NCBI GenBank assembly: GCA_016176505.1 | Contig: JACOXB010000008.1 | Location: 984 to 64,983 of the forward strand | Direction of reading: 5' to 3' | Source: Candidatus Colwellbacteria bacterium | Lineage (GTDB): Bacteria; Patescibacteriota; Minisyncoccia; UBA6257; Colwellbacteraceae | DNA length: 64,000 nt | Shown here: positions 1 to 64,000 of the stretch, piece by piece | Layout of the letters: each line of letters begins with the position of its first letter | Numbering within the stretch: the stretch's first letter is position 1 | Program-made: the position numbers and the translations under genes | The notes under the pieces: model-generated | What the model was told of the DNA's origin: nothing | The model's input: the letters and a program-made list of their open reading frames with translations, nothing else | Databases searched by the model: none

Positions 1-600
1 CCCAACTCCCGGTACGCCAGGAATATTGTCAGAGACGTCGCCGGCCAGACCCTTGTAATCAGCAAGGAGCGTTGGCGGAAGCCCGAATCGCTCTTTGACC
101 GCGGCCTCGTTATAGATAATCGTCTCGCTCACGCCTTTTTTAATTGTCTCAACCACTACCTTGTCACCTTCGACAAGCTGAAAGAGATCAGCATCGCCGG
201 AAAGAGCAATAATCGTAAGGTTCTCTTTGCCTTTAAACCGCTCGGCCAAGGTGGCCACAATGTCGTCAGCTTCCCAGCCTTCGTAATCAAGAGTTTTTAT
301 GCCGAAAGCTGAAAAAACTTCCGGCGCAAGCAAAAGCTGGGCTACTAAGGGTTCGGCTGTCGGCGGTCTTTTGCCCTTATATTCCTTATATTCAGTCGCC
401 CGGATAGTGGTGGTATCATCCCGGTCAAAAGCCGCTAAGGCATACTCTGGCGGCCGCTCCCGCAAGACTTTAATTAGGATGGCCGAAAGCCCGTAAAGAG
501 CGCCGGTTGGCGAACCATCGCTTGAGGTAAACGGCGGCAGAGCATGAAAGGCTCGGTGGATCAGGGAGTTAGCGTCGATTAAGAGTAAGGTTTCTTTCAT
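1..600 (-). CDS. 5'-3' exonuclease (FEN) domain of DNA polymerase I or a stand-alone 5'-3' exonuclease. N-terminal 200 codons only; the gene runs off the window start.
   Basis: Reverse-strand translation from the ATG at 600..598 gives MKETLLLIDANSLIHRAFHALPP...GDADLFQLV, the classic PolA N-terminal exonuclease motifs. There is no stop before position 1. Confidence 0.7.
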   Translation of the reverse strand, partial: MKETLLLIDANSLIHRAFHALPPFTSSDGSPTGALYGLSAILIKVLRERPPEYALAAFDRDDTTTIRATEYKEYKGKRPPTAEPLVAQLLLAPEVFSAFGIKTLDYEGWEADDIVATLAERFKGKENLTIIALSGDADLFQLVEGDKVVVETIKKGVSETIIYNEAAVKERFGLPPTLLADYKGLAGDVSDNIPGVPGVG

Positions 601-1030
601 TTTCTTTTTGGCCGTGTTTAAATCGGAGCCAAATCGTGCCTTGGGGCAGAACCCGTCTCGCCCGATCAGCCCACTCAACAATGATAATATTTTCGGGATT
701 CGCAAGCGCCTCCTTAAGTCCAAATTTATAAAGTTCACCGGGTTTTTGGAGCCGGTAAACATCGAGGTGAAAAACATTTTTAAATCTCTTCCCTTTCGGC
801 AGGACTAATCTTCGCCACAAAAGAAAAGTAGGGCTCATTATTTTTCGCTTGATGCCCAGGGCGTGAATAAAAGCCCGAATAAAAGTGGTTTTACCAGCTC
901 CGAGCTCGCCTACAAGACCGAAAACCAAGGCCTGCTTTCCGGGCTTGGTTTTTAAAACTTCCTGGGCTAATGTCCGGGCTAAGGTTGCTGTCTTCGCTGG
1001 TGAGACCGAAACATAGCTCACTTTTTCCAT
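569..1030 (-). CDS. tsaE: tRNA t6A37 threonylcarbamoyladenosine biosynthesis protein TsaE (YjeE-like P-loop ATPase)
   Basis: 153 aa with the P-loop GLVGELGAGKTTF and TsaE-like length and composition. Confidence 0.75.
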   Translation of the reverse strand: MEKVSYVSVSPAKTATLARTLAQEVLKTKPGKQALVFGLVGELGAGKTTFIRAFIHALGIKRKIMSPTFLLWRRLVLPKGKRFKNVFHLDVYRLQKPGELYKFGLKEALANPENIIIVEWADRARRVLPQGTIWLRFKHGQKENERNLTLNRR

Positions 1031-1533
1031 TCTCCTAAAATATTATTTTTCAAAAGATAACCAATCCCCAGGCTAAGTAGAGCGGCCGGGACCAAGGCAA
1101 TAAAAACCGGATTAAAATTCCAATCAGTTTTGTTAATTTGACCAACTAAGTCTTCGTTTTCAATACTTGTCGCATCCCCGGCATTTCCAACGACTCCAAC
1201 ATCTCCGACATTTTGGACATATCGCGGCGCCACTATAATTTCATCTTCGCCGACTTGACCATAACTAAGCTCATCAGCAACCTTGCCTTGAGGATTTATT
1301 AAAACCAGCTTGTCGCCATCGTTATTCAAACTAATCCGGGTAAGACTATAGGGAAGAATGAGCTCTTCTTGGGGGCTGATTGTCCCGGAAAGATTAAAAG
1401 TTTTGCCGCTTGCGTCGTTAAAGCGCCAGCCTAAGAGATTAACTAACGAATCGCTATCGTTTATTAACTTCACCCACTCAGCTTCAGTATCCCGGCCAAC
1501 TGGGTTTGGTAAAACTTCTTTAAAGTAAGGCAT
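1018..1533 (-). CDS. Hypothetical protein with a C-terminal transmembrane anchor
   Basis: The ORF is 1018..1584. Start chosen at the internal Met (MPYFKE) to limit overlap with the ruvB stop. The C-terminus has a hydrophobic helix (FIALVPAALLSLGIGYLL). Confidence 0.4.
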   Translation of the reverse strand: MPYFKEVLPNPVGRDTEAEWVKLINDSDSLVNLLGWRFNDASGKTFNLSGTISPQEELILPYSLTRISLNNDGDKLVLINPQGKVADELSYGQVGEDEIIVAPRYVQNVGDVGVVGNAGDATSIENEDLVGQINKTDWNFNPVFIALVPAALLSLGIGYLLKNNILGEWKK

Positions 1534-2560
1534 TCTTATCCTGGCTCGTTTTAAGTCCCAGGTGCTCGAGGGCGGCTGGCTCAACTACTCTGCCGGCTGG
1601 TGTGCGCCGCAAAAATCCAAGCCGCATCAAGTAAGGCTCATAAACCTCTTCGATAATACCCTTATCTTCATTTAGAGCCGCGGCCACGGTACTTAAACCA
1701 ACCGGACCGCCACTGAATTTCTGACTAATGGTTTTAAGCAAAAGCCGATCGTGATTTTCAAGCCCTAAAGAATCGATTTCTAAGTACTCCAAAGTTTTCT
1801 CGGCAACGTTTTCGGTAATTTTATTCACACCATTCACCTGGGCATAGTCTCTGGCTCGCCGCAAAAGGCGATTAGCTGTTCTCGGCGTAAAGCGAGCCGC
1901 GAGGGCCAGGGTCCGGACAGCGCCCGACTCAATCTCAATGCCTAAAATTTTAGCTGACCGCTTAATAATCGCCTCAATATCTTCAAGTTCGTAATAATCA
2001 ATCTTAACCGTGGCGCCGAAACGGGAGCGAAGCGGAGAGGATAAAAGATTAATTCTTGTTGTCGCCGCAATTAAGGTAAAAGGCGGGAGATCAATCGAAA
2101 TAGTCCTTGCTCCTGGACCTTTGCCAATCACAATATGAAGCTTGCGGCTTTCCATAGCCGAATAGAGCACCTCCTCAATCAGCCGGTTCAAACGATGGGC
2201 CTCATCAATAAAAAGAATTTCATGGTGCTCAAGATTACTTAGAATAGCGGCTAAGTCGCCGGCCCGTTCGATCGCCGGCCCAGTGGTGGTCTTAATCGAG
2301 GCCGCCATTTCGCGAGCCACAAGCCGAGCTAAAGTGGTTTTCCCAAGACCGGCCTGACCGTAAAGCAAAAGGTGGTCAACCGGTTCGCCTCGATTTCGAG
2401 CCGCCTCAATAATAATCTGGAGGTTTCTTTTGATCTTCTCCTGACCAATATATTCTTCCCAGCGTTCTGGCCGGAGAAGCACATCAATTGCTTGATCCTC
2501 TTCGATTTTTCCCTCCCCGCCTGTTGGCGAAGCAGGTTTTTGCCTAGGTTTTCCCGCCAT
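1520..2560 (-). CDS. ruvB: Holliday junction branch migration helicase RuvB
   Basis: 346 aa with Walker A GQAGLGKTTLA and the full-length RuvB AAA+ pattern. Confidence 0.95.
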   Translation of the reverse strand: MAGKPRQKPASPTGGEGKIEEDQAIDVLLRPERWEEYIGQEKIKRNLQIIIEAARNRGEPVDHLLLYGQAGLGKTTLARLVAREMAASIKTTTGPAIERAGDLAAILSNLEHHEILFIDEAHRLNRLIEEVLYSAMESRKLHIVIGKGPGARTISIDLPPFTLIAATTRINLLSSPLRSRFGATVKIDYYELEDIEAIIKRSAKILGIEIESGAVRTLALAARFTPRTANRLLRRARDYAQVNGVNKITENVAEKTLEYLEIDSLGLENHDRLLLKTISQKFSGGPVGLSTVAAALNEDKGIIEEVYEPYLMRLGFLRRTPAGRVVEPAALEHLGLKTSQDKNALL

Positions 2561-2583
2561 TTTATGCTGAGTTTATCGAAGTA

Positions 2584-2612
2584 TTGACAATACGTTTATT
2601 CTATGTTAAGAT
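2584..2612 (+). promoter_or_regulatory. Sigma-70-like promoter: TTGACA, 17-nt spacer, TG-extended TAAGAT
   Basis: TTGACA at 2584-2589, 17-nt spacer, then tgtTAAGAT at 2607-2612. It points into the structured element at 2617-2756. Confidence 0.4.
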
Positions 2613-2616
2613 GACT

Positions 2617-2756
2617 TTCGAAGCTAGAAGTCTGCGGGTAGCCGGACAATCTCTAGTTTAGGACGGCCTGGTTCCGACTGGGCCGCTCCTCGAGTAGTTC
2701 CGGTCTCGAGTCGCCTATGACTTACCCTAAGTACCCGCAGTCTTCTGGCTTTCGAA
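2617..2756 (+). ncRNA. Candidate structured small RNA (~140 nt) closed by a ~24-bp imperfect terminal helix. Class not identified.
   Basis: ttcgaaGCTAGAAGTCTGCGGGTA at 2617-2640 pairs with TACCCGCAGTCTTCTGGCtttcgaa at 2732-2756. Internal local hairpins are present. It starts about 6 nt after the -10 box above. The 3' arm overlaps the last codons of pilB on the other strand. Confidence 0.25.
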
Positions 2757-4448
2757 CCAACCAATCGGTCCGCTCGCTCGAATCACCTCTTCCAAACTGG
2801 TCACGCCCTGGAGCGCTTTCAAGACGCCGTCTTCCTGCATCGTTACCATTCCCTTCTTCCTCGCCGCTTGTTCAATCTCAGATTCGGTTGCTCCTTCTTT
2901 CATTAAAAGATCGAGGGGGGTTCCGCCTCCGCCGGATTCAAATAATTCGAAAATGCCGACCTGCCCCCGATAGCCTTCTTCGCAACGATTACAACCCTTA
3001 CCAGGTTCGTAAATCTTAGCGTCTCGGAGGGAACGGGCAGAACCAGAGACTCGCTCGGGCAGGCTTTTTAAAAATTCCTCAATCTTAATTCTCGCCGGCT
3101 CCTCTATTTTAAGCTCTTCCCGGCAGTAAGGACAGAGACGCCTAACCAGTCTTTGGGCGATAACAATAATCAGAGCCGGACCAATCACGCCTGGCTTCAC
3201 CCCCAAGTCAACCAAGCGAGGAATAGCGCCCGAGGCATTATTAGTATGAAGGGTTGAAAAAACTAGGTGACCAGTGAGAGCCGCGTGAATCGCGGTTTCG
3301 GCAGTTTCTAAGTCTCTTATCTCGCCAACGAGAATTATGTCCGGATCCTGCCTCAGGATCGAACGAAGTCCGGCCACAAAAGTATAGCCGGATTCAAGAT
3401 CAACCTCGGTCTGCTCAATGCCTGAAAGGTGGTACTCAATCGGATCCTCAACCGTGATAATTTTCAGGGCCGGAGTTTTAACTTTAGCGAGAAAAGCATA
3501 GAGAGTGGTGGTCTTGCCCGAACCAGTGGGACCGGTAACCAAAACCATGCCGTTCGGCCGGGCCAGGGCCGCCGTAATCACTTTTTCGTCATCAGACCTG
3601 AAGCCTAAATCTTTCAGGGTTAAAACAATCTTTCGCGGGTCAAGAATTCTCATCACCACCGCCTCGCCAAACTCGGCCGGCACCACCGAAGCTCTTACCT
3701 CAACCTCGCCTTCATCGCCTGAAACAGTAAAGCGTCCGTCTTGAGGGCTATCAGTCACATTTAATTTGAGTTTGGCAAAAAGCTTAATCCGGCTCGTTAA
3801 TCTTTCGGCTATTTCGGCTGGAACTTGATTCACATCTTTTAGGAGGCCGTCGATCCGAAAGCGGATTGAAGTACCGCCTTCGGAGTGCGGTTCAAGATGA
3901 ACGTCAGAGGCCCCGAGCACTAAAGCTGAGGCGAAAATGGCTTCAACTAGCTGGCTGGTCGGCCCTTCTTTTTTTGAACTAATAAAGTCTGTGGCAAGAG
4001 TAGTAGTTTTCGCCGAGGTCCTCGCCGCATCTAAAATTGACTTAGTTAAGGCGGCCTCGGCTGTCACTGGTTTTTTGCCCAGTCCGAGGCGCTTCGCTTC
4101 TTTAAGATAACGAGCCCAAAGGGATTCAAGCCCTTTAAGCGAAGCAATTACTAAATTCACTTCGTAGCCGCGGGTTTTTAAATTCCCGAGGAGTTCTTTA
4201 AGCTCTGGCCGGAGCGAGCTGTAAATCGCAAGGGTTAATTTCTCTTTTTTAGCCTCGATCGGGATGGCCTTCGCCTGCCGTTCTTCTTCCTCGGTTAAAA
4301 GTAGTAAGGCCGCCGAGTCAACGGCGGTTTCCGCGAGATTAAGATAGGGAAAGCCCTCGGCTTGGGCCCTCCGTCTCGCATCTCTTTCCTCAGCGGCTTC
4401 GTTAAAAGAAGTGATTTTAGAGACAAGGGTATCTCTAGATAAGCGCAT
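2727..4448 (-). CDS. pilB: Type IV pilus assembly / type II secretion ATPase (PilB/GspE family)
   Basis: 573 aa with Walker A LVTGPTGSGKTTT, a tetracysteine CPYC...CNRC motif and an N-terminal GspE_N-like region. Confidence 0.85.
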   Translation of the reverse strand: MRLSRDTLVSKITSFNEAAEERDARRRAQAEGFPYLNLAETAVDSAALLLLTEEEERQAKAIPIEAKKEKLTLAIYSSLRPELKELLGNLKTRGYEVNLVIASLKGLESLWARYLKEAKRLGLGKKPVTAEAALTKSILDAARTSAKTTTLATDFISSKKEGPTSQLVEAIFASALVLGASDVHLEPHSEGGTSIRFRIDGLLKDVNQVPAEIAERLTSRIKLFAKLKLNVTDSPQDGRFTVSGDEGEVEVRASVVPAEFGEAVVMRILDPRKIVLTLKDLGFRSDDEKVITAALARPNGMVLVTGPTGSGKTTTLYAFLAKVKTPALKIITVEDPIEYHLSGIEQTEVDLESGYTFVAGLRSILRQDPDIILVGEIRDLETAETAIHAALTGHLVFSTLHTNNASGAIPRLVDLGVKPGVIGPALIIVIAQRLVRRLCPYCREELKIEEPARIKIEEFLKSLPERVSGSARSLRDAKIYEPGKGCNRCEEGYRGQVGIFELFESGGGGTPLDLLMKEGATESEIEQAARKKGMVTMQEDGVLKALQGVTSLEEVIRASGPIGWFESQKTAGT

Positions 4449-4498
4449 ACTCTTGTAATAAGATTACAGCGAAAAAGTAAAAGCTAAAAGCGGGCTTT

Positions 4499-5032
4499 AT
4501 GGCTGGTCACAGCAAGTGGAAACAAATTAAACATAAAAAGGAGGCCTCGGATAAAGACCGAAGCCGACTTTTTTCGAAGTTGACAAATATTATCCAGGTG
4601 GCGGCGCGAGGTGGGGCTGATCCAGAGTTCAACCCGGTTCTCCGAAACGCGATTGCCCAAGCTAAGCGTCAGAATCTACCTCAGGCAACAATTGAACGAG
4701 CTATCCAAAAAGCAAAAAGCGCGGCCGATGCGCTCGAGACCCTAACAATCGAGGCTTACGGCCCAGAGGGGATTGGTCTTTTAGTCGAGGCCATCACCGA
4801 TAACCGGAACCGAACCATGAACGAGCTAAAATCACTTTTTAAAAATTACGAAACGAAGTTGGCTGAGCCCGGTAGTTTAAGCTGGGCTTTCGAAAAAACC
4901 GAGGACGGCTACGAGGCCAAATTTAAACGGGTTGCTTCCGAAGAGTCGCGGGAGAAGATTGGAGGCCTTACCCGCGCGCTCGAGGATCGGGACGACGTTA
5001 AGTCGGTTTATTCTTCAATCGCTGAGGTTTAA
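4499..5032 (+). CDS. yebC: YebC/PmpR family DNA-binding transcriptional regulator (short form)
   Basis: N-terminus MAGHSKWKQIKHKK...RNAIAQAKRQNLP is the YebC signature. Confidence 0.85.
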   Translation: MAGHSKWKQIKHKKEASDKDRSRLFSKLTNIIQVAARGGADPEFNPVLRNAIAQAKRQNLPQATIERAIQKAKSAADALETLTIEAYGPEGIGLLVEAITDNRNRTMNELKSLFKNYETKLAEPGSLSWAFEKTEDGYEAKFKRVASEESREKIGGLTRALEDRDDVKSVYSSIAEV

Positions 5033-5515
5033 ATGATTATCTTGGGATTAGATCCTGGCACGACTCGGGTAGGATATGGCGTCATCGAGGCCCAAAAGGG
5101 AAAGCTCAATTTAATTAAATGCGGTCTTATTGGTGAGGTAAGCGCCGATCAGGCCGAACGCCTGAGGATCGTCGAGAAAGAACTTGGAAAAATTATTAAA
5201 ACCCATAAACCAGTTCTTATCGGCATCGAGAAAATCTATTTTTCTAAAAACCGGAAAACGGCAATGAGCGTGGCCGAAGCAAGAGGAGTGATGATTGCCC
5301 TGGCCGGCCGTCATAATATTCCGGTGCTTGAATTTGGTCCGAGCGAGGTGAAAAAGATCGTTACCGGCAGCGGCGCCGCCACTAAAGAGATGGTCGGCCG
5401 AATAGTAGCCTTGACTTTAAACCTTAAAACCCCGCCTCGGCCTGACGATGTTTCCGACGCCTTAGCCATCGCAATTATGGCCACATTTCACCCCTTGACA
5501 AGGAAAACCCCCTAG
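5033..5515 (+). CDS. ruvC: Crossover junction endodeoxyribonuclease RuvC
   Basis: MIILGLDPGTTRVGYGVIE... is the RuvC N-terminal catalytic-Asp motif; 160 aa. Confidence 0.9.
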   Translation: MIILGLDPGTTRVGYGVIEAQKGKLNLIKCGLIGEVSADQAERLRIVEKELGKIIKTHKPVLIGIEKIYFSKNRKTAMSVAEARGVMIALAGRHNIPVLEFGPSEVKKIVTGSGAATKEMVGRIVALTLNLKTPPRPDDVSDALAIAIMATFHPLTRKTP

Positions 5516-5581
5516 CTATACTTTGCCTAGCCTATGAGCTTAAAAGGTCGCTGATTAATCTTTTTTTAGCTTATACGACTT

Positions 5582-5749
5582 ATGACCGACCTTAAAGAAT
5601 TGGTCCTCCAAGACGAAGAAGAAGACCTCGACGAAACCGCGGACGAGACGACCGAAGAAACTAAGGAAAATAAGGACGGGGAGGAAAACGAGGATTCTGA
5701 AGCCAAAGACGACGAAGAGAAAGACGACGAAGAGGACGAAAGCTACTAA
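5582..5749 (+). CDS. Small (55 aa) extremely acidic D/E-rich protein; hypothetical
   Basis: The ATG at 5582 translates to MTDLKELVLQDEEEDLDETADETTEETKENKDGEENEDSEAKDDEEKDDEEDESY*. It is below the 60-aa ORF-track cutoff and is followed immediately by a terminator hairpin. Confidence 0.35.
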   Translation: MTDLKELVLQDEEEDLDETADETTEETKENKDGEENEDSEAKDDEEKDDEEDESY

Positions 5750-5753
5750 AAAT

Positions 5754-5797
5754 TATCGAGCACTCAAGTCTGTTGAGTGCTCGATAATTTTATTATC
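5754..5797 (+). terminator. Rho-independent terminator after the acidic ORF
   Basis: TATCGAGCACTCAA-gtctg-TTGAGTGCTCGATA is a perfect 14-bp stem, followed by ATTTTATTATC. Confidence 0.5.
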
Positions 5798-5805
5798 ATA
5801 AAGAC

Positions 5806-8256
5806 GTGCTTAAAGACGCCTTTCGCTGGCTAGGACAAAAACGAGTCAAGACTCAGATCTTAATCGGCCTTGCCGGTTTAGTCTTAGCGGGCGGCATTTT
5901 TACTTTTCGGGTTTTTGCGAGTCTGCCCAAAACTGAGGAAATCGGCGAGCTTCGAGTTCCCGAATCAACTAAAATTTATGACCGGACTGACGAAACTCTG
6001 CTTTACGAAGTTTACGGTGAGGCTAAACGAACCGTTATCCCGCCTGACGAGATCCCGGACCGTTTGAGGCAAGCCACGATTGCGATTGAGGACAACTCGT
6101 TTTACAGCCATCCGGCTTTCGACTGGCGCGGCATTGTAAGAGCAGTCGGCGTCAATCTCTTACGGGGCGAGTTTGCCCAAGGCGGTTCAACTATTACCCA
6201 ACAGCTCGCAAGGAGCGCTTTTCTTACTTCGGAGAAAACTATTACTCGAAAAATCAAGGAGCTTGTTTTAGCTAATCGCCTAGAAAATGAATACAGCAAG
6301 GACGAAATCCTTGATCTTTATTTGAACCAGGTTTCTTATGGTCCGAATATTTATGGAGTCGAGACCGCTTCCCAGGCTTACTTTAACAAAGGCGCTAAGG
6401 ATTTAAGCCTGAACGAGGTTGTAACTTTGGTGGCTCTGCCCCGTTCGCCCAGTTATTACTCGCCTTGGGGTAATCATTTAAAAGAACTGGAAGATCGGAA
6501 AAACTTTATTGCCCGCCGGATGCGGGAGCTCGGTTATATTGACGAGGCTGAGCTTGCCTCAATCAACACGGTCCTACCCGAGATTGCCGAGCGACCTCGC
6601 GAAGGAATTAGGGCGCCGCACTTCTCCCTCTATATCCAGGATTATCTCCAGGAAAAATACGGCGAAGAAGCTTTGCAAAGAGAAGGCTTTAGGGTAACTA
6701 CGAGTCTTAGCTGGGAACTGCAAGAAATCGCCGAGGAAGCGGTAAAAAACGGGGTTGAAAGAAATGACCGGCTCTATGGCGGCTCAAACGGAGCTTTAGT
6801 CGCGATGGATCCTCAGACTGGTCAGATCTTGGCCTTAGTTGGTTCAAAAGACTATTTTGGCGATTCTAAGCCTGACGGCTGTGAAGAAGGCAGGACTTGC
6901 ACTTTTGAAGGCAATTTTAATGTGGCGATGCAGGGTCTAAGGCAGCCTGGTTCAGCGCTTAAGCCGTTTGCTTATCTCACTGCTTTTTCTAAAGGGCTCA
7001 CGCCCGAAACGATTGTTTGGGATGCGCCGACTGAATTTAATACTTCCTGCTCGACAAGTTTTACTCCGGGGGTAAGAACTCCTGGCTGTTATCATCCTTC
7101 TAACTTTGATGGCCTGTTCCGCGGACCAGTAATGTTTAAAGAGGGCTTGGCCCAATCAATCAACGTGCCATCGGTCAAGGTGCTTTATCTCGCTGGCCTC
7201 TACGACACTATCGATACTCTTTCGCGTTTCGGTATCACCACCTTAACTGATCCTAATCGCTATGGACTTTCTCTGGTGCTTGGCGGCGGTGAAATAAAAT
7301 TAATCGAACTGGTTGGGGCTTACTCAACCCTCGCGGCTGATGGAGTTTATCACGAACCGGTGACGATTCTAAAAATCGAAAACAATAAGGGTGAGGTGCT
7401 TGAAGAATATAAAGAGGAAGGGAATAAAGGCGAGAATGTAGTTGATCCCCAGCTTGCAAGACAAATTAATGACATTCTCTCAGACGTCTCGCTCCGAGCG
7501 CCGCTTTTCCACGCAAGCCTATCGCAGACTCAGGTACCCGGGTTTCAAGTGGCTTTAAAAACCGGAACCACTGATGACTATAAAGATGCTTGGGCTTTTG
7601 GTTACGCCCCGAATCTCGTAGTTGGCGTTTGGGCTGGCAACAACAATCGGATTTCTCTCCAAAGCCAGGGTTCGAGCATCCTGGCTGCTATTCCAATGTG
7701 GCATGATTTCATGTCAAAGGCTCTGCCTAAATTCCCAGCGGTTGGCTTTAACCATCCGGCGCCGACCCAAACCTCAAATCCAATTCTTCGGGGAGAACTG
7801 GTTGATGACGGTTTCCACAGTATTCTTTATTACCTTAATCGGGTAGGCGATTCCCAGTACTCGCACTGGGAAACCGGTATTAGAAATTGGCTCGCGACCC
7901 ACTCAGTTGATCTTTCTAGATTTAATGTAGTTGATGCGGGTGAAGGATTTGGTCCGGGCGAAGCTGGAGGTGAGGGTGAAATTAATCTCCGGATAGACGA
8001 ACCGGAGAATGGCGACTTTATTGACTCCGGTATCGCAATTAGCTTTAGGGCTGACTCCGAACGACCGATCAGTAAAATCGAGGTTTATTTTAACGACCGC
8101 TTGATAGCGACCGAATACGGCGACTTAGGTAAGAAGCCAAAATACGAAACGGTAATTAACCCGAAAAACATTGAACTCCAAAACTCGCTCGTAATTAGAG
8201 TGGTTGACGAAGAGGGGTTAAGAGAAGAGAGGGAGCTAATTCTTTACCGTAGGTAG
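5806..8256 (+). CDS. Class A penicillin-binding protein 1A (glycosyltransferase plus transpeptidase)
   Basis: 816 aa with a GTG start and an N-terminal TM helix. GT51 motifs (EDNSFYSHPAFD, QGGSTITQQLA) precede the transpeptidase motifs (SALKPF, KTGTT). Confidence 0.9.
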   Translation: MLKDAFRWLGQKRVKTQILIGLAGLVLAGGIFTFRVFASLPKTEEIGELRVPESTKIYDRTDETLLYEVYGEAKRTVIPPDEIPDRLRQATIAIEDNSFYSHPAFDWRGIVRAVGVNLLRGEFAQGGSTITQQLARSAFLTSEKTITRKIKELVLANRLENEYSKDEILDLYLNQVSYGPNIYGVETASQAYFNKGAKDLSLNEVVTLVALPRSPSYYSPWGNHLKELEDRKNFIARRMRELGYIDEAELASINTVLPEIAERPREGIRAPHFSLYIQDYLQEKYGEEALQREGFRVTTSLSWELQEIAEEAVKNGVERNDRLYGGSNGALVAMDPQTGQILALVGSKDYFGDSKPDGCEEGRTCTFEGNFNVAMQGLRQPGSALKPFAYLTAFSKGLTPETIVWDAPTEFNTSCSTSFTPGVRTPGCYHPSNFDGLFRGPVMFKEGLAQSINVPSVKVLYLAGLYDTIDTLSRFGITTLTDPNRYGLSLVLGGGEIKLIELVGAYSTLAADGVYHEPVTILKIENNKGEVLEEYKEEGNKGENVVDPQLARQINDILSDVSLRAPLFHASLSQTQVPGFQVALKTGTTDDYKDAWAFGYAPNLVVGVWAGNNNRISLQSQGSSILAAIPMWHDFMSKALPKFPAVGFNHPAPTQTSNPILRGELVDDGFHSILYYLNRVGDSQYSHWETGIRNWLATHSVDLSRFNVVDAGEGFGPGEAGGEGEINLRIDEPENGDFIDSGIAISFRADSERPISKIEVYFNDRLIATEYGDLGKKPKYETVINPKNIELQNSLVIRVVDEEGLREERELILYRR

Positions 8257-8260
8257 CCCC

Positions 8261-9397
8261 TCAGCTAGCCAGGCTCTTCACCGGCATTAAAATATAAAAG
8301 TAGCTTATGTCTCCTGGTGTTCTAATCACTGCCGGCTTCTCATCCCCGTTTAAGCCAAGCATTACTTCTTCACTCTCGCCCGAGCGAATGCCATCGAGGA
8401 GATAGCGCCAGTTAAAAGAGACTGTTAGGGGCTCGTCTCCTTTTGCCGTCTCACCAGATATCTTAGCTGGTAAAAGATAATTATTTTCGCCAACCGCGTT
8501 GTCAGCCGAATAAACCTCAAGTATTTTTTTGTCTTTAATCCTTAATTTAACTTCGTTTGTTCTTGAGGCAAAAAGTCCGGAGAGCTTTAGAGCGCCGCTA
8601 AGCTCGCTCCGGTTCACTAAAATCTCGGTTAGAATCTCTTTCGGCACAATCGCGTCGTAGTCAGGGAATTTACCTTCGATAATCCGAGAGACAATCTCGA
8701 GCTCTTCAGCCTCAAAAAGCACCTGATTATTATTAAGATAAATATGAACACCGCCATCTTCTTTAATGCTTCTTGATAACTCTTGGGCGGTTTTTAAAGG
8801 GACGATAAGGTCGGCAACTTGCTTGTTTTTATTTTTAATCTGACTGCTGGATATCTTGGCTTCGGCTAAACGGAAGCTGTCGGTCGCGACAAGCTTCAGC
8901 CCGCTTGTTTCGATCGAGAAAAGCACGCCGCTAATCTCTGGCCGAAGCTCGGAGATTTCTCCAGCCACCACCACCCGGTTTAGAGCATCGCGGAGAGGTC
9001 CTGCGCTCGTCTCAATCAACTCTTCTTTTTTCTCGGTTCGAGGGATAACCGGAAAATCGCTCTCATCAATTCCCTCGCACTTGGCCTCGTAGTTGTCGGT
9101 TTTCAAAACCAGATTATTCTTTTTGTCGGTTTCGAGACTAACCCTTTCACTTGAGAGGCCGGCTACAATACCAGCGAGGAGTCCGTAGGGAACCGTAATC
9201 CCGCCTTCCTCAACCACTTTTCCGGAAATGTTTTTAGTAATCGCGAGCTCAAGGTTGGTGGCCGAGAGTCTGATCTTATTGTTTTCGGACTTAATCAAAA
9301 CATTCCCCAAAACCGGCAAATTAAGGGCCGAGCCGACTGCCCGGCCAACCAGATCTAAACCAAGCTTCAAATTATTTTTTAAAACAACTAATTTCAT
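8261..9397 (-). CDS. dnaN: DNA polymerase III beta sliding clamp
   Basis: 378 aa with DnaN three-domain organisation, immediately downstream of dnaA. The stop codon is TGA. Confidence 0.9.
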   Translation of the reverse strand: MKLVVLKNNLKLGLDLVGRAVGSALNLPVLGNVLIKSENNKIRLSATNLELAITKNISGKVVEEGGITVPYGLLAGIVAGLSSERVSLETDKKNNLVLKTDNYEAKCEGIDESDFPVIPRTEKKEELIETSAGPLRDALNRVVVAGEISELRPEISGVLFSIETSGLKLVATDSFRLAEAKISSSQIKNKNKQVADLIVPLKTAQELSRSIKEDGGVHIYLNNNQVLFEAEELEIVSRIIEGKFPDYDAIVPKEILTEILVNRSELSGALKLSGLFASRTNEVKLRIKDKKILEVYSADNAVGENNYLLPAKISGETAKGDEPLTVSFNWRYLLDGIRSGESEEVMLGLNGDEKPAVIRTPGDISYFYILMPVKSLAS

Positions 9398-9596
9398 AAA
9401 GTTAATTTTTATTTAGTAGTTGTTAGCTAGGCGTTTAGTTCGGGATAAATCAATTTATTGTTTAGTTGAAAGGGGTTTTGGAGTTTTGGTTGGTTAATAT
9501 GATCTGGATAAGGGGCGATGTTTCTTGGGGACTCACGGGGAAGAACTTTTAGAGAAGCTAAAAACTAATTTTTTATTCCCCAAGCCATCCACCACT
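9398..9596. promoter_or_regulatory. Candidate oriC: AT-rich dnaA-dnaN intergenic region with degenerate DnaA-box-like motifs
   Basis: AT-rich 199 bp containing cTGGATAAg and GGGATAAAT (partial TGTGGATAA matches). The context is the conserved rpmH-rnpA-yidC-jag / dnaA-dnaN arrangement. Confidence 0.3.
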
Positions 9597-10967
9597 TCAT
9601 CCCAAGCTGCTCACCATCTCTTTAATCATTAGAATCTTCTGGTTTAGGTTCGGATTTTTAGTAACATCATCGTTGATTTTCTTATAAGCATAAATAGCAG
9701 TGGTATGATCCCGCTTGCCAACTTTATTCGCAATATCGGGGTAAGACATGGCTAGGAGGTCGCGGAAGAGAAACATGGCGATCTGCCTTGGCTCAACAAA
9801 CTCTTTGTTGCGCTGGCGGCCAACCAAGTCGTTCGGTGAGATCTCAAAAAAGTTCGCCACCACCCTAATAATTTGGCTTGGGCTCACCTTAACCGCGGCC
9901 TTCTCAGCTATTTCAGCAATCACTTTTTCAGCAAAGGCCATATCAAGGGTCCGGTTATAGGTTGCTTGGTAAAAGAGGAGTTTGTTAAGAACACCTTCGA
10001 TTTCGCGAATGTTTTTCTGGGCCTTTCTAGCGATAAGGTCGATGATTTTCTCGTCAAGGGCCACCTCCCGATCTTGAAGCTTAGTTTTAGTAATCGCCAC
10101 CCGGGTTTCGTAGTCGGGGAAGGTAATATCAGCGATCATTCCGCCCTCAAATCTAGAGCGGAGCCTTGCCTCGAGGGTTGGGATGGCCTTGGGCGGCCGG
10201 TCAGAGGAGATAATAATCTGCTTATTGTTCTCGTGAAGAGCGTTGAAAGTATGGAAGAATTCTTCCTCGGTCTTTTCCTTGCCGCCGATAAACTGGATAT
10301 CGTCAATAATTAGAACATCAACCCCCCGGTAAGTTCTTTTAATGTCTTCGAAGCGGTTGTTTTTGACCGCCCAGACAACGTCATTGGTGAATTTTTCCGA
10401 GGTGACGTATTTAACTTTTACTTTGTCTTTATAATTTTTCTTGATTTCATTTCCGGCTGCTTGGATCAGATGGGTTTTGCCGAGGCCGGTTCCGCCATAA
10501 ATAAAAAGAGGATTATATTTTGTGCCAACTACGTCAACCACAGCCGATGTAGCCGAGTGAGCCAGTTCGTTAAACGAACCGACGACGAACGAATCAAAAG
10601 TGTAACGCGGGTTTAAATTAGTTTCGGGATCAACCTTGATTTCCGGTAGCGCCAACTGCCCCTCGCTCACGCGCCTGGCCACGAGTTTTGCGGCCTTCGA
10701 GCGGTTAGCCTTCTCCATAAACACCCCCTCGACCACATACTCTATCTTTCTCGTGGTTGAGTCGTAATTCCTGATTGAGCCGAGGATAAGTTTATGGTAC
10801 TTCAGCTCAACCCACTCCTTGGTAAAGTTATTCGGAAGAGCGATGAGGGCGGTTCCGTCTTGGGCATCGAGCAACCGACTGTTCTTCAGCCAGGTGAGAA
10901 AGTTGGGTCGGGACACCTGCAACTCTATTTCTGATAAAACCGCCCGCCAGAGCTCTTCTTTAGTCAT
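9597..10967 (-). CDS. dnaA: Chromosomal replication initiator DnaA
   Basis: 456 aa with Walker A GGTGLGKTHL, AAA+ sensor motifs and the C-terminal DnaA box-binding helix (...HTTAIYAYKKI). Confidence 0.95.
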   Translation of the reverse strand: MTKEELWRAVLSEIELQVSRPNFLTWLKNSRLLDAQDGTALIALPNNFTKEWVELKYHKLILGSIRNYDSTTRKIEYVVEGVFMEKANRSKAAKLVARRVSEGQLALPEIKVDPETNLNPRYTFDSFVVGSFNELAHSATSAVVDVVGTKYNPLFIYGGTGLGKTHLIQAAGNEIKKNYKDKVKVKYVTSEKFTNDVVWAVKNNRFEDIKRTYRGVDVLIIDDIQFIGGKEKTEEEFFHTFNALHENNKQIIISSDRPPKAIPTLEARLRSRFEGGMIADITFPDYETRVAITKTKLQDREVALDEKIIDLIARKAQKNIREIEGVLNKLLFYQATYNRTLDMAFAEKVIAEIAEKAAVKVSPSQIIRVVANFFEISPNDLVGRQRNKEFVEPRQIAMFLFRDLLAMSYPDIANKVGKRDHTTAIYAYKKINDDVTKNPNLNQKILMIKEMVSSLG

Positions 10968-11075
10968 GTCTCACCCCTATTCTTAATAAAACAAGAGCCG
11001 CAAGTCAAACACGGAATTTAAAGAAAGTTGTTGATTACTTGTGGAGGAATCGACCGAAGGCTATAATAACCGTCA

Positions 11076-11213
11076 GTGCCCAAAAGAACTTATCAGCCGA
11101 AAAAAAGAAAACGAGCTCGAACCCACGGCTTTATAAAGCGTAAACGCACACCAGGCGGCCGCGCCGTGCTCAAGCGGCGCCGGACTAAGGGCCGCGCGAA
11201 ACTCACAGTCTAG
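11076..11213 (+). CDS. rpmH: 50S ribosomal protein L34
   Basis: Hand translation from GTG at 11076 gives (M)[44 protein letters not shown], the L34 signature. It sits directly upstream of rnpA and is absent from the ORF track (<60 aa). Confidence 0.8.
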
Positions 11214-11215
11214 TT

Positions 11216-11554
11216 TTGATGCTCGGTAAAGCCTACCGTTTGGATGTGGCTGGATTTTCCAAAAACGCCGCCCTTATTCATAAAGGGGGATATTTTAACG
11301 CTAAGTTTGCTCCGAATAAGACCGGCCACTTGAGAGTCGGTATAGTTACAAGCCGTAAAACGATCCCGAAAGCCGCAAATAGGAATGCTTTAAGGCGAAG
11401 AATTTTCGATTTTTGGCAAACGGGGTTAGAGGAAAGATCGGTCGACATTCTCATTATTGTTAAGCCTGAAGCGGGCAAGCTTAACCCGCGGAAAAAAGAA
11501 GATTTGATTAATCTTCAATCTGAACTAAACTCAATCAAGAACAAGTTGAAATGA
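11216..11554 (+). CDS. rnpA: RNase P protein component
   Basis: A basic 112-aa protein in the rpmH-rnpA-yidC position with an RNase P protein-like RNR-type motif. Confidence 0.8.
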   Translation: MMLGKAYRLDVAGFSKNAALIHKGGYFNAKFAPNKTGHLRVGIVTSRKTIPKAANRNALRRRIFDFWQTGLEERSVDILIIVKPEAGKLNPRKKEDLINLQSELNSIKNKLK

Positions 11555-12285
11555 TTAGCGAGCTCTTTCGGGAAATTCTATATCGACCACTTTTTAATAT
11601 TTTGATTTTTCTTTACGAAACAGTCGCCTTCCGCGATTTAGGTTTAGCTATTATTCTTTTCACTATTTTAATCCGCCTCATTCTTTTTCCTCTATTCCAT
11701 AAAACCGCTAAGCACCAAAAACTTTCTCAGAAACTCCAGCCCGAAATTAAAGAAATCCAGAAGCGCTACAAGGATGATCGTGAGGCTCAGACCAAAGCCA
11801 TTATTGAGCTTTATCAAAAAAATAAATTAAGTCCTTTTACGCCTTTCGGCTTACTTCTTTTACAACTGCCGATCCTAATCGCTCTTTATCGGATTTTTAT
11901 CAATGGCTTTAACGAAGGGGTTCTTGGCCTACTTTACTCCTTTGTCCCCCGGCCAGAATCTTTTAATCAAACCCTTTTTGGCCTGATTCGGCTTGATGAG
12001 GTGAGCTGGCTACTCGTGGTCATCGCGACTGGGCTCCAATATTTACAGGGCCGGCTGGCTTTCAAGCCCCAGGCTATGGGAGCTAAAAACGCTAGCATGC
12101 TCAAGTTTACAGCCCTCCTTTTTCCGGCTCTCACCCTTTTGATTTTAATGAGATTTCCAGCGGCCTTAGCCCTCTATTGGTCGACAAGCACTGGTTTTTC
12201 TATAATTCAACAGGTAATTGTTAACCGCGATGGAGAAGCTAAAGGAAAAAATAGAGAGCCTCGTAAGGCTAATGGGGTTCGGTGA
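11551..12285 (+). CDS. yidC: Membrane protein insertase YidC (short, Gram-positive/CPR-type)
   Basis: 244 aa with multiple TM helices and a basic C-terminal tail. Its ATG overlaps the rnpA stop (ATGA). Confidence 0.85.
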   Translation: MISELFREILYRPLFNILIFLYETVAFRDLGLAIILFTILIRLILFPLFHKTAKHQKLSQKLQPEIKEIQKRYKDDREAQTKAIIELYQKNKLSPFTPFGLLLLQLPILIALYRIFINGFNEGVLGLLYSFVPRPESFNQTLFGLIRLDEVSWLLVVIATGLQYLQGRLAFKPQAMGAKNASMLKFTALLFPALTLLILMRFPAALALYWSTSTGFSIIQQVIVNRDGEAKGKNREPRKANGVR

Positions 12286-12661
12286 CTTTCGAGTTGAGTG
12301 CGAAGAGAACTCAAGACGAGTTAGTCTCCACATTAATGACGGGATTGTTTCAGAAGAAATTCTGCCAGCATTTGTTTTAAATCTCGAACGAGTAGCCAGG
12401 CTGATTGCTAAGCACTTGGATGAAGGTCCGGTTGTGGTTGATATTAATAACTACCGCCGTGAAAGAGAAGGATTAATTATTAAACTCGCCCGAGCCGCGG
12501 CGAGGAAAGCCGCAACCACTGGCGAGGCCGTGGCCCTACCAATAATGAATGCTTACGAGAGAAGATTGGTTCATACCGAACTTTCAATGCGCCCCGATGT
12601 TTTAACCGAAAGCACTGGCGAGACTGATCGCCACGTGGTCGTGAAACCGATTGAAGGATAA
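12230..12661 (+). CDS. jag: Jag/KhpB RNA-binding protein (Jag_N-KH-R3H)
   Basis: R3H motif ERRLVHTELS, located immediately after yidC. Start chosen at MEKLKEK. Confidence 0.8.
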   Translation: MEKLKEKIESLVRLMGFGDFRVECEENSRRVSLHINDGIVSEEILPAFVLNLERVARLIAKHLDEGPVVVDINNYRREREGLIIKLARAAARKAATTGEAVALPIMNAYERRLVHTELSMRPDVLTESTGETDRHVVVKPIEG

Positions 12662-12671
12662 AATAGGTTTC

Positions 12672-13139
12672 CTAAACTTTTTCTAAAAGCTTTAAAATTC
12701 CACTAAGCTCCTTGCCCTGGGATCGGTTATTAAGCCAAATAGTGATAGCGAGTGTTATGGTTCGGATCGGCAGGACACCGACCGTTAAAGCATCGGCTAA
12801 AAATCCGCCCATAAGGAAGATTAATCTTCTTACTGCCCTTTTTACTACTAGCCTGCCCGAGATACCTCGCAAAAGTGACCAGATAAGGATAGTGCCAGAT
12901 ATAAATAGGCCGAAAGTGAAGGCTAAGAACCAAATGACTTGGCCGAAAATAGGAACCCAAAACACGAGGCCAGCTAAGATTTCGAAGAGATCAGCTATGG
13001 CCGCGGCGCCAAGGACTATAAAACCTTCGACCGCCCCGATTTTTGCCCGTTCGGCATCCTGGCGCTTAAACTCAAGCTCCTCGACGCCCTCTAGGGGCTC
13101 CTCCTCAACCTCCTCACTAATCTCGATTACGTCGACCAT
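12672..13139 (-). CDS. Small polytopic membrane protein, last gene of the VirB4 cluster
   Basis: 155 aa with 3-4 predicted TM helices and an acidic N-terminus. Its start is 4 nt after the VirB4 stop. Confidence 0.5.
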   Translation of the reverse strand: MVDVIEISEEVEEEPLEGVEELEFKRQDAERAKIGAVEGFIVLGAAAIADLFEILAGLVFWVPIFGQVIWFLAFTFGLFISGTILIWSLLRGISGRLVVKRAVRRLIFLMGGFLADALTVGVLPIRTITLAITIWLNNRSQGKELSGILKLLEKV

Positions 13140-13142
13140 CGA

Positions 13143-15515
13143 CTAAAGCTCGTCTTGTTCCCTTAAAATTTGCTCTGGATCAGTGGTAATCAACTTATCT
13201 TCAAAATAAGACGGCACAACCTGGATCGCTACGTGTTTCAAGCCGGCGATGAAAAGCCCGGTGCCCACCTCTGCCTCGAGCAGGTAGCTTTTTTCAGTTT
13301 CAGTCAGATTAAATGATTTGGCAGCCAACTCGATCGCGGCTGGCGATTGCCTAAGAAGCAGTTGGAGCGAGGAATTAGTGATAATCGGTCGGCCATAAGG
13401 CGAGTTTAAGAAGTCTTCAACATCCTGAGTAATAGTTGAGATGCCAAGATAGTATTTTCTCGATCGTTTGGCCAAGCGATAAAGGAAAGAGGCGCTGTCC
13501 GGATACTTCATCATCCACCAAGCCTCATCAACAACCATAATTCTTTTTTTCAGTTCTCGCCGCACCAGGCTCCAGACAAAGTTCAAGATAATATACATCG
13601 CAATCGGCCGCAGTTCTTCCTCTAAATCGCGCACCGAAAAAACAATTAAGCGGTTATCAATATTAACGTTAGTGGGCCGATTAGCAAAACCAACGTAACT
13701 GCCCTTAGTAAAGCGATAAAGCCGGTTCGCCATATCGCGACCCCCTTCGATGTTTCGCAGAACCTCTTCAAGATTTTCTAAAAGCGGCGGCTCTTTGCCG
13801 GTAAAATCTTTATCAGCCGTAATGTCTTTCGAGGCATAGGTTTCAGTAATAGCCTGGTCAAGTAAAGCCTCTTCTTCGGAGCTAATTTTGCCGAGCATCA
13901 GCTTAACTAAACCGCTGAGGTCAACAATATGCGATTTTAAGGCTTCGCCCGGAGTTTCGTCTTCGGCCATAATCGGCAAGTCGAGCGGGTTGATCGTACT
14001 CTCTGACTGCAAAGAGATCCGGAAATAACTGCCGCCAACTGCTTTTGCTAGGGTTTCGTATTCATTTTCCGGATCAACAATAATCAGGTCCGAACCAAGC
14101 ATCATCGAGCGAATTACCTCGAGCTTAGTGGCATAAGATTTTCCCGAACCAGCCTTGCCAAAAATAACCATATTAGCGTTTTCGAGCGAAAAGCGGTCAA
14201 AAATAATAACGGTATTGTTGTGGCGGTTTAAGCCGTAAAGCACGCCCTCATCCGAAGTTAAATCAAGAGCGATAAAGGGGAAGAAAGAAGAAACCGGCGC
14301 CGAGTTTAAGGGAGTATGGATGCCGAGCTCGTCTCTCGCCAGAGGCGCGGTTGAAACAAATCCCTTTAATTGCTCAAAGTTCGCCGGTTTAAGGTTCACT
14401 AATTTGCTATCTAGGTCTTTAATAATTCGATTCTCGAGCCCGACAAGCTCTTTTTCCGAATCAGCGTAGATAGTGATGTAAACACTTGTGTCAAAAAGTT
14501 TTTCTTCAGCCCGCTGGAGTGAATCTCTGAGCATCTCAATGTCCTGGAGGGCCGTCTCAAGCAGAGGATTCCGAATCAACCCCTTTTCTTGGCCCTCCAT
14601 TATTTGGGCTTCGATTTGGGTTGTTTTTCTTCTTAAGTTTTTTAGAGCCGTGCCGGTATCAAGCGGATGAACAAAGATAGAAATATCTAAAAGTTCGGGC
14701 AGGTTAATAATCGGCGAGAACCAGCCGCTTGAAAGATAGCGCGGATAATTGAACACAAAAAGCGTTTTTAAGTACTTCTCGCCGATCCGGATAAAGTTTG
14801 GTGAAACTTCGGCCGAGGCCGGCGCCACAATGTCCTCAAGTCCGGCAATGCCGCTTTTGCCTTGGCGGCCGATAGCTTCGCCCCTTTTTTCGATTGTAGC
14901 CGGGTTGTAATAATTAAAATAAAGCTCAAGTAATTCCGGATCCTCAAGCGCCACAGCCCGGAGGCCAATTTGGCGCAGACTATTAATTACCTGTTCGGTC
15001 CGCTGATCTAGCTGCTCTTGGTGAAGCGGGTCAACTGCTTCGTTAATTTCGCCGACACCTTCGGACGCTGTTTTTTTGCCACCGAGAAATTTACCAAAGA
15101 TTGATTTAGCTGGGCCGGGCAGGACTGGCGGGTCAAAAGGAACAACCACAAAAAAACTTTTCGCCATAATGGCGTTCGTCTCCACAAAAGATTTAACAAA
15201 CTCCCGATATTCCTCGAGCTGGATTTTTAAAAGTTTATTAGGCTCGTTTTGCTGCCTTTCCTCGAGCGATCGGAGATATTCATCAACATTTAATTTGCGG
15301 GAGTGGATATTAATCTGAATTGAAAAATCGAGCGAGTTAAGCAGGCTTTGATAGGTGCCAATAATGATTTTTTGCTCGTCCTCGGACTTAAGGTCAAAAT
15401 TTAAGCCGTCAACTAAGACAACCTTCCGGAGAGCCCCGTTTTTAAGAATTACAATGCCATCCTTAATATCCTGGATGTCGACAATGCTCTGGGCGCGCGC
15501 CGCTTCAGTCGCCAT
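13143..15515 (-). CDS. virB4: VirB4/TrbE/CagE-family type IV secretion ATPase
   Basis: 790 aa. The C-terminal ATPase has Walker A VIFGKAGSGKS and Walker B IMVVDEAWWMM, the VirB4 DEAW signature. Confidence 0.85.
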   Translation of the reverse strand: MATEAARAQSIVDIQDIKDGIVILKNGALRKVVLVDGLNFDLKSEDEQKIIIGTYQSLLNSLDFSIQINIHSRKLNVDEYLRSLEERQQNEPNKLLKIQLEEYREFVKSFVETNAIMAKSFFVVVPFDPPVLPGPAKSIFGKFLGGKKTASEGVGEINEAVDPLHQEQLDQRTEQVINSLRQIGLRAVALEDPELLELYFNYYNPATIEKRGEAIGRQGKSGIAGLEDIVAPASAEVSPNFIRIGEKYLKTLFVFNYPRYLSSGWFSPIINLPELLDISIFVHPLDTGTALKNLRRKTTQIEAQIMEGQEKGLIRNPLLETALQDIEMLRDSLQRAEEKLFDTSVYITIYADSEKELVGLENRIIKDLDSKLVNLKPANFEQLKGFVSTAPLARDELGIHTPLNSAPVSSFFPFIALDLTSDEGVLYGLNRHNNTVIIFDRFSLENANMVIFGKAGSGKSYATKLEVIRSMMLGSDLIIVDPENEYETLAKAVGGSYFRISLQSESTINPLDLPIMAEDETPGEALKSHIVDLSGLVKLMLGKISSEEEALLDQAITETYASKDITADKDFTGKEPPLLENLEEVLRNIEGGRDMANRLYRFTKGSYVGFANRPTNVNIDNRLIVFSVRDLEEELRPIAMYIILNFVWSLVRRELKKRIMVVDEAWWMMKYPDSASFLYRLAKRSRKYYLGISTITQDVEDFLNSPYGRPIITNSSLQLLLRQSPAAIELAAKSFNLTETEKSYLLEAEVGTGLFIAGLKHVAIQVVPSYFEDKLITTDPEQILREQDEL

Positions 15516-15592
15516 ATGCCTAAGTATAGGTTTTTCCAGTTCAGTTTTGTAGGTTCGGATAATTCGGATATATTTCGCAGTTTCGGATTATA

Positions 15593-16132
15593 TTATCGGT
15601 AATCAACCCGTTTGGCCACTTCTCTCTCGCCGGTTATTCGGCGAACTAATTCGTATTTTTCTTTAAGCCGGGATCGGGGTTGGCCAAAATTTCGAGGTAA
15701 CGGCTGTTCCCGTCTCGGAATCGCTGTTTTTGAAGTGGCAATCCATTGCCAAAGACCCTTAATGCCGCCGAGCGTCGGCTTCTCCGGCCCTGCGGCGGCC
15801 AGAGGCTCGGCCCTCGCTATTATAATTTTTTTAGCTTCAGCTTCGGTTCTTGGTAGCCGCGGGTCAAAAACGTATATTTTGGGCCGCCAGAAACTATCAA
15901 AAAAAGCTCGGAAGAAAACCATAAGCGGCCGGCCATTAACTTTAATAAAGGCAAGGGCCAGACCAATAGCCGAGACAATCACGGTAAGGATTAGCCAAAG
16001 CCAAAATTCAAAAAGAACAAAGAAAATGACAATAAGAATGGCGGCCGCGGCAATATAAGCAAATTGCTTCAGGGTGAGAGCGCCGACTACCCTATCTTCA
16101 GTTTCAATAAATTGCGGAACCTGAAACTGCAC
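15593..16132 (-). CDS. Two-TM membrane protein upstream of VirB4 (VirB3/PrgI/TcpE-like position)
   Basis: 179 aa with two adjacent TM helices near the N-terminus and a basic C-terminus. Synteny matches VirB3-VirB4 of Gram-positive-type T4SS. Confidence 0.4.
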   Translation of the reverse strand: MQFQVPQFIETEDRVVGALTLKQFAYIAAAAILIVIFFVLFEFWLWLILTVIVSAIGLALAFIKVNGRPLMVFFRAFFDSFWRPKIYVFDPRLPRTEAEAKKIIIARAEPLAAAGPEKPTLGGIKGLWQWIATSKTAIPRREQPLPRNFGQPRSRLKEKYELVRRITGEREVAKRVDYR

Positions 16133-16136
16133 GGTC

Positions 16137-17021
16137 TTATTTAGGGAGGTCCTTAAGGTTAACTACGTTATTGGGATGAATCGCTTCATTTGTTGGGGTT
16201 GTTTGACCACTCTGCTTATTGGATCGCTCCGCTTGTTCAAGTTGTTCAGCTCCGACATCTTCAACGCTTCCGACATCTCCAACGGGACTACTTAGTCCGG
16301 TATAATGAACCACTCTTATTTGAGGTTTCTCGGTTCTGCCAACTTTTGGCGCGGCTCCTCCGGGTCCGGAATAAGGATAAGCAGTGGTCGCTTCATCTAC
16401 TTCAAGCCGGGCTGATATAGGCTTTTGTTCTGCCGGGGCAGGCGCCTCATCGGGTTCGAAAAAGTAAGGTCGCGCTAAAGAGGGCGCTCCGTCTTGCGCC
16501 TGGGCTTGTTCAACCGCGCCTTCTTCATGAAGCATAAATGGTGAATTTGTATCAGTTGGTGGCGATTCAGGGATCGGCTTCCAACTCGAGGTTTCGGCAA
16601 AAGCCGGTTTTAGCTCCTGGGCCGGCTGAGCGTTAACGTTTCCGACGTTTCGAACATCTCCAACAGTTTGAACAGGCGCCTGCGGCTCCCTCACTTCTCC
16701 CCAATGGTAAAGCGAGGTTATCTCATCGATTATTGGCGCGAGAATTTTCTTGTTGATTTCCTCGGCAATGGAGTTCGCCACTTGGGCCGGCAAGTTAACT
16801 TCTTTTTGAAATTCTTTAGCCAAATCTTCAGGATGGACAAAGCCAAGAATAACCGCCCCGGTTAAGTCAGCGATTTTCTTCGTGCGTTCTCCGTTCAAGT
16901 GGTGATCTTCGCCTAAATCCCAAATCACATCAGTGCTTTTTTCGGAAAAAAGCACTTCTTTTAAATGCTCAGGCAGAGCATCAAATCTTTCTCTGGCTTT
17001 GCCTAGCGGAATATTAATCAT
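16137..17021 (-). CDS. Hypothetical Pro/Gln-rich protein inside the T4SS-like cluster
   Basis: 294 aa: a structured N-terminal ~110 aa followed by a low-complexity P/A/Q-rich region with VGDVxNVG-type short repeats. Confidence 0.5.
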   Translation of the reverse strand: MINIPLGKARERFDALPEHLKEVLFSEKSTDVIWDLGEDHHLNGERTKKIADLTGAVILGFVHPEDLAKEFQKEVNLPAQVANSIAEEINKKILAPIIDEITSLYHWGEVREPQAPVQTVGDVRNVGNVNAQPAQELKPAFAETSSWKPIPESPPTDTNSPFMLHEEGAVEQAQAQDGAPSLARPYFFEPDEAPAPAEQKPISARLEVDEATTAYPYSGPGGAAPKVGRTEKPQIRVVHYTGLSSPVGDVGSVEDVGAEQLEQAERSNKQSGQTTPTNEAIHPNNVVNLKDLPK

Positions 17022-17033
17022 AAAGACATTTTA

Positions 17034-19118
17034 TCATGGACCCGAGGCTGGCGCCGGTGGGGCGAATAAGAGTCCGCTACCCAGCATTCGGTCATATTCC
17101 CGATAAAGTCTCCGGGCGAAACTTGCGTCCCTCTCTTCGGGCGATCCTGCCGGAGACAAGGCGGCTCTTGCCTCGAGTGCCCTCAGTTTATCGTCCGTAT
17201 TTATACCTCGTCCTCGCAAACCGGCGGGTAAGGTTCTGGTCTCGAAATCGTGTACATGCGCCTCGAACGTTTGTTGGAACTGATCAAGCTCATCGGCGTT
17301 CATCCTCGTCCTAAGTCTTGAGGTGGTCTCCGGTACGGTTTCCAATAGCCCCGAACCAAGACGCCCTGCGATAACTTGTCGTGTCGCATCTTGGAATCCG
17401 TACTGATTTCCTGGCCTGAATATTCGGGGTTGAATAGCATCGACACTTCTAGCAGTTTGATAGGTCGCTTGCCGGAAAGCATCTACGGCATTTCCCAATT
17501 CAGCCAGAGTTCCAGTTCCGTCTTCGAATGCTCGGGCGGCGTTCGCGACGGCCGTATTAAATCCTGCTGCCTGTTCGAGATCTTCGTAATCACCAACTCT
17601 TCCTGATCGTTGGAACCTCCTTCTCGTTCTTGCATCGCCAATGTAGCGAGATAAGCTTCCCGGCGCGTCAGGATTTTGTGGTAGTAGTCCGAGTAGGCCG
17701 CGCTGCCTAAGGAAATCCATAGCCTCGTCTAAGGGGGCCCCGTGGAGACTTGGCACGGCTTGAGCTAAACGGGCCGGGTTCTTTTTTAGGGTCGTCAAAT
17801 CTTGATCCGCCGCCTTTTTGACAGCCTCTTCGCCTTTCGCACCTAAGATGTTTAATCCTCGCCCCCCAGCTCGGACCGGGGCAGTCATTAATCGACCCAT
17901 CAATCCTCTTTCAGCGCCGGTCTGTTGGACCCTCGTGGTGAGTCTTTGGCCAGCTTCGGTTCTGAACGGAGCCGAAACGGTTCTCATCGCCATTAACCTA
18001 CCTCTGGCCTTCGCCCACTTGCCGCCCTTCTTCGCCGCAGCAATCGCATAGCCCGAACCGGTGATCCCCATTTTATTAGCCGCCATAAGGCCGCCTATTA
18101 AAAGTCCCGCCACAACAGTCATTCCAGCTACGGCCTCGGAAAAACTGGAGGTCGACCCGCTTGAGCCCTCGAAGATGGCGGGATCCTGAGCCAACCTAAC
18201 CGACAGAAAAAAGAAAAACATGGCAACTGGGGCAAAAAGTAGCCATCTAGTGAACTGTTGCCACCAAAGAGACCAAGGATTACCGCCAGCGACCTTAAGC
18301 TTGTCGCCAAAAATCCAAGTGACCCAAGCCAAGGGCAAAAGGATTATCAGGAAGGCGAGCCACATGGCTCTTATAAAAAGCATGCCCGCGAAAGCGAAAA
18401 GGGCTAATGTCCCAAGCACGCCGAAGACGAGGGAGAAGAGGATACTGGCGATAGAGGCGCCTATTTTTCCTACGTCTTCATCTCCTGGTCCATCCCCCCC
18501 GATACTAGCTAGAAGATTATCTGTATCTACGGCGGGTAGAAGAAAGACCTTAGCAAAGGAAAATGGACTAAAGTTGGTCGCGTCTTTAAGAACGCCGGTC
18601 AAGGCATCAACCGGAGCCATAAAAATATTAGTAACGATAAAGAAACCGAAATTGATCAGAAGAGCCGCAACAGCAAATTTAAAAAGGTATTGGCCGGCGT
18701 CAGCCCGACGGAACATCACCATAAAGGCAATGATAATAATCGCCGCCACCAGCCCCAGGTTGGCAACGGCCAGCACTATATCGTGTCCTTCCTGGATTAT
18801 CGGTACGGTTTTTATCTGTTCGTTGAATTTAATCGCGAGGCTGATAAAGCCGCCAGCTATGGCAAAGAATATACTGGTTAAAAATCCGATAATCGCGATT
18901 ATGAGGCCGGCCGCTATCCGGACTAAATCGGCAACTATGGGTTCAACCACGTCGTCAAGAACCCACCCTATAATTTCTCCTGGCCACTCCCAAAATTTCC
19001 AATTCCAACTGAACGGGTTCCACCAGCTGGCGTAGACCGGTTGAATACTAAAGAAAAGGGTTAGGGCAGCGACAAATACTTTGGAGAGCCCATGTTTTTT
19101 ATTCAGGCGTTCCATCAA
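17034..19118 (-). CDS. VirB6/TrbL-like polytopic membrane protein with a long C-terminal soluble tail
   Basis: 694 aa with a signal peptide, then six or more TM helices in the first ~330 aa (W-rich periplasmic loop), then a ~350-aa hydrophilic tail. It is the first gene of the VirB4 operon. Confidence 0.55.
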   Translation of the reverse strand: MMERLNKKHGLSKVFVAALTLFFSIQPVYASWWNPFSWNWKFWEWPGEIIGWVLDDVVEPIVADLVRIAAGLIIAIIGFLTSIFFAIAGGFISLAIKFNEQIKTVPIIQEGHDIVLAVANLGLVAAIIIIAFMVMFRRADAGQYLFKFAVAALLINFGFFIVTNIFMAPVDALTGVLKDATNFSPFSFAKVFLLPAVDTDNLLASIGGDGPGDEDVGKIGASIASILFSLVFGVLGTLALFAFAGMLFIRAMWLAFLIILLPLAWVTWIFGDKLKVAGGNPWSLWWQQFTRWLLFAPVAMFFFFLSVRLAQDPAIFEGSSGSTSSFSEAVAGMTVVAGLLIGGLMAANKMGITGSGYAIAAAKKGGKWAKARGRLMAMRTVSAPFRTEAGQRLTTRVQQTGAERGLMGRLMTAPVRAGGRGLNILGAKGEEAVKKAADQDLTTLKKNPARLAQAVPSLHGAPLDEAMDFLRQRGLLGLLPQNPDAPGSLSRYIGDARTRRRFQRSGRVGDYEDLEQAAGFNTAVANAARAFEDGTGTLAELGNAVDAFRQATYQTARSVDAIQPRIFRPGNQYGFQDATRQVIAGRLGSGLLETVPETTSRLRTRMNADELDQFQQTFEAHVHDFETRTLPAGLRGRGINTDDKLRALEARAALSPAGSPEERDASFARRLYREYDRMLGSGLLFAPPAPASGP

Positions 19119-19927
19119 GTCTTTCTTTTAATTATAGCCCTTTTTAAGAGGGGAGAGGCGGTTAATTCAGTGATTTTAGCTAAGGTTAAACTCTCACCGC
19201 GGCTTTTCGGTTCAAAACCAAGTCTTTCAAGTTCTTCCTCGACCTCCTTTTTAGCAATTCCAAGCCCATCCGAGAGATTATTTAAAATAGTTTTCCTCGG
19301 CTGCTTGAATAGAATTCTAATCAGTCCGTAATAAATTTCATCGCTATTTTTAAGCGATCGCCTGGATTTGGCGACGATCTTAATAATGGCCGAATCCACT
19401 TTGGGCTGGGGTCGAAAGGATTTTTTAGAGATATAACCTATAATCTCCGGCTTGCCCCAGAACCCGACACTCGCCGCCAAGATGTTCATCTTGCCCGTTA
19501 ACCTTTCAGCCACTTCTTTTTGAAGAGTTAAAATAATGAGTTTCGGTTTTCTCTCGAGTTCGCCAATTATCCGGAGCAAATATCCGGTGATGTAATAGGG
19601 GATGTTGCCTACTAATTTGTATTTTGTATTTTGTATGTCGTATTTAGTATCGAGCAGCGGGAGAACCTTAAGCGCATCACCTTCAATAATTTGGACCATG
19701 CTACTTTTACTGCTTGCTACTTGCGCCTGAATTTTTGTTGCCAACGTTAGGTCCTTTTCGATAGCAATAATTTTCTTCGGATTCGCCTGCAATAAAAATT
19801 TCGTCAGCTCTCCGTGGCCGGGCCCAATCTCCACAACCACATCGCTTGACTTCAGCTCGAGCGCCGCCACAATTTTTTTCAGCGCTTTTTTATCTTTCAA
19901 AAAATGCTGCCCCAATCTCTTCCCCAT
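19115..19927 (-). CDS. rsmA: 16S rRNA (adenine1518/1519-N6)-dimethyltransferase RsmA/KsgA
   Basis: MGKRLGQHFL plus the SAM motif VVEIGPGHGELT. The ORF extends to 19990; start chosen at Met22, 4 nt after the uvrD stop. Confidence 0.85.
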   Translation of the reverse strand: MGKRLGQHFLKDKKALKKIVAALELKSSDVVVEIGPGHGELTKFLLQANPKKIIAIEKDLTLATKIQAQVASSKSSMVQIIEGDALKVLPLLDTKYDIQNTKYKLVGNIPYYITGYLLRIIGELERKPKLIILTLQKEVAERLTGKMNILAASVGFWGKPEIIGYISKKSFRPQPKVDSAIIKIVAKSRRSLKNSDEIYYGLIRILFKQPRKTILNNLSDGLGIAKKEVEEELERLGFEPKSRGESLTLAKITELTASPLLKRAIIKRKT

Positions 19928-19931
19928 AGTT

Positions 19932-21689
19932 TTAGTCAAGGAAAATTTCCTCTTCGGAGTCGAGGTTTGTGGTTGGGCTGAATTCAACAAGTTCCGGCGG
20001 CAGTTCGTAAAGAAATCGTGAAGCCATGCCGTGAAAACTTAAAACCAGTTTTTGCTTAGCTCGGGTCATCGCCACATACATGAGGCGTCTTTCTTCCTCA
20101 AGTTCTTCGTCCGAGCCAAGAGAACGGTTATGCGGCAAAAATCCTTCAGCGGCGCCAACCACATAGACATTTTCAAATTCCAAGCCTTTGGCCAGGTGGA
20201 TTGTCATCAGTTTAATGGGTTTATCTTCGCCAACAAGGATCGTTTTGTCTAAGGGTTGAAGCAGGGAAATTTTCTCAATAAACTCGCCCAAATCGTGAAA
20301 TCCAGCGGCAAAACTAATAAGCTCAGCCACGTTTTCTTGCCTCTCTTCAGCGTTCCTGAACTTAGCCTCAAGATAGGCTGAATAATTAGCGGTTTTTAGG
20401 ATAAAACCAATAAGCTCTAGTAATTTAAGCTCTCCCGCTAGGCGCGGCAGTTCGGAAATAAGCTCGGCCGCCACCCTTTTAGTAAAAGTCTTTTCCAATC
20501 GTTCGCGGCTGATTTCATCTTTAGGATTTAAGGCATAGCGAAGACCGGATATAATATCTTTAATTTCTTTCCTTTCGTAGAATTTAACTCCGCCAAATAT
20601 TTCATAAGAAATAAAATTGAAATTGAGTTCTTGCTCTAAAGCTCGGGACTGGGCATTGGTTCGGTAAAGAATGGCCGACTCGGTTCTGCCGCGGCTCATA
20701 ATTTCCGCCACTATTCTTTTTGCTTCTTCTTCCGGATCACGAGCATTAATCACTTTGATTAATTCCCCGCGGCCATTCGATGTCCAAAGTTTTTTCGGTC
20801 GGCGAAATTGATTGTTTTCAATTAAGGCGGCAGCCGCTTCCACAATTATACCGGTCGAGCGATAATTCTCGCCTAAGGTGACCACTTTAGCTTCGGGCCA
20901 GTCGCGTTCGAAATTAAGAAAGTTTTTAAAATCTGACCAGCGCCAGCCATAAATCGCCTGCTCATCATCGCCAACCACATTGAGATTACGGTGGTTTTGG
21001 CAAAGCTGCTTCAAAAGTAGATATTGAGCCGTATTAATATCCTGGTATTCATCAACTAGAATATAGTCGTAGCGTTTCTGGTGTTTCTCGAGAATCGCCA
21101 GCTCTTTTTGAAATAATTGCACTGGTTTTTCAATTAAGTCGTCAAAGTCAAAAGCATTTTGGCGACGTAGGCCGGATTCGTAAGCCTTAAAGAAACGGAG
21201 AAACTTCGGTTCGAGTTCTTTCTCCAAAAGTAAGTTATTCTTTAGTCGCGAAATTTCCCAAAGCATTTTGGCCGGTCCGAAGCTTGAAGAATTTAGAATG
21301 TTTTTCATCAGCCGCTCCGAGTCTTTATTATCAAAGATGGCAAAGTTTTTACTCCGGCCAAAGTGTTTTGCCTCCTCCCTAAGGATTTTTGCGCCAAAAG
21401 AATGAAAAGTGCCCACGAACGGGCTCCGAGCTCGTAGCCCATAGCTAACAGCTAACGGCCGATCGAGTCTAGCCCTCATTTCGTTCGCCGCTTTATTAGT
21501 AAAAGTAATAGCCACGATTCGCTCCGGCCGAACACCCGCCTCGACAAGGTGGACTAAGCGTTCGGTGAGCGTTCGAGTTTTACCTGAGCCAGCGCCGGCG
21601 ACAATAATAAGCGGCCCCTTGCCATAGGCGACAGCCTCAGATTGCCCAGGATTTAGGGGCCTTTTTCCGTCCACTTGATTATTTTTCAC
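19932..21689 (-). CDS. pcrA: ATP-dependent DNA helicase, UvrD/PcrA family (compact)
   Basis: 585 aa with Walker A AGAGSGKT and SF1 motifs (TFHSFG, VDEYQD). Confidence 0.85.
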   Translation of the reverse strand: MKNNQVDGKRPLNPGQSEAVAYGKGPLIIVAGAGSGKTRTLTERLVHLVEAGVRPERIVAITFTNKAANEMRARLDRPLAVSYGLRARSPFVGTFHSFGAKILREEAKHFGRSKNFAIFDNKDSERLMKNILNSSSFGPAKMLWEISRLKNNLLLEKELEPKFLRFFKAYESGLRRQNAFDFDDLIEKPVQLFQKELAILEKHQKRYDYILVDEYQDINTAQYLLLKQLCQNHRNLNVVGDDEQAIYGWRWSDFKNFLNFERDWPEAKVVTLGENYRSTGIIVEAAAALIENNQFRRPKKLWTSNGRGELIKVINARDPEEEAKRIVAEIMSRGRTESAILYRTNAQSRALEQELNFNFISYEIFGGVKFYERKEIKDIISGLRYALNPKDEISRERLEKTFTKRVAAELISELPRLAGELKLLELIGFILKTANYSAYLEAKFRNAEERQENVAELISFAAGFHDLGEFIEKISLLQPLDKTILVGEDKPIKLMTIHLAKGLEFENVYVVGAAEGFLPHNRSLGSDEELEEERRLMYVAMTRAKQKLVLSFHGMASRFLYELPPELVEFSPTTNLDSEEEIFLD

Positions 21690-21702
21690 CCTTCTCTAAG
21701 AT

Positions 21703-22773
21703 ATGATGGTTATTAGTACCATACTACAAAAGTCGGGGTTTTGGTTGAAGGCGATCGGGGGGGTCCCGTTGCCTCCTATTTTTTTAGCCCTCGGACTCTT
21801 CGGAGCCAACTTTTTTTATTTAAGCCAGGCGAGCACGGCCAAGCCTCCAGAAGCCACTTCTACGGCGGATGGTCCGCTCGAACCTGCAGCCGCCGCTCTT
21901 ATCAGCGATGTTTCGCCTCTTGGCGAACTCGTAATGGACGACCCAGAAGATGAATTTCTGGGCTTTGTTTTAGTTGATAAAGCTTCACTTTTAAACTCCG
22001 CAAGTCCGGCAAGCAATGTGTCCCAGTTAAGAGGCGGCCTTTTAACTTATGAGGTTGAAGAAGGCGATTCAGTTTCCACGATTGCCGCTAACTTCGGTAT
22101 TTCAGTTAACACTATTATTTGGGCTAATGATCTGAAGGGCTCTGGTTTAATTCGGCCAGATCAGGAAATTGTGATCTTACCAGTCTCGGGCGTGCTCCAT
22201 AGGGTGAAAAGCGGTGAGACGCTCGAATCGATTGCCAAGGTTTATGATGTTTCCGAAGATGAAATCGCCCGGCTAAACAAAGGCGCACTTAAGGCAGGCG
22301 AATCTGTGATTGTACCGGGCGGAAAGCCTACCAGCGCTTCTGGCCGAGGCGCTATCGGCGGTTCGGTCGAGAGCCGAGGTGGATCATCGCGGTCAAACCT
22401 GCCCGAACTAAGCGGCTATTTTGGGCGACCTGTAAACGGCGGCTGGAACTGGGGCGAGCTTCATGACGGGAACGCGGTTGATATTTCTTCTGCCTGCGGT
22501 TCACCAGTTTATGCGGCGGCTGCGGGAACAGTTAGTTTAGTTTCGGGCCCGCTTTCTTGGAGCGGCGGCTACGGCGGTCTTGTGAGAATCAATCATTCTA
22601 ACGGCACTAAAACTCTTTACGCTCACACTTCAGAAAACTTAGTTACTAATGGTCAAGAGGTGGCCCAGGGTGAGGCGATTGCTAGAGTCGGCCGCACCGG
22701 TAAAGTTTCTGGCCGTACTGGCTGCCATGTTCACTTCGGCGTTACCGGCGCGGCGAATCCCTTCGCTCGCTAA
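21703..22773 (+). CDS. LysM-domain M23-family peptidoglycan metalloendopeptidase
   Basis: N-terminal TM helix, two LysM-like segments (e.g. YEVEEGDSVSTIAANFGISVNTIIWAN) and a C-terminal M23 domain (HxxxD...HVHFGV). Confidence 0.85.
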   Translation: MMVISTILQKSGFWLKAIGGVPLPPIFLALGLFGANFFYLSQASTAKPPEATSTADGPLEPAAAALISDVSPLGELVMDDPEDEFLGFVLVDKASLLNSASPASNVSQLRGGLLTYEVEEGDSVSTIAANFGISVNTIIWANDLKGSGLIRPDQEIVILPVSGVLHRVKSGETLESIAKVYDVSEDEIARLNKGALKAGESVIVPGGKPTSASGRGAIGGSVESRGGSSRSNLPELSGYFGRPVNGGWNWGELHDGNAVDISSACGSPVYAAAAGTVSLVSGPLSWSGGYGGLVRINHSNGTKTLYAHTSENLVTNGQEVAQGEAIARVGRTGKVSGRTGCHVHFGVTGAANPFAR

Positions 22774-22774
22774 A

Positions 22775-24298
22775 TCAATTCTCGCGGACTCTTAACTGAA
22801 AAGCCTCAGCTATATGAGGCGGCTCGACCACTTCGCTTCCTGCTAAATCAGCAATAGTCCTTGCTGTTTTCAGCAGTCGGTAATATCCCCGCGTCGTTAA
22901 AAGCGAACGGTTAAAAATATCTTTTAATAAATCATTCGCCTTATCAGTTAGACTAATCATCTCATCACATTCTTTAGCTGTCATTTCCGTATTAAGCATT
23001 TTATTAACCTCGGCATTTCTAAAGCGCTCGGCCTGCCCCTCCCTCGCCTTAAGGACCGCTTCTTTTAAGTGGTCGGCGTTTTCTCTTGGCCCTTGGAGAC
23101 TCTCAAATTTTTCCCGGGGCACGTTGATTTGGATATCAATTCGATCAAGCAAGGGGCCCGAGATCTTTTTCTGGTAGCGGAAAACTTCGTAAGCACTGCA
23201 GCGGCACTCTTTTTCATTGTCGCCCCAAAAGCCGCAAGGGCAGGGGTTCATGGCCGCCACCATTAAAAACCTGGCTGGAAAAGTGAGGTTGCTTTTGGCG
23301 CGAGAAACTATAATTTCGCCTGATTCTAAAGGCTGGCGTAAGGCCTCTAGTAGATCGCGCCGAAACTCCGGCAATTCATCAAGGAAGAGAACGCCTCGAT
23401 GAGCCAGGCTGATTTCGCCCGGCTGAGGATTAGAGCCGCCGCCAATAACCGAAACCGGCGAAGCAGTCTGGTGCGGGGTTCGGAACGGCCGATCGACAAT
23501 ATAATTTCCTTTTAATAATCCTCGAGCGCTCCAGACCTGCGTTACTTCGATTGCTTCGGTTAAGTCTAGCGGCGGCAGGAGGGAAATCAGGGATTTGGCA
23601 AGCATTGTTTTTCCAGTTCCGGGCGGCCCGCTCATTAGAAGGTTGTGGCCGCCAGCGGCCGCTACCACTAAGGCCCGTTTGGCAAAATCCTGGCCTCGGA
23701 TTTCACTAATATCTATTTCATGATTATCAATCGGCTCAAATTCGGTTTGAGGATGGGCTTCAATAATCGCAAGTCCGGCTAAGTGATTAATAAGATCAGC
23801 AAGCGTCCGAACCGGCACAATTTTAACCTCACTAATTAAACTCGCTTCTTTAGCATTCTCGATTGGCAGAAATAAGTATTGCCTCTTAGCTCTTCGAGTC
23901 AGAATCGCTGTGTTCAGGGCGCCAGGCACTGGTCGAACCCCGCCATCAAGCGCTAGCTCGCCAATAAAAATTTTGTCTTCACTATTAAAATCTTCAATCT
24001 GATCCGTGGCCCTAAGATAACCAATGGCAATCGCGAGATCATATTGAGAACCGGTCTTTTTTACATCAGCCGGCGCGAGATTAACCGTAATTTTCCGATT
24101 CTCTTTAGTCGGCGGTTTAAAGCCGGTATTTTTTAAGGCTGAGCTGACTCTTTCTTTTGATTCCGAAAGAGCTTTATCAGCTAGGCCGACAATATTAAAA
24201 CTATGAAAGCCGACATTTAGGTCGACCTCAACCTCAATTAGTCTCGCCTCGATGCCTTCGAGCTCAGCCGAATAAACTCGGGCGAGTGATTTTTCCAT
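22775..24298 (-). CDS. comM: YifB/ComM family Mg-chelatase-like AAA+ ATPase
   Basis: 507 aa with Walker A MSGPPGTGKTMLA and a C-terminal Cys cluster. Confidence 0.85.
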   Translation of the reverse strand: MEKSLARVYSAELEGIEARLIEVEVDLNVGFHSFNIVGLADKALSESKERVSSALKNTGFKPPTKENRKITVNLAPADVKKTGSQYDLAIAIGYLRATDQIEDFNSEDKIFIGELALDGGVRPVPGALNTAILTRRAKRQYLFLPIENAKEASLISEVKIVPVRTLADLINHLAGLAIIEAHPQTEFEPIDNHEIDISEIRGQDFAKRALVVAAAGGHNLLMSGPPGTGKTMLAKSLISLLPPLDLTEAIEVTQVWSARGLLKGNYIVDRPFRTPHQTASPVSVIGGGSNPQPGEISLAHRGVLFLDELPEFRRDLLEALRQPLESGEIIVSRAKSNLTFPARFLMVAAMNPCPCGFWGDNEKECRCSAYEVFRYQKKISGPLLDRIDIQINVPREKFESLQGPRENADHLKEAVLKAREGQAERFRNAEVNKMLNTEMTAKECDEMISLTDKANDLLKDIFNRSLLTTRGYYRLLKTARTIADLAGSEVVEPPHIAEAFQLRVREN

Positions 24299-24301
24299 AT
24301 T

Positions 24302-24646
24302 TTAGTGTTTTAGCTTGCAGTCGCGGCAGAGTTTTGACTCTGGCGCTACCTCGAGCAGTTCTCAGGATATTTCCTTGCCGCATTTTTCGCATTTGCCGTA
24401 CGTGCCCTCGTCCATTTTTCGGAGAGCCTCATTAATGTCCTTAAGTCTTAGCTCGAGCGGTTCTCTAATGGCCTCGTGAGTAACTCTTTCTTCACTCTCA
24501 TCCGAATCTTCTTCGCCAGCGGCGTAGGTAGTGTCTTCGCCAAAATCGCGCGCCTCCCGAGATCCTAGGGTTTTAACCTCTTTCTCAAGCCGCGCCTTAT
24601 CTTTTAGAAGCAGTTGTTTTAACTTTTCTTGATCTTCCGGAGTCAT
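24302..24646 (-). CDS. TraR/DksA family C4 zinc-finger protein, interrupted by an in-frame TGA at 24362-24364
   Basis: The ORF 24362..24646 ends ...GKCEKCGKEIS-TGA. Reading the same frame through the TGA gives ELLEVAPESKLCRDCKLKH-TAA (24302-24304). This completes an exact C-x2-C-x17-C-x2-C DksA/TraR finger. The gene then ends 3 nt before the comM ATG. Confidence 0.6.
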
Positions 24647-24713
24647 GAGTTTACAAAATCAATTATCCCACTCAGTCTAACTGCGTCAAGCAGCATAGCA
24701 TATAATAAATGGA

Positions 24714-25286
24714 GTGATTCACAGCATCTCGGGAATCCTTAAAGAGCGAACCGGCCGCTTTATTATTATTGAAGCGAGCGGTTTTGAGTTTAAAATAGCC
24801 ATTCCCCTGGTTGAAGCCGCGGGCTTGCCCCAAGTGGGCGAGCCGGTCAAGGTTTTTACTTTTCTTCATTTGAGCGATGATGGAGCTCGCCTTTACGGTT
24901 TTTTGACCGAGGCTGAACTTGAACTATTTGAAGCTTTAATTTCAGTCTCAGGCGTAGGCCCAAAATCAGCCTTAGCCATTTTAGGCACCGCTCCGGTGGA
25001 ACAGCTTTTGGGGGCGATTGCCAGCAGTGAGGCCGGATTACTTGAGCGCTCTTCAGGTATTGGCCGGAGGACAGCCGAGCGGATTATTGTTGAGCTTAAA
25101 GATAAGGTAAGGCCGAGCGAAGGCGGAATGGCTGAAATGCTCGAGAAAGACGTTGATATTTTAGAAGCTCTGATTGGGCTTGGTTATACCAAGCGTCAGG
25201 CCCAAGCCGCCATTAAGGAAATTGATCCCGGCCTTGATGATATTCAGGATCGAATGCGGGACGCCTTGAAAAAGATAAAAAGATAA
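24714..25286 (+). CDS. ruvA: Holliday junction DNA helicase RuvA
   Basis: 190 aa with a GTG start, an OB fold, tandem HhH motifs (ISVSGVGPKSALAILG) and a C-terminal RuvB-interaction domain. Confidence 0.85.
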   Translation: MIHSISGILKERTGRFIIIEASGFEFKIAIPLVEAAGLPQVGEPVKVFTFLHLSDDGARLYGFLTEAELELFEALISVSGVGPKSALAILGTAPVEQLLGAIASSEAGLLERSSGIGRRTAERIIVELKDKVRPSEGGMAEMLEKDVDILEALIGLGYTKRQAQAAIKEIDPGLDDIQDRMRDALKKIKR

Positions 25287-25289
25287 TCC

Positions 25290-26537
25290 GTGTCTTCCTG
25301 GAGATTTTTCAATACGATTCTCGAGGGTTTTAAAAAATTCCCCTTATTCAAATGGATGTACCGCGCCAGGTGGGCGCCTTTTGCTTATCATTTTACCCTA
25401 GGACTCGTCGGCGAAATTGTTTATTTCTTTCCTTCCTGGCGAGTTAAAGCAATCGGCGTCACTGGCACCAAAGGCAAGTCGACCACCCTTGAATTAATCA
25501 ATGCGATTTTAGAAGAGAGCGGGAAGAGAACCGCCATTCTTTCCTCGATTCGGATCAAACTTGGCGAAGATTCAAAAGTTAATGTTCTGGGGAACACTCA
25601 GCCCGGCCGTTTCTTTATTCAGTACTTCTTGAAACAGGCGGTTAAGAATAAATGCGACTATGTCCTTCTCGAGGTAACTTCTGAAGGCGTGCGCCTTTCC
25701 CGCCATCGGTTTGTAAAGTGGCGGCAAGCGATTATTACGAACATCGCGCCGGAGCATATTGAAACCCATGGTTCGTTTGATAACTATCGCCGGGCTAAGT
25801 TTAGATTTTTGAAATATGCGAGCCGACGGGGTGCACCTGTTTTTATTAATGGCGATGACGAGCAATCTGAATATTTCCGGAATGCCTTTAAAAAACGCCG
25901 GTCGATTATTTATTCAAAAATTGATTTGCCTAATTTTCGAGAGCGGGTTTATGAGCTCTTGCCCGGCGAGTTTAATAAAGAGAATATGGCCGCGGCCATT
26001 TCAGTAGTTCGAAGCCTGGGGATTAGCGAAGAGATTATTAAGCAAGCGATCGAGAGTTTTCCAGGGGTTCCGGGCCGGATGGAATTCGTGAAGCGGGAGC
26101 CCTTTAATGTGGTGGTTGATTATGCCCACACTCCGGATTCGCTTGAAGTTGTTTATCAAACCCTAACTCAAGCCACTAAAGGCAAATTGATTTGCGTTTT
26201 AGGCTCAGCCGGCGGCGGCCGAGATAAATGGAAGCGGCCTAAGCTTGGTGAGATCGCCAGTCGTTACTGCGGCGAGATAATCCTTACTGATGAAGATCCT
26301 TTTGATGAAGACCCGGCCCAGATTATTGCCGAAATTAAAACCGGTGTATCAATACCTAACCTTCACGAAGTACTTGACCGAAAAGAAGCAATTAAAAAGG
26401 CGGTTGGGCTGGCTACTCCTGGCGATACGGTTATCATTACCGGCAAGGGTAGCGAACCCTACCTCCGAGTGGCTCATGGCCAAAAAATCCCTTGGTCAGA
26501 TAGAGAATTCGCCATCGAAGCTATAAACACAACATGA
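25290..26537 (+). CDS. Mur ligase family protein (MurE-like, compact)
   Basis: P-loop GVTGTKGKSTT, then Mur ligase middle and C-terminal motifs (DYAHTPDS). Confidence 0.7.
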   Translation: MSSWRFFNTILEGFKKFPLFKWMYRARWAPFAYHFTLGLVGEIVYFFPSWRVKAIGVTGTKGKSTTLELINAILEESGKRTAILSSIRIKLGEDSKVNVLGNTQPGRFFIQYFLKQAVKNKCDYVLLEVTSEGVRLSRHRFVKWRQAIITNIAPEHIETHGSFDNYRRAKFRFLKYASRRGAPVFINGDDEQSEYFRNAFKKRRSIIYSKIDLPNFRERVYELLPGEFNKENMAAAISVVRSLGISEEIIKQAIESFPGVPGRMEFVKREPFNVVVDYAHTPDSLEVVYQTLTQATKGKLICVLGSAGGGRDKWKRPKLGEIASRYCGEIILTDEDPFDEDPAQIIAEIKTGVSIPNLHEVLDRKEAIKKAVGLATPGDTVIITGKGSEPYLRVAHGQKIPWSDREFAIEAINTT

Positions 26538-27925
26538 AGTTAACTTTTTGGGGCGGGGCGAAGATGGTGACGGGGTCGAGCTTTCTCCTAGAGAACGATG
26601 CCGGCAAAAGAATTTTAATTGACTGCGGTCTGCATCAAGGCGCCCGCTATTGCGAAAAGCATAATTTCGAACCTTTTCCGCTTGATCCGGCTTCGATCGA
26701 AGCAGTCTTTGTGACTCATGCTCACATTGATCACATCGGCCGCATTCCTCAACTTTATCGGGCTGGCTTTCGGGGAAAGATTTATTCCACCCCGCCGACT
26801 AAAGACTTTGCCGAAACCCTGTTGATTGATTCTGAACATATTCTTTCGGTCGAGGCCCGAGAATTAGGTATGCCGCCAATTTACGAGCTTCAAGATATTA
26901 ACGAGACAATGAAACTTTGGCAAAAAGTTTCATATCACGAAAAAATTGAGACGGCGGGGTTCGAAATCGAATTTTATAATGCCGGCCACATTTTAGGTTC
27001 AGCCTCGATTTTAGTTAAAGGAGACGGTAAAAAAATTGTTTTCTCAGGTGATTTAGGCCACCCAGTTACACCCTTGATCAGGGGGAGGGAAGAAATCCAA
27101 GAAGCGGATTACGCTTTAATTGATTCAACTTACGGCAGTCGGATTCACGAAGATCAAACCAAGAGAAAAGATCTTTTTGAAGACGTGATTAAGGAAACGA
27201 TTAAGAGCGGCGGCGTCCTGATGATTCCGGCTTTTGCTCTTGAGCGGACTCAGGAACTCTTATATGAGTTGAATGATCTGGTTGAGAACGGCCGCGTCCC
27301 TCGAGTACCGGTTTTTGTTGATAGTCCCTTGGCTATAAAGCTCACCGCGGTTTATAAGAAATATTCTAAAGATCCGATTTATTTTGATGAGGCGGCGATT
27401 GAGTCTTTGCGGGCCGGCGACGCTATTTTCGATTTTCCTGATCTTCATTTGACTTTAACTACTGAGCAATCAAAACAGATTAACGGCATTGCCCCGCCGA
27501 AAATTATTATGGCTGGCTCAGGTATGTCTCAAGGCGGCCGGATACTTCATCACGAGAAACGGTATTTGCCTGATCCGAAAAGCGCTATTCTTTTTGTCAG
27601 CTTCCAGGCCATTGGTTCTTTAGGCCGCCGGATTTTAGATGGGTCGAAAAAAGCTAAAGCCGGAGGCTCGCCTAAGGATTTTAGCGTTAAGATTTTTGGC
27701 GAAGAGATCCCGGTTAAAGCTCGAGTTCTCGCAATCGGCGGCTATTCTTCGCATGCTGACCAGCCAGCTCTGCTCGATTGGCTTAGGTCGATGAAGCTCG
27801 GTCTTAAAAAAGTGTTCCTAGTTCACGGGGAAGAAAAAGAGATGGGACCGCTCGAAGACCGAATTCGGGATGAGCTCGCCGTCGAACCCGTGATTCCCGC
27901 GTTGCGCCAAGAGGTGATATTATAA
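26534..27925 (+). CDS. MBL-fold beta-CASP ribonuclease (bacterial CPSF/RNase J-like)
   Basis: HxHxDH motif VTHAHIDHIG plus beta-CASP C-terminal motifs; 463 aa. Confidence 0.75.
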   Translation: MKLTFWGGAKMVTGSSFLLENDAGKRILIDCGLHQGARYCEKHNFEPFPLDPASIEAVFVTHAHIDHIGRIPQLYRAGFRGKIYSTPPTKDFAETLLIDSEHILSVEARELGMPPIYELQDINETMKLWQKVSYHEKIETAGFEIEFYNAGHILGSASILVKGDGKKIVFSGDLGHPVTPLIRGREEIQEADYALIDSTYGSRIHEDQTKRKDLFEDVIKETIKSGGVLMIPAFALERTQELLYELNDLVENGRVPRVPVFVDSPLAIKLTAVYKKYSKDPIYFDEAAIESLRAGDAIFDFPDLHLTLTTEQSKQINGIAPPKIIMAGSGMSQGGRILHHEKRYLPDPKSAILFVSFQAIGSLGRRILDGSKKAKAGGSPKDFSVKIFGEEIPVKARVLAIGGYSSHADQPALLDWLRSMKLGLKKVFLVHGEEKEMGPLEDRIRDELAVEPVIPALRQEVIL

Positions 27926-27929
27926 AGCT

Positions 27930-28511
27930 GTGCCTCCGAGTCAGTTGAAGTATAAAATTTGTGTTTCGGGTGCGGCCGAAACTGGCCATTGCGGCGAAGA
28001 CGCTTTCAAGGTAGCCGAAGAATTAGGCCGCGAGATTGTTCGCCACAGTGGCATTTTAGTTGATGGCGCGACGACCGGCTTTCCTTACTGGGCTGCCAAA
28101 GGCGTGAAAGCCGAGGGCGGGACCGTGGTTGGTTTTTCACCGGCCAAGGATGAGGCTGAACACATTAATTTCTACAAACTCCCGACTGATTACCATGACC
28201 TTATTGTCTACACCGGCTTTGAGTATTCAGGACGGAACTTAATCCTTACTAAAGCCGCCGATGCCGTTATTGTCGGCTGCGGCCGGATGGGCACCATTAA
28301 CGAATTCACCATCGCCTTTGAAGATAAGAAGCCAATTGGTATCCTGGAAGGTGTCTGGGAGACGGACGAGCTCTTGAAGTTGATTCTTGAAAAGTCCCAT
28401 CGGGCTCGCGAGCGAGCCGGGAAAATCGTTTTTGCGGCAAGTCCTAAGGAGTTGCTTGACCAGCTTGTCGCCGTCATTGATAAAGAGAAAGGTCGAGGCC
28501 AACAATTTTAA
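27930..28511 (+). CDS. LOG-family Rossmann-fold nucleotide-binding protein (TIGR00725-like)
   Basis: 193 aa with the LOG-type motif VGCGRMGTINEF and a Gly-rich N-terminus. Confidence 0.65.
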   Translation: MPPSQLKYKICVSGAAETGHCGEDAFKVAEELGREIVRHSGILVDGATTGFPYWAAKGVKAEGGTVVGFSPAKDEAEHINFYKLPTDYHDLIVYTGFEYSGRNLILTKAADAVIVGCGRMGTINEFTIAFEDKKPIGILEGVWETDELLKLILEKSHRARERAGKIVFAASPKELLDQLVAVIDKEKGRGQQF

Positions 28512-28512
28512 T

Positions 28513-28764
28513 ATGGAAGAAAAACCAATTGGCGAAGTCACCCACTATTACTCTCACCTAGGGGTGGCGATTGTTAAGTTCAACCGGAAAGTGAAAACAG
28601 GTGAGACGGTTCACTTTAAAGGAGCCACCACTGATTTTACCCAAGCCATTGATTCAATGGAGTTTGATCACAAATCAGTTGGCGATGCTAAGTCCGGTCA
28701 AGAGGTCGGGATTAAAGTGGGCGACAAAGTGAGGGAGGGTGACGAAGTTTACGCGGTGGTATAA
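28513..28764 (+). CDS. Small beta-barrel protein (EF-Tu domain-2-like); hypothetical
   Basis: The ATG at 28513 is 1 nt after the LOG stop. The 83-aa product MEEKPIGEVTHYYSHLGVAIVKF...VGIKVGDKVREGDEVYAVV looks like a translation-factor beta-barrel. Confidence 0.5.
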   Translation: MEEKPIGEVTHYYSHLGVAIVKFNRKVKTGETVHFKGATTDFTQAIDSMEFDHKSVGDAKSGQEVGIKVGDKVREGDEVYAVV

Positions 28765-29895
28765 GGAGATAATTCTGCCAACCGGGCTCTTGGCCTCGAT
28801 GATTATTGGGGCCGGGATGTTTGCCCTGCCTTATGTTTTTCTGAAGGCCGGTTTTTTACTCGGCCTTTTTTACTTGGCTGTTTTTGCGGCTGTATTTTCG
28901 GCGATTCACTTAATGTATTTGCGGGTTATTAATGAAACCGAAGGCCGACATCGGTTTGTTGGTTATGCCCGAATTTACTTGGGGGATTTTGGCTTTTGGC
29001 TCGCGGTTTTAACAACCGTTATTGGTTTAACGCTTGTCCTCGTGGCTTACTTGATTCTGGGAGTCGATTTTTTGAAAATAGCTATTCCCTCGCTTTCAAG
29101 CTCTCTGGCTCTTTATCTTTTCTGGTTTACTGGGGTCGCCGCTGTTGTTTTTTCCCTGAAGCGTTTGGCGAACTTCGAGTTCTTAGTTGCGGTGGCTATG
29201 GTGGCTATTATTTTGATTCTTTTTGGTTTCAGTTTAAAAGCGCCTTCATTAACTTTGTCTCGATTTAATCCCACGGATTTTTTCCTGCCTTATGGCGTAG
29301 TTCTTTTCTCTTTGGCTGGTCGAGCTGCTATTTCTTCTTTGCGCGATTATTGGCAGGGGAGGGCGTTGCCGAAAAAAGGACTCCGGCGAGCAGTGGTTTT
29401 AGGGACGCTTATTCCAGCTCTCGCCTCCGGCGAGCAGTGGTTTTAGGGACGCTTATTCCAGCTCTCGCCTATCTTCTTTTTGTGATTGCCGTGATAGCTC
29501 TCTCGCCAACTGGCCCTACACCTGATGCGATTACCGGATTAAACTTCATTCCGCCGCCGCTTCTTATCCTAGTCGGCGTCCTCGGGGTTTTCAGTCTTTG
29601 GACTTCTTATTTTTTCCTAGGGACTGAGGTTAAAGATATTTTAATTTATGACCTTCGCTTGCCCGGATTTTTTGCTTTTATGCTCGCGAGTTTCGTGCCC
29701 CTGATTTTATTTTTCTTTGGTCTTAATAATTTCATTGGCCTTGTTGGCTTTATCGGCGGCGTTTTTCTGGCGCTCGAAAGCATTATGGTGGTTTTGATGT
29801 ATTTAAAGCTTCGCCATAAATCCGTTCTTTTATACTTGCCCCTGATTCTTGTTTTTCTCCTCGGCGCTCTTTATGAAATCTGGCGCTTCTTCTAA
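28739..29895 (+). pseudogene. Amino-acid permease (Mtr/TnaB/APC-like), split by a frameshifting 44-bp tandem duplication
   Basis: ORFs 28739..29446 and 29350..29895 overlap in different frames. Both read RRAVVLGTLIPALA across the duplicated 44-mer. Removing one copy restores one ~370-aa polytopic permease (IGAGMFALPYVF...). Confidence 0.6.
29382..29469 (+). repeat. Perfect 44-bp direct tandem duplication (2 copies)
   Basis: TCCGGCGAGCAGTGGTTTTAGGGACGCTTATTCCAGCTCTCGCC occurs at 29382-29425 and 29426-29469. Confidence 0.85.
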
Positions 29896-29896
29896 G

Positions 29897-29969
29897 TACG
29901 CCCGACTGGATTCGAACCAGTAGTCTTTGGCTCCGGAGGCCAACGCTTTATCCATTAAGCTACGGGCGC
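29897..29969 (-). tRNA. tRNA-Arg (anticodon CCG)
   Basis: Reverse strand GCGCCCGTAGCTTAATGGATAAAGCGTTGGCCTCCGGAGCCAAAGACTACTGGTTCGAATCCAGTCGGGCGTA folds as a cloverleaf with a 7-bp acceptor, a TTCGAAT T-loop and a CTCCGGA anticodon loop. Confidence 0.85.
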
Positions 29970-30071
29970 ATTCAGCTAAATACTAAGCAGGTTCCTCCCT
30001 CTTCGTCAAAATCTCGATTTTGTGACGAAGAGCAGTCCGCCGCAGGCGGAGATTCCTCTCGAGGGCGCAGC

Positions 30072-30101
30072 TTGACACTATTACATTGTTAGTGTTATAG
30101 A
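30072..30101 (+). promoter_or_regulatory. Sigma-70-like promoter: TTGACA, 17/18-nt spacer, TG-extended TTATAGA
   Basis: cTTGACActattacattgttagTGTTATAGa lies about 80 nt upstream of the GC-rich ORF at 30179. Confidence 0.35.
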
Positions 30102-30178
30102 ACTAGTATTACCAAAGCGGTAATCTGTTCGCGGAGGCGAAGCCCCGCAACAGCCCGAACCTCGAAAGGAGGCTTGCG

Positions 30179-30769
30179 ATGCGTCGCGTTACTCAGAAAT
30201 ACTTCCGGGAACTCCTAAGGGAGAAGCTCGGTCGGCAGTGGGCTCGCGCATTTCGTGTCTTCCGGAACTACGGCAAGAATCTGGGATGGGATGTGACGAA
30301 CGTCCTACTCCAGGCAGTGGACAAAGGCAAGGTAGGAGAGGTGCTCACGATCCTCGAGGAGCACTACGAGGACCACCTTCAGTACCAGCACCCAGACGTC
30401 CGCGGTCTCGTGGCTGGCGACCTCGGCGTGAACCTCACTCAGAGGATGTTCGTCGACATCTGCGAGAAGGTGCTCGAGCTCCAGCCAGATGATGGCAGCC
30501 GCGCACCCGCGGATCTGGCTACGCTGACGAAGGCGGATTCACCGATGCGCTTCCAGACCCAGACTTCGATCTACGAGATCGTGAGAGGGGTGGGGGGATT
30601 CGTCCTCCGCAAGCTCGAGGCCTCCGCTCCGAGCAAGATCCAGCCAGGAGACGGCCCGTTCCAAGGCGACAAGGTAGTGATCACCCAGAGTCGTCAGCTG
30701 GTGCTCTACGACGATGGCTACGTCGTGATGAACACGAGCCCGATCGCGAAGATCCTGACCAGGGTGTGA
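30179..30769 (+). CDS. Hypothetical protein encoded by a GC-rich (foreign-looking) cassette
   Basis: 196 aa with strong GC3 bias (GAG/CTC/GGC/CGC codons) against a ~45% GC background. A GAAAGGAGG ribosome-binding site sits 6 nt before the ATG. The stop is TGA, followed by a terminator. It lies ~200 bp from tRNA-Arg. Confidence 0.6.
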   Translation: MRRVTQKYFRELLREKLGRQWARAFRVFRNYGKNLGWDVTNVLLQAVDKGKVGEVLTILEEHYEDHLQYQHPDVRGLVAGDLGVNLTQRMFVDICEKVLELQPDDGSRAPADLATLTKADSPMRFQTQTSIYEIVRGVGGFVLRKLEASAPSKIQPGDGPFQGDKVVITQSRQLVLYDDGYVVMNTSPIAKILTRV

Positions 30770-30774
30770 CACCG

Positions 30775-30811
30775 GACCCGTGAGAAGATCCTCACGGGTC
30801 TTCTCATTTTT
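30775..30811 (+). terminator. Rho-independent terminator of the GC-rich cassette
   Basis: GACCCGTGAG-aagatc-CTCACGGGTC (10-bp stem) followed by TTCTCATTTTT. Confidence 0.6.
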
Positions 30812-30855
30812 AGATACAAAATTTACATCATCGATTAAGTCACCTTTTTAAGCGA

Positions 30856-30871
30856 TCGCTTAAAGTGGTGA
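30856..30871. promoter_or_regulatory. Perfect 16-bp palindrome TTAAGCGATCGCTTAA; candidate operator upstream of the kefB-like gene
   Basis: A perfect dyad flanked by further imperfect symmetry (tcacc...ggtga), about 90 bp upstream of the ATG at 30958. Confidence 0.3.
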
Positions 30872-30957
30872 TATATTTCCTGCCCAGAAAGGAACTTCCC
30901 TAACTGCGGCAGACAGGTTCTTGAGGAGATGGGGTTCGTTTGATAACCTTAAGCTAA

Positions 30958-32559
30958 ATGGATTTGCTGACTGAATTGGCCTTGGCCATAGTCCTCGCGG
31001 TTATTTTTGGTTTTATTACGCATCTTTTAAAACAACCGGTCATCATCGGTTTTCTTTTAGCCGGCGTTGCTTTTGGTTATCTCGAAGGCGTCTGGTTAAT
31101 TAATCCGCTTTCCTCGCCAATCGAAAGTTTAGCCTCCCTTGGCGTGATTTTTCTTTTGTTCCTGGTTGGGCTTGAGATGAATCTCCGCGAATTCAAGCAC
31201 TTGAGCTGGTCCGCGCTTTTACTCGGTGTCGGCCAGATATTTTTAACCTTCGGTTTAGGCTTCGGCCTCTCGCTTCTCCTTGGATTCTCGCTCGCCACCT
31301 CGGTTTACCTTGGCGGGGCGCTCACTTTTTCCTCAACCATTATCGTGGTCAAGCTCCTTTCGGACAAAGGCGATCTTCAGAGTCTTTACGGTCGGCTCGC
31401 AGTGGCTCTTTTAATTATTCAGGACTTTGCCGCGATTTTAGTACTCTTGTTCCTCACGAGTTCTCGGATTCTGCCTAAGATTCTTGATCTCGTCGCCCGC
31501 TCCCAAGAAATGCTTTATCTTTTCAGCCTAGCCTGGCTTTTAGGCGTCGCCCTCCTCGCCGTGGCATTCAATGTTTCGCTTGAGGCAGCCGGACTTTTAG
31601 CTGGTTTAGCTCTGGCTAATTCTTCCGAGCGTTTCCAGATGAGCGCTCGGCTCCGGCCTTTACGCGACTTCTTTATTATTCTTTTCTTTGTGGCTTTGGG
31701 CGCCGGATTGGTTCAGACGGAAATTGTTTTCCCCGTTGTCCCAACTCTCGCCTTTATCCTGTTTGTGCTTCTTTTAAAACCCCTGGTTATTCTTCTCGTG
31801 AACGGCTTCTTGGGTTATCGGGCCCGCACATCGTTTCTAACTAGCATCACGAGCACCCAGATTTCTGAGTTCAGTTTGATTATTGCGGTTTTAGGTTATC
31901 GCTTAGGTTATCTTGGACCAACCGAACTTTCACTCATCACCTTAGTTGGTCTTGTGACTATTTTCTTTTCTTCTTATTTTATTACTCACGGCGCCAAGTT
32001 ATATGAATTTTTAAAACCCTTGATTAAGCCTTTCGAATTCCGGAGCAAATTAATCAAAGAAGCGCAAATCGAATCTAAACTTGAAAACCACATTATCTTA
32101 GTCGGCGTTGACCGGATGGGTCGAAGCATTATCCGAGCCTTGAGCAATCAGGATGTTAATTTTGTAGCGCTTGATTTCGACCCGGTTATTATCAAAGAAC
32201 TTGAACGGATGAAAGTCCCAGTTGTCTACGGCGATATTACCGACAGCGATATCCAGGAAAAGATTGGTCTGACCAAAGCCAAGGTGGTTATCTCAACCGT
32301 GCCGGAGTTTGAAGACAATTTAGCGATTTTGCGAGCCACGAACCACAAGCGAAAAGGAATGAAGATAATCTTGACCGCTGAAGACGAGTGGCACGGCCGG
32401 GAACTTTATAAGGAAGGGGCTGACTATGTGCTTTTACCTCATTTCATCGGCGGCCAAGAGTTGGCCCAGATGATCAGCGCTAATCATAATTTTGCGAATC
32501 TTAAAGACTTAAAAGAGCGAGACCTTAAGCTGATTCGGGATTATACTTTAGTTAAATGA
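30958..32559 (+). CDS. Cation:proton antiporter (CPA2/KefB-like) with a C-terminal RCK/TrkA-N domain
   Basis: 533 aa with ~12 TM helices, then a Rossmann motif ILVGVDRMGRSI. Confidence 0.8.
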   Translation: MDLLTELALAIVLAVIFGFITHLLKQPVIIGFLLAGVAFGYLEGVWLINPLSSPIESLASLGVIFLLFLVGLEMNLREFKHLSWSALLLGVGQIFLTFGLGFGLSLLLGFSLATSVYLGGALTFSSTIIVVKLLSDKGDLQSLYGRLAVALLIIQDFAAILVLLFLTSSRILPKILDLVARSQEMLYLFSLAWLLGVALLAVAFNVSLEAAGLLAGLALANSSERFQMSARLRPLRDFFIILFFVALGAGLVQTEIVFPVVPTLAFILFVLLLKPLVILLVNGFLGYRARTSFLTSITSTQISEFSLIIAVLGYRLGYLGPTELSLITLVGLVTIFFSSYFITHGAKLYEFLKPLIKPFEFRSKLIKEAQIESKLENHIILVGVDRMGRSIIRALSNQDVNFVALDFDPVIIKELERMKVPVVYGDITDSDIQEKIGLTKAKVVISTVPEFEDNLAILRATNHKRKGMKIILTAEDEWHGRELYKEGADYVLLPHFIGGQELAQMISANHNFANLKDLKERDLKLIRDYTLVK

Positions 32560-32906
32560 CCTTGGCGGTGCTTTATCTTGCGGGTCGCTTCAGTTATCGA
32601 TTCGTGGCCTTCTTTCGCCACTGGTACTTGGATAGCCTCCGGGTAATGGCTGAGTTTTGGAACCGGCTCCTGCGGCGGCTTGATCAAACCCTAGCTCTCA
32701 GGGTGACTTTGCGCCACTTTTTCCAGCCGCTTTATCAAGACCGAAGCTTCATCGGTTATGTTTTTGGTTTCGGCTTTCGGAGCGCCCGGGTTTTTATTGC
32801 TTCTATTATTTATTTTCTGATCGTTGTTATTGCCGTTTCAATTTACCTTTTCTGGGCGGCTTTGCCGGCTTATGCAGTGTTTAATCTAATGCTCGAACTA
32901 ATTTAG
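32556..32906 (+). CDS. Hypothetical small membrane protein
   Basis: 116 aa with a hydrophobic C-terminal helix, in a 4-nt overlap chain between kefB-like and the Clp ATPase gene. Confidence 0.35.
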   Translation: MTLAVLYLAGRFSYRFVAFFRHWYLDSLRVMAEFWNRLLRRLDQTLALRVTLRHFFQPLYQDRSFIGYVFGFGFRSARVFIASIIYFLIVVIAVSIYLFWAALPAYAVFNLMLELI

Positions 32907-35398
32907 TGATGCCAAAAAACGAAACTCAATTTATTTTTGAAGAACCCCTTTTCGAACTTGGTTATGCCGGCCGGCTTTTGGTGCGGGTTGTCTCAATCAC
33001 TTGGCTTGTGGTTTTAATCGTGGCCACGCTTATTTTTCTGCTTTCAGATATTGGCTGGCTTTTTTGGCTCGGAGTCTTATTACTTTTCTATCTTATTGAT
33101 CGGTTTTTTCACTTGGGTGCGGCTGATGTTTCATTTCTTGAGGCCGGTTCAAAAAGTTCTAACCTAGCTCATTATCTTACGCCCAAAACCAAGCGGACTT
33201 TGATTTCGGTTTTTGACCACACTCGGCTCGTGGGCGGCGATTTTTCTATTAATCTTCTTAAGGTTTTACTCGGGGCGGGTAAAGTTAAGGAAGTTTTACT
33301 TCGACTCGAGGTGCCGCAGGCCGAGCTTGAGTCTAAACTCGAGGCTTATACCGAGCGGTTAAAAAAACATAAATTTCCAGTTCCGGCTTTGCTTTCCCAA
33401 ATTGAAAACTTGATTCTCCTCGCCGGCTTAAATCGCAGTCCTCATCAGCATTCTATCGAAACAATTGATCTTTTCGTCTCTCTCGGATCGAGCGAATCAG
33501 CGGAGGTTAACTCTCTTTTTAATCTCTTCAATATTAAAGAAGGCGAGCTTGCTCGGGCAGCTGTTTTTGGTCGGCTCCATGAGCAAAGGCTAATCCATCT
33601 TCCCGGCAAGGCTTTTCGTAAAATTCTTTCTGCTTATCGCCGGCCGCGGCACCGGATTATGAACCGGGCCTGGACCGCCCTGCCAACGCCGCTCTTAGAT
33701 CAATTCGCCACTGATTTAACCGATGCTGCCCGTTCGTATAAAGTCGGGTTTCTTATTGGCCACGACAAAGAGCTAGCGCGTCTTATTGATGTCCTTTCCC
33801 GGCCTGATAATCCTAACGCGATTTTGATTGGTGACCCTGGTTCGGGCAAGGAGACTGTTGTTGAACACCTCGCCTATTTAATTACCAAAGACCGAGTGCC
33901 TTCCGAACTTTTTGATAAGCGCCTCGTGGCCTTGCGCTTGGGAAGTTTATTTGCCGGCGCTGATCAGGCTGAAATCCAAAATCGGGTTGAGCGAGTTTTC
34001 GGAGAGATAATAAGGTCCGGGAACATTATTCTCTATTTGCCAGAGATTGATAACTTAGCGAGAAGCGCGCCTAAGGGACAGGCTACAATCGCGAGCCTTT
34101 TATTGCCGCTCATTGCTAATAATATCTTCCCGATTATCGGCACAGCTTTTCCTAGAGAGTACAAACTTTACATTGAGCCAGATACTTTTTTCACTGAGGC
34201 TTTTGAGCTTGTCCGAGTGGAGGAGGTGAGTCCCGAGGAAGCCGAGCTCATCCTTACTTATCGGAGCTATTTGCTCGAAGAAACCCATAAAGTCAGGACT
34301 ACTTACGGCGCGATTAAGAAATCGGTCGAACTCGCCCAAAAGTATTTTCGGGAAAAACTTTTGCCAGCCTCGGCTGACGATCTGCTTAAAGAAGCTGCCA
34401 CTTCGGTTAAGAATCGGGGCGAGAGAACTGTGACGAGCGACGATGTGATCAAAGTGGCCGAATCCCGGGTTAATGTGCCGATTCGCGAAGTTGAGGCAGG
34501 CGAGGCCGAGCGTTTATTAAACCTCGAAGCCTTGATTCACGAACGCCTGATTAACCAAGAAGAGGCGGTAAAAGCGGTGGCGGATTCTCTCCGGGCTTAT
34601 CGGAGCGGGCTTACACGAGCTGGCGGACCAATCGGCGCTTTTCTTTTTGTCGGCCCAACCGGCGTGGGCAAAACTGAGCTTGCGAAAACCCTGGCGAGGA
34701 TTCAATTTGGTCAAGAAGAAGCCATGATCAGGTTTGATATGTCTGAATTCCAGGATGCTCAAAGTCTTTATCGCTTTATTGGTGCGCCTGATGGTGAAAC
34801 TCGGGGGAGGCTCACCGAGGCGGTGCTCGAAAAACCTTTTAGCCTGATACTCTTAGATGAATTTGAAAAAGCCCATCCGGATATTTGGAATGTTTTTCTC
34901 CAGGTTTTTGATGATGGCCGCTTAACTGATAATCTCGGCCGAGTAGTTAATTTTGAAAATACGATTATTATCGCCACTTCGAATGCTCATTCAGATGTGA
35001 TTCACTCTTCTTTAAGAAAAGGCGAGTCAATGGAAAGCATTAGCGAATACTTAAAGCAGATTTTGGTTGATGTTTTCCGACCCGAACTTTTAAATCGCTT
35101 CAGCGATATTATTGTTTTCCGGAATTTAGAACCGGTCCATCTTCGAGAGATTGTGAAGCTTCAGCTAAAAGAACTTGGTCGTCTCTTAGATGAGACTCAA
35201 GGAATTAAACTTGAATACACTGATGCCGCAGTCGAACTTTTGGCACGGCTCGGTTACGAACCAGCTTTCGGTGCCAGGCCTTTGCGTCGGGTGATTGAGG
35301 ATAAGATAAAAGCTCCGCTCTCAGAAAAAATCATTGCTCGCGGTTCACTGATTAAACTCGACGTCGTCGGCAGCGCCTTCGTCATCACCCCTCAATAG
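32906..35398 (+). CDS. Clp/Hsp100-family AAA+ ATPase with two NBDs and N-terminal transmembrane helices
   Basis: 830 aa with two N-terminal TM helices. NBD1 has an atypical Walker A, GDPGSGKE (Lys followed by Glu). NBD2 is canonical, VGPTGVGKTELAKTLA, with the sensor-2 GARPLRR. Confidence 0.8.
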   Translation: MMPKNETQFIFEEPLFELGYAGRLLVRVVSITWLVVLIVATLIFLLSDIGWLFWLGVLLLFYLIDRFFHLGAADVSFLEAGSKSSNLAHYLTPKTKRTLISVFDHTRLVGGDFSINLLKVLLGAGKVKEVLLRLEVPQAELESKLEAYTERLKKHKFPVPALLSQIENLILLAGLNRSPHQHSIETIDLFVSLGSSESAEVNSLFNLFNIKEGELARAAVFGRLHEQRLIHLPGKAFRKILSAYRRPRHRIMNRAWTALPTPLLDQFATDLTDAARSYKVGFLIGHDKELARLIDVLSRPDNPNAILIGDPGSGKETVVEHLAYLITKDRVPSELFDKRLVALRLGSLFAGADQAEIQNRVERVFGEIIRSGNIILYLPEIDNLARSAPKGQATIASLLLPLIANNIFPIIGTAFPREYKLYIEPDTFFTEAFELVRVEEVSPEEAELILTYRSYLLEETHKVRTTYGAIKKSVELAQKYFREKLLPASADDLLKEAATSVKNRGERTVTSDDVIKVAESRVNVPIREVEAGEAERLLNLEALIHERLINQEEAVKAVADSLRAYRSGLTRAGGPIGAFLFVGPTGVGKTELAKTLARIQFGQEEAMIRFDMSEFQDAQSLYRFIGAPDGETRGRLTEAVLEKPFSLILLDEFEKAHPDIWNVFLQVFDDGRLTDNLGRVVNFENTIIIATSNAHSDVIHSSLRKGESMESISEYLKQILVDVFRPELLNRFSDIIVFRNLEPVHLREIVKLQLKELGRLLDETQGIKLEYTDAAVELLARLGYEPAFGARPLRRVIEDKIKAPLSEKIIARGSLIKLDVVGSAFVITPQ

Positions 35399-35460
35399 AC
35401 AACTAAAGCTTTTTAACGATCGTCAGAAAGCTTTAGTTGGGGTAGAGGGCTAGAAATAGG

Positions 35461-35489
35461 TTGACAATGGCTTGACCGCGAGTTATAAT
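35461..35489 (+). promoter_or_regulatory. Perfect consensus sigma-70 promoter: TTGACA, 17-nt spacer, TATAAT
   Basis: TTGACA at 35461-66, 17-nt spacer, TATAAT at 35484-89. It points into GC-rich cassette 2. Confidence 0.5.
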
Positions 35490-35629
35490 TGTTGCGTAAA
35501 TTGTACCTTGAGAAAGTGGGCACTTGTGATTTAAAGAGGTCTTCACGCCCTAGCTTCTAAATTCTAGATTCTGGGAATTAAGGCGTGGAGACCTCACTAG
35601 GAGGTTTCCGAAACAGAAAGGAGCTGACC

Positions 35630-36166
35630 ATGTCGGATGACATGCTCGGCAAGGGCGCTCTGGCCGCGGTGGCCGGACCGCTCAAGGATTTCGCCGAGAG
35701 GCTCGCCGGATCAGACGGTCCGGAGTGACTCTCCGCTTTCAAGCGGTTCCTCCGCAAGGAGGAGGCGTGGGGTGCCATCCCCAACTTCTCCCGCGACATG
35801 AGAGAGGAGGGTTGGGAGCTCGTCGAGAGCATCGACGAGGAACCTGCCCCGGTCTCCAGGCTTGAGCTCGTCTCCTTCCTTAGGCGTGGCGAGAGCTACG
35901 TCTCGGGCGAGACGATGCGCGAGCGAGTCAGGGAGGAAGGGGCCAGCCTGGGCCAGCGCCAAGCTGAGTACCTACGCGTGCACCAGGAAGAGATCCCGTC
36001 CGAGTGGCGGGAATTCTACCTGGTTCTCCCAGGTACGGTCTGGCGTGACCGGGACGGCGACCTGTACGTTCCGTACCTCTACTGGCACGGCGGCAGGTGG
36101 TACATGCTCTTCCACCGGCTCGAGCGCGACTGGTACTCCAACGGCCGGCTCGTCAGTCGCAAGTAG
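35630..36166 (+). CDS. Hypothetical protein of GC-rich cassette 2, with an in-frame TGA at 35726-35728
   Basis: An AAAGGAG ribosome-binding site sits 6 nt before the ATG at 35630. A 32-codon ORF (MSDDMLGKGALAAVAGPLKDFAERLAGSDGPE) ends at the TGA and the same frame continues. High GC3 persists without a break through the TGA into ORF 35798..36166 (MREEGWELVESI...). The short alternative is a stand-alone 35798..36166. Confidence 0.4.
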
Positions 36167-36197
36167 CTTGCCCCTTGGACCCTTGGCCCTTGGGTCG

Positions 36198-36240
36198 GCC
36201 CTCGCGCGGTCAGTACGACGCGCGAGGGCTTCTAATTTTT
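36198..36240 (+). terminator. Rho-independent terminator of GC-rich cassette 2
   Basis: GCCCTCGCGCG-gtcagtacga-CGCGCGAGGGC (11-bp stem) followed by TTCTAATTTTT. Confidence 0.6.
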
Positions 36241-36256
36241 CTGGTCTATAATTACT

Positions 36257-43420: not shown

Positions 43421-46400
43421 GTGTTAAAAGATAAAGAAACACTTAATCTGGCTCTGCTTGAAGAAAAGGTGCTTCGGGTTTGGCAGGAGAATCATATTTT
43501 TGAGAAATCACTCGATCGGCCGAAAAGGAAAGCCTTTCATTTTTACGAAGGGCCGCCTTATGCGAACGGTTTACCCGGGATTCACCATGTTTTGAGCCGG
43601 GTTTTTAAAGATATTATTCTTCGCTATAAAACCATGCAGGGATATTTTGTGCCTCGCAAGGCTGGTTGGGATACGCATGGTTTGCCGATTGAGCTCGCGG
43701 TAGAAAAAGAACTCGCCATTAAGAACAAAGACGAGATTGAAAAAATCGGTATTGATAAATTTAACCAAAAGGCGCGCGAAATCATCTTCACCTACAAAGA
43801 TGAGTGGGAAAAATTTACGAGACGCATCGGCTATTGGCTTGATCTCGATAACGCTTACGTTACTTATGAAAATTCTTATATCGAAAGCCTTTGGTGGATT
43901 TTTAAAACCGTTGAAGACCAGGGTTATTTAAAGCAGTCGCGCAAAGTCGTGCCTTACTGCCCAAGGTGTGAAACGCCTCTTTCCAACCACGAAATGGGCA
44001 TGCCTGATGTTTATCGAACCGCTGAAGATCCCTCAATCTACGTTAAGTTTAAGTTAACTGAAGATAATCCCGGCGTTCTACCGAATGAATATCTTCTGGT
44101 TTGGACTACTACGCCTTGGACTCTGCCGGCTAATATGGCGGTCGGGGTCGATCACGAACTTGAATACACCAAGTACCAAGTTGGTGATGAATTTCTCTGG
44201 AGTTATCGACCGCCGCCAAAACTGGCGCACGAAATTAAACCGCTCGAGAAGAAAAAGGGTAAGGAGTTAATTGGCTTAAAGTACGAGCCGCTTTACTCTC
44301 TTTCTCTTCCCAATCCGCCGGCTAAAACCTTTACTGTTATCTGGGCTGATTTTGTGAAAACCGAAGAAGGAACCGGTTTAGTTCACATTTCACCAGCTTT
44401 TGGTGAAGAAGATTTTTCAAATTGGGGAGGCGAGGGCTTTGTCGTCACCATTGATGATCAGGGCCGGATTCAGTCCGGTTTCCCGGGCGCCCGAAAGTTT
44501 CTTAAACAAGCTGACGAGGACATTATCGAGGATTTAAAAAGAAGGGGATTGCTCTATCTGGGCGAGAAAATCGAACACGAGTATCCTTTTTGCTGGCGCT
44601 GTTCGACGCCGATTGTTTATTTTGCTCGAACCGGCTGGTTTTTTGAGATGAGCCGTTTGCGCGAGGAGCTTTTAGCAAACAACGACAAAATTAACTGGAT
44701 TCCAGCTCATATTAAAACCGGTCGTTTTGGCGAATGGATTAAAAATGCGGTTGACTGGTCTATTTCCCGGGAGCGTTATTGGGGGACACCTTTACCAATC
44801 TGGCTTTGTTCCAAGGGTCATCGCAAAGTAATCGGCGCTCTCCACGAATTGGATAAGAACGCTTTTTCTAAAAATCAGTTCTTTATTTTACGGCACGCTG
44901 AGGCTGAATCTAATATTTCCTGGGTTTTAGCTTCAGGTCCGGAAGAAGGGGAGAGAAAATCAGCTTTAACTGAAAAAGGTTTAACCGAAGCCAGAGAACT
45001 CGCTAAATATTTTAAAAAAGAAAAAATTGATCTTATTTTTGCCTCGCCCTATGAACGAACCCGGCATACAGCCGAAGTTATCGCTGAGGCTGTCGGTGCT
45101 AGGTTAATTACCGACGAGCGGTTGAGTGAGCTTAATGGCGGCATCTTTAACTGGAAAAAAATTAAAGAACATCAGGGATTCTATGCTGATCCGCTTGAAC
45201 AATTTGTGAAGCGTCCGCCTGAAGGCGAGAATCTCCAGGATGTTCGAGAGCGGATGCTTGATTTTGTTCGCGAGGTTAATAAGGAGCATAGCGACAAAAA
45301 GATTTTAATTGTTTCTCACCAAGCGCCGCTTTGGCTGCTCGAAACCGGAGTAAAACATTTATCAAATGAAGAAGCACTTAAAATCCCAGGCCCTAATGTC
45401 TCCGAATGGCGCAGGCTCGAGCTTGATAACTTACCAGTCACTCGAACCGGCGAGATTGATCTGCACCGACCTTATATTGATGAAATCTATCTGCGATGCC
45501 AAGAGTGCGGTGAAAAAATGATCCGGGTGCCGGATGTGGCTGATGTTTGGTTTGATTCCGGCGCTATGCCTTGGGCCTCAGGCATCGAAGGCTATCCGGC
45601 TGATTATATTGCTGAAGGCATTGATCAAACCCGGGGCTGGTTTTACACCCTCTTAGCGGTAGCTACTCTTCTTGGCGCGGGGCCGCCGTATAAAAATGTG
45701 ATTTCCTTAGGTCTTATTAATGATAAATACGGCCAAAAGATGTCAAAATCAAAAGGGAATGTGATCGACCCTCAGGCGATTATCAATAAATACGGCATTG
45801 ATGCCGTTCGCTGGTATTTTTATACTGTTAATCCCCCGGGTGAGCCGAAAAACTTTGACGAGGAAGAGGTGGCTCTCGCGATCAGGCGCTTTTTTCTGAT
45901 TCTTTATAATTCCTTCAATTTTTACGAGAATACCCGGGTAAGCGAGAAGAAAAAAACCGGCCTTCTACCCAAGTTCCGGAAAACCGAACATGTGCTTGAC
46001 CGCTGGATTTTAGCCAGACTCCACCAAACTATTGATGAGGTAACCAGGAAGCTTGAAATTTATGAGATTGGCGATGCGGCAAGATCAATCGAAACTTTGG
46101 TTGATGATCTCTCGCGCTGGTATATTCGACGCAGTCGCCGGCGAGGAGAGATGGCAGAAACTTTAGGCCAAGTGCTATTTGAGACAAGTAGACTCATCGC
46201 GCCGTTTGCGCCGTTTTTCGCTGACGCCCTATATCACTCAACCACGACGACCGGTGGAATAAAGGCTAAAATTTCAGTCCATCTTGATAACTGGCCTCGG
46301 GCTACAAAATCTCGGATTCGGAAAGAGGTGCTCGAGAAAATGGTAAAGACCCGCAAGCTGGCAGCTTTAGCTCTTGCCAAACGTAACGAAGCCGGCGTCC

Positions 46401-46825
46401 GAGTTAGGCAGCCGCTTAACCTGATGAAGATTAAAGAGCCAGAACTTAAAAATAAAGAAGAATATCTCGAGATTCTTAAGGAAGAAGTTAATGTGAAAGA
46501 GATTGTTTTTGATGACGGGATTAAGGAAGAAGTTGAACTTGATCTGACTCTTACCCCAGAACTTAAGGAAGAGGGCGTGGTTCGGGAACTCGTGCGATTG
46601 ATTCAGAATTTAAGGCGGGAGGCCAAATTAAAGCCTAAGGATGAAATAATGCTTTTTCTTTCTTTGCCCCCTAGGCTCGCGGCGGCTGCGAACGCTCGGC
46701 TTGACCAGGTGCGTAAAGAAGTAGGCGCCAGAGCCATTGAATTCCGGAGGTCGGATAAGTTTGACGCTGAGTTTTCAACTAAAATCGAAGCTGAATCAGT
46801 CTGGTTAGGCTTGAAAAAAATATAA
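43421..46825 (+). CDS. ileS: Isoleucine--tRNA ligase (type-2-like) carrying an inserted histidine-phosphatase (PGAM-family) domain
   Basis: Motifs PYANGLPGIHHV (HIGH), WTTTPWTLPAN (editing) and KMSKSKGN are present. About 190 aa spliced between RYWGTPLPIW and the CxxCG knuckle read FFILRHAEAESN...LTEKG...ASPYERTRHTAEVIAE...ILIVSHQAPLW. Confidence 0.9.
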   Translation: MLKDKETLNLALLEEKVLRVWQENHIFEKSLDRPKRKAFHFYEGPPYANGLPGIHHVLSRVFKDIILRYKTMQGYFVPRKAGWDTHGLPIELAVEKELAIKNKDEIEKIGIDKFNQKAREIIFTYKDEWEKFTRRIGYWLDLDNAYVTYENSYIESLWWIFKTVEDQGYLKQSRKVVPYCPRCETPLSNHEMGMPDVYRTAEDPSIYVKFKLTEDNPGVLPNEYLLVWTTTPWTLPANMAVGVDHELEYTKYQVGDEFLWSYRPPPKLAHEIKPLEKKKGKELIGLKYEPLYSLSLPNPPAKTFTVIWADFVKTEEGTGLVHISPAFGEEDFSNWGGEGFVVTIDDQGRIQSGFPGARKFLKQADEDIIEDLKRRGLLYLGEKIEHEYPFCWRCSTPIVYFARTGWFFEMSRLREELLANNDKINWIPAHIKTGRFGEWIKNAVDWSISRERYWGTPLPIWLCSKGHRKVIGALHELDKNAFSKNQFFILRHAEAESNISWVLASGPEEGERKSALTEKGLTEARELAKYFKKEKIDLIFASPYERTRHTAEVIAEAVGARLITDERLSELNGGIFNWKKIKEHQGFYADPLEQFVKRPPEGENLQDVRERMLDFVREVNKEHSDKKILIVSHQAPLWLLETGVKHLSNEEALKIPGPNVSEWRRLELDNLPVTRTGEIDLHRPYIDEIYLRCQECGEKMIRVPDVADVWFDSGAMPWASGIEGYPADYIAEGIDQTRGWFYTLLAVATLLGAGPPYKNVISLGLINDKYGQKMSKSKGNVIDPQAIINKYGIDAVRWYFYTVNPPGEPKNFDEEEVALAIRRFFLILYNSFNFYENTRVSEKKKTGLLPKFRKTEHVLDRWILARLHQTIDEVTRKLEIYEIGDAARSIETLVDDLSRWYIRRSRRRGEMAETLGQVLFETSRLIAPFAPFFADALYHSTTTTGGIKAKISVHLDNWPRATKSRIRKEVLEKMVKTRKLAALALAKRNEAGVRVRQPLNLMKIKEPELKNKEEYLEILKEEVNVKEIVFDDGIKEEVELDLTLTPELKEEGVVRELVRLIQNLRREAKLKPKDEIMLFLSLPPRLAAAANARLDQVRKEVGARAIEFRRSDKFDAEFSTKIEAESVWLGLKKI

Positions 46826-46907
46826 GAACCTGCTATACTAATATAAATTCTAAGTCCTCCTACGCATCTATTTTGATAAAGAGTCGAATTACATTAAATT
46901 TTAATGC

Positions 46908-47052
46908 GGGATTCCTGCCTGCCGTACGGAACATCCCGCAGGCCTAGCTCGGCTTGGTCTCCGACTCAAGTCGGAGCGAGCAGGCCGAGGGAGAAGAAAT
47001 TTTTGCCGCTGGAACAAAAATATTCTGGTTCCGATAGGCAGGGAGGAATCCC
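46908..47052 (+). mobile_element. MITE-like element: the ~123-bp repeat core flanked by 16/17-bp terminal inverted repeats
   Basis: GGGATTCCTGCCTGCC at 46908-46923 and GGCAGGGAGGAATCCC at 47037-47052 are inverted repeats with one mismatch. The core equals the copy at 39322-39444. It lies 6 bp upstream of tRNA-Leu. Confidence 0.55.
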
Positions 47053-47058
47053 GTCCTA

Positions 47059-47142
47059 GGGCAGGTGGTGAAATTGGTAGACACGTAGCGTTCAGGGCGC
47101 TATGACCGCAAGGTCATGAGGGTTCAAATCCCTCCCTGCCCA
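47059..47142 (+). tRNA. tRNA-Leu (anticodon CAG), long variable arm
   Basis: GGGCAGGTGGTGAAATTGGTAGACACGTAGCGTTCAGGGCGCTATGACCGCAAGGTCATGAGGGTTCAAATCCCTCCCTGCCCA has a 7-bp acceptor, a TTCAGGG anticodon loop and a 15-nt variable arm. Confidence 0.85.
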
Positions 47143-47312
47143 CAAGGTAAGTCTATGAATTCAATCAAAACAGTAACTTGGGGTCCTGCTTATCACCGTC
47201 CCTGGGATTTGAACGGGAAAGGGGTCGGGAAAACGGGAGTTTTCCCGTGGCGGAGTACACGAACCGATGGGTTCGTGAGCGCAGCCGCCGAAGGCGCAGC
47301 GAGCAGTGAAAA

Positions 47313-47332
47313 TCCCTCCCTGCCCACAAAAT
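47313..47332 (+). repeat. Direct repeat of the tRNA-Leu 3' end (att-like)
   Basis: AAATCCCTCCCTGCCCACAA at 47126-47145 (tRNA T-arm, acceptor and 3 nt beyond) recurs exactly at 47313-47332. The ~165-bp segment between the copies holds two perfect hairpins. Confidence 0.6.
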
Positions 47333-47343
47333 AAGAAAGCTTT

Positions 47344-49134
47344 ATGCCTCAGAAAACTTTAACGAGAACCACAAGACGACCCCGGCCCCTGCCTGCCGCG
47401 AGGCAGGCTAATAGGGTTAAGAAAGCCATTACTAAACCGACTAAATCTGCCTCGGCTCAGAAGGCCGTTCCGGCTGACACGCTTAAACTCGTGCCTTTAG
47501 GCGGCCTTGAAGAGATCGGCCGCAATATGAGCTTTCTCGAGTACGAAGACGAGATTGTAATTATTGATATGGGGCTCCAGTTCCCGGAAGAAGATACGCC
47601 GGGGATTGATTATATTATCCCGAACATTGCCTATCTCCAGCCGAAAAAAGATAACGTCAAAGCCGTGGTCATTACCCATGGCCACTATGATCACATCGGC
47701 GCTGTGCCTCACTTAATCGGTAAATTAGGCAACCCCCCGATTTATACCTTACCTCTTACTAAAGCCATCCTTGAAAAAAGGCAGGAGGAATTTATGAATG
47801 CCCCCAAGCTTAATATCGTTACTGTTAAGTACGGCGACAAAGTAAAAGTGGGCAAACATTTTGAACTAGAATTTTTCGGCGTTGAACACACGATCCCAGA
47901 ATCAATGGGCGTGTTGATTAAAACTCCAGTCGGCAACATCGTTCACTCGGGCGATTTTCGCTTTGACCGCGATGCGAACGGCAATATTTATCGTTTTGAT
48001 GAACTCCAGCGCGTAGGTAAGATGGATATTCATACTCTTATCGTTGATGCGACAAACGCTCTCGAAGAGGGGTACGGTATACCCGAGACTGAAGTGATGA
48101 AAAATCTCGAAGAGCTGCTCCGCAAGGCCAAGGGCCGGATAGTGCTTGCTACCTTTTCCTCAATGCTTACTCGCATCGGCGAGATTATCAAGATTGCCGA
48201 GAAGCTTGGGAAAGTTGTGATGTTGAACGGTCGGTCGATGCGCGAGAATGTCGAGATCGCCAAAAGACTAGGCTATATTAAAGCTAAAAAAGATACTTTT
48301 GTTCCGGTTCAGGAAGTTTCAAAGTATAAAGACGATAAAATTTTAGTAATTTCAACCGGGGCTCAGGGCGAACCCACCGCCGGTTTGATGCGGATTGCCA
48401 ATGGCGAACATCGTCATATTCAGATTAAGCATGGTGATACTTTTATCTTCTCCTCATCTGTCATTCCAGGGAATGAACGGAGCGTCCAAGCCTTGACTGA
48501 TAATATCGCTCGTCAAGGAGCCCTAGTTTATAACTCTAAACTGCTTGATATTCACTCGAGCGGCCACGCCCTAGCCGGAGACATCAAGTTATTTATTAAA
48601 ACCGTAAAACCCCGTTACCTTATGCCCCAACACGCTTACTATTATTTTCGTTACGCCGGCGGCCAGCTGGGAATCGAGGCAGGTGTTTCTGAAAAAAATA
48701 TCCGGTTGCTTGACAATGGCAGCGTCGGCTTGCTCACCAAGGACGATTTCAAGGTTAGTGAAGAAACCGTGCCGGTTTATTACGTTATGGTTGATGGTTT
48801 GGGCGTCGGTGACGTGGAAGAGGTGGTCCTACGTGACCGATTGACGCTCGCCCAAGAAGGGATGATCGTGATTATTACCACCCTGGATCGAAAGTCGGGG
48901 AAACTGGTTAAAAATCCGGACATCATCTCCCGCGGCTTTATTTATCTTCGCGAAAGCCAGGAACTGCTAAATGAAATTCGGGGCCGAATCCGCTCTATTA
49001 TCAGCCGGATTCCCCGGCATCAGCCCCTTGACTCTGATTACTTAAAATCCCTGCTTCGGGATCAGATTGGCCAATTTGTTTATCGTGAGACCAACCGCCG
49101 GCCAATGATCTTGCCAGTGATTATCGAAATCTAA
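47344..49134 (+). CDS. rnj: Ribonuclease J
   Basis: HxHxDH motif VITHGHYDHIG, beta-CASP and C-terminal domains; 596 aa with a basic N-terminal extension. Confidence 0.85.
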   Translation: MPQKTLTRTTRRPRPLPAARQANRVKKAITKPTKSASAQKAVPADTLKLVPLGGLEEIGRNMSFLEYEDEIVIIDMGLQFPEEDTPGIDYIIPNIAYLQPKKDNVKAVVITHGHYDHIGAVPHLIGKLGNPPIYTLPLTKAILEKRQEEFMNAPKLNIVTVKYGDKVKVGKHFELEFFGVEHTIPESMGVLIKTPVGNIVHSGDFRFDRDANGNIYRFDELQRVGKMDIHTLIVDATNALEEGYGIPETEVMKNLEELLRKAKGRIVLATFSSMLTRIGEIIKIAEKLGKVVMLNGRSMRENVEIAKRLGYIKAKKDTFVPVQEVSKYKDDKILVISTGAQGEPTAGLMRIANGEHRHIQIKHGDTFIFSSSVIPGNERSVQALTDNIARQGALVYNSKLLDIHSSGHALAGDIKLFIKTVKPRYLMPQHAYYYFRYAGGQLGIEAGVSEKNIRLLDNGSVGLLTKDDFKVSEETVPVYYVMVDGLGVGDVEEVVLRDRLTLAQEGMIVIITTLDRKSGKLVKNPDIISRGFIYLRESQELLNEIRGRIRSIISRIPRHQPLDSDYLKSLLRDQIGQFVYRETNRRPMILPVIIEI

Positions 49135-49156
49135 CGAGTCCCGTCCTCGTTAATAT

Positions 49157-50095
49157 TTATAGGCGGGGAGCTAGACGGTCTTGGCCAGTCATTTCGTCGT
49201 GGATATTTAAGACCGCTTTAATGGCATCACCGGCTGAAGAGTTGTTTTGCTTGTATAAAACATCAGTTACATCGCCGGCCGCCCAAATGCCCGGATAAGA
49301 AGTCTTTTGAGTTCGGTGATCAATCACCACCTCCCGATAAACGTTGAATTTAACCAGGTCGTCGAGAAAATCGACATTGGGTTCAGAACCGATTTCAACA
49401 AAAACGCCGCCAAGCTTCAGCTCTTTAATTTCGCCAGTGGTTTTGTCCGCGTATTTAAGAGCGGTGACAAATTCGCTTCCTGTTATTTCCTTGGTCTCGG
49501 CATTTAAGATAATTTCGACTTTCGGCTCACGCTTAATTTTTTCCTGGGTGACCGGATCGCCTTTCAATGTTTCGCGGCGATGGATCAGATAAATCTTTGA
49601 GGCATAGGGCAGAAGATCAATCGTTGCCTCGAGACCAGAGTTGCCGCCGCCAACAACTGCCACCACCTTATCCTTAAAAACAGGCGCATCACAGGTGGCG
49701 CAGTAAGAGACTCCCCGGCCGTCGAATTCTTTGCCGCCGGGGACATCGAGATGCCTGCGGCGGCTGCCGGAGGTTACCAAAATTCTTTCGGTTTCGAATT
49801 CCTTGCCGCTTTGAGTTTTCAACCTGAAGCCGCCATCTAACTTCTCTACTTTTTCGATCAAGTCTCCGTTAACAATTTCAATCTCCTCTTGAGCTCGCAG
49901 ATGTTCCTCAAGCATTTTGGCTAAATCATAACCGGATGCGGCTTTAGTGCCGATCCAGTTTTCAATATCGTTGGAAACCAAAGATTGACCGCCAAAAGTA
50001 TCAGTTATAAGGAGGGTTTTTATTTTCTTTCGGGCGGCATAGACACCGGCGGCAACGCCGGCCGGACCGCCGCCCACAATCACTAGTTCGTACAT
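49157..50095 (-). CDS. trxB: Thioredoxin-disulfide reductase
   Basis: FAD motif VIVGGGPAGVAAGVYAARK, the redox CATC motif and NADPH motif VVGGGNSGLE. Confidence 0.9.
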   Translation of the reverse strand: MYELVIVGGGPAGVAAGVYAARKKIKTLLITDTFGGQSLVSNDIENWIGTKAASGYDLAKMLEEHLRAQEEIEIVNGDLIEKVEKLDGGFRLKTQSGKEFETERILVTSGSRRRHLDVPGGKEFDGRGVSYCATCDAPVFKDKVVAVVGGGNSGLEATIDLLPYASKIYLIHRRETLKGDPVTQEKIKREPKVEIILNAETKEITGSEFVTALKYADKTTGEIKELKLGGVFVEIGSEPNVDFLDDLVKFNVYREVVIDHRTQKTSYPGIWAAGDVTDVLYKQNNSSAGDAIKAVLNIHDEMTGQDRLAPRL

Positions 50096-50172
50096 AAGAG
50101 AAAGTTTAAGCGAACAAGAAGACGGACGCTAGTGGACGTCCGTCTCCTTCGAAACTTACTTAGCCGATTCCA

Positions 50173-50388
50173 CTAAACGCCAGCTGGCGGCGGGGGAGGA
50201 GTCGGTGGACCAACTGGCCCGCCTGGACTCGGCGAGGCTGGCGGTGCCGGAGCCGGAGGTTCAGAGGCTGGAGGTCCAGCCGGAGCCTCTGGTCCTGGTC
50301 CGCTCATTGGCTGCATTGGTACGCCGCATGTCGGGCAATTACCCGGTTCACTCGCGACATGACCACACTGAGGACATTTATATTCCAT
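50173..50388 (-). CDS. Zinc-ribbon protein with a Pro/Ala/Gly-rich tail
   Basis: MEYKCPQCGHVASEPGNCPTCG followed by a P-rich low-complexity tail. Its GC richness comes from Pro, Ala and Gly codons. Confidence 0.45.
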   Translation of the reverse strand: MEYKCPQCGHVASEPGNCPTCGVPMQPMSGPGPEAPAGPPASEPPAPAPPASPSPGGPVGPPTPPPPPAGV

Positions 50389-50406
50389 CGTAGTAAATAA
50401 TTGACC

Positions 50407-50643
50407 TTAAGCGACCTTTAAGGCTTTTTCGAGCTCTCCGCGATTAAAACCAACAATAATCTGGCCTTCAACATCAATCACCGGCACGCCCCACTGATGG
50501 GATTTTTGGACCATCTCGTGGAGTTTCGATTCGTCCAGAGCGACATTATGTTCTTCGTACTCAACATTGTTTTTGGTAAAAAAATCCTTAGCCATCCGGC
50601 AATAAGGACAAACAGTAGTGGTATAAATTTTAACCTTGGCCAT
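50407..50643 (-). CDS. Glutaredoxin / NrdH-like redoxin
   Basis: MAKVKIYTTTVCPYCRMAKDFF... is a CPYC thioredoxin fold. Start chosen at the internal Met of ORF 50407..50661. Confidence 0.75.
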   Translation of the reverse strand: MAKVKIYTTTVCPYCRMAKDFFTKNNVEYEEHNVALDESKLHEMVQKSHQWGVPVIDVEGQIIVGFNRGELEKALKVA

Positions 50644-50687
50644 ACGAGTCATAGAGTACACTTTTCTCTAATCTCGCGCAAGTTTCA

Positions 50688-50844
50688 TTACATTCGCTTG
50701 CGGCCGAAAATCTGCCAAAGGGCTAAGAGGGCCACCAGTCCGCCGAAGACAAGGTTGTTCCAAGTCAAGTTAAGTCCCAGGGTGCTCGTGAGCCAGGGTG
50801 AGGCAGCGAGCCATAAACCAACTAAAAGATAAAGCCAACTCATA
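50688..50844 (-). CDS. Small (51 aa) two-TM membrane protein, SPW-repeat-like
   Basis: Hand translation gives MSWLYLLVGLWLAASPWLTSTLGLNLTWNNLVFGGLVALLALWQIFGRKRM*. It is not in the ORF track (<60 aa). Confidence 0.35.
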
Positions 50845-50885
50845 TTTTAGTAGTTTGTAGTTAGTAGTAAGTAGTTTGGCGACCT

Positions 50886-51599
50886 TTACTTATTTAATTC
50901 TTCTTCAATAATTTGGGCAAAAACCTCATAAGGCAAAGCTCCCTGAACCAAGCGGTTGTTGATAAAAGTGCTTGGAGTAGATGCCCCAGGCAGAACTGAT
51001 TGGGCCTCAGCTGTATCAGCGTCGATTTCGGCATCGTATTTCCTAGAATCATAACAAGCAGTGAAAGCGCCGGCATCAAGTCCAACCTGATTCGCCAGGT
51101 TGAGGAATAGGCTTCTCGATAAGTTGCCGTTATTTTCCGCCCCATCAGCAATCTCGGTGGTAAAAATAAGATCGTGATACTCCCAGTATTTACCTTGTTC
51201 ACCGGCGCAGTTGGCGGCTGAAGCCGCGTCTTTTGATTCGTGACCGCCGACGACAAAACTGTCAATAATAATCAAATCCTTATAAACCAATTTGACCTTG
51301 CCGGTATTAATGTAGTTTTCTCTCAATTTTCCTTCAGTCTGGCTGAAAAAGCGGCCGCAGAAAGGGCACTGATAGTCACCGAACTCGATCATTGTGACCG
51401 GCGCGTCAGCTTGGCCCAAAACCGGGTCATCGCCAATAGGCGGCGCCGTGGTGGTCGGGAATTCTTCTTCGGTTGCGGTTAAACCAGTTTCATTTTGAGA
51501 GCCAAAGCCTGGGCCAAAAACATAAACTAAAGTGCCGGAGAGAATTAAAACGCCAACGAGAATCGAAAGAGCTAAGAAATTTTGCTTAATAAATTCCAT
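50886..51599 (-). CDS. DsbA-family thiol:disulfide oxidoreductase (membrane-anchored, BdbD-like)
   Basis: N-terminal TM helix and the thioredoxin-fold active site DYQCPFCGRF. Confidence 0.75.
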   Translation of the reverse strand: MEFIKQNFLALSILVGVLILSGTLVYVFGPGFGSQNETGLTATEEEFPTTTAPPIGDDPVLGQADAPVTMIEFGDYQCPFCGRFFSQTEGKLRENYINTGKVKLVYKDLIIIDSFVVGGHESKDAASAANCAGEQGKYWEYHDLIFTTEIADGAENNGNLSRSLFLNLANQVGLDAGAFTACYDSRKYDAEIDADTAEAQSVLPGASTPSTFINNRLVQGALPYEVFAQIIEEELNK

Positions 51600-51610
51600 T
51601 TTTACTTTCT

Positions 51611-51976
51611 TTACCGACCCTGATTAATCGCCTGCATCACTTGGCTATCAGCGCCCACCTTACCGATGAAGACGACTTGATCGTAATTTAAAACTAACCG
51701 GTCTGGCCCCCAAACCGTGCTTGACATCGGCACAATTTGAAGACTGGGTTGGGTTGGATCGGTCGCACCAGTCCCTTGAAGCACATAAACATCGCGAAGC
51801 GCCAAGCGGGGGAAGTAAGAAATCCGACCAAAATAAAGATCACCAGTTTGCATGTAAACAGCAACGTAGGGCCGCTCGACCGAGACATTGAGCTTTGGCC
51901 AAAGATAGGCGCCTAAACCGACGAGAACGAGAACCACAAGGGCGAGGACAACCAAAACAAGATTTTTTGATTTCAT
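51611..51976 (-). CDS. Hypothetical membrane-anchored or secreted protein
   Basis: 121 aa with an N-terminal hydrophobic helix (LVLVVLALVVLVLVGLGAYLW). Confidence 0.45.
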   Translation of the reverse strand: MKSKNLVLVVLALVVLVLVGLGAYLWPKLNVSVERPYVAVYMQTGDLYFGRISYFPRLALRDVYVLQGTGATDPTQPSLQIVPMSSTVWGPDRLVLNYDQVVFIGKVGADSQVMQAINQGR

Positions 51977-52003
51977 CGCCTCCTATTATAACATAAAAGG
52001 GAC

Positions 52004-53476
52004 GTGAGACTGAGAAAATTCCTTTTTGAGAACCAGGGAGCCGATCAAACGATTGCCAAAAATACTTTTTGGCTTTCCTTTGGCGAGATAGTCGGACGGC
52101 TCCTGCGCCTCGTTATCATCATTTATGCGGCCCGGATTTTGGGTGCGGCTGGCTGGGGAGTTTTTTCCTATCTGACGAGCCTCGCCGCCATCTTTACGGT
52201 TTTTACCGATGTCGGACTTCGAACGACTTTGATTCGGGAAATTACCCAGAAACCAGAAAGTAAGCAAAAATATTTTTCAACCGCTTTCTTAATTAAACTC
52301 GGGCTCGTTGTCCTCGGGTTTGCGCTCATTGTTTTTGCGACGCCTATATTCAGCCGCTTACCAATGTCCGAAGCCTTAGTCGTTTCCATCGGACTTTTAT
52401 TTGTTTTCGACTCCTTAACCAGTTTTGGCAGTTCGCTTTTTCGGGCCGAGGAGAAAATGGAACGGGAAGCGATTATTAACATTGCTGTCCAAATCGTGAT
52501 TGTGCTCGCCGGTTTTATCGGCCTTTTTGTTAAGGCCGCACCGGAGAGCCTTGGTATTGCCTATGCTGCGGGCTCGGGCGCAGGCCTCGTTTTAACTATT
52601 TATGTACTTCGAAAACCAATCCGAAAACTTTTCTCCGGCTTTGATAAAAACCTGATCAAGCCGTTGCTTAAGTCAGCCTGGCCTCTTGGGATTGCCTCGG
52701 TTTTCGGCATCATCATGGTCAATGTCGACACGGTTATGATCGGCTGGTTTCGGGGGGCCGAAGAAGTCGGTTTTTACTCGGCGGCCCAGCGGCCGATCAC
52801 CTTTCTTTATCTTCTGCCCGCCCTGATTACGGGCGCTTTCCTGCCGGCTCTCACAAGAGCGGCCAAAAAAGATGATCTTGGTTTTCGGCGATTACTTGAA
52901 AAAGGTGTGGGCTTAATTATTTTTATGGCCCTGCCCTTGGCGCTCGGCATGTTTATCGAAGGCGATGAGATTATTAATCTCCTTTTCGGCAGCGAATATG
53001 CCGATGCCTCCGGTCCGCTTCGAGTGCTTTCTTTAACTCTTATCACCGCGTTTCCAGTTGGCATGATTATTAACGGCATTACCGCTTACAACCGCCAGCG
53101 GGAACTGGTTCGTTATTGGAACGCGGGCGCCATTGCTGACGTTCTGCTGAACCTGCTTTTGATTCCGCTTTGGGGTATGTCTGGCGCAGCTTGGTCGAGT
53201 CTTATAACGCAGGCGGCGACAAATACTTTAATCTGGCGAAAAATGAAAAAGATTAGCGATTTCTCCATTAAAAAATCTGTTCGGCCGATACTGCTTGCTA
53301 CTTTTATGATGGGCGTGGCCGTAGTCCTTTTGCGTCAAGTGGGTTTGCCCCTGCTTTTAATTGTGCCTGCGGCTATTGCGGCTTATCTTTTCTCTTTAAT
53401 CTCTAGCGGGGAAACAGTTGTTAATGATTTCCGCCGCCTCCTTAAAGAGCGGAGTAAAGTAATTAGTGATTCTTAA
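52004..53476 (+). CDS. MOP-superfamily flippase (Wzx/MurJ-like polysaccharide or lipid-II flippase)
   Basis: 490 aa with ~14 TM helices. Its N-terminus is paralogous to the 54109 gene (TIAKNTFWLSFGE versus TVAKNTFWLIGGE). Confidence 0.7.
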   Translation: MRLRKFLFENQGADQTIAKNTFWLSFGEIVGRLLRLVIIIYAARILGAAGWGVFSYLTSLAAIFTVFTDVGLRTTLIREITQKPESKQKYFSTAFLIKLGLVVLGFALIVFATPIFSRLPMSEALVVSIGLLFVFDSLTSFGSSLFRAEEKMEREAIINIAVQIVIVLAGFIGLFVKAAPESLGIAYAAGSGAGLVLTIYVLRKPIRKLFSGFDKNLIKPLLKSAWPLGIASVFGIIMVNVDTVMIGWFRGAEEVGFYSAAQRPITFLYLLPALITGAFLPALTRAAKKDDLGFRRLLEKGVGLIIFMALPLALGMFIEGDEIINLLFGSEYADASGPLRVLSLTLITAFPVGMIINGITAYNRQRELVRYWNAGAIADVLLNLLLIPLWGMSGAAWSSLITQAATNTLIWRKMKKISDFSIKKSVRPILLATFMMGVAVVLLRQVGLPLLLIVPAAIAAYLFSLISSGETVVNDFRRLLKERSKVISDS

Positions 53477-54116
53477 TTTAAGAAAACCGAAAGGCATGAG
53501 CTCCCACGCCGTTGTGGCGAGAGTGAGGAAGAAAACCCACGAAAAACGAGTTGGTCATGGCGGCACGCTTGATCCCTTTGCCGAAGGCGTGCTTGTTGTT
53601 GGCGTTGGTCGCGAGTCAACAAAAAAGTTAAGCCAAATCCTAAAAGGAGTAGATAAAGAATATTTAGCCTTGATCGAGCTCGGTAAGACTTCAACCACTG
53701 GCGATAGTGAAGGGAAGTTGCGTCAGTTGGCTTTACCTGAATCTATGCTCGAGATTACAAAAGCTAAAACTGAAGAAGCGCTCTCTAAATTTCAAGGTGA
53801 AATCGAGCAAACTCCGCCAAGCTTTTCAGCCTTGAAAGTTAAGGGCGTGCCGGCATATCGATTGGCTCGAGCCGGAAAGGTTTTTACTCTGCCTAAAAGA
53901 AAAGTAAAAATAAAAGAGCTTGAAATTCTCGAATTCAAGCCGCCTTTTCTCAAGTTAAGGATAGTCGCTTCATCCGGAACCTATATTCGGACTTTGGCCG
54001 AGGATATTGGTGAAGAGCTTGGTGTCGGCGCTTATCTTAAAGAGCTTTTAAGGACTAGAGTCGGAGGGTTTAAAATTGAAGATAGTCAAACCCTCGAGGA
54101 ATTTAGTCATGTTTAA
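53466..54116 (+). CDS. truB: tRNA pseudouridine(55) synthase TruB
   Basis: Catalytic motif VGHGGTLDPFAEGVLVVGVG; GTG start; 216 aa. Confidence 0.9.
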   Translation: MILNLRKPKGMSSHAVVARVRKKTHEKRVGHGGTLDPFAEGVLVVGVGRESTKKLSQILKGVDKEYLALIELGKTSTTGDSEGKLRQLALPESMLEITKAKTEEALSKFQGEIEQTPPSFSALKVKGVPAYRLARAGKVFTLPKRKVKIKELEILEFKPPFLKLRIVASSGTYIRTLAEDIGEELGVGAYLKELLRTRVGGFKIEDSQTLEEFSHV

Positions 54117-55581
54117 AAAAATAAAATCAGTTTTACTCGAGAACCGTTCGGTTCGCCAGACCGTGGCCAAAAATACTTTTTGGCTGATTGGCGGGGAGGC
54201 TGCCGGCCAAGCCCTCCGTTTCTTAATCGTTGTTTACGCGGCAAGGATCTTGGGGGCCGAAGCTTGGGGCGCTTTCTCTTATGCCATTGCCCTAGCCATC
54301 ATTTTTAACATCGTTGGCGATTTAGGGATCGGTGTTCTTTTCACCCGGGAAGCGATCAAGAAACCGGAGATTAAAGATCAATATCTTTCAACCGCCTTTT
54401 TCATTAAGGCCGCTTTCTTGGTTTTTGCAGCCCTTATCATTATTTTAACTTCTCCTTTTGTCACTAAGATTGAAGCGGTTCGGCCGCTCCTGCCATTAGT
54501 GGCTCTCTTATTAGTTTTCGATGGCCTCCGGGAATTTGGCTATGCCGTAAATCGGGCGCGAGAAGAAATGCAGTGGGAAGCCACGGTTAAAATTTTTACT
54601 CATGCGCTCGCGGTTATTCTCGGTTTCGCCGTTCTTTTTGTCTCGCCAACGCCCAGTGCTTTAGCTTCGAGTTATGTTGTGGCAAGCCTTGCCGGCTTTC
54701 TTTTAATGGTTTGGCTCTTGCGTAAAGATTTTAAAGAGATATTTAAAAACTTTTCCAAAATTTTAGTCAAACCGATTATCCAAGCGGCCTGGCCCCTGGC
54801 CCTGCTTGGTATTTTGGGCGGCATTATTCTCCAAAGCGGCGTCCTGATGCTCGGCTGGTTAAAGGCGGCTGGCGAGGTCGGCATTTTTTCAGCCGCCCAG
54901 CGTCCGGTTCAGCTACTTTATATTTTCCCCTTGCTGATTGCCGTGGCTCTTTTCCCGACTTTTACCCGGCTTATAAGACGGGGGAGGATGGAATTCGCCC
55001 GAGAATTACTTGAGGAAGCAATCGCTTATCTTTCAGCCGTAGCCTTGCCTATATGTATCGCCGGGGTCATTCTTGCCGATGATCTCGTGCTCTTCTTCTT
55101 CGGCCGCGAATACTTAGCCACTATTCCTAGCTTTCAAATTCTGCTTTTAACCCTGCCCCTGGTTTTCCCGGCGGCCGTTATCGCTGATGCGGTTTTAGCC
55201 TATGACCGGCAAAAAGTTTTTATGAAGCTTTTGGCCTTCGCCGCGCTCCTAAACATCATTTTGAATCTCTTGCTTATTCCTCCTCTCGGAGAAATCGGCG
55301 CCGCGCTCTCAGTGCTCATCACCTTCCTCTTTATTTATCTTTTTGCCTGGAGGGGAATTAAAAAAATTATTTCCTTTTCAGTTCTGGCTAAATTGAAAAG
55401 ACCGGTTTTCGCTTCGGTCTTAATGACGCTCGGTCTCCTTCTTGGTCAGGCAGTTGGTTTTCATCCGTCGGTTAATCTGGGACTTTCCGTAGCAGTTTAT
55501 TTAGCCGCCCTAGTTCCGGCCGTTGATCTTTGGCCGCCGATTAAGCGTTGGCTCAAAATTAACGAGGACGGGACTCGTTAA
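54109..55581 (+). CDS. MOP-superfamily flippase (second paralog)
   Basis: Start chosen at MFKKIKS, overlapping the truB stop by 8 nt. Polytopic, with MOP/Wzx-type topology. Confidence 0.7.
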   Translation: MFKKIKSVLLENRSVRQTVAKNTFWLIGGEAAGQALRFLIVVYAARILGAEAWGAFSYAIALAIIFNIVGDLGIGVLFTREAIKKPEIKDQYLSTAFFIKAAFLVFAALIIILTSPFVTKIEAVRPLLPLVALLLVFDGLREFGYAVNRAREEMQWEATVKIFTHALAVILGFAVLFVSPTPSALASSYVVASLAGFLLMVWLLRKDFKEIFKNFSKILVKPIIQAAWPLALLGILGGIILQSGVLMLGWLKAAGEVGIFSAAQRPVQLLYIFPLLIAVALFPTFTRLIRRGRMEFARELLEEAIAYLSAVALPICIAGVILADDLVLFFFGREYLATIPSFQILLLTLPLVFPAAVIADAVLAYDRQKVFMKLLAFAALLNIILNLLLIPPLGEIGAALSVLITFLFIYLFAWRGIKKIISFSVLAKLKRPVFASVLMTLGLLLGQAVGFHPSVNLGLSVAVYLAALVPAVDLWPPIKRWLKINEDGTR

Positions 55582-57174
55582 TTAGGGGCGAGTGAAGACG
55601 CGGCGGGTTTTAACATACCAATTCTCAATGCCGTTGAAGCGGTCATCCCGGGTGCTGATGATATTGGCTTCATTAACGCCGCCGAGTTGGGGCGAGGCGA
55701 CATAAACATAGTCTGGCGCGTAAAGGAAAATAGCCGGCACATCAGCCGTGATTTTATCGCTTACCTCCTTTAAGATTTCATTCCTTTCATCCGGGTCAGC
55801 GGTCTTTCGGTAATCCTCAAGTAATTCATCAACATCATCCGCTTCGTAAAGAGAAAGATTTTGATCTGGATAAAATCTTCTCGAAGAATGCCAAAAGGCA
55901 AAGAGATCTTGGTTCTCTTTAGTGATATTCCCAAAGAGTAATAGTGGGTAGTTGTTGTCGACGAGAATTTGCTCGGCCAAATCTTTAATTGAATAAACCT
56001 CAACGCTAACTTTGGCGCCATGCGCCTCCCAATTTTCTTTAACAATCCCCGCGGTTTTAGTTAAGAACTCTTCGTCCGGCACAATAAGGGCTAACTCCAG
56101 TCCCTGGAGCAGAGCCGGGTCGAACTCTTCAATTAGGTTCGGAGTTAAAATAGTCGGTCCGTAAAGCGGCGTAGCATAGCCTCCGAAAATTTGCGCTAAT
56201 CGCTCGCGGTCAATCGTGGCCGAGAGCGCCTCACGCACGCGAAGTTTTTTGAGCGCTTCTCCGGCAATCGATTCATTAATAAAAATAGCGTAATAGCGCG
56301 GGGCCCGGAGAGCGTAAGTCCGATGGCGGATTTTAACTTTGTCAGCCACGGGTTCGGCCGTGGTAAGGCCAAAGCCGTCAATCTGGCCCAGGTTATAAGC
56401 GCGAATTAAATCAGCTTCGTTTCGGTAGAACTTAATTTGAAGCGTACTGATTTTGGGTTTTTGCGGATAATTTCTATTAGCTTTTAATTCAATGCTCTTA
56501 ATAAGCCCGTCGGCGTCTTTCTCGTAGCTAACCACCCCGTAAGGACCGGAGCCAATCGGATGGAGGCCTTGAGTTGAAAGTTTGAAATTCAGAACTGGGA
56601 TATCGGCAAAAATATGCTTAGGGATCACCCTTAAATTTTTTAAATGATCTTCGCCAAAGAAAGCGTAAGAGCCTTGAAGCACAAACCGAACTTCGAGTTC
56701 GCTTACTCGCTCGGCTGCCACGCCTTCAAAGCTTGGGAGAAGCGGCGAACCAGCCGCCGGGTCCTGAATCACTAGAAGGGTGAAGATAATATCATCAGCC
56801 GTCAGCCTCTCACCGTCGTGCCAGCGAATATTGTCTTTCAGCCTTACTTCCCAAATAGTGTTATTTTCTTTAGCCTCAATACTCTCGCTAACATCAGCCA
56901 CGCTTGAAAAAATAATATGGGCTAGGTCTCGGTCCGCTTCGGTCGAAGGCAGAACAGGATCAATAAAAGCTGGCTGACCCACAATGCCTTCGCGAAAACG
57001 TCCTCCTTCAGCCGCCACTAAATAAGTTTTAGTTTGGAAATAGAGAATGCCGAGAACGAGAAGCGAGGCCGAAAAAACAAGAGTTGCCCCCGCCAAAATT
57101 AATTGCTCTCTTTTTTCGAGAGCCTGAATCAGCTTAAAAATTTTAGTTCTTTTAAGAATTTCCGAACCAATCAT
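55582..57174 (-). CDS. ABC transporter substrate-binding protein, family 5 (peptide/nickel type)
   Basis: 530 aa with an N-terminal TM anchor and an SBP_bac_5-like core (...IWEVRLKDNIRWHDGERLTADDIIFT...). Confidence 0.8.
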   Translation of the reverse strand: MIGSEILKRTKIFKLIQALEKREQLILAGATLVFSASLLVLGILYFQTKTYLVAAEGGRFREGIVGQPAFIDPVLPSTEADRDLAHIIFSSVADVSESIEAKENNTIWEVRLKDNIRWHDGERLTADDIIFTLLVIQDPAAGSPLLPSFEGVAAERVSELEVRFVLQGSYAFFGEDHLKNLRVIPKHIFADIPVLNFKLSTQGLHPIGSGPYGVVSYEKDADGLIKSIELKANRNYPQKPKISTLQIKFYRNEADLIRAYNLGQIDGFGLTTAEPVADKVKIRHRTYALRAPRYYAIFINESIAGEALKKLRVREALSATIDRERLAQIFGGYATPLYGPTILTPNLIEEFDPALLQGLELALIVPDEEFLTKTAGIVKENWEAHGAKVSVEVYSIKDLAEQILVDNNYPLLLFGNITKENQDLFAFWHSSRRFYPDQNLSLYEADDVDELLEDYRKTADPDERNEILKEVSDKITADVPAIFLYAPDYVYVASPQLGGVNEANIISTRDDRFNGIENWYVKTRRVFTRP

Positions 57175-57193
57175 TTATAGTGAGTCTGCCGAA

Positions 57194-57418
57194 CTATTGG
57201 AGCAAGCTAACAATTGAGAGGCCGACAAAAGTCACGGCCGAGACAATAGTTGCTATAAAAATCATTTTTTCGATCCCCCGTCGGCGCTGATAAAATTCAC
57301 CGCCCATACTTGAGGCGCCTAAAAATCCACCCCCCATGCCTGAAGAACGCTGCTGCAAGAGAATCAGAAGAATTACAATAGCCGCGCTTACGAGCTGACC
57401 AACCGTGATAAGGCTCAT
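57194..57418 (-). CDS. secG: Preprotein translocase subunit SecG
   Basis: 74 aa with two TM helices and a Gly-rich loop (LLQQRSSGMGGGFLGASSMGGEF), typical of SecG. Confidence 0.7.
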   Translation of the reverse strand: MSLITVGQLVSAAIVILLILLQQRSSGMGGGFLGASSMGGEFYQRRRGIEKMIFIATIVSAVTFVGLSIVSLLQ

Positions 57419-57768
57419 TTATCGTTTTTAACCATTAAAAGACCAAGAATCATATTGATTACCCCAACTAAAATGGCAGTTAAGATGAGGGCTAAAAGCC
57501 CACTGATTGTAATGGCTGGGAAAAGATAGTCAAGCAGATAAATGGTTAAGGCGCTCACAATAACATTAGCCAGGCCAAAAGTAATGATAATAACCGGCGT
57601 CAAAACAAATTTTAAAATTGGCCGAAGAAAGGTGTTAATTAGAGCCAGAATAAAAGCGGCGAGAATCAAGTTCTCAATTGTCCTTAAAATCTCGACTCCG
57701 GGAATATAAAGATCAGCCAGATACAACCCCACCCCGTTCGCCAAAACCATCAAAACAAATTTCCGCAT
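57415..57768 (-). CDS. Four-TM small membrane protein (DUF360 / phage-holin-4_2-like)
   Basis: 117 aa with four hydrophobic helices and a 4-nt overlap with secG. Confidence 0.5.
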   Translation of the reverse strand: MRKFVLMVLANGVGLYLADLYIPGVEILRTIENLILAAFILALINTFLRPILKFVLTPVIIITFGLANVIVSALTIYLLDYLFPAITISGLLALILTAILVGVINMILGLLMVKNDK

Positions 57769-57792
57769 CTCATTTTATTTTAACACAGGGGT

Positions 57793-57845
57793 GGAGAAGC
57801 ATTTTCCCTCCGCCAATAATTGGCTACGAGGGAAAATGCTTCTCC
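57793..57845. promoter_or_regulatory. Perfect 18-bp inverted repeat (hairpin or operator) in the divergent intergenic region upstream of gpmI
   Basis: GGAGAAGCATTTTCCCTC-[cgccaataattggctac]-GAGGGAAAATGCTTCTCC; the loop is itself near-palindromic. It is followed by AGGCAGTAAGCTGACGGGCGCC, which recurs at 39439-39460. Confidence 0.45.
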
Positions 57846-57887
57846 TTTAGGCAGTAAGCTGACGGGCGCCGTGATACTATAAAGAAG

Positions 57888-59420
57888 ATGAGAAAGAGAA
57901 CAGTTGTGCTTGTGATTCTCGACGGCTGGGGTATTGGTCGCGACGACCAGTCGAACCCTATTTATACTGCGCGTCCCGAAAATATTAACTACATTAGATC
58001 AAACTATCCGTCGGGCACCCTCCAGGCCTCAGGTATTGCCGTTGGTCTTCCCTGGGGCGAGGAAGGAAATTCTGAAGTCGGTCACCTGACCTTAGGCGCG
58101 GGTAAAGTTCTTTTTGCTCATTACCCCCGGATCAGCTTAGCTATCCGGGACAAAAGTTTTTTTAAAAACCAAGTTTTGCTTGAAGCCTTCCGCCGCGCCA
58201 AATCCGAGAACGCTAAAGTTAATTTGGTCGGCGCCTTAAGCCAGGCAAATATTCATTCTTCTCTTGAGCACCTCGAGGCTCTTTTAGCCTTGGCCAGAGC
58301 GGAAGGGGTTGGAGTCAGCCTCCATCTTTTTGCCGATGGCCGGGATGGTCCGCCTAAAGGCGCACATGCTCTAGTCGGCCGTCTGCCCGAAGAGAGAATA
58401 GCGAGCATCTCCGGCCGCTTCTACAGCATGGATCGGGATTTTCACTGGGACCGAAGCCTCAAAGCCTACCGCGCCATGATCGGCGAAGGGGCATCGAGCC
58501 CAACAACCATCCCCGACTTTATTAATTCTTTTTATAATCGTGGCTTGACTGATGAATTTATCGAGCCGGCTTTTTTTAAGAGTGAAGGTGCGATTAAGCC
58601 GAATGACAGTGTTATTTTCTTTAACTTTCGGGAAGACAGCGCCCGGCAACTCGTTAGTCTTTTCCTTGACCCAGACTTAGGCGAGAAACACCAGATCCCT
58701 GCGAATCTCCATCTCGTTACTTTTACCCGTTATAGCGCCAAGCTTAATCTGCCAGTCGCTTTTCCGCCGGAAGAGGTTACTAATCCCTTGGGCCGAATTC
58801 TAAGTGACGCTGGTAAAATCCAGCTTCGGGTGGCTGAGACTGAGAAATACGCTCACGTTACCTATTTCTTCAACGGCTTTCGGGAACCGCCTTATAAAAA
58901 CGAATATCGAGTGCTTGTTCCTTCACGAAGCGTGGTCCGCCACGATGAATATCCGGAAATGATGGCTGGAGAGATCACGACCCGAGTCTTAACCGCCTTG
59001 GCTGAGGGGATTTACGATTTTATTCTGGTTAATTATGCCAATCCAGATGTGATTGCTCATTCAGGCAATCTTGATGCGGCTATAAAAGCCGTAAAAACTG
59101 TCGATACCCAAATTCGCCTACTGTTGAAAGCGACCCTCGAGCACGAAACTTTTCTTATTATCACTTCTGACCACGGCAATGTGGAGCGAATGTATGATCC
59201 GAGGACTGGCCAGATCGAAACCAGTCATGATCCGAGCCCAGTGCCGGTTTATTTAGTCTTCAAGGGATATGAGCGGCAAAAAGATGAGAGAACAGTTAAA
59301 AGTATTGAAAGCCAGAATACCGGCGTTCTTTCTGATGTCGCCCCAACCATCCTTGAACTAATGGGTTTGCCAAAGCCAGAGGATATGACCGGTATCAGCC
59401 TGATGAATCTCTTCCGGTAA
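57888..59420 (+). CDS. gpmI: 2,3-bisphosphoglycerate-independent phosphoglycerate mutase
   Basis: VVLVILDGWG...GNSEVGHLTLGAG is the iPGM metalloenzyme signature; 510 aa. Confidence 0.9.
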   Translation: MRKRTVVLVILDGWGIGRDDQSNPIYTARPENINYIRSNYPSGTLQASGIAVGLPWGEEGNSEVGHLTLGAGKVLFAHYPRISLAIRDKSFFKNQVLLEAFRRAKSENAKVNLVGALSQANIHSSLEHLEALLALARAEGVGVSLHLFADGRDGPPKGAHALVGRLPEERIASISGRFYSMDRDFHWDRSLKAYRAMIGEGASSPTTIPDFINSFYNRGLTDEFIEPAFFKSEGAIKPNDSVIFFNFREDSARQLVSLFLDPDLGEKHQIPANLHLVTFTRYSAKLNLPVAFPPEEVTNPLGRILSDAGKIQLRVAETEKYAHVTYFFNGFREPPYKNEYRVLVPSRSVVRHDEYPEMMAGEITTRVLTALAEGIYDFILVNYANPDVIAHSGNLDAAIKAVKTVDTQIRLLLKATLEHETFLIITSDHGNVERMYDPRTGQIETSHDPSPVPVYLVFKGYERQKDERTVKSIESQNTGVLSDVAPTILELMGLPKPEDMTGISLMNLFR

Positions 59421-59433
59421 GATATTTTAATCT

Positions 59434-59979
59434 ATGCCGCAAGATAATTCTCGAGCCGATTCTTTGGCCGTTGAAATCAGTGCTGCTGTTTTCCGAGTCG
59501 CAGCCTTAGTCCGTCACAAGCGCCTTCGCGAAGAGCTCGAAGAAGCGGCTATTGAACTCGTCAAGTTTCTGAAAGAGGAAAGCGCCTCGAGGCTCGAGCG
59601 CCTTATCTTATTGGGCGAGGCGATCGAAGAAATAAACGAAATTAATGCCGAGGTTCTTTTAAGAGAACTAGTCAACTGGAAGTTAGAGTTCTTTGCCGAT
59701 CCAGAGTCCGAAGAGCCTGTTCTGCTTGGCCAAGATGGTCAACTTTTTGGCCAACATGGCCAACATGGCCAACTTTTTCGGAGAAAATGGCCCAGGACCG
59801 AGGAAAGACATGCGGCTATTCTTGATTTTGTCCGTCGCTTCCCAGACTACTGCTCAGTCGAGAGCCTTTTTCTCGAGTTTGCTTTTGTGAGCCGCCGGAC
59901 CTTAAGGCGCGATCTTGAAGAGCTGGCTCGCCGGGGCGCTTTAAAAAGGCGAGGGGATTTACTGATCCACGCCGACTAA
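59434..59979 (+). CDS. Hypothetical regulator: four-helix-bundle N-domain plus C-terminal winged-helix (DeoR/HTH_11-like)
   Basis: 181 aa. The C-terminus (HAAILDFVRRFPDYCSVESLFLEFAFVSRRTLRRDLEELARRG) is wHTH-like. A short tandem repeat (GQDGQLFGQHGQHGQLF) lies in the linker. Confidence 0.45.
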   Translation: MPQDNSRADSLAVEISAAVFRVAALVRHKRLREELEEAAIELVKFLKEESASRLERLILLGEAIEEINEINAEVLLRELVNWKLEFFADPESEEPVLLGQDGQLFGQHGQHGQLFRRKWPRTEERHAAILDFVRRFPDYCSVESLFLEFAFVSRRTLRRDLEELARRGALKRRGDLLIHAD

Positions 59980-60063
59980 AAAACTTGACGACTTTCTATT
60001 TTTAATTCGTTTAGGTTATTCACAGCGCCGTAACTAAAGAAACCCCATTCGCGTCTTAATTAT

Positions 60064-60093
60064 TTGGATACCCACAAAACTATTTTGTATAAT
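60064..60093 (+). promoter_or_regulatory. Sigma-70-like promoter: TTGGAT, 18-nt spacer, TG-TATAAT
   Basis: TTGGAT at 60064-69 and tgTATAAT at 60086-93. Confidence 0.4.
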
Positions 60094-60099
60094 AAGTGG

Positions 60100-60158
60100 G
60101 TAGGGTTGAAGTGAGGCAACCCGAGTCTTTTTGCCTCGCTTCCCCAAGCGAGTTTTTT
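60100..60158 (+). ncRNA. Candidate ~60-nt small RNA bounded by a promoter and an intrinsic terminator
   Basis: Predicted transcription start near 60100. Two overlapping, mutually exclusive hairpins are GAGGCAA...TTGCCTC (60113-60137) and CTCGCTT-cccc-AAGCGAG (60135-60152), the latter followed by TTTTTT. Confidence 0.3.
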
Positions 60159-60289
60159 AATTTACTACTAGGGTTGTCCTCTGAACTGCAAGCTCCATAA
60201 AACCTCACGAAAAGAGAGCGGGTCGATGGCAGTCAACAGGAATGACCTTCTGAAATCGAAAAAAAGAAATAAAGAAAGAAAAACAATAA

Positions 60290-62278
60290 ATGAGTATTAC
60301 GCGAAAAGCAGTCGCTGTCGGAGTTTCCGCAGCGACCATGCTTTGGCTCTCTGGTGCAACTATGCTTGCTCCAGTAGCCGTAGCCCAGACCTCAGCCGAG
60401 GTCCAGGCTCAAATCGACGCCTTACTCGCCCAAATTGCAGCCCTTCAGGCCCAGTTGTCTGGCGGCGCTTCAGTCACCTACACCCGTGACCTCACTCTCG
60501 GGAGCACTGGTACTGATGTCTCCAATCTCCAGACTTACTTGGTTGCCCAGAACAAGGGACCAAAAGCTGCTGCCTTAGCCAGCGTTTTTGCCGCTGGCAC
60601 AGCTAAGGGTTACTTCGGCCCATTGACTCAAGCCGCTTTGGCTGAGTTCCAGGCCTCGGTTGGCATTTCGCCACCTGCTGGTTACTTCGGTCCGATTACC
60701 CGTGCTTACTTGGCAGCGCAGGTTACTCCTCCTCCAGCAGAAGAAGAGGAGGAAGAGGATGGGCTTGAAGGCGGCGCTGGTGCTGTTGATCAGTACGACC
60801 TTGTTTCTGGTCTTCAGAACGAGGAAGTTGGTGAAGGCGAGGAAGATGTTGATGTTGCCGGCCTTGAAATGGAGGTTTCCGACAGCTCAGACCTCGAGTT
60901 CACCGCTGTCACTCTTGACTTTGATCAGGGCACAGCCAACAACGACGACTTTGACGAGTATGCTGATGAAGTATCTGTCTGGCTTGACGGCGAAGAAGTG
61001 GCTCGAGTTGATGCCACTAAGTTCGACGAGGACACTGACTGGAGGAGAACCGTCACTCTTGCTAGTGGCGCTATTGTCCGGGGTGGTGAAACCGCCGAGC
61101 TTATAGTCGCTGTTTCTGGTGCTTCGAGTATTGACGGCAACGACGTTGGCGAAACCTGGACTGTTGACTTTGACCAGGTTCGGTTCCGCGACGCTACCGG
61201 CGCTTCTACTTCGGAAGACCCGGGCACAGCTGTCCGGACAATGTCCTTCGAAACCTTCGCTACTTCGGCTGACCTTGAACTTAAGGTGGCCTTGAACGAG
61301 GATGACGATGACATCAACGACGCTCACGTCATTGATATTGACGACGCCGACGACACTGATAACGTCGAGTTCCTCTCTTTCACCATCGAAATAGAGGGCG
61401 ACTCAGACGTTACCGTTGATGAAATTCCGGTGGAGATTAACACTGTCGAAGCGGCTGGTGCTAACTTCGATGACCCGGATGATGTAGTTGTTGCCGCCTC
61501 GCTTTGGATGGATGGCGACGAAATTGCCACCGAGAACTTGAGCGCGGCTGATGCGAACGATGACACCGAGATCGTCACTTTTGAAGATCTCGATCTCGAG
61601 CTTGATGCTGGTTCAACCACCGAGTTTATAGTTAAGCTCGATTTGGTTTCAACCGCTGACGCTCTTGACAACGCCGACACCATTGAAGTTGAGATGGATG
61701 CCGGTGAAGTAGACCTCATTGATGCCGAAGATGACTCGGGCGAAGAGCTGCTTGCGGCTGACCTTACCGGTACCGCAGATGGTGACGCTCATGCCGTCTA
61801 CGATTCAGGCGTTCAGATCGAGTTTGTTAGCGCGAGCGCTAGCCGGTCGTTCACTGCTGATGAGGCTGGCGAGTCTGACACCGGTGAGTACAAAGTTACC
61901 TTCAAGGTAACCTCCTTCGATGCCGATATGAGGATCGATCGCAGCACCGAGGATGACAACGGCGTAAACGCCGCTGGTCAAGGTGTTGTCTTTGACCTGA
62001 CTGTCACCGCTGCAGACGAAGTTGGCTGGACTGTTAACTCTACGTTATCTTCCAGCTCTACTGACACCGAAGACACGGCTAACACCTATGAGGTTGATGA
62101 AGATACTACCCGTACCTTCACCCTCACGGTTAACGTCACTCCTGACGAGGATAGCTTCGTTGAGATGGCGATTGAGTCAATCAACTGGGGTGCGGCTGTG
62201 GACAACACGAACGCGAACTACTACACCTTCAACATGGATGAGTTCAAGACAGATTCTATCTTCTTGAACGATATGTAG
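60290..62278 (+). CDS. Secreted protein: signal peptide, coiled coil, peptidoglycan-binding (PGBD-like) domain, then a long acidic D/E/T-rich region
   Basis: 662 aa. MSITRKAVAVGVSAATMLWLSGATMLAPVAVAQ is a signal peptide. The PG_binding_1-like segment runs LTLGSTGTDVSNLQTYL...YFGPLTQAALAEFQ. The rest is very acidic with no Cys. Confidence 0.6.
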   Translation: MSITRKAVAVGVSAATMLWLSGATMLAPVAVAQTSAEVQAQIDALLAQIAALQAQLSGGASVTYTRDLTLGSTGTDVSNLQTYLVAQNKGPKAAALASVFAAGTAKGYFGPLTQAALAEFQASVGISPPAGYFGPITRAYLAAQVTPPPAEEEEEEDGLEGGAGAVDQYDLVSGLQNEEVGEGEEDVDVAGLEMEVSDSSDLEFTAVTLDFDQGTANNDDFDEYADEVSVWLDGEEVARVDATKFDEDTDWRRTVTLASGAIVRGGETAELIVAVSGASSIDGNDVGETWTVDFDQVRFRDATGASTSEDPGTAVRTMSFETFATSADLELKVALNEDDDDINDAHVIDIDDADDTDNVEFLSFTIEIEGDSDVTVDEIPVEINTVEAAGANFDDPDDVVVAASLWMDGDEIATENLSAADANDDTEIVTFEDLDLELDAGSTTEFIVKLDLVSTADALDNADTIEVEMDAGEVDLIDAEDDSGEELLAADLTGTADGDAHAVYDSGVQIEFVSASASRSFTADEAGESDTGEYKVTFKVTSFDADMRIDRSTEDDNGVNAAGQGVVFDLTVTAADEVGWTVNSTLSSSSTDTEDTANTYEVDEDTTRTFTLTVNVTPDEDSFVEMAIESINWGAAVDNTNANYYTFNMDEFKTDSIFLNDM

Positions 62279-62318
62279 GTTGAACTCGAGTAGTTAGTCT
62301 ACGCGAGTAGTGTTGAGC

Positions 62319-62358
62319 AAAACCGCCCTTCGGGGCGGTTTTGCGTTTCTTCATTTTT
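62319..62358 (+). terminator. Rho-independent terminator
   Basis: AACCGCCC-ttcg-GGGCGGTT followed by a T-rich tract (ttgcgtttcttcattttt). Confidence 0.55.
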
Positions 62359-62507
62359 ATGCTTATTCACTTCTTATTAACAAGCGGTAAGTCAAATAGT
62401 TAGGCTATAATTTAAACACTAAAGGTCGAGCTTATTGTCTTTTGGTGCACGTAAGACAATAAGCAAGTTGAATTAAAAACTTAATTAAGTCGAAAAATAA
62501 CAACTAG

Positions 62508-63731
62508 ATGATTAAAGCAAGAAAAATTGGTCTTTATGCGGCAAGCGTTGCCACCATGGTTGGTATGACTGCACTTGTCGCTCTGGCTACTACGACTCTC
62601 TCGGATGAGTCGACTGCTACAACTGGTACTCGAGCCACAACCGATACTGGTTCTTTCCAGACCGTGGCCGGCGACTTAACCTACGAAGGTGCCGCTGGCG
62701 GCACAAGCTATTACCACGCTGGTGTCATGGGCAACTTCTTGGGTGATAACCTTACTAATGCTACTTCTGCGCTTCACGCCGGTGTAATCGGCTCATACAA
62801 CGTTACGACCGACGACGACAACACTGGTGGCAGCGCTGGTGTTATCGGTGAAGTTGGCGACCTAGCTGATGCCGCAGCCTACGGCGTTTTGGCTGTGCTC
62901 GGCGGTGACGGCGGTCAAATGAATCCACAAGCGGCTTACGGCGTCCAGTACTTCAATTCAACCGCCGCGAGCAACTTTGCTTATGGTCTTGACCTATTCC
63001 ACGCCGAAACTGCGGATTACGTTGGTTCAGCAGTAGAATTCGGTACAGCTGACATTCGCTTCCAGAACGGGGCGACCCTCGACGAGGGCACTGACGGCAC
63101 CCTTACGCTTACTGATGCCACTTGGGCTGAAGTTGGAGCCGAGACTACAAGAGCAACAGGCGCCACAGGCTCCTTCCAGACTGTCTGGGGCGATCTGACC
63201 TACGAAGGCGCAGCTGGAGGCACAAGTGCCTACCACGCTGGTGTCATGGGCAACTTCTTGGGCGCTAACCTGACGAACACCAACACTGTTAATCACGCTG
63301 GTGTAATCGGTAAATACTCGGTAACTACTGGCGATACTGTTGACGGTCCTAAGGCTGGTGTGGTTGGTGAAGCTGAAACTAGCGTCGCTGACGCCGCGGT
63401 TATGGCTGTTCTTGGCGGCGACACCGGTACGGTTACCCCGGGCGCAGCTTTCGGGGTTCAATACTTGAACTCAACTGCTGCCAGCAAGTTTGACTATGGT
63501 CTTGATCTCTTCCGTGACGGCGGAACTACGGACTATGGTGATGCCGCTGATGTTGATTTCGGCACAGCTGATATTCGGCTCTCAAGCCAAGCTAGCATCT
63601 TCACCGGAGCTGGGGCACCGACAGGTGACTGCACTCGCGGTAGTATCTACCTAAGGACTGACAGCGCAGACGAAGACACGGTACTCTATACGTGTGCCGT
63701 TGCTAATACTTGGGACGCGGCCGACCTATAG
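62508..63731 (+). CDS. Secreted protein with two ~170-aa internal tandem repeats and a Cys-containing C-terminal module
   Basis: 407 aa with an N-terminal signal/anchor. The repeat starts TGSFQTVAGDLTYEGAAGGTSYYHAGVMGNFLG... and recurs as TGSFQTVWGDLTYEGAAGGTSAYHAGVMGNFLG... The C-terminus reads CTRGSIYLRTD...LYTC. Confidence 0.6.
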   Translation: MIKARKIGLYAASVATMVGMTALVALATTTLSDESTATTGTRATTDTGSFQTVAGDLTYEGAAGGTSYYHAGVMGNFLGDNLTNATSALHAGVIGSYNVTTDDDNTGGSAGVIGEVGDLADAAAYGVLAVLGGDGGQMNPQAAYGVQYFNSTAASNFAYGLDLFHAETADYVGSAVEFGTADIRFQNGATLDEGTDGTLTLTDATWAEVGAETTRATGATGSFQTVWGDLTYEGAAGGTSAYHAGVMGNFLGANLTNTNTVNHAGVIGKYSVTTGDTVDGPKAGVVGEAETSVADAAVMAVLGGDTGTVTPGAAFGVQYLNSTAASKFDYGLDLFRDGGTTDYGDAADVDFGTADIRLSSQASIFTGAGAPTGDCTRGSIYLRTDSADEDTVLYTCAVANTWDAADL

Positions 63732-63763
63732 TGCCACAAGCTTAACTAAATCCGAACAGCATA

Positions 63764-64000
63764 ATGAAAGCTAAACTTACAATCTTAGCTGTTCTTGTTC
63801 TCGCGCTGACAATCGGCGTAGCCCAGGCTGATGTTGACTTTTCTACTGGAGATGTCACCCTCGACCTAACCGGTAACACCGACATTACAGTCAAGGGTGG
63901 TTCTGAGGCTGAGCAGGTCGTGGTTAATGCCACCGATATTGATGTAACCCTTGATGGCGCCGCTGGTAACTTCACTGTTACTTCCGCCGTTGATCTTACG
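63764..64000 (+). CDS. Secreted hypothetical protein (N-terminal part; continues beyond the window end)
   Basis: ATG at 63764. MKAKLTILAVLVLALTIGVAQA is a signal peptide, followed by a T/D/V-rich beta-strand-like sequence. Confidence 0.5.
   Translation, partial: MKAKLTILAVLVLALTIGVAQADVDFSTGDVTLDLTGNTDITVKGGSEAEQVVVNATDIDVTLDGAAGNFTVTSAVDLT

What the first reader, a model, noticed from the sequence alone, without database searches (positions are those of the whole stretch)
12672..19118. Origin-proximal type IV secretion-like operon (VirB6-like, Pro-rich protein, VirB3-like, VirB4, small membrane protein)
Five co-directional genes with 3-12 nt spacers form one operon directly beside the jag/yidC/rnpA/dnaA core. 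It holds an unambiguous VirB4 ATPase (GSGKS Walker A, DEAW Walker B) and a 694-aa polytopic VirB6-like protein with a long soluble tail. A two-TM protein sits in the VirB3/PrgI position. No relaxase, VirD4 coupling protein or integrase is in the window, which argues for a minimal chromosomal T4SS-like machine rather than an integrated conjugative element. Such minimal systems are reported in small-genome episymbiotic bacteria.
Basis: partly seen in the sequence, partly recalled or inferred. Interest (0 to 1): 0.55.

Follow-up and report, generated by a model that had tools for sequence, protein, structure and literature searches.

The report
Chromosomal Patescibacteria type IV secretion core
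This is the chromosomal type IV secretion gene cluster that ultra-small Patescibacteria (CPR) bacteria typically keep next to their replication genes; it is real and correctly read, but this kind of system, its position near dnaA and its lack of conjugation genes were already published in 2023-2025.

Summary
All five minus-strand genes exist as described. The window comes from a Candidatus Colwellbacteria MAG (Parcubacteria/Paceibacteria).

- **VirB4 (790 aa):** passes NCBIfam's curated cut-off for the monoderm CD1110 VirB4 family.
- **179-aa protein:** passes Pfam's PrgI (VirB3-like) cut-off.
- **694-aa protein:** its membrane domain folds like R388 TrwI/VirB6, and it carries a confident all-helical C-terminal tail ("extended VirB6").
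- **294-aa and 155-aa proteins:** they match no curated family, yet both are conserved positional partners of virB4 in relatives.

No relaxase, coupling protein, integrase, flanking repeat, adjacent tRNA or base-composition anomaly occurs in the 64 kb. The order ksgA / VirB6 / p294 / PrgI / VirB4 / (jag) yidC / dnaA / dnaN recurs across many Parcubacteria lineages. This is therefore a vertically inherited chromosomal system, not an integrated conjugative element.

The one unusual point is that this copy is stripped down. It lacks the VirB2-like pilin gene that 54 of 55 relatives carry downstream of virB4, and it lacks four other accessory families.

The system itself is known (Wang 2023; Quiñonero-Coronel 2025).

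The parts
17034..19115 (-). Extended VirB6-like polytopic membrane protein (693/694 aa). It has an N-terminal signal-like segment and hydrophobic segments across aa ~56-348. A 346-aa all-helical soluble tail follows, probably cytoplasmic.
   Evidence: No direct Pfam or NCBIfam hit. Among homologues, 4 of 26 hit Pfam TrbL_4 (best E 1.8e-5), and 5 carry a precomputed PF19590 hit. The AF2 model has mean pLDDT 78.7, with the tail above 90. The only high-probability Foldseek hits are TrwI/VirB6 of R388 (8rt9_F probability 1.00, TMt 0.50; 7o3v chains 0.99). An HMM built only from relatives finds this ORF alone in the window (E 1.2e-43, aa 65-385). The first 40 tail residues hold 9 K/R against 1 D/E. 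The start ATG overlaps the ksgA stop.
16137..17021 (-). Conserved cytoplasmic accessory protein of unknown function ('p294'). It has a folded 7-helix N-terminal domain (aa 1-105), then a disordered acidic/Pro-rich region with short conserved motifs: PF[IM]LH at 161-165, RVVHY at 236-240 and a C-terminal VVNLKDLP.
   Evidence: No Pfam or NCBIfam family for it or for 32 relatives. The family lies directly upstream of PrgI in 48 of 53 loci with enough flank (65 of 80 overall). The leave-one-out HMM gives E 1e-31. AF2 pLDDT exceeds 90 for aa 10-100 and is below 50 afterwards. There is no credible PDB fold match. The N-domain alone finds 2,403 clusters at E<=1e-3 among 1.84 billion representatives, in all 150 hits listed at or near the N-terminus (three of them at an internal second copy, aa ~120-320).
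15593..16132 (-). PrgI/VirB3-like two-helix membrane hairpin (aa 15-67) with a 112-aa basic tail.
   Evidence: Pfam PF12666 PrgI scores 34.7 bits against a cut-off of 27 (aa 5-88). A relative lies just upstream of virB4 in 78 of 80 loci by tblastn. The leave-one-out HMM gives E 2.2e-38.
15516..15592 (-). 77-nt spacer between the PrgI-like gene and virB4, the only long gap in the run. It contains three copies of ATCCGAA.
   Evidence: Read directly from the sequence. No function was tested.
13143..15515 (-). VirB4 ATPase of monoderm (MPF-FATA / CD1110) type, with the TrsD-like N-terminal module fused to it.
   Evidence: NCBIfam NF045971 scores 400.8 bits against a cut-off of 325. A TrsD/TraD hit covers aa 14-123 (E 2.7e-5, below cut-off). 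It is 26% identical over 610 aa to pCF10 PrgJ (E 6e-42). The C-terminal domain matches Thermoanaerobacter VirB4 4AG5 (E 4.7e-45). Walker A is at aa 453 and Walker B at aa 659. In 70 of 80 relatives the same protein is split into ~212-aa and ~600-aa ORFs.
12672..13139 (-). Small polytopic membrane protein ('p155') with an acidic N-terminus and 3-4 hydrophobic segments. It belongs to a family that sits immediately after virB4. It is not a T4SS pilin.
   Evidence: No Pfam or NCBIfam hit. The iterated family reaches 43 of 80 loci, and 41 of the 43 members start 10-123 nt after virB4 on the same strand. The leave-one-out HMM gives E 2.7e-12. D50, G92 and P124 are nearly invariant. hhalign against the pilin family gives probability 1.5%.
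19115..19990 (-). ksgA (rRNA adenine dimethylase). This housekeeping gene is translationally coupled to the first T4SS gene and marks the conserved upstream border of the locus.
   Evidence: Pfam RrnaAD E 3.8e-43. TGATG overlap. ksgA lies upstream of the T4SS genes in 42 of 80 loci.
21703..22773 (+). LysM + M23 peptidase, transcribed divergently from uvrD. It is only a candidate for the missing VirB1-like wall hydrolase.
   Evidence: Pfam Peptidase_M23 E 2.1e-23 and LysM E 5.1e-20. The gene keeps this position in at least 13 relatives. PMC12102498 reports that VirB1-like hits in Patescibacteria often carry M23/LysM domains. No link to the T4SS was shown here.

Best explanation
**What it is.** This is the inner-membrane core of the Patescibacteria-type type IV secretion system. 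The machine descends from monoderm (MPF-FATA) conjugation systems, has become a vertically inherited chromosomal housekeeping locus, and is no longer used for conjugation.

**Shown here: component identities.**
- A VirB4 ATPase with intact Walker motifs and a fused TrsD-like N-module.
- A PrgI/VirB3-like membrane hairpin encoded just upstream.
- An extended VirB6-like polytopic protein.
- Two lineage-specific partners that are conserved in position: a cytoplasmic protein (p294) and a small membrane protein (p155).

**Inferred from solved and studied T4SSs.** VirB4 hexamers dock on the membrane through the VirB3-like hairpin. The VirB6-like protein forms the membrane platform or channel. Its large helical tail and p294, with its short conserved peptide motifs, sit on the cytoplasmic side. 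They may recruit cargo in place of the absent coupling protein.

**Inferred from Saccharibacteria genetics.** The machine moves proteins or other macromolecules across the single membrane at the contact with a host cell, and it supports the epibiotic lifestyle.

**What is particular to this copy.** It is a compacted variant. The pilin gene and four accessory families (two upstream, two downstream) that flank the core in most relatives are missing from the locus and from the whole 64-kb window.
For: **Identities.**
- VirB4 is above the curated cut-off and resembles PrgJ and 4AG5.
- PrgI is above the Pfam cut-off.
- The VirB6 fold match to TrwI has probability 0.99-1.00, and homologues hit TrbL_4.

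**Chromosomal and vertically inherited.**
- At least 583 genome loci encode a relative.
- Among the best 80, PrgI is adjacent in 78, yidC/dnaA/dnaN lie downstream in 51-54, and ksgA lies upstream in 42. These loci span Wolfe-, Nomura-, Kaiser-, Yonath-, Zambryskii- and Campbellbacteria.
- VirB4 identity tracks DnaA identity (Pearson 0.87).
- Operon GC is 0.46-0.52 against 0.466 +/- 0.025 for other genes.
- There are no flanking repeats, no adjacent tRNA and no mobile-element genes.

**Conserved partners.** p294 and p155 are each recovered by HMMs built only from relatives (E 1e-31 and 2.7e-12).

**Reduced state.** HMMs for the pilin, D2, D4, U1 and U2 families find nothing in any window ORF of at least 40 aa. 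By contrast, 54, 51 and 52 of 55 relatives have pilin, D2 and D4 respectively.

**Literature.**
- The same system, its lack of relaxase and its dnaA/dnaN/rnpA/ksgA neighbourhood are described in PMC12102498.
- The Saccharibacteria T4SS cluster is essential for epibiotic growth, with no recognisable coupling protein or relaxase (PMC10633639).
- Its VirB6-like proteins also carry ARM-repeat-like C-terminal domains.
Against: - The function is entirely inferred. No Parcubacteria T4SS has been tested, and the Saccharibacteria evidence comes from a different class.
- In Saccharibacteria the pilins are essential, yet no pilin gene is present here. This copy may need genes elsewhere in the genome, or it may work differently.
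- The 694-aa protein itself hits no VirB6/TrbL profile, and the Foldseek E-values are weak (0.17).
- The roles proposed for p294, p155 and the VirB6 tail rest on no experiment and no structural match.
- The rest of the genome could not be searched for VirD4, relaxase or pilin.
Confidence: 0.85

Rival explanations
1. The locus is a decaying or incomplete remnant. Having lost the pilin and four accessory genes, the five remaining genes no longer form a working secretion machine.
For: - A pilin gene lies downstream of virB4 in 54 of 55 relatives, D2 in 51 of 55 and D4 in 52 of 55. None is in the window.
- Pilins are essential in the Saccharibacteria system.
Against: - All five ORFs are intact and tightly packed, with conserved Walker motifs and family-invariant residues.
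- The two closest relatives (L001, L008) show similar compaction, so it is a stable lineage trait.
- The missing genes could lie elsewhere in the genome. PMC12102498 finds pilin genes away from virB4 in many assemblies.
Confidence: 0.12
2. It is a DNA or nucleotide uptake machine, analogous to the archaeal Ced system or the Helicobacter ComB system. It would import host DNA to feed an organism that cannot make nucleotides.
For: - The set is minimal (VirB4, VirB6-like, small membrane proteins) with no relaxase or coupling protein, as in Ced and ComB.
- There are weak NCBIfam hits to CedB (E 6.6e-13) and CedD.
- The FEMS review speculates about uptake from the host.
Against: - CedB scores 48 bits against a cut-off of 700, so the hit reflects only shared P-loop similarity.
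- The Patescibacteria VirB4 clade is separate from the archaeal import systems (PMC12102498).
- In S. epibionticum, deleting comEC abolished competence but not viability, while the T4SS remained essential.
Confidence: 0.1
3. It is part of an integrated conjugative element or another horizontally acquired island that happens to sit near dnaA.
For: - The VirB4 family (CD1110) and the PrgI family are typical of ICEs and plasmids of Firmicutes.
Against: - There is no relaxase, T4CP, integrase, excisionase, flanking direct repeat or adjacent tRNA.
- Base composition is native.
- The same gene order between ksgA and yidC/dnaA recurs across many lineages.
- The first T4SS gene is translationally coupled to ksgA.
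Confidence: 0.02

Closest known systems
Patescibacteria-clade T4SS (Quiñonero-Coronel et al. 2025, PMC12102498); experimentally, the Southlakia epibionticum cluster SEML1_0006-0019 (Wang et al. 2023, PMC10633639)
   Same: - VirB4 of MPF-FATA ancestry, a TrsD-like module, PrgI/VirB3 and a VirB6-like protein with a large helical C-terminal domain.
- No relaxase or coupling protein nearby.
- Chromosomal position next to dnaA/dnaN/rnpA/ksgA.
- Gene order VirB6 / x / PrgI / (TrsD) VirB4.
   Different: - No PF18895 pilin gene in the locus or the window.
- No lysozyme or VirB1-like gene and no NTF2/VirB8-like gene adjacent.
- TrsD is fused to VirB4 rather than separate.
- Two partners (p294, p155) are not named in those papers, as far as I read them.
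pCF10 Prg/Pcf conjugative T4SS of Enterococcus faecalis (MPF-FATA prototype)
   Same: - prgH(VirB6)-prgI(VirB3)-prgJ(VirB4) order.
- VirB4 is 26% identical to PrgJ over 610 aa.
- The Pfam PrgI family applies to the 179-aa protein.
   Different: - pCF10 adds PrgK (wall hydrolase), PrgL (VirB8-like), PcfC (VirD4), the PcfG relaxase and adhesins. None is present here.
- Profiles of the 694-, 294- and 155-aa families show no similarity to PrgH, PrgF or PrgG.
- BLASTP finds no alignment between the 179-aa protein and PrgI itself.
R388 TrwI/VirB6 and 'extended VirB6' proteins
   Same: The membrane domain of the 694-aa protein superposes on TrwI (probability 0.99-1.00, TM-score on target 0.44-0.52, ~280-300 columns). 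A large hydrophilic C-terminal domain defines the 'extended VirB6' class.
   Different: - No sequence-level match to TrwI.
- This is a monoderm setting with no VirB5, VirB7, VirB9 or VirB10.
- The tail has no confident structural relative, only low-probability ARM/HEAT-like hits.
Archaeal Ced DNA-import system and Helicobacter ComB
   Same: A minimal VirB4 + VirB6-like + small membrane protein set working without relaxase or coupling protein.
   Different: The CedB and CedD model scores are far below their cut-offs. Ced and ComB import DNA, whereas essentiality of the Patescibacteria system is independent of ComEC competence.

Membership tests
Patescibacteria-clade chromosomal T4SS | VirB4 ATPase of MPF-FATA ancestry | tested here: met
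   NCBIfam CD1110 family scores 400.8 bits against a cut-off of 325. The best solved relative is the Firmicute VirB4 4AG5 (E 4.7e-45). Hundreds of Patescibacteria relatives share 47-69% identity. No phylogenetic tree was built here.
Patescibacteria-clade chromosomal T4SS | PrgI/VirB3-like gene next to virB4 | tested here: met
   Pfam PrgI scores 34.7 bits against a cut-off of 27. The gene lies 77 nt upstream of virB4.
Patescibacteria-clade chromosomal T4SS | VirB6-like polytopic protein near virB4 | tested here: met
   Foldseek matches to TrwI/VirB6 have probability 0.99-1.00. TrbL_4 hits occur in 4 of 26 homologues. The protein itself has no direct profile hit.
Patescibacteria-clade chromosomal T4SS | TrsD-like module (homologous to the VirB4 N-terminus) | tested here: inconclusive
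   NF041427 TrsD matches aa 14-123 at E 2.7e-5, but scores 24 bits against a cut-off of 200. In 70 of 80 relatives the corresponding ~212 aa are a separate ORF. Here they are fused.
Patescibacteria-clade chromosomal T4SS | VirB2-like T4SS pilin gene(s) (PF18895) near virB4 | tested here: not met
   The pilin-family HMM finds nothing in any window ORF of at least 40 aa. The p155 family is unrelated to pilins. Pilin is present in 54 of 55 relatives. The feature is common but not universal in the published survey.
Patescibacteria-clade chromosomal T4SS | No relaxase or coupling protein at the locus; chromosomal site near dnaA/dnaN/rnpA/ksgA | tested here: met
   Pfam scans of the whole window. 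dnaA lies 1.7 kb from the operon's end. Synteny is shown.
Conjugative T4SS / integrated conjugative element | Relaxase, type IV coupling protein, integrase and attachment repeats | tested here: not met
   None was found in the 64 kb. The rest of the genome was not available.
Conjugative T4SS / integrated conjugative element | VirB1-like wall hydrolase and VirB8-like protein in the cluster | tested here: not met
   Neither is among the five genes. A LysM-M23 peptidase lies 2.6 kb upstream on the other strand and is only a candidate.
Ced / ComB DNA-uptake systems | CedB-type or ComB4-type ATPase with the cognate membrane partners | tested here: not met
   CedB scores 48 bits against a cut-off of 700, and CedD 23 bits against 600.
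Pfam TrbL/VirB6 families (for the 694-aa protein) | Score above the gathering threshold for a TrbL/VirB6 model | tested here: not met
   No family reaches E<=0.01 for the window protein. The relationship rests on homologues and on the fold.

The most novel reading that the evidence does not exclude
This Colwellbacteria lineage may run a pilus-less, five-protein T4SS translocon: extended VirB6, p294, VirB3-like, TrsD-VirB4 fusion and p155. In that reading, p294 (a family of at least 2,400 clusters with no Pfam model or solved fold) and the VirB6 tail replace the coupling protein as cytoplasmic cargo recruiters. The locus would then define the irreducible core of the Patescibacteria system and add two unrecognised subunits to it.
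Probability: 0.2. Interest if true: 0.55.

Novelty: new member of a known kind. Interest (0 to 1): 0.3.

Why it matters
The Patescibacteria T4SS is the first T4SS reported as essential to the bacterium that carries it, and its cargo and direction of transport are unknown. This copy changes nothing about the published picture.

Comparison with 80 relatives does give three practical leads.
1. **A parts list for the Parcubacteria version.** Two positionally conserved families, p294 and p155, match no Pfam or NCBIfam family.
2. **A naturally minimised five-gene variant.** It lacks the pilin gene and could guide reconstitution or structural work.
3. **Coupling to ksgA.** The cluster is translationally coupled to this housekeeping gene, which argues that it is expressed constitutively as part of the core genome.

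Tried and rejected
- **pCF10 comparisons.** Profile-versus-sequence comparison of the 694-, 294- and 155-aa families with PrgH, PrgF and PrgG gave no similarity (probability below 1%). BLASTP of the 179-aa protein against PrgI gave no alignment.
- **PDB sequence search.** A profile of the VirB6-like family found nothing meaningful at E<=1.
- **p294 fold search.** Foldseek of the p294 model against the PDB gave a best probability of 0.25, so there is no assignment.
- **p155 as a divergent pilin.** I tested this and rejected it. Pfam T4SS_pilin hit only one member of the 29-sequence alignment, most likely a positional stand-in I had added by position rather than homology. hhalign against the pilin family gave probability 1.5%.
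- **Relationships among the locus families.** hhalign of the p155, p294 and PrgI families against each other and the other locus families gave no hit above 4% probability.
- **Integration signatures.** Only chance-level repeats were found, and the nearest tRNA is 10 kb away.
- **Promoter and terminator scan.** Counts were equal to shuffled expectation, so it was uninformative.
- **DnaA boxes.** The E. coli consensus is not enriched, with 8 found against 9.1 expected.
- **Contig beyond the window.** Exact-protein look-ups returned either no record or only a 3.5-kb contig.
- **Rfam.** Only the tmRNA and two tRNAs were found; nothing lies in the operon.
Full report

Yes. Five minus-strand ORFs occupy 12672-13139, 13143-15515, 15593-16132, 16137-17021 and 17034-19118.

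The gaps between them are 3, 77, 4 and 12 nt.

The first gene probably starts at the ATG at 19115. NCBI holds that 693-aa form as HYS89_01410. This ATG shares a base with the ksgA stop codon (TGATG). The co-directional, tightly packed run is thus uvrD-ksgA plus the five genes.

On the other side, the 155-aa gene ends 10 nt from the convergent jag gene. Beyond jag lie yidC and rnpA, then dnaA and dnaN.

**2. Source organism**

Three of the proteins are identical to "hypothetical proteins" of a Candidatus Colwellbacteria MAG. This lineage belongs to the Parcubacteria group of Patescibacteria.

**3. What the five proteins are**

- **VirB4 (790 aa).** It scores 400.8 bits on NCBIfam's CD1110 VirB4 equivalog (cut-off 325). 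An additional weak TrsD-like match covers aa 14-123.
  - It is 26% identical to pCF10 PrgJ over 610 residues.
  - Its C-terminal domain matches the Thermoanaerobacter VirB4 structure 4AG5 at E 4.7e-45.
  - Walker A and Walker B are intact.
- **PrgI/VirB3-like (179 aa).** It passes Pfam's PrgI threshold. It is a two-helix hairpin with a basic tail.
- **VirB6-like (694 aa).** It has no direct family hit.
  - Among its homologues, 4 of 26 hit Pfam TrbL_4, and five carry a precomputed PF19590 hit. From memory PF19590 is another TrbL-type model; the tool did not name it.
  - An AlphaFold model (mean pLDDT 78.7) gives TrwI/VirB6 chains of the R388 T4SS as the only high-probability Foldseek hits. These have probability 0.99-1.00, TM-score on the target 0.44-0.52 and E about 0.17.
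  - Residues ~430-680 form a very confident (pLDDT above 90) all-helical domain with only low-probability ARM/HEAT-like matches.
  - The stretch after the last hydrophobic segment is strongly basic, so the tail is probably cytoplasmic. This is an inference.
  - The architecture fits the "extended VirB6" class. The Saccharibacteria VirB6-like proteins SEML1_0011 and SEML1_0013 also carry ARM-repeat-like C-terminal domains.
- **p294 (294 aa).** It has no Pfam or NCBIfam family, and neither do 32 relatives.
  - It has a conserved 7-helix N-terminal domain with pLDDT above 90 and no credible PDB fold match.
  - A disordered acidic/Pro-rich region follows, holding three short conserved motifs.
  - The N-domain alone retrieves 2,403 clusters at E<=1e-3 from 1.84 billion representatives. 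In all 150 hits listed the match is at or near the N-terminus, three of them at an internal second copy.
- **p155 (155 aa).** It is a small polytopic membrane protein with no family hit.

**4. Context from relatives**

A scan of one genome per species found at least 583 loci encoding a VirB4 relative. The best 80 are all Patescibacteria MAGs.

tblastn and iterated HMMs on those loci give a canonical Parcubacteria locus:

ksgA - U2 - U1 - VirB6-like - p294 family - PrgI - (TrsD +) VirB4 - p155 family - D2 - T4SS_pilin (PF18895) - D4 - (jag) yidC - rnpA | dnaA - dnaN

Counts across the relatives are as follows.

| Feature | Count |
|---|---|
| PrgI adjacent to virB4 | 78 of 80 |
| yidC / dnaA / dnaN downstream | 51-54 of 80 |
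| ksgA upstream | 42 of 80 |
| p294 family present | 48 of 53 loci with enough flank |
| VirB6-like present | 47 of 53 |
| Pilin downstream of virB4 | 54 of 55 |
| D2 | 51 of 55 |
| D4 | 52 of 55 |
| p155 family present | 43 of 80, almost always starting 10-123 nt after virB4 |

HMMs built without the window sequences recover each window protein as the only hit in the window:

| Protein | E-value |
|---|---|
| p155 | 2.7e-12 |
| p294 | 1e-31 |
| VirB6-like N-terminal domain | 1.2e-43 |
| PrgI-like | 2.2e-38 |

VirB4 is split into ~212-aa and ~600-aa ORFs in 70 of 80 relatives. It is fused in the window and its nearest relatives.

**5. Mobile element or chromosomal system?**

The evidence points to a chromosomal system.

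- Pfam scans of about 60 ORFs across the 64 kb found only housekeeping genes. They found no relaxase, coupling protein, integrase or transposase.
- There are no flanking repeats. The nearest tRNA is at 29.9 kb.
- Operon GC lies within the range of the other genes.
- The conserved synteny and the ksgA overlap argue for a vertically inherited locus.
- VirB4 and DnaA identities to the window co-vary (Pearson 0.87). Rank correlation is weak (0.29) because most loci fall within a narrow identity band.

**6. What is unusual here**

The window's copy is compacted.

- HMMs for the pilin, D2, D4, U1 and U2 families find nothing in any ORF of at least 40 aa in the window.
- The distance from virB4 to yidC is 858 nt, against a median of 3.8 kb in relatives.
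- The two closest relatives (L001 and L008, with 69% and 58% VirB4 identity) are similarly compact. They keep a 99-aa pilin where the window has p155.
- p155 is not a detectable pilin relative.

I could not determine whether a pilin gene lies elsewhere in this genome.

**7. Mechanism**

Only the component identities are shown here.

By analogy with studied T4SSs, VirB4 hexamers dock on the VirB3-like hairpin. The VirB6-like protein forms the membrane platform. I propose that the VirB6 tail and p294 act on the cytoplasmic side in cargo handling; this is inference only.

The biological role is taken from Saccharibacteria. There the T4SS cluster is essential for growth on the host, lacks recognisable coupling and relaxase proteins, and is thought to export proteins or "serve in an alternative capacity". 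That essentiality does not depend on ComEC competence.

**8. Comparison with the known, and novelty**

Quiñonero-Coronel et al. 2025 already report the following:

- a monophyletic Patescibacteria VirB4 clade within MPF-FATA;
- TrsD, PrgI/VirB3, VirB6 and VirB2-like pilins near virB4;
- near-absence of relaxases;
- enrichment of dnaA, dnaN, rnpA, ksgA and rpmH next to virB4, especially in Paceibacteria.

The finding is therefore a correct recognition of a published system, and this locus is a new member of a known kind.

Three points may go beyond what I read in those papers: the two unnamed conserved partners (p294 and p155 families), the TGATG coupling to ksgA, and the pilin-less compaction in this lineage.

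**9. Verdict**

Interest is low to moderate.

Noticed in passing
window 43421-46825 (+): The 1134-aa isoleucyl-tRNA synthetase-like protein carries a histidine-phosphatase domain (Pfam His_Phos_1, E 6e-34) at aa 488-661. The domain is inserted between two stretches of the class I synthetase catalytic domain. This is an unusual insertion.
   Followed up: no
window 21700-24713: The cumulative GC-skew minimum and the switch in gene orientation fall near 24.3-24.7 kb, in the divergent comM/ruvA intergenic region. This is about 13.5 kb from dnaA, and the T4SS operon lies between the two. E. coli-type DnaA boxes are not enriched anywhere. The true origin may not be next to dnaA.
   Followed up: partly
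L007, L012, L032, L053, L071, L075, L080 and 63 other loci, around locus position 10000-12500: In 70 of 80 relatives VirB4 is encoded as two ORFs, ~212 aa (TrsD-like) and ~600 aa. The window and its nearest relatives have a single 790-aa ORF.
   Followed up: partly
relatives, e.g. L005:4845-6641, L005:12787-13479 and L005:14662-15765: Four more families are conserved around virB4 in Parcubacteria: U2, U1, D2 and D4. They occur in 41, 44, 71 and 54 of 80 loci. Most members have one N-terminal hydrophobic segment. None has a significant Pfam match (best E 3.7e-4, below cut-off).
   Followed up: partly
window 15516-15592 (-): The 77-nt PrgI-virB4 spacer contains three copies of ATCCGAA within 35 nt. 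This could be a regulatory or ribosome-loading element.
   Followed up: no
window 16237-16283 and 16627-16664: Short imperfect DNA repeats inside the p294 gene encode a repeated VGDV(R/G)(N/S)V peptide in its disordered region.
   Followed up: no
window 57415-57768 (-): A 117-aa protein matches Pfam Phage_holin_4_2 (E 5.7e-20), with no other phage genes nearby.
   Followed up: no
window 2727-4448 (-): A PilB-like T2SS/T4P assembly ATPase (Pfam T2SSE, E 6.6e-115) lies 8 kb from the T4SS operon. No pilin or PilC gene is recognisable in the window.
   Followed up: no
window 18220-19035 (+): A 271-aa ORF runs antisense inside the VirB6-like gene. It is most likely a by-product of the composition of that gene rather than a real gene.
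   Followed up: no
window 40913-41677 (+): smpB is followed 4 nt later by the tmRNA gene (tag peptide ANQKVAVPAYAYA). This is an ordinary pairing, noted for completeness.
   Followed up: yes

Follow-up and report, generated by a model that had tools for sequence, protein, structure and literature searches.

Results

A DksA/TraR-family frame between ruvA and comM is interrupted by TGA

We examined a 64-kb window (the whole stretch of DNA analysed) of Colwellbacteria DNA with a GC content of 47.7%, in which a gene of the DksA/TraR family (YteA-like) spans positions 24302..24646 of the minus strand as 94 codons, a TGA, 19 codons and a TAA. The frame opens with an ATG at 24646 and reads to ...CEKCGKEIS before reaching the premature TGA at codon 95 (24362..24364, minus strand); past this codon, the same frame encodes ELLEVAPESKLCRDCKLKH and closes with a TAA at 24302-24304. 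The ORF that ends at the TGA (24362..24646, minus strand) corresponds to a 94-aa product limited to the coiled coil and the first CxxC, present in GenBank as "hypothetical protein HYS89_01435" (MBI2010878.1), encoded on a 69-kb contig of a Candidatus Colwellbacteria MAG. The 19 stranded codons (24305..24361, minus strand) were assigned, from the sequence and a structural model, to a helix (residues 95-100) and to the second CxxC (C107, C110). The four cysteines C86, C89, C107 and C110 follow the pattern C-x2-C-x17-C-x2-C, with the TGA in the place of residue 95 and the end of the protein four residues past the last cysteine. Every sequence statement made in an earlier note on this DNA, which had reported an in-frame TGA within an otherwise intact DksA/TraR finger gene, was reproduced. 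A translation start of its own is unlikely for the 19-codon tail, from which ATG, GTG and TTG are absent, a CTG at codon 97 being the only codon of this kind.

Downstream in the same operon lies comM/YifB, encoding a Mg-chelatase-like ATPase (22775..24298, minus strand), whose ATG (24296-24298) is found 3 nt beyond the dksA-like TAA; in relatives, the comM ATG overlaps the dksA-like stop (ATGA). On the other side, ruvA (24714..25286, plus strand) is a divergent neighbour, identified by annotation and conserved in synteny. The order ruvA, dksA-like gene, comM was kept in 14 loci, which represent five or more other lineages, and the loci used as positional orthologues were L004, L005, L073-L082 (ten identical copies) and L083-L087.

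The restored frame has the features of a short DksA/YteA-type protein

Against the Pfam model PF01258 (zf-dksA_traR), the read-through product scored 38.2 bits, above the cutoff of 24.9, as did an intact allele from a sibling strain (described below), and the 94-aa truncated ORF scored 16.6 bits, below this cutoff. In a profile alignment the four cysteines corresponded to C114, C117, C135 and C138 of E. coli DksA (1tjl), in agreement with the alignment given in the earlier note for the read-through product; the truncated product keeps C86 and C89 only. The family profile also matched the solved DksA structures 2kq9, 1tjl, 6ptg and 4ijj. Among NCBIfam models, those for YteA and DksA ranked top, all under their cutoffs: the best match, TIGR02890 (YteA; E 6e-18, residues 5-111), reached 65.4 bits with a cutoff of 134.4, and the equivalogs for DksA sensu stricto, TIGR02420 and NF033459, gave 50.2 bits (cutoff 115.5) and 54.6 bits (cutoff 105), respectively.

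An AlphaFold model of the intact allele (P0134) had a mean pLDDT of 76.5, rising to about 88 over residues 71-110, and predicted a coiled coil (helices 3-35 and 50-80), a first knuckle, a helix starting at residue 95 and a second knuckle. Foldseek superposed this model on the DksA structures 1tjl and 5vsw with a TM score of 0.83 and an rmsd of 2.4-2.7 Å. Taken together, the family match, the cysteine alignment and this superposition go far beyond chance. The tip of the coiled coil is an acidic loop, EEDSDESEE (residues 45-53), where the alignment with 1tjl is gapped and the model confidence falls below 50.

By score, by the four cysteines and by fold, the read-through frame and the sibling allele belong to the DksA/TraR C4 zinc-finger family, and the gene represents, in Colwellbacteria (Patescibacteria), the orthologue of a short protein of the DksA/YteA type composed of a coiled coil and a C4 zinc domain. 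E. coli DksA is a regulator that acts in the secondary channel of RNA polymerase. The protein encoded here shares with it (1TJL, 5VSW; profile E 1.7e-14) a coiled coil of two helices and, after it, a C-x2-C-x17-C-x2-C zinc domain, but is shorter (114 aa, vs 151 aa), lacks the C-terminal helix after the finger, and has the acidic EEDSDESEE tip with no clear DxxDxA, in addition to the interruption of its gene at codon 95. Size class and finger position are similar to those of the Bacillus YteA family of monoderm DksA-like proteins; however, the C-terminal extension of YteA proteins is missing, and with a score below the TIGR02890 cutoff the protein does not qualify as a member by NCBI's criterion.

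The TGA is carried by independent assemblies and segregates with a CGA allele

By exact look-up, the 94-aa product was recovered from three run-level Logan assemblies, independent of one another (SRR12113420, SRR12113430 and SRR12113385), whose DNA matched the window at every base (100%) over 1.05-1.87 kb, including the TGA. Clustering at 90% identity grouped the truncated protein with a second member, P0134, which is intact, has 114 aa and derives from a 1582-nt Logan contig (L088) of the sibling run SRR12113422. This contig differed from the window at 2 of 1582 nucleotides (99.87% identity), both within the dksA-like gene: at 24364, the first base of codon 95, its coding base is C and not T, so that the codon reads CGA (Arg) and not TGA, and at 24438 (minus strand, codon 70), 74 nt away, it has GGC (Gly) where the window has GAC (Asp), giving D70G. 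The 160 nt upstream of the gene and 1074 nt of comM were the same as in the window, and another SRR12113422 contig was identical to the window over 2241 nt. The nonsense allele was the commoner of the two (the MAG and three runs, vs one run for the intact allele, which is known from this single 1.58-kb Logan contig). Look-ups for the D70/R95 ancestor, for a G70-truncated form and for L, W, G or Q at position 95 returned none in the collection.

A sequencing or assembly error, the true base being that of a sense codon in this strain too, had been among the candidate explanations in the earlier note. L088 does show a sense codon, MAG consensus sequences can contain errors, and the window also contains a suspicious perfect 44-nt duplication; against this, the MAG and the SRR12113420, SRR12113430 and SRR12113385 assemblies agree base for base, TGA included, and the presence of a second, linked difference in L088 fits a distinct haplotype. 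We consider an error extremely unlikely; because three independent run assemblies carry the TGA, a base-call or consensus error is excluded for practical purposes.

Asp70 is the state found in orthologues, so that Gly70 is derived on the sibling haplotype. At codon 95, parsimony from the sister lineages points to the order CTA to CGA to TGA, with TGA as the derived state. The stop is thus due to one C-to-T transition in an Arg codon and segregates in a near-clonal groundwater Colwellbacteria population. The explanation that we regard as very likely right is that this DksA/TraR-family (YteA-like) gene underwent a CGA-to-TGA nonsense mutation very recently, and that the mutation is still polymorphic. 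A very recent nonsense mutation was one of three candidates between which the earlier note had not chosen, and it gains strong support from the CGA codon and intact 114-aa protein of the sibling contig. In being a single transition at strain level, with undecayed codons downstream and other lesions nearby, the variant resembles ordinary bacterial nonsense polymorphisms and nascent pseudogenes, from which nothing distinguishes it save a possible clustering of two non-synonymous changes.

The stop is absent from orthologues and the gene was constrained until recently

All the positional orthologous loci (14/14) were intact, encoding 111-119 aa, and the orthologue alignment, which had been proposed as a check, showed that the TGA is not conserved: the column is occupied by CTA (Leu) in the two nearest lineages and by ATA (Ile), GAA (Glu) or ATG (Met) in the others. 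For a broader survey of this column, genome and metagenome contigs were scanned with the restored protein; nothing closer than about 50% identity was found among the matches listed, which did not include the window's own species. Among the 71 homologous loci listed, the stop was limited to the window's population, the other 68 having no stop, and none had Cys at the column. The position is hypervariable in these loci (E, V, I, Q, L, T, R, S, A, P, H, Y, W and K), with Trp in one homologue, L045, among the matches listed.

Measured against the two nearest orthologues, dN/dS was 0.03-0.07, with synonymous sites saturated upstream of the stop, and 0.06-0.08 in the 19-codon tail. Changes on the window's branch were synonymous and non-synonymous in a ratio of 26:13 upstream of the stop and 3:0 downstream, and neutral evolution along this branch was rejected (P about 2e-9). 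These values suggest that the gene, tail included, was strongly constrained until very recently, in keeping with the polymorphism seen in the population. An intact tail is expected of a young nonsense allele and so does not by itself speak for read-through.

The preservation of the tail is explained by the recency of the stop, but read-through would explain it too.

The hairpin downstream of the stop is shared with sense-codon orthologues

Folding of the transcript predicted an RNA hairpin at 24313..24356 (minus strand), starting 5 nt 3' of the UGA, with a free energy of -18.4 kcal/mol (z -1.94); 2.25% of synonymous recodings fold equally well. Its core, GCG.CCAGAGU-CAAA-ACUCUG.CGC, is identical in the Leu-codon orthologues L005 and L073. 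The hairpin is absent in L083-L087, no compensatory pairs or covariation were found, and a comparison with Rfam assigned it to no family, the sole match being a chance one to a human lncRNA (18 bits, vs a cutoff of 60). Because the core is identical in orthologues with a sense codon, the hairpin appears to predate the stop and to be incidental, and not built for it.

These data bear on the possibility of a functional, programmed UGA read-through, aided by the hairpin and giving a regulated full-length DksA-like protein. The intact tail encodes the remainder of the domain, a hairpin of this stability lies close to the UGA, and the base after the stop is G and not the strongly terminating U (PMC5289835). 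Since Trp occurs at the column in L045, insertion of Trp should be tolerated, and UGA leaks at 2-4% in E. coli K-12 reporters (PMC10570021). However, the sibling strain has CGA in otherwise identical flanks and no orthologue has TGA; the hairpin core belongs equally to Leu-codon orthologues, is lost in distant ones, and has neither compensatory pairs nor an Rfam match; and a passive leak is not programmed recoding. Because the TGA is absent from the sibling and from every orthologue, a recoding signal has had neither the time nor the depth of lineage to arise. With an unconserved stop and a 3' structure free of covariation, we judge programmed read-through, which the earlier note had listed as a candidate, to be very unlikely: the stop is unconserved, the hairpin is older than the stop and the origin is near-clonal.

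The earlier note had also proposed a search for a SECIS-like hairpin 3' of the TGA. A hairpin was indeed found there, but it is the one shared with Leu-codon orthologues and matches no Rfam family. Bacterial SECIS elements carry a G/U signature in their loop. The stem-loop close after the UGA is the one feature that would fit selenocysteine insertion, with the hairpin as its SECIS; its apical loop is CAAA, without the G/U signature, the homologues listed never have Cys at the column and the sibling has Arg, residue 95 lies between the knuckles and is no ligand, and selC, selA, selB and selD were not found in the window. Selenocysteine at this codon is thus vanishingly improbable.

TGA is used as a normal stop in the window, and two other genes are disrupted

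TGA ends 13 of the 59 other plausible genes in the window (about 22%). Both comM (507 aa) and a neighbouring Mur ligase gene (415 aa) end in TGA at the exact length of their orthologues, and dnaN (8261-9397) and the ORF at 30.2 kb (30179-30769) also end in TGA. The RNA genes of the window are tRNA-Arg(CCG), tRNA-Leu(CAG) and a tmRNA; no suppressor tRNA, tRNA-Sec (selC), selA, selB, selD or RF2 gene (prfB) was found within the 64 kb. In-frame TGAs occurred in two of about 60 genes, all other long genes being free of them. Within the window, TGA is a normal stop, and the pattern expected from UGA reassignment (codes 4 and 25) was not observed. This agrees with the earlier view that global reassignment was unlikely given the ends of dnaN and the 30.2-kb ORF; the accompanying statement that the long ORFs are intact holds in general, but overlooks the frameshift in a permease gene and another in-frame TGA, at 35726-35728.

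The second in-frame TGA is codon 33 of a GC-rich (60%) cassette gene running from an ATG at 35630 to a TAG at 36166, of which the GenBank annotation retains only a 122-aa C-terminal ORF. The gene is preceded by a perfect TTGACA-17-TATAAT promoter, a leader hairpin and a strong SD. Codon 33 is Trp in the two closest full-length homologues, and the change is TGG to TGA; the other seven Trp of the gene are encoded by TGG. The GC-rich stretch at 35.4-36.25 kb had been considered as a structured RNA, a reading that we rejected: it matches no Rfam family and is a protein-coding cassette instead. The 35.6-kb cassette had no relatives in IMG/VR that would suggest a viral origin, and the GC-rich cassette ORFs at 30.2 kb and 35.6 kb are unrelated to each other. 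The third disrupted gene is Trp/Tyr-permease-like and is frameshifted by a perfect 44-nt tandem duplication (29381-29424 = 29425-29468); its orthologue, 85% identical, is continuous.

Two interrupted genes in one window raise the question of a genome-wide leaky or ambiguous UGA read as Trp, an early reassignment under which both would still be expressed. The alignment of the TGA at 35726-35728 with a conserved Trp of full-length homologues is the one observation made here that speaks for it, and one Patescibacteriota family has reassigned UGA to Trp, with UGA-reading tRNA-Trp variants in many phyla (PMC13092985). Against it stand the share of genes ending in TGA, at positions that match orthologue lengths, and the lack of in-frame TGAs in the other long genes. 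Moreover, the dksA-like TGA arose from an Arg CGA and not from Trp, TGG to TGA is among the commonest nonsense routes, the remaining Trp codons of the cassette gene are all TGG, and the frameshifting duplication in the third gene is a lesion unrelated to decoding. We consider this reading highly improbable. The more specific proposal that UGA is unusually leaky as Trp in this Colwellbacteria lineage, with both interrupted genes yielding functional full-length protein, we hold to be quite improbable as well; if true, it would represent an early step, still ambiguous, in the kind of UGA-to-Trp reassignment lately described for another family of Patescibacteriota and, unlikely as it is, would be the one reading of wider interest.

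Three disrupted genes out of about 60 fit sporadic inactivation or, for the duplication, an assembly artefact. Both nonsense changes, in the dksA-like and in the cassette gene, are G:C-to-A:T transitions.

The truncated protein is predicted to lose half of its zinc site

With the standard code, translation should end at the UGA, and the resulting 94-aa protein would be missing the second CxxC as well as helix 95-100. Since this removes two zinc ligands out of four and roughly half of the globular domain, the domain should not fold. The globular domain of Salmonella DksA unfolds when the finger cysteines are removed or oxidised (PMC6294903). Because two ligands and half of the domain are missing and Salmonella DksA unfolds without its finger cysteines, the allele is probably a null or a strong hypomorph. 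The fold is possible without the four Cys ligands, as in Pseudomonas aeruginosa DksA2 (4IJJ), a zinc-independent paralogue that was the top structural match (E 3.2e-05, TM 0.77); DksA2, however, retains the entire polypeptide of the globular domain, whereas the truncated product loses polypeptide and not ligands alone.

Given the ATGA overlap in relatives, a stop placed about 65 nt short of the comM start may in addition weaken a coupled translation of comM. The absence of a SD in front of comM was considered as an argument for such coupling and set aside as uninformative, most genes here having none.

Any full-length protein would be made solely through unprogrammed, near-cognate read-through of the UGA, with an efficiency not exceeding the percent range. 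In E. coli K-12 reporters, where passive read-through of UGA amounts to ~2-4% (PMC10570021), the leak is due to near-cognate tRNA-Trp at the same stop codon, and the site analysed here would tolerate Trp. A similar passive leak could yield a little full-length R95W protein.

Population context of the nonsense allele

Compared with eleven other contigs of the population, the window showed 9 mismatches in 36.5 kb (~0.025%). The two dksA-like haplotypes differ at two sites over 3.8 kb, both non-synonymous and both inside the 345-nt gene, a clustering that is marginally non-random (P about 0.008-0.05, calculated post hoc on two SNPs). Among control genes, 8/10 had no protein variant in the collection. 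Linked SNPs can nevertheless cluster in this population, four of them falling within 14 nt at 50017-50030.

That the nonsense allele is the commoner one is a little unexpected under strong purifying selection and leaves room for tolerated leakiness or adaptive loss. As a refinement of the preferred explanation, the nonsense allele might have risen adaptively, because losing or modifying DksA function was beneficial: the R95* of one haplotype and the D70G of its sibling both lie in this short gene, most control genes are free of protein variants, and the truncated form is the more frequent. The statistic was post hoc, however, and two SNPs are too few to support such a claim; clusters of linked SNPs are frequent, as at 50017-50030; the frequency is accounted for just as well by drift or hitch-hiking in a small clonal population; and the window's two other lesions point to general decay. 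Adaptive loss is therefore an unlikely refinement, although less so than the recoding readings discussed above.

A recent nonsense mutation of this kind is an ordinary strain-level allele in a well-known protein family and in itself matters little. Taken with the two further lesions of the 64-kb window, it hints that gene inactivation is under way in the population. The two haplotypes would provide a natural pair of a presumably null and an intact allele of an RNA-polymerase-binding regulator family in an uncultivated CPR bacterium. The annotation of HYS89_01435 can be corrected from "hypothetical protein" to a truncated DksA/TraR-type regulator.

Variation and possible constraint in the dksA-like gene

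Comparison of the window with L088, a contig from the sibling run SRR12113422 carrying the intact allele, revealed two near-clonal haplotypes with only two differences over 3.8 kb, at 24438 and 24364. Both were non-synonymous, both fell inside the 345-nt dksA-like gene, and the resulting D70G (24438) and R95* (24364) changes sit on opposite haplotypes, one each. This clustering of two non-synonymous differences hints at selection on the gene, a possible but unproven interpretation. Elsewhere, comparison with L089, a population contig from SRR12113430, disclosed four SNPs inside 14 nt at 50017-50030, against a background divergence of ~0.025% in the population.

Relative to orthologues, the last 19 codons of the dksA-like gene (24305-24361, minus strand) showed far less synonymous divergence than the upstream part, with dS of 0.56-0.75 compared with saturated values above 2.5. 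The hairpin core within this segment was identical in nucleotide sequence across the three nearest lineages. Constraint may act at the RNA level here, just 5' of the comM start.

A second in-frame TGA in a GC-rich cassette gene

A second in-frame TGA of the window (35726-35728) interrupts a GC-rich cassette gene (35630-36166, plus strand; GC content 60%, strong Shine-Dalgarno) at codon 33, a site occupied by Trp in the full-length homologues P0159 and P0165. The GenBank annotation includes only the 122-aa C-terminal ORF (HYS89_01500). Members of this family share a conserved C-terminal domain of ~120 aa (YLVFPGTVWRDRDG...) and have a variable N-terminus; no Pfam domain was detected in the family, and no viral relatives of the gene were found in IMG/VR.

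Upstream, on the same strand (35461-35598), lies a perfect sigma-70 consensus promoter (TTGACA-17-TATAAT, 12/12 positions); 3' of it, the leader of the cassette gene contains a strong ~65-nt hairpin. These start signals contrast with those of the surrounding genes: window-wide, no recognisable Shine-Dalgarno was seen upstream of most start codons. Many window genes have TATAAT-like boxes at most ~20 nt from the start codon, which suggests, from sequence, short-leader or leaderless mRNAs. Strong AAAGGAG(G) sites were present at both GC-rich cassette ORFs (30179-30769 and 35630-36166), which showed no homology to each other.

Other genes of the window

A Trp/Tyr-permease-like gene (28739-29895, plus strand) contains a perfect 44-nt tandem duplication (29381-29424 = 29425-29468) that shifts its reading frame; the orthologue at L004, a locus of a related lineage, is continuous and 85% identical. 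The duplication is either a genuine lesion or an assembly artefact.

The minus-strand segment 13143-19118 contains a TraG/VirB4-like P-loop ATPase (790 aa) and, adjoining it, two large ORFs (294 and 694 aa, neither with a Pfam match); a T2SSE-type ATPase lies nearby at 2727-4448. Together these genes may form a secretion or pilus module. By domain content, 43421-46825 (plus strand) encodes an isoleucyl-tRNA-synthetase-like protein of 1134 aa, in which an inserted His_Phos_1 (histidine-phosphatase) domain, residues 488-661, separates the two parts of the catalytic domain.

Follow-up and report, generated by a model that had tools for sequence, protein, structure and literature searches.

The region from ~30033 to ~30850 of the window (the whole 64-kb stretch of Candidatus Colwellbacteria DNA analysed here, 47.7% GC) is probably a horizontally acquired and transcriptionally autonomous single-gene cassette, comparable to a phage moron, that belongs to a family circulating among Patescibacteria (CPR). 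As no integrase, target duplication or terminal repeats were found with the unit, the case for its mobility is a comparative one. CPR/Patescibacteria have tiny genomes, and their means of gaining genes are poorly understood. The recurrence of a promoter-to-terminator unit, mostly beside tRNA genes or tRNA pseudogenes and free of a recombinase, offers a concrete handle on single-gene transfer in this group; should the transfer turn out to be illegitimate recombination of the ordinary sort, the cassette would be a well-documented case of a gene transfer already known.

Anatomy and composition of the cassette

The cassette is flanked by a permease, a tRNA gene, a Na+/H+ exchanger-TrkA (Kef-type) gene and a Clp ATPase, and its features are collected in Table 1. 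A first-pass annotation, made from the sequence alone, had described an autonomous single-gene unit of foreign composition next to a tRNA-Arg(CCG) gene ending at 29969. That description agrees with the present results, including the patchy occurrence of relatives in other genomes and other slots, and both ARAGORN and Rfam recover the tRNA. What had escaped notice is that the intact tRNA-Arg lies on the minus strand, so that the cassette is found on the 5' side of the tRNA, with the cassette promoter 103 bp from the 5' end of the tRNA gene. A promoter-like site on the same strand as the tRNA appears suitably positioned to drive its transcription.

ORF196 is predicted to have a promoter of its own. 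The elements proposed earlier, a TTGACA box followed at an 18-nt spacing by TATAGA with a preceding TG, are all present; however, the -10 box is imperfect, lacking the T at position 6, and the promoter is absent from the output of a strict consensus scan. Its position is homologous to that of a conserved TTGACA-N18-TAGAAT in family members from other hosts. The ribosome-binding site lies just upstream of the start codon, as had been noted, and the 64 kb contain its 9-mer at just two places, each time preceding a GC-rich ORF. The fold of the 5' UTR is by itself not significant (z -1.5), Rfam recognises no known RNA in the ORF196 leader, and RNAalifold on seven leaders yields just a 4-bp stem over the ribosome-binding site, without covariation. 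The intrinsic terminator with a 10-bp stem is borne out by its T-run and, for 30774-30801, by a folding energy of -21.9 kcal/mol (z -4.4, with none of 200 shuffles as stable). Beyond it, weak similarity to a block that other family cassettes keep after their terminator extends to 30850.

Two hairpins, formerly placed at 30026-30062 and 30043-30057, had to be shifted by 7-27 nt, to 29999-30032 and 30036-30050. The right arm of the first, a palindrome, aligns with the D-arm region of the tRNA-Arg of relatives, and the palindrome may be a rearrangement junction between tRNA copies. I also considered it as a repeated recombination site and rejected this, as it is unique in the window.

Table 1. 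Features of the ORF196 cassette and its borders, and the two other GC-rich cassettes, in coordinates of the window.
Feature	Position	Strand	Basis or remarks
Intact tRNA-Arg(CCG)	29896-29969	minus	ARAGORN and Rfam
Promoter-like TTGACG-18-TAGTAT	29980-30009	minus	consensus scan, 9/12 matches; ends ~10 nt before tRNA 5' end
13-8-13 palindrome CTCTTCGTCAAAA/TTGTGACGAAGAG	29999-30032	none	between the two tRNA copies
Probable degenerate partial tRNA-Arg(CCG) copy	30033-30069	plus	alignment to tRNA-Arg of relatives
Predicted cassette promoter	-35 TTGACA 30072-30077; TG 30093-30094; -10 TATAGA 30096-30101	plus	sequence; 18-nt spacer
5' UTR, 77-nt leader	30102-30178	plus	hairpins 30108-30124 and 30125-30153
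Family-conserved GAACCTCGAAAGGAGG	30157-30172	plus	includes ribosome-binding site
Ribosome-binding site GAAAGGAGG	30164-30172	plus	6 nt upstream of ATG
ORF196, 196 aa	30179-30769	plus	GC 0.60; annotated as hypothetical protein HYS89_01480
Conserved four-helix domain, codons 1-105	30179-30493	plus	137 cluster representatives; GC3 0.74
Beta-rich orphan C-terminal extension, codons 106-196 and stop	30494-30769	plus	GC3 0.82
Intrinsic terminator	30774-30811	plus	10-11 bp GC-rich stem, 6-nt loop, tail TCTCATTTTT
Possible 3' end of transferred unit	30812-30850	plus	alignment; boundary uncertain
Cassette 2	35461-36250		perfect TTGACA-17-TATAAT promoter, 140-nt leader, ORF GC3 0.84, terminator
Cassette 3	40027-40870		TTGACA, very stable leader hairpin (z -7.5), GAAAGGAGG, 202-aa ORF GC3 0.71, terminator

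The composition of the cassette is foreign. The predominance of G/C-ending codons in ORF196, which had been noted from the sequence, is confirmed by a GC3 of 0.78 compared with 0.477 +/- 0.039 in 48 other long ORFs, a departure of +7.7 SD. The values of GC1, GC2 and GC3 (0.65, 0.37 and 0.78, respectively) have the frame signature of a real coding sequence, and both domains of the protein are encoded by GC-rich sequence (Table 1). GC-rich outliers are not in general excess in CPR/DPANN loci, as 869 ORFs included 13 high and 12 low ones.

The unit and its relatives in other genomes

Family members of ORF196 are found in slots as different as SmpB|IF3 (L087), rpsG|fusA (L090/L091) and MiaA|tRNA (L001), behind tRNAs in L092, L094, L100, L102 and L103, and also on 19 metagenome contigs. 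The homologues whose surroundings were inspected sit among housekeeping genes, two of them with a window-like gene order; local gene order resembles that of the window in L087 and L007. Cassettes located in different flanks share 72-86% nucleotide homology from approximately the -35 box to ~120 nt beyond the stop codon. There the homology stops, having covered a leader hairpin, the motif GAACCTTGAAAGGAGG, the coding sequence and the terminator; the conserved entity is a unit of ~530 bp, from promoter to terminator, amid unrelated flanks. In L092, L093/94, L096 and L097 the start codon is preceded by GAACCTTGAAAGGAGG, and L095, L100 and L103 have variants of this motif. The window copy retains the promoter position and the ribosome-binding motif, but is more diverged.

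The composition of the homologues differs from host to host. GC3 is far above that of the host in L001, L094, L100, L102 and L103, and GC is above that of the flanking contig in L095, L097, L105 and L109; in contrast, homologues are native-like in the low-GC hosts L099, L101, L104 and L106-108, and likewise in the high-GC hosts L087, L098 and L110. As the members in L099, L101, L104, L106 and L108 match their AT-rich hosts, with a GC3 of 0.25-0.38, high GC is no inherent property of the family. Some hosts have 55-64% GC and could be donors, and in one homologue host the native GC3 is ~0.75, matching ORF196. High-GC Actinobacteria had been put forward as a place to look for the source, and I found no pointer to them. 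A phage or plasmid origin was also considered and received no hit in viral, phage or plasmid collections: two scans of IMG/VR, the INPHARED phages, BFVD and a tblastn search against phages and plasmids returned no homologue of the family.

Association with tRNA genes

Members of the family lie preferentially beside tRNA genes or tRNA pseudogenes. Seven of the ten GC-rich members with enough flanking sequence are within 350 nt of a tRNA gene, compared with 2.6% of the background (1.03 Mb of loci), which gives a P of ~1e-9, less extreme if some of the sites are orthologous; the other three are L096, L097 and L105. The tRNAs concerned are Arg-CCG, Ala-GGC, Leu-TAG, Leu-CAA, Leu-GAG and, twice, Leu-TAA. 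The earlier suggestion of the tRNA as an integration target is thus upheld as far as the link to tRNA genes goes, but not for integration of the classical integrase type: no integrase is encoded within ~5 kb on either side of the window cassette, and no distal tRNA-fragment repeat of at least 9 nt was found in seven loci. In the window, the direct repeat of tRNA-Arg that had been anticipated downstream of 30815 is lacking; past 30770 there is no tRNA fragment, a 12-nt match at 30952-30963 being at chance level.

A degenerate copy of the tRNA is located instead upstream, at 30033-30069, and ends 3 bp ahead of the -35 box of the cassette. It retains a relic of the anticodon arm at 30036-30050 (a 6-bp hairpin, TCCGCCGCAGGCGGA) and the 3' strand of the T-arm and acceptor at 30051-30066, with ~12 nt of the T-arm lost. 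The latter part, the 16-mer GATTCCTCTCGAGGGC, is identical to the 3' end of tRNA-Arg from L014 at 15 of its 16 positions; no other match of this kind occurs in the window, against an expected number of 0.04, and the scores of local alignments of 30033-30069 to tRNA-Arg were reached by 0-10 of 300 shuffles. The assignment is made at the level of sequence, and Infernal does not call the segment a tRNA. As the segment can be aligned to the tRNA-Arg of relatives over the anticodon arm and 3' end, the hairpin is probably part of a degenerate tRNA-Arg on the plus strand. The intact tRNA-Arg of the window is inverted with respect to L007, L012, L014 and L025, where the tRNA and the Kef-type gene share a strand in every case. 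The T-arm of the relic is nearer to the L007 tRNA than the working, inverted tRNA of the window is, and on this ground I take the plus-strand copy to be ancestral.

Other loci display related arrangements. In L093, inverted copies of a pseudo-tRNA-Leu flank a cassette, which is followed by a second one in tandem. The cassette of L094 is 98% identical to that of L093 and abuts an intact tRNA-Leu, and the homology between the two begins 6 nt inside the 3' end of this tRNA. A 13-nt palindrome, CCGCCGCAGGCGG, is also observed at cassette borders in L093 and L095 and is absent from the 1.03 Mb of background, although in these two loci it lies within the pseudo-tRNA-Leu copies, which leaves common descent with the window copy unproven.

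These arrangements could also be produced by a non-autonomous integrative element, a satellite, that is moved by a tRNA-targeting tyrosine integrase encoded elsewhere (on a phage, an ICE or the chromosome), with the tRNA pseudogenes as att scars of successive integrations. I regard this as possible, though not as the probable course of events. The proximity of family members to tRNA genes, the homology of L094 with the L093 variant that starts inside tRNA-Leu, the tandem cassettes of L093 with pseudo-tRNA-Leu copies between them, and the partial tRNA-Arg copy that abuts the promoter in the window would all be expected from such an element. However, neither an integrase within 5 kb nor, in the seven loci, a direct repeat of a tRNA 3' fragment at the far end was observed, the tRNA copies of the window, like those of L093, face in opposite directions instead of forming direct repeats, the pseudo-tRNA of L093 is of full length and not a 3' core, and the tRNA concerned differs between loci (Arg, Ala and four Leu isoacceptors). 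With an integrase and distal repeats absent and the tRNA copies inverted, the textbook form of neither insertion by a recombinase supplied in trans nor recombination anchored in tRNA homology fits cleanly.

The chromosomal slot and the other GC-rich cassettes

Scanning with the Kef-type gene next to the cassette recovered related genomes. The closest one available, L007 (Colwellbacteria), has flanking proteins of 53-78% identity and a conserved gene order of beta-CASP RNase, SLOG, an 86-aa ORF, permease, tRNA-Arg, slot and Kef. The slot itself varies among the relatives. In L007 it contains an unrelated 135-aa ORF with a GC3 of 0.73, whose leader was compared with that of ORF196 without any similarity being found, while L012 and L014 carry genes of ordinary GC between tRNA-Arg and Kef. 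The empty tRNA-Arg site that one might look for in relatives is present in L025, but in the other three genomes the site is occupied by other genes. No relative of the same genus with an empty site was among the genomes compared, the nearest of which is at just 55-65% protein identity.

The window contains two further GC-rich cassettes of the same build (Table 1). The preferred codons ATC, TAC, AAG, GAG and CTC are common to all three and unlike those of the host. No flanking repeats and no leader homology were found among the three cassettes, which have just the promoter and ribosome-binding-site consensus in common, and for cassette 3 no homologue was found other than the gene itself. Cassette 2, on the other hand, is present in the same ClpB|PolX slot in L007, with a GC3 of 0.78-0.84 in the two genomes. 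Over the leader and the first 52 codons the two copies share 70-73% identity, comparable to the 66-76% of housekeeping genes, and their C-terminal halves are unrelated. As cassette 2 is GC-rich in both genomes despite divergence at the level of housekeeping genes, GC-richness can persist or be renewed, and by itself it is not a clock.

This observation provides the basis for another explanation, in which ORF196 is a long-resident accessory gene whose GC-richness is actively maintained, for instance through selection on the mRNA or codons, or through gene conversion that draws repeatedly on a GC-rich pool. The presence of several distinct GC-rich cassettes in each of these genomes would also be in accordance with it. 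Still, I consider this explanation rather improbable: the gene in the L007 slot is unrelated to ORF196, members in low-GC hosts can be fully AT-rich, and homologous promoter-to-terminator blocks are embedded in unrelated flanks.

Codon bias and assembly

A native, highly expressed gene, with C- and G-ending codons as the result of translational selection, would likewise be equipped with a strong ribosome-binding site, a promoter and a terminator, and C-ending two-fold codons are indeed favoured in ORF196. The genes for L20, L35, IF3 and SmpB, however, have a GC3 of just 0.45-0.57, which shows that expression-linked codon bias is not the cause of the GC3 of ORF196. In addition, AAG, GAG and CAG are favoured too, as GC pressure predicts, the gene is patchily distributed and its slot is variable, and I therefore assign a very small probability to this explanation. 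Virtually no chance is left for an assembly chimera or a binning contaminant, which the sharp GC boundaries in a sequence derived from a MAG might suggest, since five Logan contigs, each the product of an independent assembly of a different sequencing run, agree at 100% identity over both cassette junctions, which rules out a chimera, and the window has two more cassettes of the same build.

A possible course of events

In the preferred reading, that of a horizontally acquired cassette, the unit would have arrived fairly recently from a donor of the CPR type, or from a donor replicon, of ~55-64% GC. It would have landed directly behind the ancestral plus-strand tRNA-Arg, which would later have decayed, with the inverted copy at 29896-29969 as the gene now working. 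The tRNA gene could have acted as a landing pad, either for a site-specific recombinase supplied in trans or for recombination anchored by tRNA homology after DNA uptake. The cassette would be transcribed alone from its TTGACA promoter and insulated by its own terminator, so that the neighbouring Kef-type gene would not be disturbed. The protein itself would be a dispensable accessory factor, in which the helical domain is joined to a beta-rich one specific to the lineage; that it acts in conflict or host interaction is a guess.

It is conceivable, though I deem it unlikely, that the ORF196 family, perhaps together with the other GC-rich cassettes, represents a distinct class of minimal mobile elements in CPR bacteria. 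Such an element would consist of a promoter-to-terminator unit of ~0.5-0.8 kb without a recombinase or terminal repeats, and it would either use tRNA genes as landing pads or carry tRNA copies. A GC-rich reservoir, for instance a so far unknown plasmid or phage of CPR bacteria, would keep replenishing it, and tRNA pseudogenes and inverted tRNA copies would be left behind.

Comparison with known systems

Phage morons are reportedly autonomous units of promoter, ORF and terminator between prophage genes. The ORF196 cassette resembles them in being one gene with its own promoter and terminator, in sitting between two unrelated genes of which neither is disrupted, in a base composition unlike its surroundings, and in that the whole unit, not the ORF alone, is the conserved entity. 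In contrast to morons, it is located in a cellular chromosome among housekeeping genes without a phage context, ORF196 has no homologue in IMG/VR, the INPHARED phages or BFVD, and the strong proximity of the cassette family to tRNAs is not a trait of morons.

With the tRNA islands of tyrosine integrases, the cassette shares its position beside a tRNA, the partial tRNA copy at the junction and the foreign composition, and the tandem arrangement behind a tRNA in L093 is another likeness. However, it measures only ~0.8 kb and its cargo is one gene, both an integrase and direct att repeats on the distal side are lacking, and the intact tRNA is inverted. Like an integron cassette, it is a mobile unit of one gene that brings no recombinase, and arrays are possible (L093). 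Unlike integron cassettes, it supplies its own promoter and ends in a Rho-independent terminator (a 3' hairpin), the three window cassettes have no attC-like imperfect palindrome in common, and an integron integrase is absent nearby.

PMC12455944 reports genes that were transferred individually, mostly between Patescibacteria. The ORF196 cassette appears similar to these in being a single-gene transfer into a streamlined CPR genome, with relatives in genomes of similar local gene order; promoter-to-terminator units, tRNA proximity and the ORF196 family are not described in the part of that study considered here.

The protein and its family

An exhaustive HMMER scan of 1.84 billion representatives returned 137 cluster representatives at E<=1e-3 (1e-27 to 1e-3), which match residues 1-105 of ORF196, while a word-indexed search returned just two half-length relatives. 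Nearly all members of the family are ~105-110 aa in length, and some bear different N- or C-terminal additions, which indicates that the four-helix domain is a module. ORF196 is without a significant match in Pfam, NCBIfam, PHROGs, PADLOC and the PDB sequences, and Foldseek found no match to its fold in the PDB or BFVD. For the C-terminal extension, the 1.84 billion representatives contain no convincing homologue, with the hit to P0033 reported as reaching query residue 169; a relationship to the extensions of P0008, P0052 and L108 was also considered, and neither BLAST nor hhalign gave a significant result. A widespread family of small proteins without a Pfam model or a fold match in the PDB or BFVD is a candidate for structural and functional study.

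With the family alignment, AlphaFold2 models residues 1-105 as a four-helix domain with a pLDDT of 96-98, and the C-terminal ~90 residues as poorly defined, with beta strands of low confidence. ORF196 matches the domain over its full length and contains the family motifs D-V-T-N-V-L, E-x-H and Q-H-P-x-x-R-G. Invariant or nearly invariant columns are D38, N41, K51, E60, H62, Q70, H71, P72, R75, G76, N85, T87 and C95, and this cluster of polar, histidine and cysteine residues suggests a ligand- or metal-binding site or a catalytic site.

Further GC-rich cassettes

In addition to the main cassette, which carries the 196-aa open reading frame ORF196, the window holds a second and a third GC-rich cassette (Table). 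The open reading frame of the second (35630-36166) is interrupted in frame by a TGA at 35726-35728, where the homologue in L007, the closest available relative, has a Trp codon in the aligned position; this TGA could be either a nonsense mutation in a decaying gene or a site of read-through. Both homologues occupy the same slot between ClpB and PolX; they share a conserved leader and 52 conserved codons at the start of the frame, but have unrelated C-terminal halves.

The third cassette consists of a TTGACA box, a leader hairpin (-76.6 kcal/mol, z -7.5), GAAAGGAGG, a 202-aa open reading frame (40202-40810, GC3 0.71) and a terminator. A search for homologues of this frame returned only the match to itself. 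The corresponding slot between SmpB and IF3 is occupied in L087 by a member of the ORF196 family.

Table. GC-rich genes and related cassettes, and the split permease gene
Feature	Sequence	Position	Strand	Remarks
Second cassette	Window	35461-36250	+	Autonomous; perfect TTGACA-17-TATAAT promoter
Third cassette	Window	40027-40870	+	IF3 and SmpB genes either side
71-aa ORF	Window	50173-50388	-	Between glutaredoxin and thioredoxin-reductase genes
Permease gene, two ORFs	Window	28739-29446, 29350-29895	+	Overlapping; adjoins tRNA-Arg
Tandem cassettes	L093	1-1731		ORF196-family gene 372-695, then lipoprotein-like gene from 1242
Cassette after tRNA-Leu	L094	1405-2240		Follows intact tRNA-Leu(CAA)
Sigma-70-like ORF	L102	949-1695	-	GC-rich; tRNA-Leu and tRNA-Val either side
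Helicase-like ORF	L100	2354-4309	+	GC-rich
135-aa ORF	L007	7485-7892	+	GC-rich; behind tRNA-Arg; unrelated to ORF196

Cassette borders and tRNA copies

In the tandem cassettes of L093, the leader motif of the lipoprotein-like gene resembles that of the ORF196-family gene, and two inverted repeats of 71 nt (8-78 and 929-999) are degenerate copies of tRNA-Leu. The cassette in L094 is near-identical to that of L093. A 13-nt palindrome, CCGCC-GCA/TGC-GGCGG, is found at the cassette borders of three loci of the family (window 30037, L093 63 and 932, L095 671) and was observed 0 times in 1.03 Mb of background loci; its recurrence may mean that the copies descend from one ancestor, or that tRNA arms have converged on this sequence as they decayed.

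The working tRNA-Arg(CCG) of the window (29896-29969) is oriented opposite to the same gene in L007, L012, L014 and L025. Together with the degenerate plus-strand copy of this tRNA and a palindrome at 29999-30032, this inversion points to a local rearrangement. The adjoining amino-acid permease gene is split in the window, its orthologue in L007 being a single 371-aa frame; the split could stem from a frameshift, which would make the gene a pseudogene, or from a mistake in the assembly.

Between the terminator of the ORF196 cassette and the Kef-type gene lies a palindrome of 16+16 nt, TCACCTTTTTAAGCGA/TCGCTTAAAGTGGTGA (30840-30871). Within the Kef-type gene, three independently assembled contigs (L002-L004) have 84 additional nt at 31461/31462, and the L007 protein has approximately 28 additional residues at the matching point, so that the window either carries a deletion here or has a gap left by the assembly.

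Other GC-rich genes

Further GC-rich genes occur within AT-richer CPR contigs (L102, L100 and L007). The GC-rich 71-aa frame in the window encodes two CPxC pairs, resembling a zinc ribbon, and a Pro-rich tail; its high GC content may simply result from this amino-acid content.

What the first reader, a model, noticed from the sequence alone, without database searches (positions are those of the whole stretch)
35461..36240. GC-rich cassette 2: consensus promoter, 5'-UTR hairpin, and a gene whose reading frame runs through an in-frame TGA
A textbook sigma-70 promoter (TTGACA, 17-nt spacer, TATAAT; 35461-35489) is followed by a 14-bp-stem hairpin (GAGGTCTTCACGCC...GGCGTGGAGACCTC, 35537-35594) that ends immediately before the ribosome-binding site. 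From the ATG at 35630 a GC3-rich frame runs 32 codons to a TGA (35726-35728) in a leaky UGA-C context. It then continues with unbroken GC3 bias for another 146 codons to a TAG at 36166 (a Trp/Tyr/Arg-rich C-terminus, ...YLYWHGGRWYMLFHRLERDWY...). A small CCGCTT-tca-AAGCGG hairpin starts 5 nt after the TGA. This is either a read-through or recoded gene, a freshly inactivated horizontally transferred gene, or a leader peptide plus a downstream ORF that restarts at MREEGW with no ribosome-binding site of its own. It is the second in-frame TGA in the window.
Basis: seen in the sequence. Interest (0 to 1): 0.7.

Follow-up and report, generated by a model that had tools for sequence, protein, structure and literature searches.

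The report
Freshly broken swappable gene in CPR
A small gene of a groundwater CPR (Candidate Phyla Radiation) bacterium has a stop codon where every relative, including an otherwise identical strain, has tryptophan; this is a very recent knock-out inside a short recombination patch, not a recoding, though the gene belongs to a very large, unstudied family of mix-and-match proteins.

Summary
A conserved TTGACA-17-TATAAT promoter, a structured 5' UTR, a strong ribosome-binding site, one GC3-rich 178-codon frame (35630-36166) with an in-frame TGA at codon 33, 3'-UTR repeats and a terminator are all present.

It is one gene. More than 60 homologues have Trp at the TGA position (one has Cys, none a stop). 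A syntenic orthologue at 80% identity has TGG.

A 2-kb contig from a sister sequencing run is identical to the window apart from two indels and 18 mismatches. All 18 fall in one 49-nt tract (35690-35738) that contains the TGA; that contig reads TGG and encodes an intact 178-aa protein.

So the TGA is a strain-level TGG-to-TGA nonsense codon inside a gene-conversion-like patch. It is a fresh null or hypomorphic allele, not programmed read-through or an alternative code. The host uses TGA as an ordinary stop.

The gene family is more interesting than the stop codon. It has thousands of CPR-only members with no Pfam annotation. Members are GC-rich single-gene units combining interchangeable N-terminal helical modules with C-terminal domains that weakly resemble the C-type-lectin fold. 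At this same chromosomal site, one strain carries a different C-domain.

The parts
35461..35489 (+). sigma-70-type promoter, TTGACA-17 nt-TATAAT
   Evidence: It is a 12/12 consensus match. It is identical in L078 and L003 and conserved in L001 and L077, while the flanking intergenic DNA diverges.
35522..35529 (+). leader motif ACTTGTGA (family consensus TACTTGCGR), complementary to the end of the coding sequence at 36155-36164
   Evidence: The motif sits just upstream of the long hairpin in window cassettes 2 and 3 and in L001, L005, L010 and L040. It pairs over 8-12 bp, including G-U pairs, with the CGCAAGTA(stop) region. Only about 5 cases are independent, so its function is unproven.
35536..35595 (+). 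5'-UTR hairpin (14-bp outer stem plus inner pairs)
   Evidence: See the fold. L001 preserves the stem through two G-U changes and has a different loop. Other family loci have a hairpin at the same place with unrelated stem sequences. There is no Rfam family match.
35599..35604 (+). upstream SD-like AGGAGG with no start codon (possible standby site)
   Evidence: Seen directly in the sequence. It is conserved in L001, L077 and L043.
35617..35632 (+). ribosome-binding region AAAGGAGCTGACC + ATG
   Evidence: The sequence AAGGAG-n-CTGACC-ATG is conserved at the nucleotide level in about 30 of 39 family loci from different CPR lineages.
35630..35725 (+). codons 1-32 of the N-terminal helical-hairpin module (here called N1)
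   Evidence: It aligns with the N1 module of P0002, P0008 and P0013-P0033. In the AlphaFold model the helices are at residues 8-26 and 30-45.
35690..35738 (+). 49-nt recombination (gene-conversion-like) patch containing the TGA
   Evidence: All 18 mismatches between the window and the otherwise identical 2,021-nt contig L078 fall in this tract. The L078 tract is identical to L001's. Seven of the 18 changes are synonymous, and the patch peptide is closer to the N1 consensus than L078's is.
35726..35728 (+). in-frame TGA at codon 33 (TGG, Trp, in relatives)
   Evidence: L001, L077 and L078 have TGG here. This column is an invariant Trp in alignment A3. Of 39 genomic loci, 38 have Trp and 1 has Cys; all 29 metagenomic loci have TGG. 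The TGA is also present in an independent Logan assembly, L003.
35729..36163 (+). codons 34-178: the rest of N1, a linker, and the type-A C-terminal domain
   Evidence: P0292 is 100% identical from residue 47 to the end. A profile search found 354 family hits. The AlphaFold model has pLDDT of about 94-98 in this domain.
35798..36166 (+). ORF annotated in GenBank (MBI2010890.1, 122 aa) starting at the internal ATG of the conserved 'RDM' motif
   Evidence: There is no Shine-Dalgarno sequence in the 20 nt upstream. C-domain-only homologues start at this position elsewhere.
36164..36166 (+). TAG stop codon
36171..36194 (+). 3'-UTR repeats, CCCTTGG three times
   Evidence: They are conserved in L001, L077 and L002. 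Similar degenerate repeats of about 7-8 nt (CCYTTGG / CCTTAG) lie between the stop codon and the terminator in many family loci.
36197..36240 (+). intrinsic terminator (11-12-bp GC stem followed by a T-run)
   Evidence: Fold z = -3.6, with 0 of 200 shuffles as stable. It is conserved in L001, with changes in the loop.

Best explanation
Window 35461-36240 is one monocistronic transcription unit: promoter, 140-nt structured leader, strong Shine-Dalgarno sequence, a 178-codon ORF, a 3' UTR with repeats, and a terminator.

It encodes a two-module protein. The N-terminal part is a helical hairpin (here called N1). The C-terminal part is an alpha/beta domain of about 130 aa.

In this strain codon 33, an invariant Trp at the start of helix 2, reads TGA instead of TGG. 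The change lies inside a 49-nt tract that differs at 18 positions from an otherwise identical strain. The tract looks imported from another N1-type gene by gene conversion between the two most conserved DNA stretches of the module (those encoding AGPLKD and FKRFLRKEE).

Ribosomes should therefore terminate after 32 codons. The allele is a very recent null or strong hypomorph.

**Shown:**
- It is a single gene.
- The ancestral codon is Trp.
- An intact allele exists in a near-identical strain.
- The substitutions are clustered in one tract.
- The host uses TGA as an ordinary stop.

**Inferred:**
- The direction of the conversion.
- Whether the TGA came with the donor tract or arose just afterwards.
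- That termination is efficient. Any near-cognate reading of UGA-C by tRNA-Trp would regenerate the wild-type protein at a low level.
For: **One gene with Trp at the stop position.**
- P0002 (178 aa) is 72% identical over 98% of the read-through product.
- Every N1-bearing homologue has W at the TGA column.
- The syntenic locus L001 (ClpB-like gene, cassette, PolX) has TGG.
- Of 39 GTDB loci, 38 have Trp and 1 has Cys, with no stop.
- A TGR pattern scan of metagenome contigs gave 29 TGG and 0 TGA.

**An intact allele in a near-identical strain.**
- The 90%-identity cluster of the annotated 122-aa ORF holds P0292, an intact 178-aa protein identical to the window product from residue 47 onward.
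- Its contig L078 matches window 34857-36895. The only differences are two indels and 18 mismatches, and all 18 lie within 35690-35738.

**The TGA is not a one-off assembly error.** It is reproduced in a second assembly, L003.

**TGA is a normal stop here.**
- 10 of 35 long ORFs end in TGA.
- GC-rich cassette 1 ends in TGA followed directly by its terminator.
- No suppressor tRNA is present in the window.

**No decay downstream of the TGA.**
- The C-domain has 10 window-specific versus 11 P0002-specific amino-acid changes.
- dN/dS against L001 is 0.45.
Against: - No reads were available, so allele frequency and the physical linkage of the 18 SNPs are unverified.
- Both assemblies that carry the TGA may derive from the same read set.
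- The donor of the patch was not found. The best match among fetched loci is 36 of 51 nt.
- The polarity of the conversion rests on L078 being identical to L001 in the tract. That could instead mean the L078 tract was itself converted, i.e. a repair.
- The downstream frame is perfectly intact, and UGA-C is a weak termination context in E. coli (my own knowledge, not tested here). Some functional read-through therefore cannot be excluded.
Confidence: 0.75

Rival explanations
1. Functional, tolerated or regulated UGA read-through. tRNA-Trp decodes UGA-C often enough that the gene still works, and the stop acts as an expression throttle.
For: - The ancestral residue is Trp, which is exactly what near-cognate decoding of UGA would insert.
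- The base after the stop is C.
- The downstream frame and all near-invariant residues are intact, with no excess of substitutions.
Against: - There are 0 TGA codons among about 68 independent N1 loci.
- The near-identical strain has TGG.
- The hairpin after the stop is weak and not conserved.
- An intact downstream frame is expected anyway if the mutation is only as old as a strain difference. A 65%-GC frame also rarely acquires stops by chance; other frames here have ORFs of 129-139 aa.
Confidence: 0.07
2. Split expression. The 32-aa N-terminal fragment is a by-product, and the C-domain is made on its own from ATG 35798, as annotated in GenBank, by re-initiation or SD-independent initiation.
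For: - Natural C-domain-only homologues begin at or next to this conserved Met with unrelated upstream DNA: P0081, P0095 and P0124, the last with its own Shine-Dalgarno sequence.
- 7 of the 120 best hits lack an N-module.
- In the model, the C-domain is a compact, confidently predicted unit starting near residue 52-56.
Against: - There is no Shine-Dalgarno sequence in the GC-rich 20 nt upstream of 35798.
- The ATG lies 70 nt downstream of the TGA, which is far for re-initiation.
- A strong internal SD-like AAGGAGGAGG at 35756-35765 points instead to an out-of-frame GTG at 35767.
- The orthologues are single ORFs.
Confidence: 0.1
3. Assembly artefact. The 49-nt tract, TGA included, belongs to a paralogous or co-occurring N1 gene and was threaded into this locus where de Bruijn paths merge. 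Alternatively, the A is a consensus error.
For: - The tract is bounded by the most conserved N1 DNA: 60 nt upstream and about 30 nt downstream are shared between alleles.
- Logan contigs are built with short k-mers (my own knowledge).
- The same MAG contig carries a 30-bp tandem duplication in PolX and a 12-nt indel in the ClpB-like gene that other assemblies lack.
Against: - Two different assemblies give the identical tract.
- Even if the tract were misplaced, a TGA-bearing N1 tract would still have to exist in the reads.
- The patch has 7 synonymous changes and an N1-like peptide, which is the signature of a real homologous sequence and not of error.
Confidence: 0.08

Closest known systems
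Ordinary nonsense (TGG to TGA) alleles or young pseudogenes; leaky UGA nonsense codons read by tRNA-Trp
   Same: It is a single G-to-A change in a conserved Trp codon. An intact allele exists in a sister strain. There are no secondary lesions. Read-through would restore the wild-type residue.
   Different: The mutation sits inside an 18-substitution, 49-nt recombination tract and is not an isolated point change.
Gene-conversion-driven variable loci (Neisseria pilE/pilS, Borrelia vlsE); comparison from my own knowledge
   Same: It is a fixed expression site with conserved flanks and replaceable internal segments. L077 and L001 show a C-domain swap at the same chromosomal site. L078 and the window differ by a short patch. 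In those systems conversions occasionally create non-functional 'off' variants.
   Different: No silent promoterless donor array was seen in this window. The donors may be other expressed paralogues or other genomes. The proteins have no signal peptide and are not known surface antigens.
Variable proteins of diversity-generating retroelements (DGRs) with a C-type-lectin (CLec) fold (Mtd, TvpA), abundant in CPR (abstracts of PMC8144416 and PMC11661182, listed)
Polymorphic toxin or effector families with a conserved N-terminal module and variable C-termini
   Same: N and C modules combine freely. N1 occurs on at least 6 different C-domains, and the type-A C-domain occurs behind at least 12 different N-modules.
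   Different: The units are monocistronic with their own terminator and have no immunity gene. There is no recognisable toxin, secretion or PADLOC domain.
Selenocysteine or alternative-code UGA recoding (genetic codes 4 and 25)
   Same: There is an in-frame UGA in a coding frame, in a CPR bacterium.
   Different: Homologues have Trp, not Cys or Sec. There is no SECIS-like element. The host uses UGA as a stop. The case is singular.

Membership tests
Selenoprotein gene (SECIS-directed UGA) | Homologues carry Cys or Sec at the UGA position | tested here: not met
   Homologues have Trp at this position in more than 60 cases, with one Cys in L032.
Selenoprotein gene (SECIS-directed UGA) | Conserved SECIS hairpin shortly downstream of the UGA | tested here: not met
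   Only a 5-bp/4-nt hairpin is present, with z = -1.2, and it is absent in the orthologue L001.
Selenoprotein gene (SECIS-directed UGA) | selA/selB/selC (tRNA-Sec) in the genome | not testable with these tools
   There is no tRNA-Sec among the 3 RNA genes of the window. The rest of the genome was not available.
UGA-sense genetic code (code 4 Trp, code 25 Gly) | UGA is not used as a terminator by host genes | tested here: not met
   10 of 35 ORFs of at least 200 codons end in TGA. Cassette 1 ends in TGA followed 5 nt later by its terminator.
UGA-sense genetic code (code 4 Trp, code 25 Gly) | Recurrent in-frame UGA at conserved Trp or Gly positions across genes | tested here: not met
   The dense ORF map is consistent with translation table 11. 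This is the only convincing in-frame TGA found.
Recent nonsense allele or pseudogene | One-base difference from a sense codon conserved in orthologues | tested here: met
   L001, L077 and L078 have TGG; the window and L003 have TGA.
Recent nonsense allele or pseudogene | Intact allele in a near-identical strain | tested here: met
   L078 has 0 mismatches outside the 49-nt tract over about 2 kb.
Recent nonsense allele or pseudogene | Further degenerative changes (frameshifts, extra stops, excess non-synonymous changes) | tested here: not met
   None were found. The relative-rate count is 10 versus 11 changes. This is consistent with a very young lesion.
CPR 'N-module + CLec-like C-domain' cassette family (unnamed, no Pfam) | N1 motif: ML-G..LA.VAGPLKDF.EKL.G..G..W..AFKRFLRKE | tested here: met
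   Alignment A3 has 19 invariant columns, and the window matches all of them except W33.
CPR 'N-module + CLec-like C-domain' cassette family (unnamed, no Pfam) | Type-A C-domain | tested here: met
   The profile hit to P0001 has E = 1e-55. The window deviates at only 2 near-invariant columns (A99V, F132L), fewer than the intact orthologue does.
CPR 'N-module + CLec-like C-domain' cassette family (unnamed, no Pfam) | Stand-alone unit: own promoter, AAGGAGnCTGACC-ATG ribosome-binding site, own terminator, and GC content above the flanks | tested here: met
   The ORF has higher GC than its flanks in 28 of 31 loci.
DGR variable protein | C-type-lectin/FGE-like fold | tested here: inconclusive
DGR variable protein | Nearby template repeat matching the 3' end of the gene, plus a reverse transcriptase | tested here: not met
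   blastn of each cassette against the 64-kb window finds only self-matches. The reverse-transcriptase gene was not specifically searched for, and remote elements elsewhere in the genome are untestable.
Polymorphic toxin system | Recognisable toxin domain and an adjacent immunity gene | tested here: not met
   There are no Pfam, NCBIfam or PADLOC hits. The terminator is followed directly by the PolX gene.
Integron gene cassette | Promoterless ORF followed by an attC site, in an array next to intI | tested here: not met
   The unit has its own consensus promoter and terminator. It is flanked by housekeeping genes (ClpB-like, PolX) and no array is present.
Gene-conversion antigenic-variation locus | Expression site with conserved arms and replaceable interior | tested here: met
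   L077 versus L001 shows a C-domain swap between the end of N1 and the RK-stop/3' UTR. L078 versus the window shows the 49-nt patch.
Gene-conversion antigenic-variation locus | Silent donor cassettes in the same genome | not testable with these tools
   None are present in this window. The rest of the MAG was not available.

The most novel reading that the evidence does not exclude
The locus may be one 'expression site' of a CPR-wide, recombination-driven diversification system for small binding proteins with a C-type-lectin-like fold.

On this reading, the conserved promoter, leader and N-module on one side, and the 'RK-stop + CCCTTGG repeats + terminator' on the other, act as homology arms. 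C-domains are swapped and N-modules are patched between paralogues and genomes. That would keep the family about 10 GC points above its hosts. The TGA allele would be an 'off' variant produced by such a conversion.

Three nucleotide-level features hint at shared post-transcriptional control of the whole family: the conserved TACTTGCG leader motif that pairs with the stop-codon region, the invariant CTGACC spacer in the ribosome-binding site, and the 3'-UTR heptad-like repeats.
Probability: 0.33. Interest if true: 0.7.

Novelty: new variant of a known kind. Interest (0 to 1): 0.4.

Why it matters
The stop codon itself is ordinary. It shows that an apparent recoding signal in a CPR genome is a strain-level nonsense allele. 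It also shows that the GenBank annotation (a 122-aa ORF) is the stump of a 178-aa gene.

What matters more is the family the analysis exposed:
- It has about 7,000 clusters at 50% identity.
- Every named source is CPR/Patescibacteria or an evident mis-binning.
- It has no Pfam, NCBIfam, PADLOC or Rfam annotation.
- Its members are modular proteins encoded in self-contained GC-rich units.
- There is direct strain-level evidence for domain replacement and patch conversion at one chromosomal site.

CPR bacteria are obligate episymbionts whose host-interaction and defence repertoires are largely unknown. A large, fast-shuffling set of lectin-fold binding proteins is a plausible and testable candidate for such functions.

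Tried and rejected
- **Protein family libraries.** Pfam, NCBIfam, PHROGs and PADLOC scans of the cassette proteins and relatives gave nothing usable. The best was phrog_24427, E = 9e-4, unknown function.
- **Rfam.** At gathering thresholds and at permissive E-values only microRNA-like noise matched the hairpin.
- **Viral contigs.** No relative of the N1 module was found.
- **PDB by sequence profile.** Only spurious summed hits to designed 'Pizza' propellers and Kelch proteins appeared.
- **Structure libraries.** The AFDB Foldseek library was unavailable. Foldseek against the PDB was not significant.
- **DGR idea.** Rejected for this window because there is no template-like repeat.
- **Cassettes 1 and 3 versus the type-A profile (hhalign).** Not significant: E = 0.2, though colinear over 97 columns, for cassette 3; nothing for cassette 1. 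Cassette 3 is linked to the family only through shared modules.
- **5' UTR paired with the stop-codon region.** A general RNAduplex test was not better than shuffles. Own-locus versus cross-locus complementarity was 9.4 versus 8.5 bp, so the 5'-3' pairing remains an anecdote from about 5 loci.
- **Donor of the 49-nt patch.** Not found among 78 loci.
- **32-aa truncated product.** Not on record as a called gene anywhere.
- **Literature.** Searches found nothing on this family.

Full report
**1. What is in the sequence**

The window is a gene-dense, roughly 46%-GC genome fragment read correctly by translation table 11. The annotated product of the region (P0001 = MBI2010890.1) comes from a Candidatus Colwellbacteria MAG.

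Region 35461-36240 lies between a ClpB-like AAA+ gene (32906-35398) and a PolX gene (36257-38008). It is a 65%-GC island.

The stated features are present (details in the observation check):
- a 12/12 sigma-70 consensus promoter at 35461-35489;
- a long hairpin at 35536-35595;
- a Shine-Dalgarno sequence, AAAGGAG, 6 nt before ATG 35630;
- 32 codons, then TGA at 35726-35728, then 145 more codons, then TAG at 36164-36166;
- three CCCTTGG repeats and a strong terminator at 36197-36240.

GC3 stays at 0.76 / 0.91 / 0.84 in one frame across the TGA. Neighbouring host genes have GC3 of 0.41-0.58.

**2. It is one gene, and the TGA replaces an invariant Trp**

A database search with the read-through product found P0002 (178 aa, 72% identity, 98% coverage) and many proteins that share only the first ~48 residues.

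In every one of them the TGA column is W, in the motif ..G..W[LF].AFKRFLRKE. It is one of 19 invariant columns of the N-module alignment.

P0002's contig L001 is syntenic with the window (ClpB-like gene, cassette, PolX; about 80% nucleotide identity) and reads TGG.

Counts at this codon in independent loci:
- 39 loci in GTDB genomes: 38 Trp, 1 Cys, no stop;
- 29 metagenome contigs found with a pattern that allows TGG or TGA: all TGG.

The TGA is therefore unique to this strain.

**3. It is very recent and sits in a recombination patch**

The 90%-identity cluster of the annotated 122-aa ORF contains P0292, an intact 178-aa protein identical to the window's product from residue 47 to the end.

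Its contig L078 (Logan assembly of SRR12113420, 2,021 nt) aligns to window 34857-36895 with these differences only:
- a 12-nt indel in the ClpB-like gene;
- the absence of a 30-nt duplication in PolX;
- 18 mismatches, all within 35690-35738.

That tract includes TGG in L078 and TGA in the window.

Seven of the 18 changes are synonymous third-position changes. The resulting peptide (DFAERLAGSDGPE*LSAF) fits the N-module consensus better than L078's does. The tract therefore derives from a genuine homologous gene and not from random damage.

The tract is bounded by the two most conserved DNA stretches of the module. L078's tract is identical to L001's, so I take the window's version as derived. 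The reverse polarity, repair of an older TGA allele, is not excluded.

A second assembly of the TGA allele (L003, SRR12113430) is identical to the window apart from the PolX duplication.

There is no sign of decay downstream:
- 10 window-specific versus 11 P0002-specific amino-acid changes in the C-domain;
- dN/dS against L001 of 0.45.

**4. Recoding is not supported**

- The host ends 10 of 35 long ORFs in TGA.
- The sister GC-rich cassette 1 ends in TGA followed by its terminator.
- The window has no suppressor tRNA.
- The hairpin after the TGA is 5 bp, no better than shuffles, and absent from the orthologue.
- Homologues have Trp, not Cys or Sec.

Residual near-cognate decoding by tRNA-Trp would recreate the wild-type protein. 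I cannot measure it.

Re-initiation at ATG 35798 lacks a Shine-Dalgarno sequence. Even so, a few homologues are naturally C-domain-only and start at that conserved Met.

**5. What the gene is**

No Pfam, NCBIfam, PHROG or PADLOC family applies.

A profile of the C-domain retrieves 354 proteins. All are 'hypothetical', all named sources are Patescibacteria, and most are 170-195 aa.

An exhaustive HMM search with the N1 + type-B alignment finds 6,987 representative clusters at E <= 1e-3.

The architecture is combinatorial:
- the type-A C-domain follows at least a dozen unrelated N-modules of about 50 aa;
- the N1 module precedes at least six different C-domains.

AlphaFold2 gives a confident model: pLDDT 91, an N-terminal helical hairpin with W33 at the start of helix 2, and a compact alpha/beta C-domain.

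**6. The locus behaves as a replaceable cassette**

Contig L077 (protein P0013) has the same ClpB-like 3' end, promoter, leader and N1 module as L001. Its C-domain is unrelated. Homology resumes at the last ~4 codons, the stop codon and the CCCTTGG 3' UTR.

Family ORFs average 55% GC against 46% for their flanks. The ORF is higher in 28 of 31 loci, and ORF GC correlates only weakly with host GC (r = 0.38). This is what a horizontally circulating gene pool would give. In the window the excess is mainly at third codon positions.

Window cassette 3 (40027-40880) shares its N-module with proteins that carry the type-A domain (49% identity, E = 2e-18). It shares part of its C-domain with an N1-bearing protein (E = 6e-7). 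Its leader resembles that of cassette 2.

**7. Conserved non-coding features (unexplained)**

- AAGGAG-n-CTGACC-ATG is kept at the nucleotide level in about 30 of 39 loci.
- A TACTTGCGR motif followed by a long hairpin recurs with three unrelated stem sequences.
- That motif is the reverse complement of the CGCAAGTA(stop) end of the gene, giving 8-12 bp of potential 5'-3' pairing including G-U pairs. The statistics are weak.
- Degenerate CCYTTGG / CCTTAG repeats fill many 3' UTRs in the family.

**8. Verdict**

The stop codon is ordinary. The gene family and its cassette-like evolution are the part worth further work.

Noticed in passing
window 36359-36418: There is a 30-bp perfect tandem duplication (CAAACTATTGCCGACCTCGAAGAGGATATA, twice). 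It adds 10 aa (QTIADLEEDI) to the N-terminal HHH domain of PolX. It is absent from both Logan assemblies of the same organism (L003, L078), so it is either a polymorphism or an assembly artefact.
   Followed up: partly
window ~35340/35341 (ClpB-like gene, 3' part): L078 has 12 extra in-frame bases (ACAGCTTCAGCG) here relative to the window. This is the only other difference in 2 kb.
   Followed up: no
window 30070-30810 and 40027-40880: Two more GC-rich (60-61%, GC3 0.71-0.78) single-gene units have the same layout: TTGACA promoter, structured leader, GAAAGGAGG ribosome-binding site, an ORF of about 200 aa, and a terminator. One sits next to tRNA-Arg(CCG) and the other just upstream of smpB and tmRNA. 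Cassette 3 is linked to cassette 2's family through shared modules. Cassette 1 has no detectable relation.
   Followed up: partly
L077 versus L001 (same chromosomal site as window 35400-36240): In closely related strains the C-terminal domain is replaced by an unrelated one. The promoter, leader, N1 module, last ~4 codons and 3' UTR are kept.
   Followed up: yes
window 35522-35529 and 36155-36164; also cassette 3 at 40082-40090 and its stop-codon region near 40800-40810; L001, L005, L010: The leader motif TACTTGCGR is the reverse complement of the conserved gene end CGCAAGTA(G/A). This allows 8-12 bp of pairing between the 5' UTR and the stop-codon region. The mismatches fall as G-U pairs on the sense strand.
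   Followed up: partly
window 36171-36194; 3' UTRs of L002, L007, L011, L016, L021, L048, L065 and others: Runs of degenerate 7-8-nt repeats (CCCTTGG / CCTTTGG / CCCTTAG) lie between the stop codon and the terminator in many family members. This suggests a binding platform for a multimeric RNA-binding protein.
   Followed up: partly
ribosome-binding sites of about 30 of 39 GTDB loci (e.g. window 35618-35632): The spacer between the Shine-Dalgarno sequence and the start codon is conserved as CTGACC at the nucleotide level across CPR lineages. Synonymous sites in the adjacent codons are diverged, so this points to a constraint beyond coding.
   Followed up: no
L036 (Taylorbacteria) 292-484; L043 (P0007 locus): These are other broken family copies. 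L036 has an in-frame TAG after codon 64 with 157 further open codons. L043 has a frameshift inside a different N-module, so only the C-domain is called as a gene.
   Followed up: partly
window 28739-29895: A Trp/Tyr-permease-like gene appears split. Region 28739-29446 matches profile positions 7-227 of 393. An overlapping ORF in another frame (29350-29895) probably carries the rest, although it has no Pfam hit.
   Followed up: partly
window 50106-50390, minus strand: Another short GC-rich island (65%) encodes a small Cys-rich (CPxC...CPxC) protein with a Pro-rich tail, wedged between two longer genes.
   Followed up: no
P0144, P0145, P0150, P0157: Some family members are 360-480 aa and match the type-B C-domain profile twice, so they carry tandem C-domains.
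   Followed up: no
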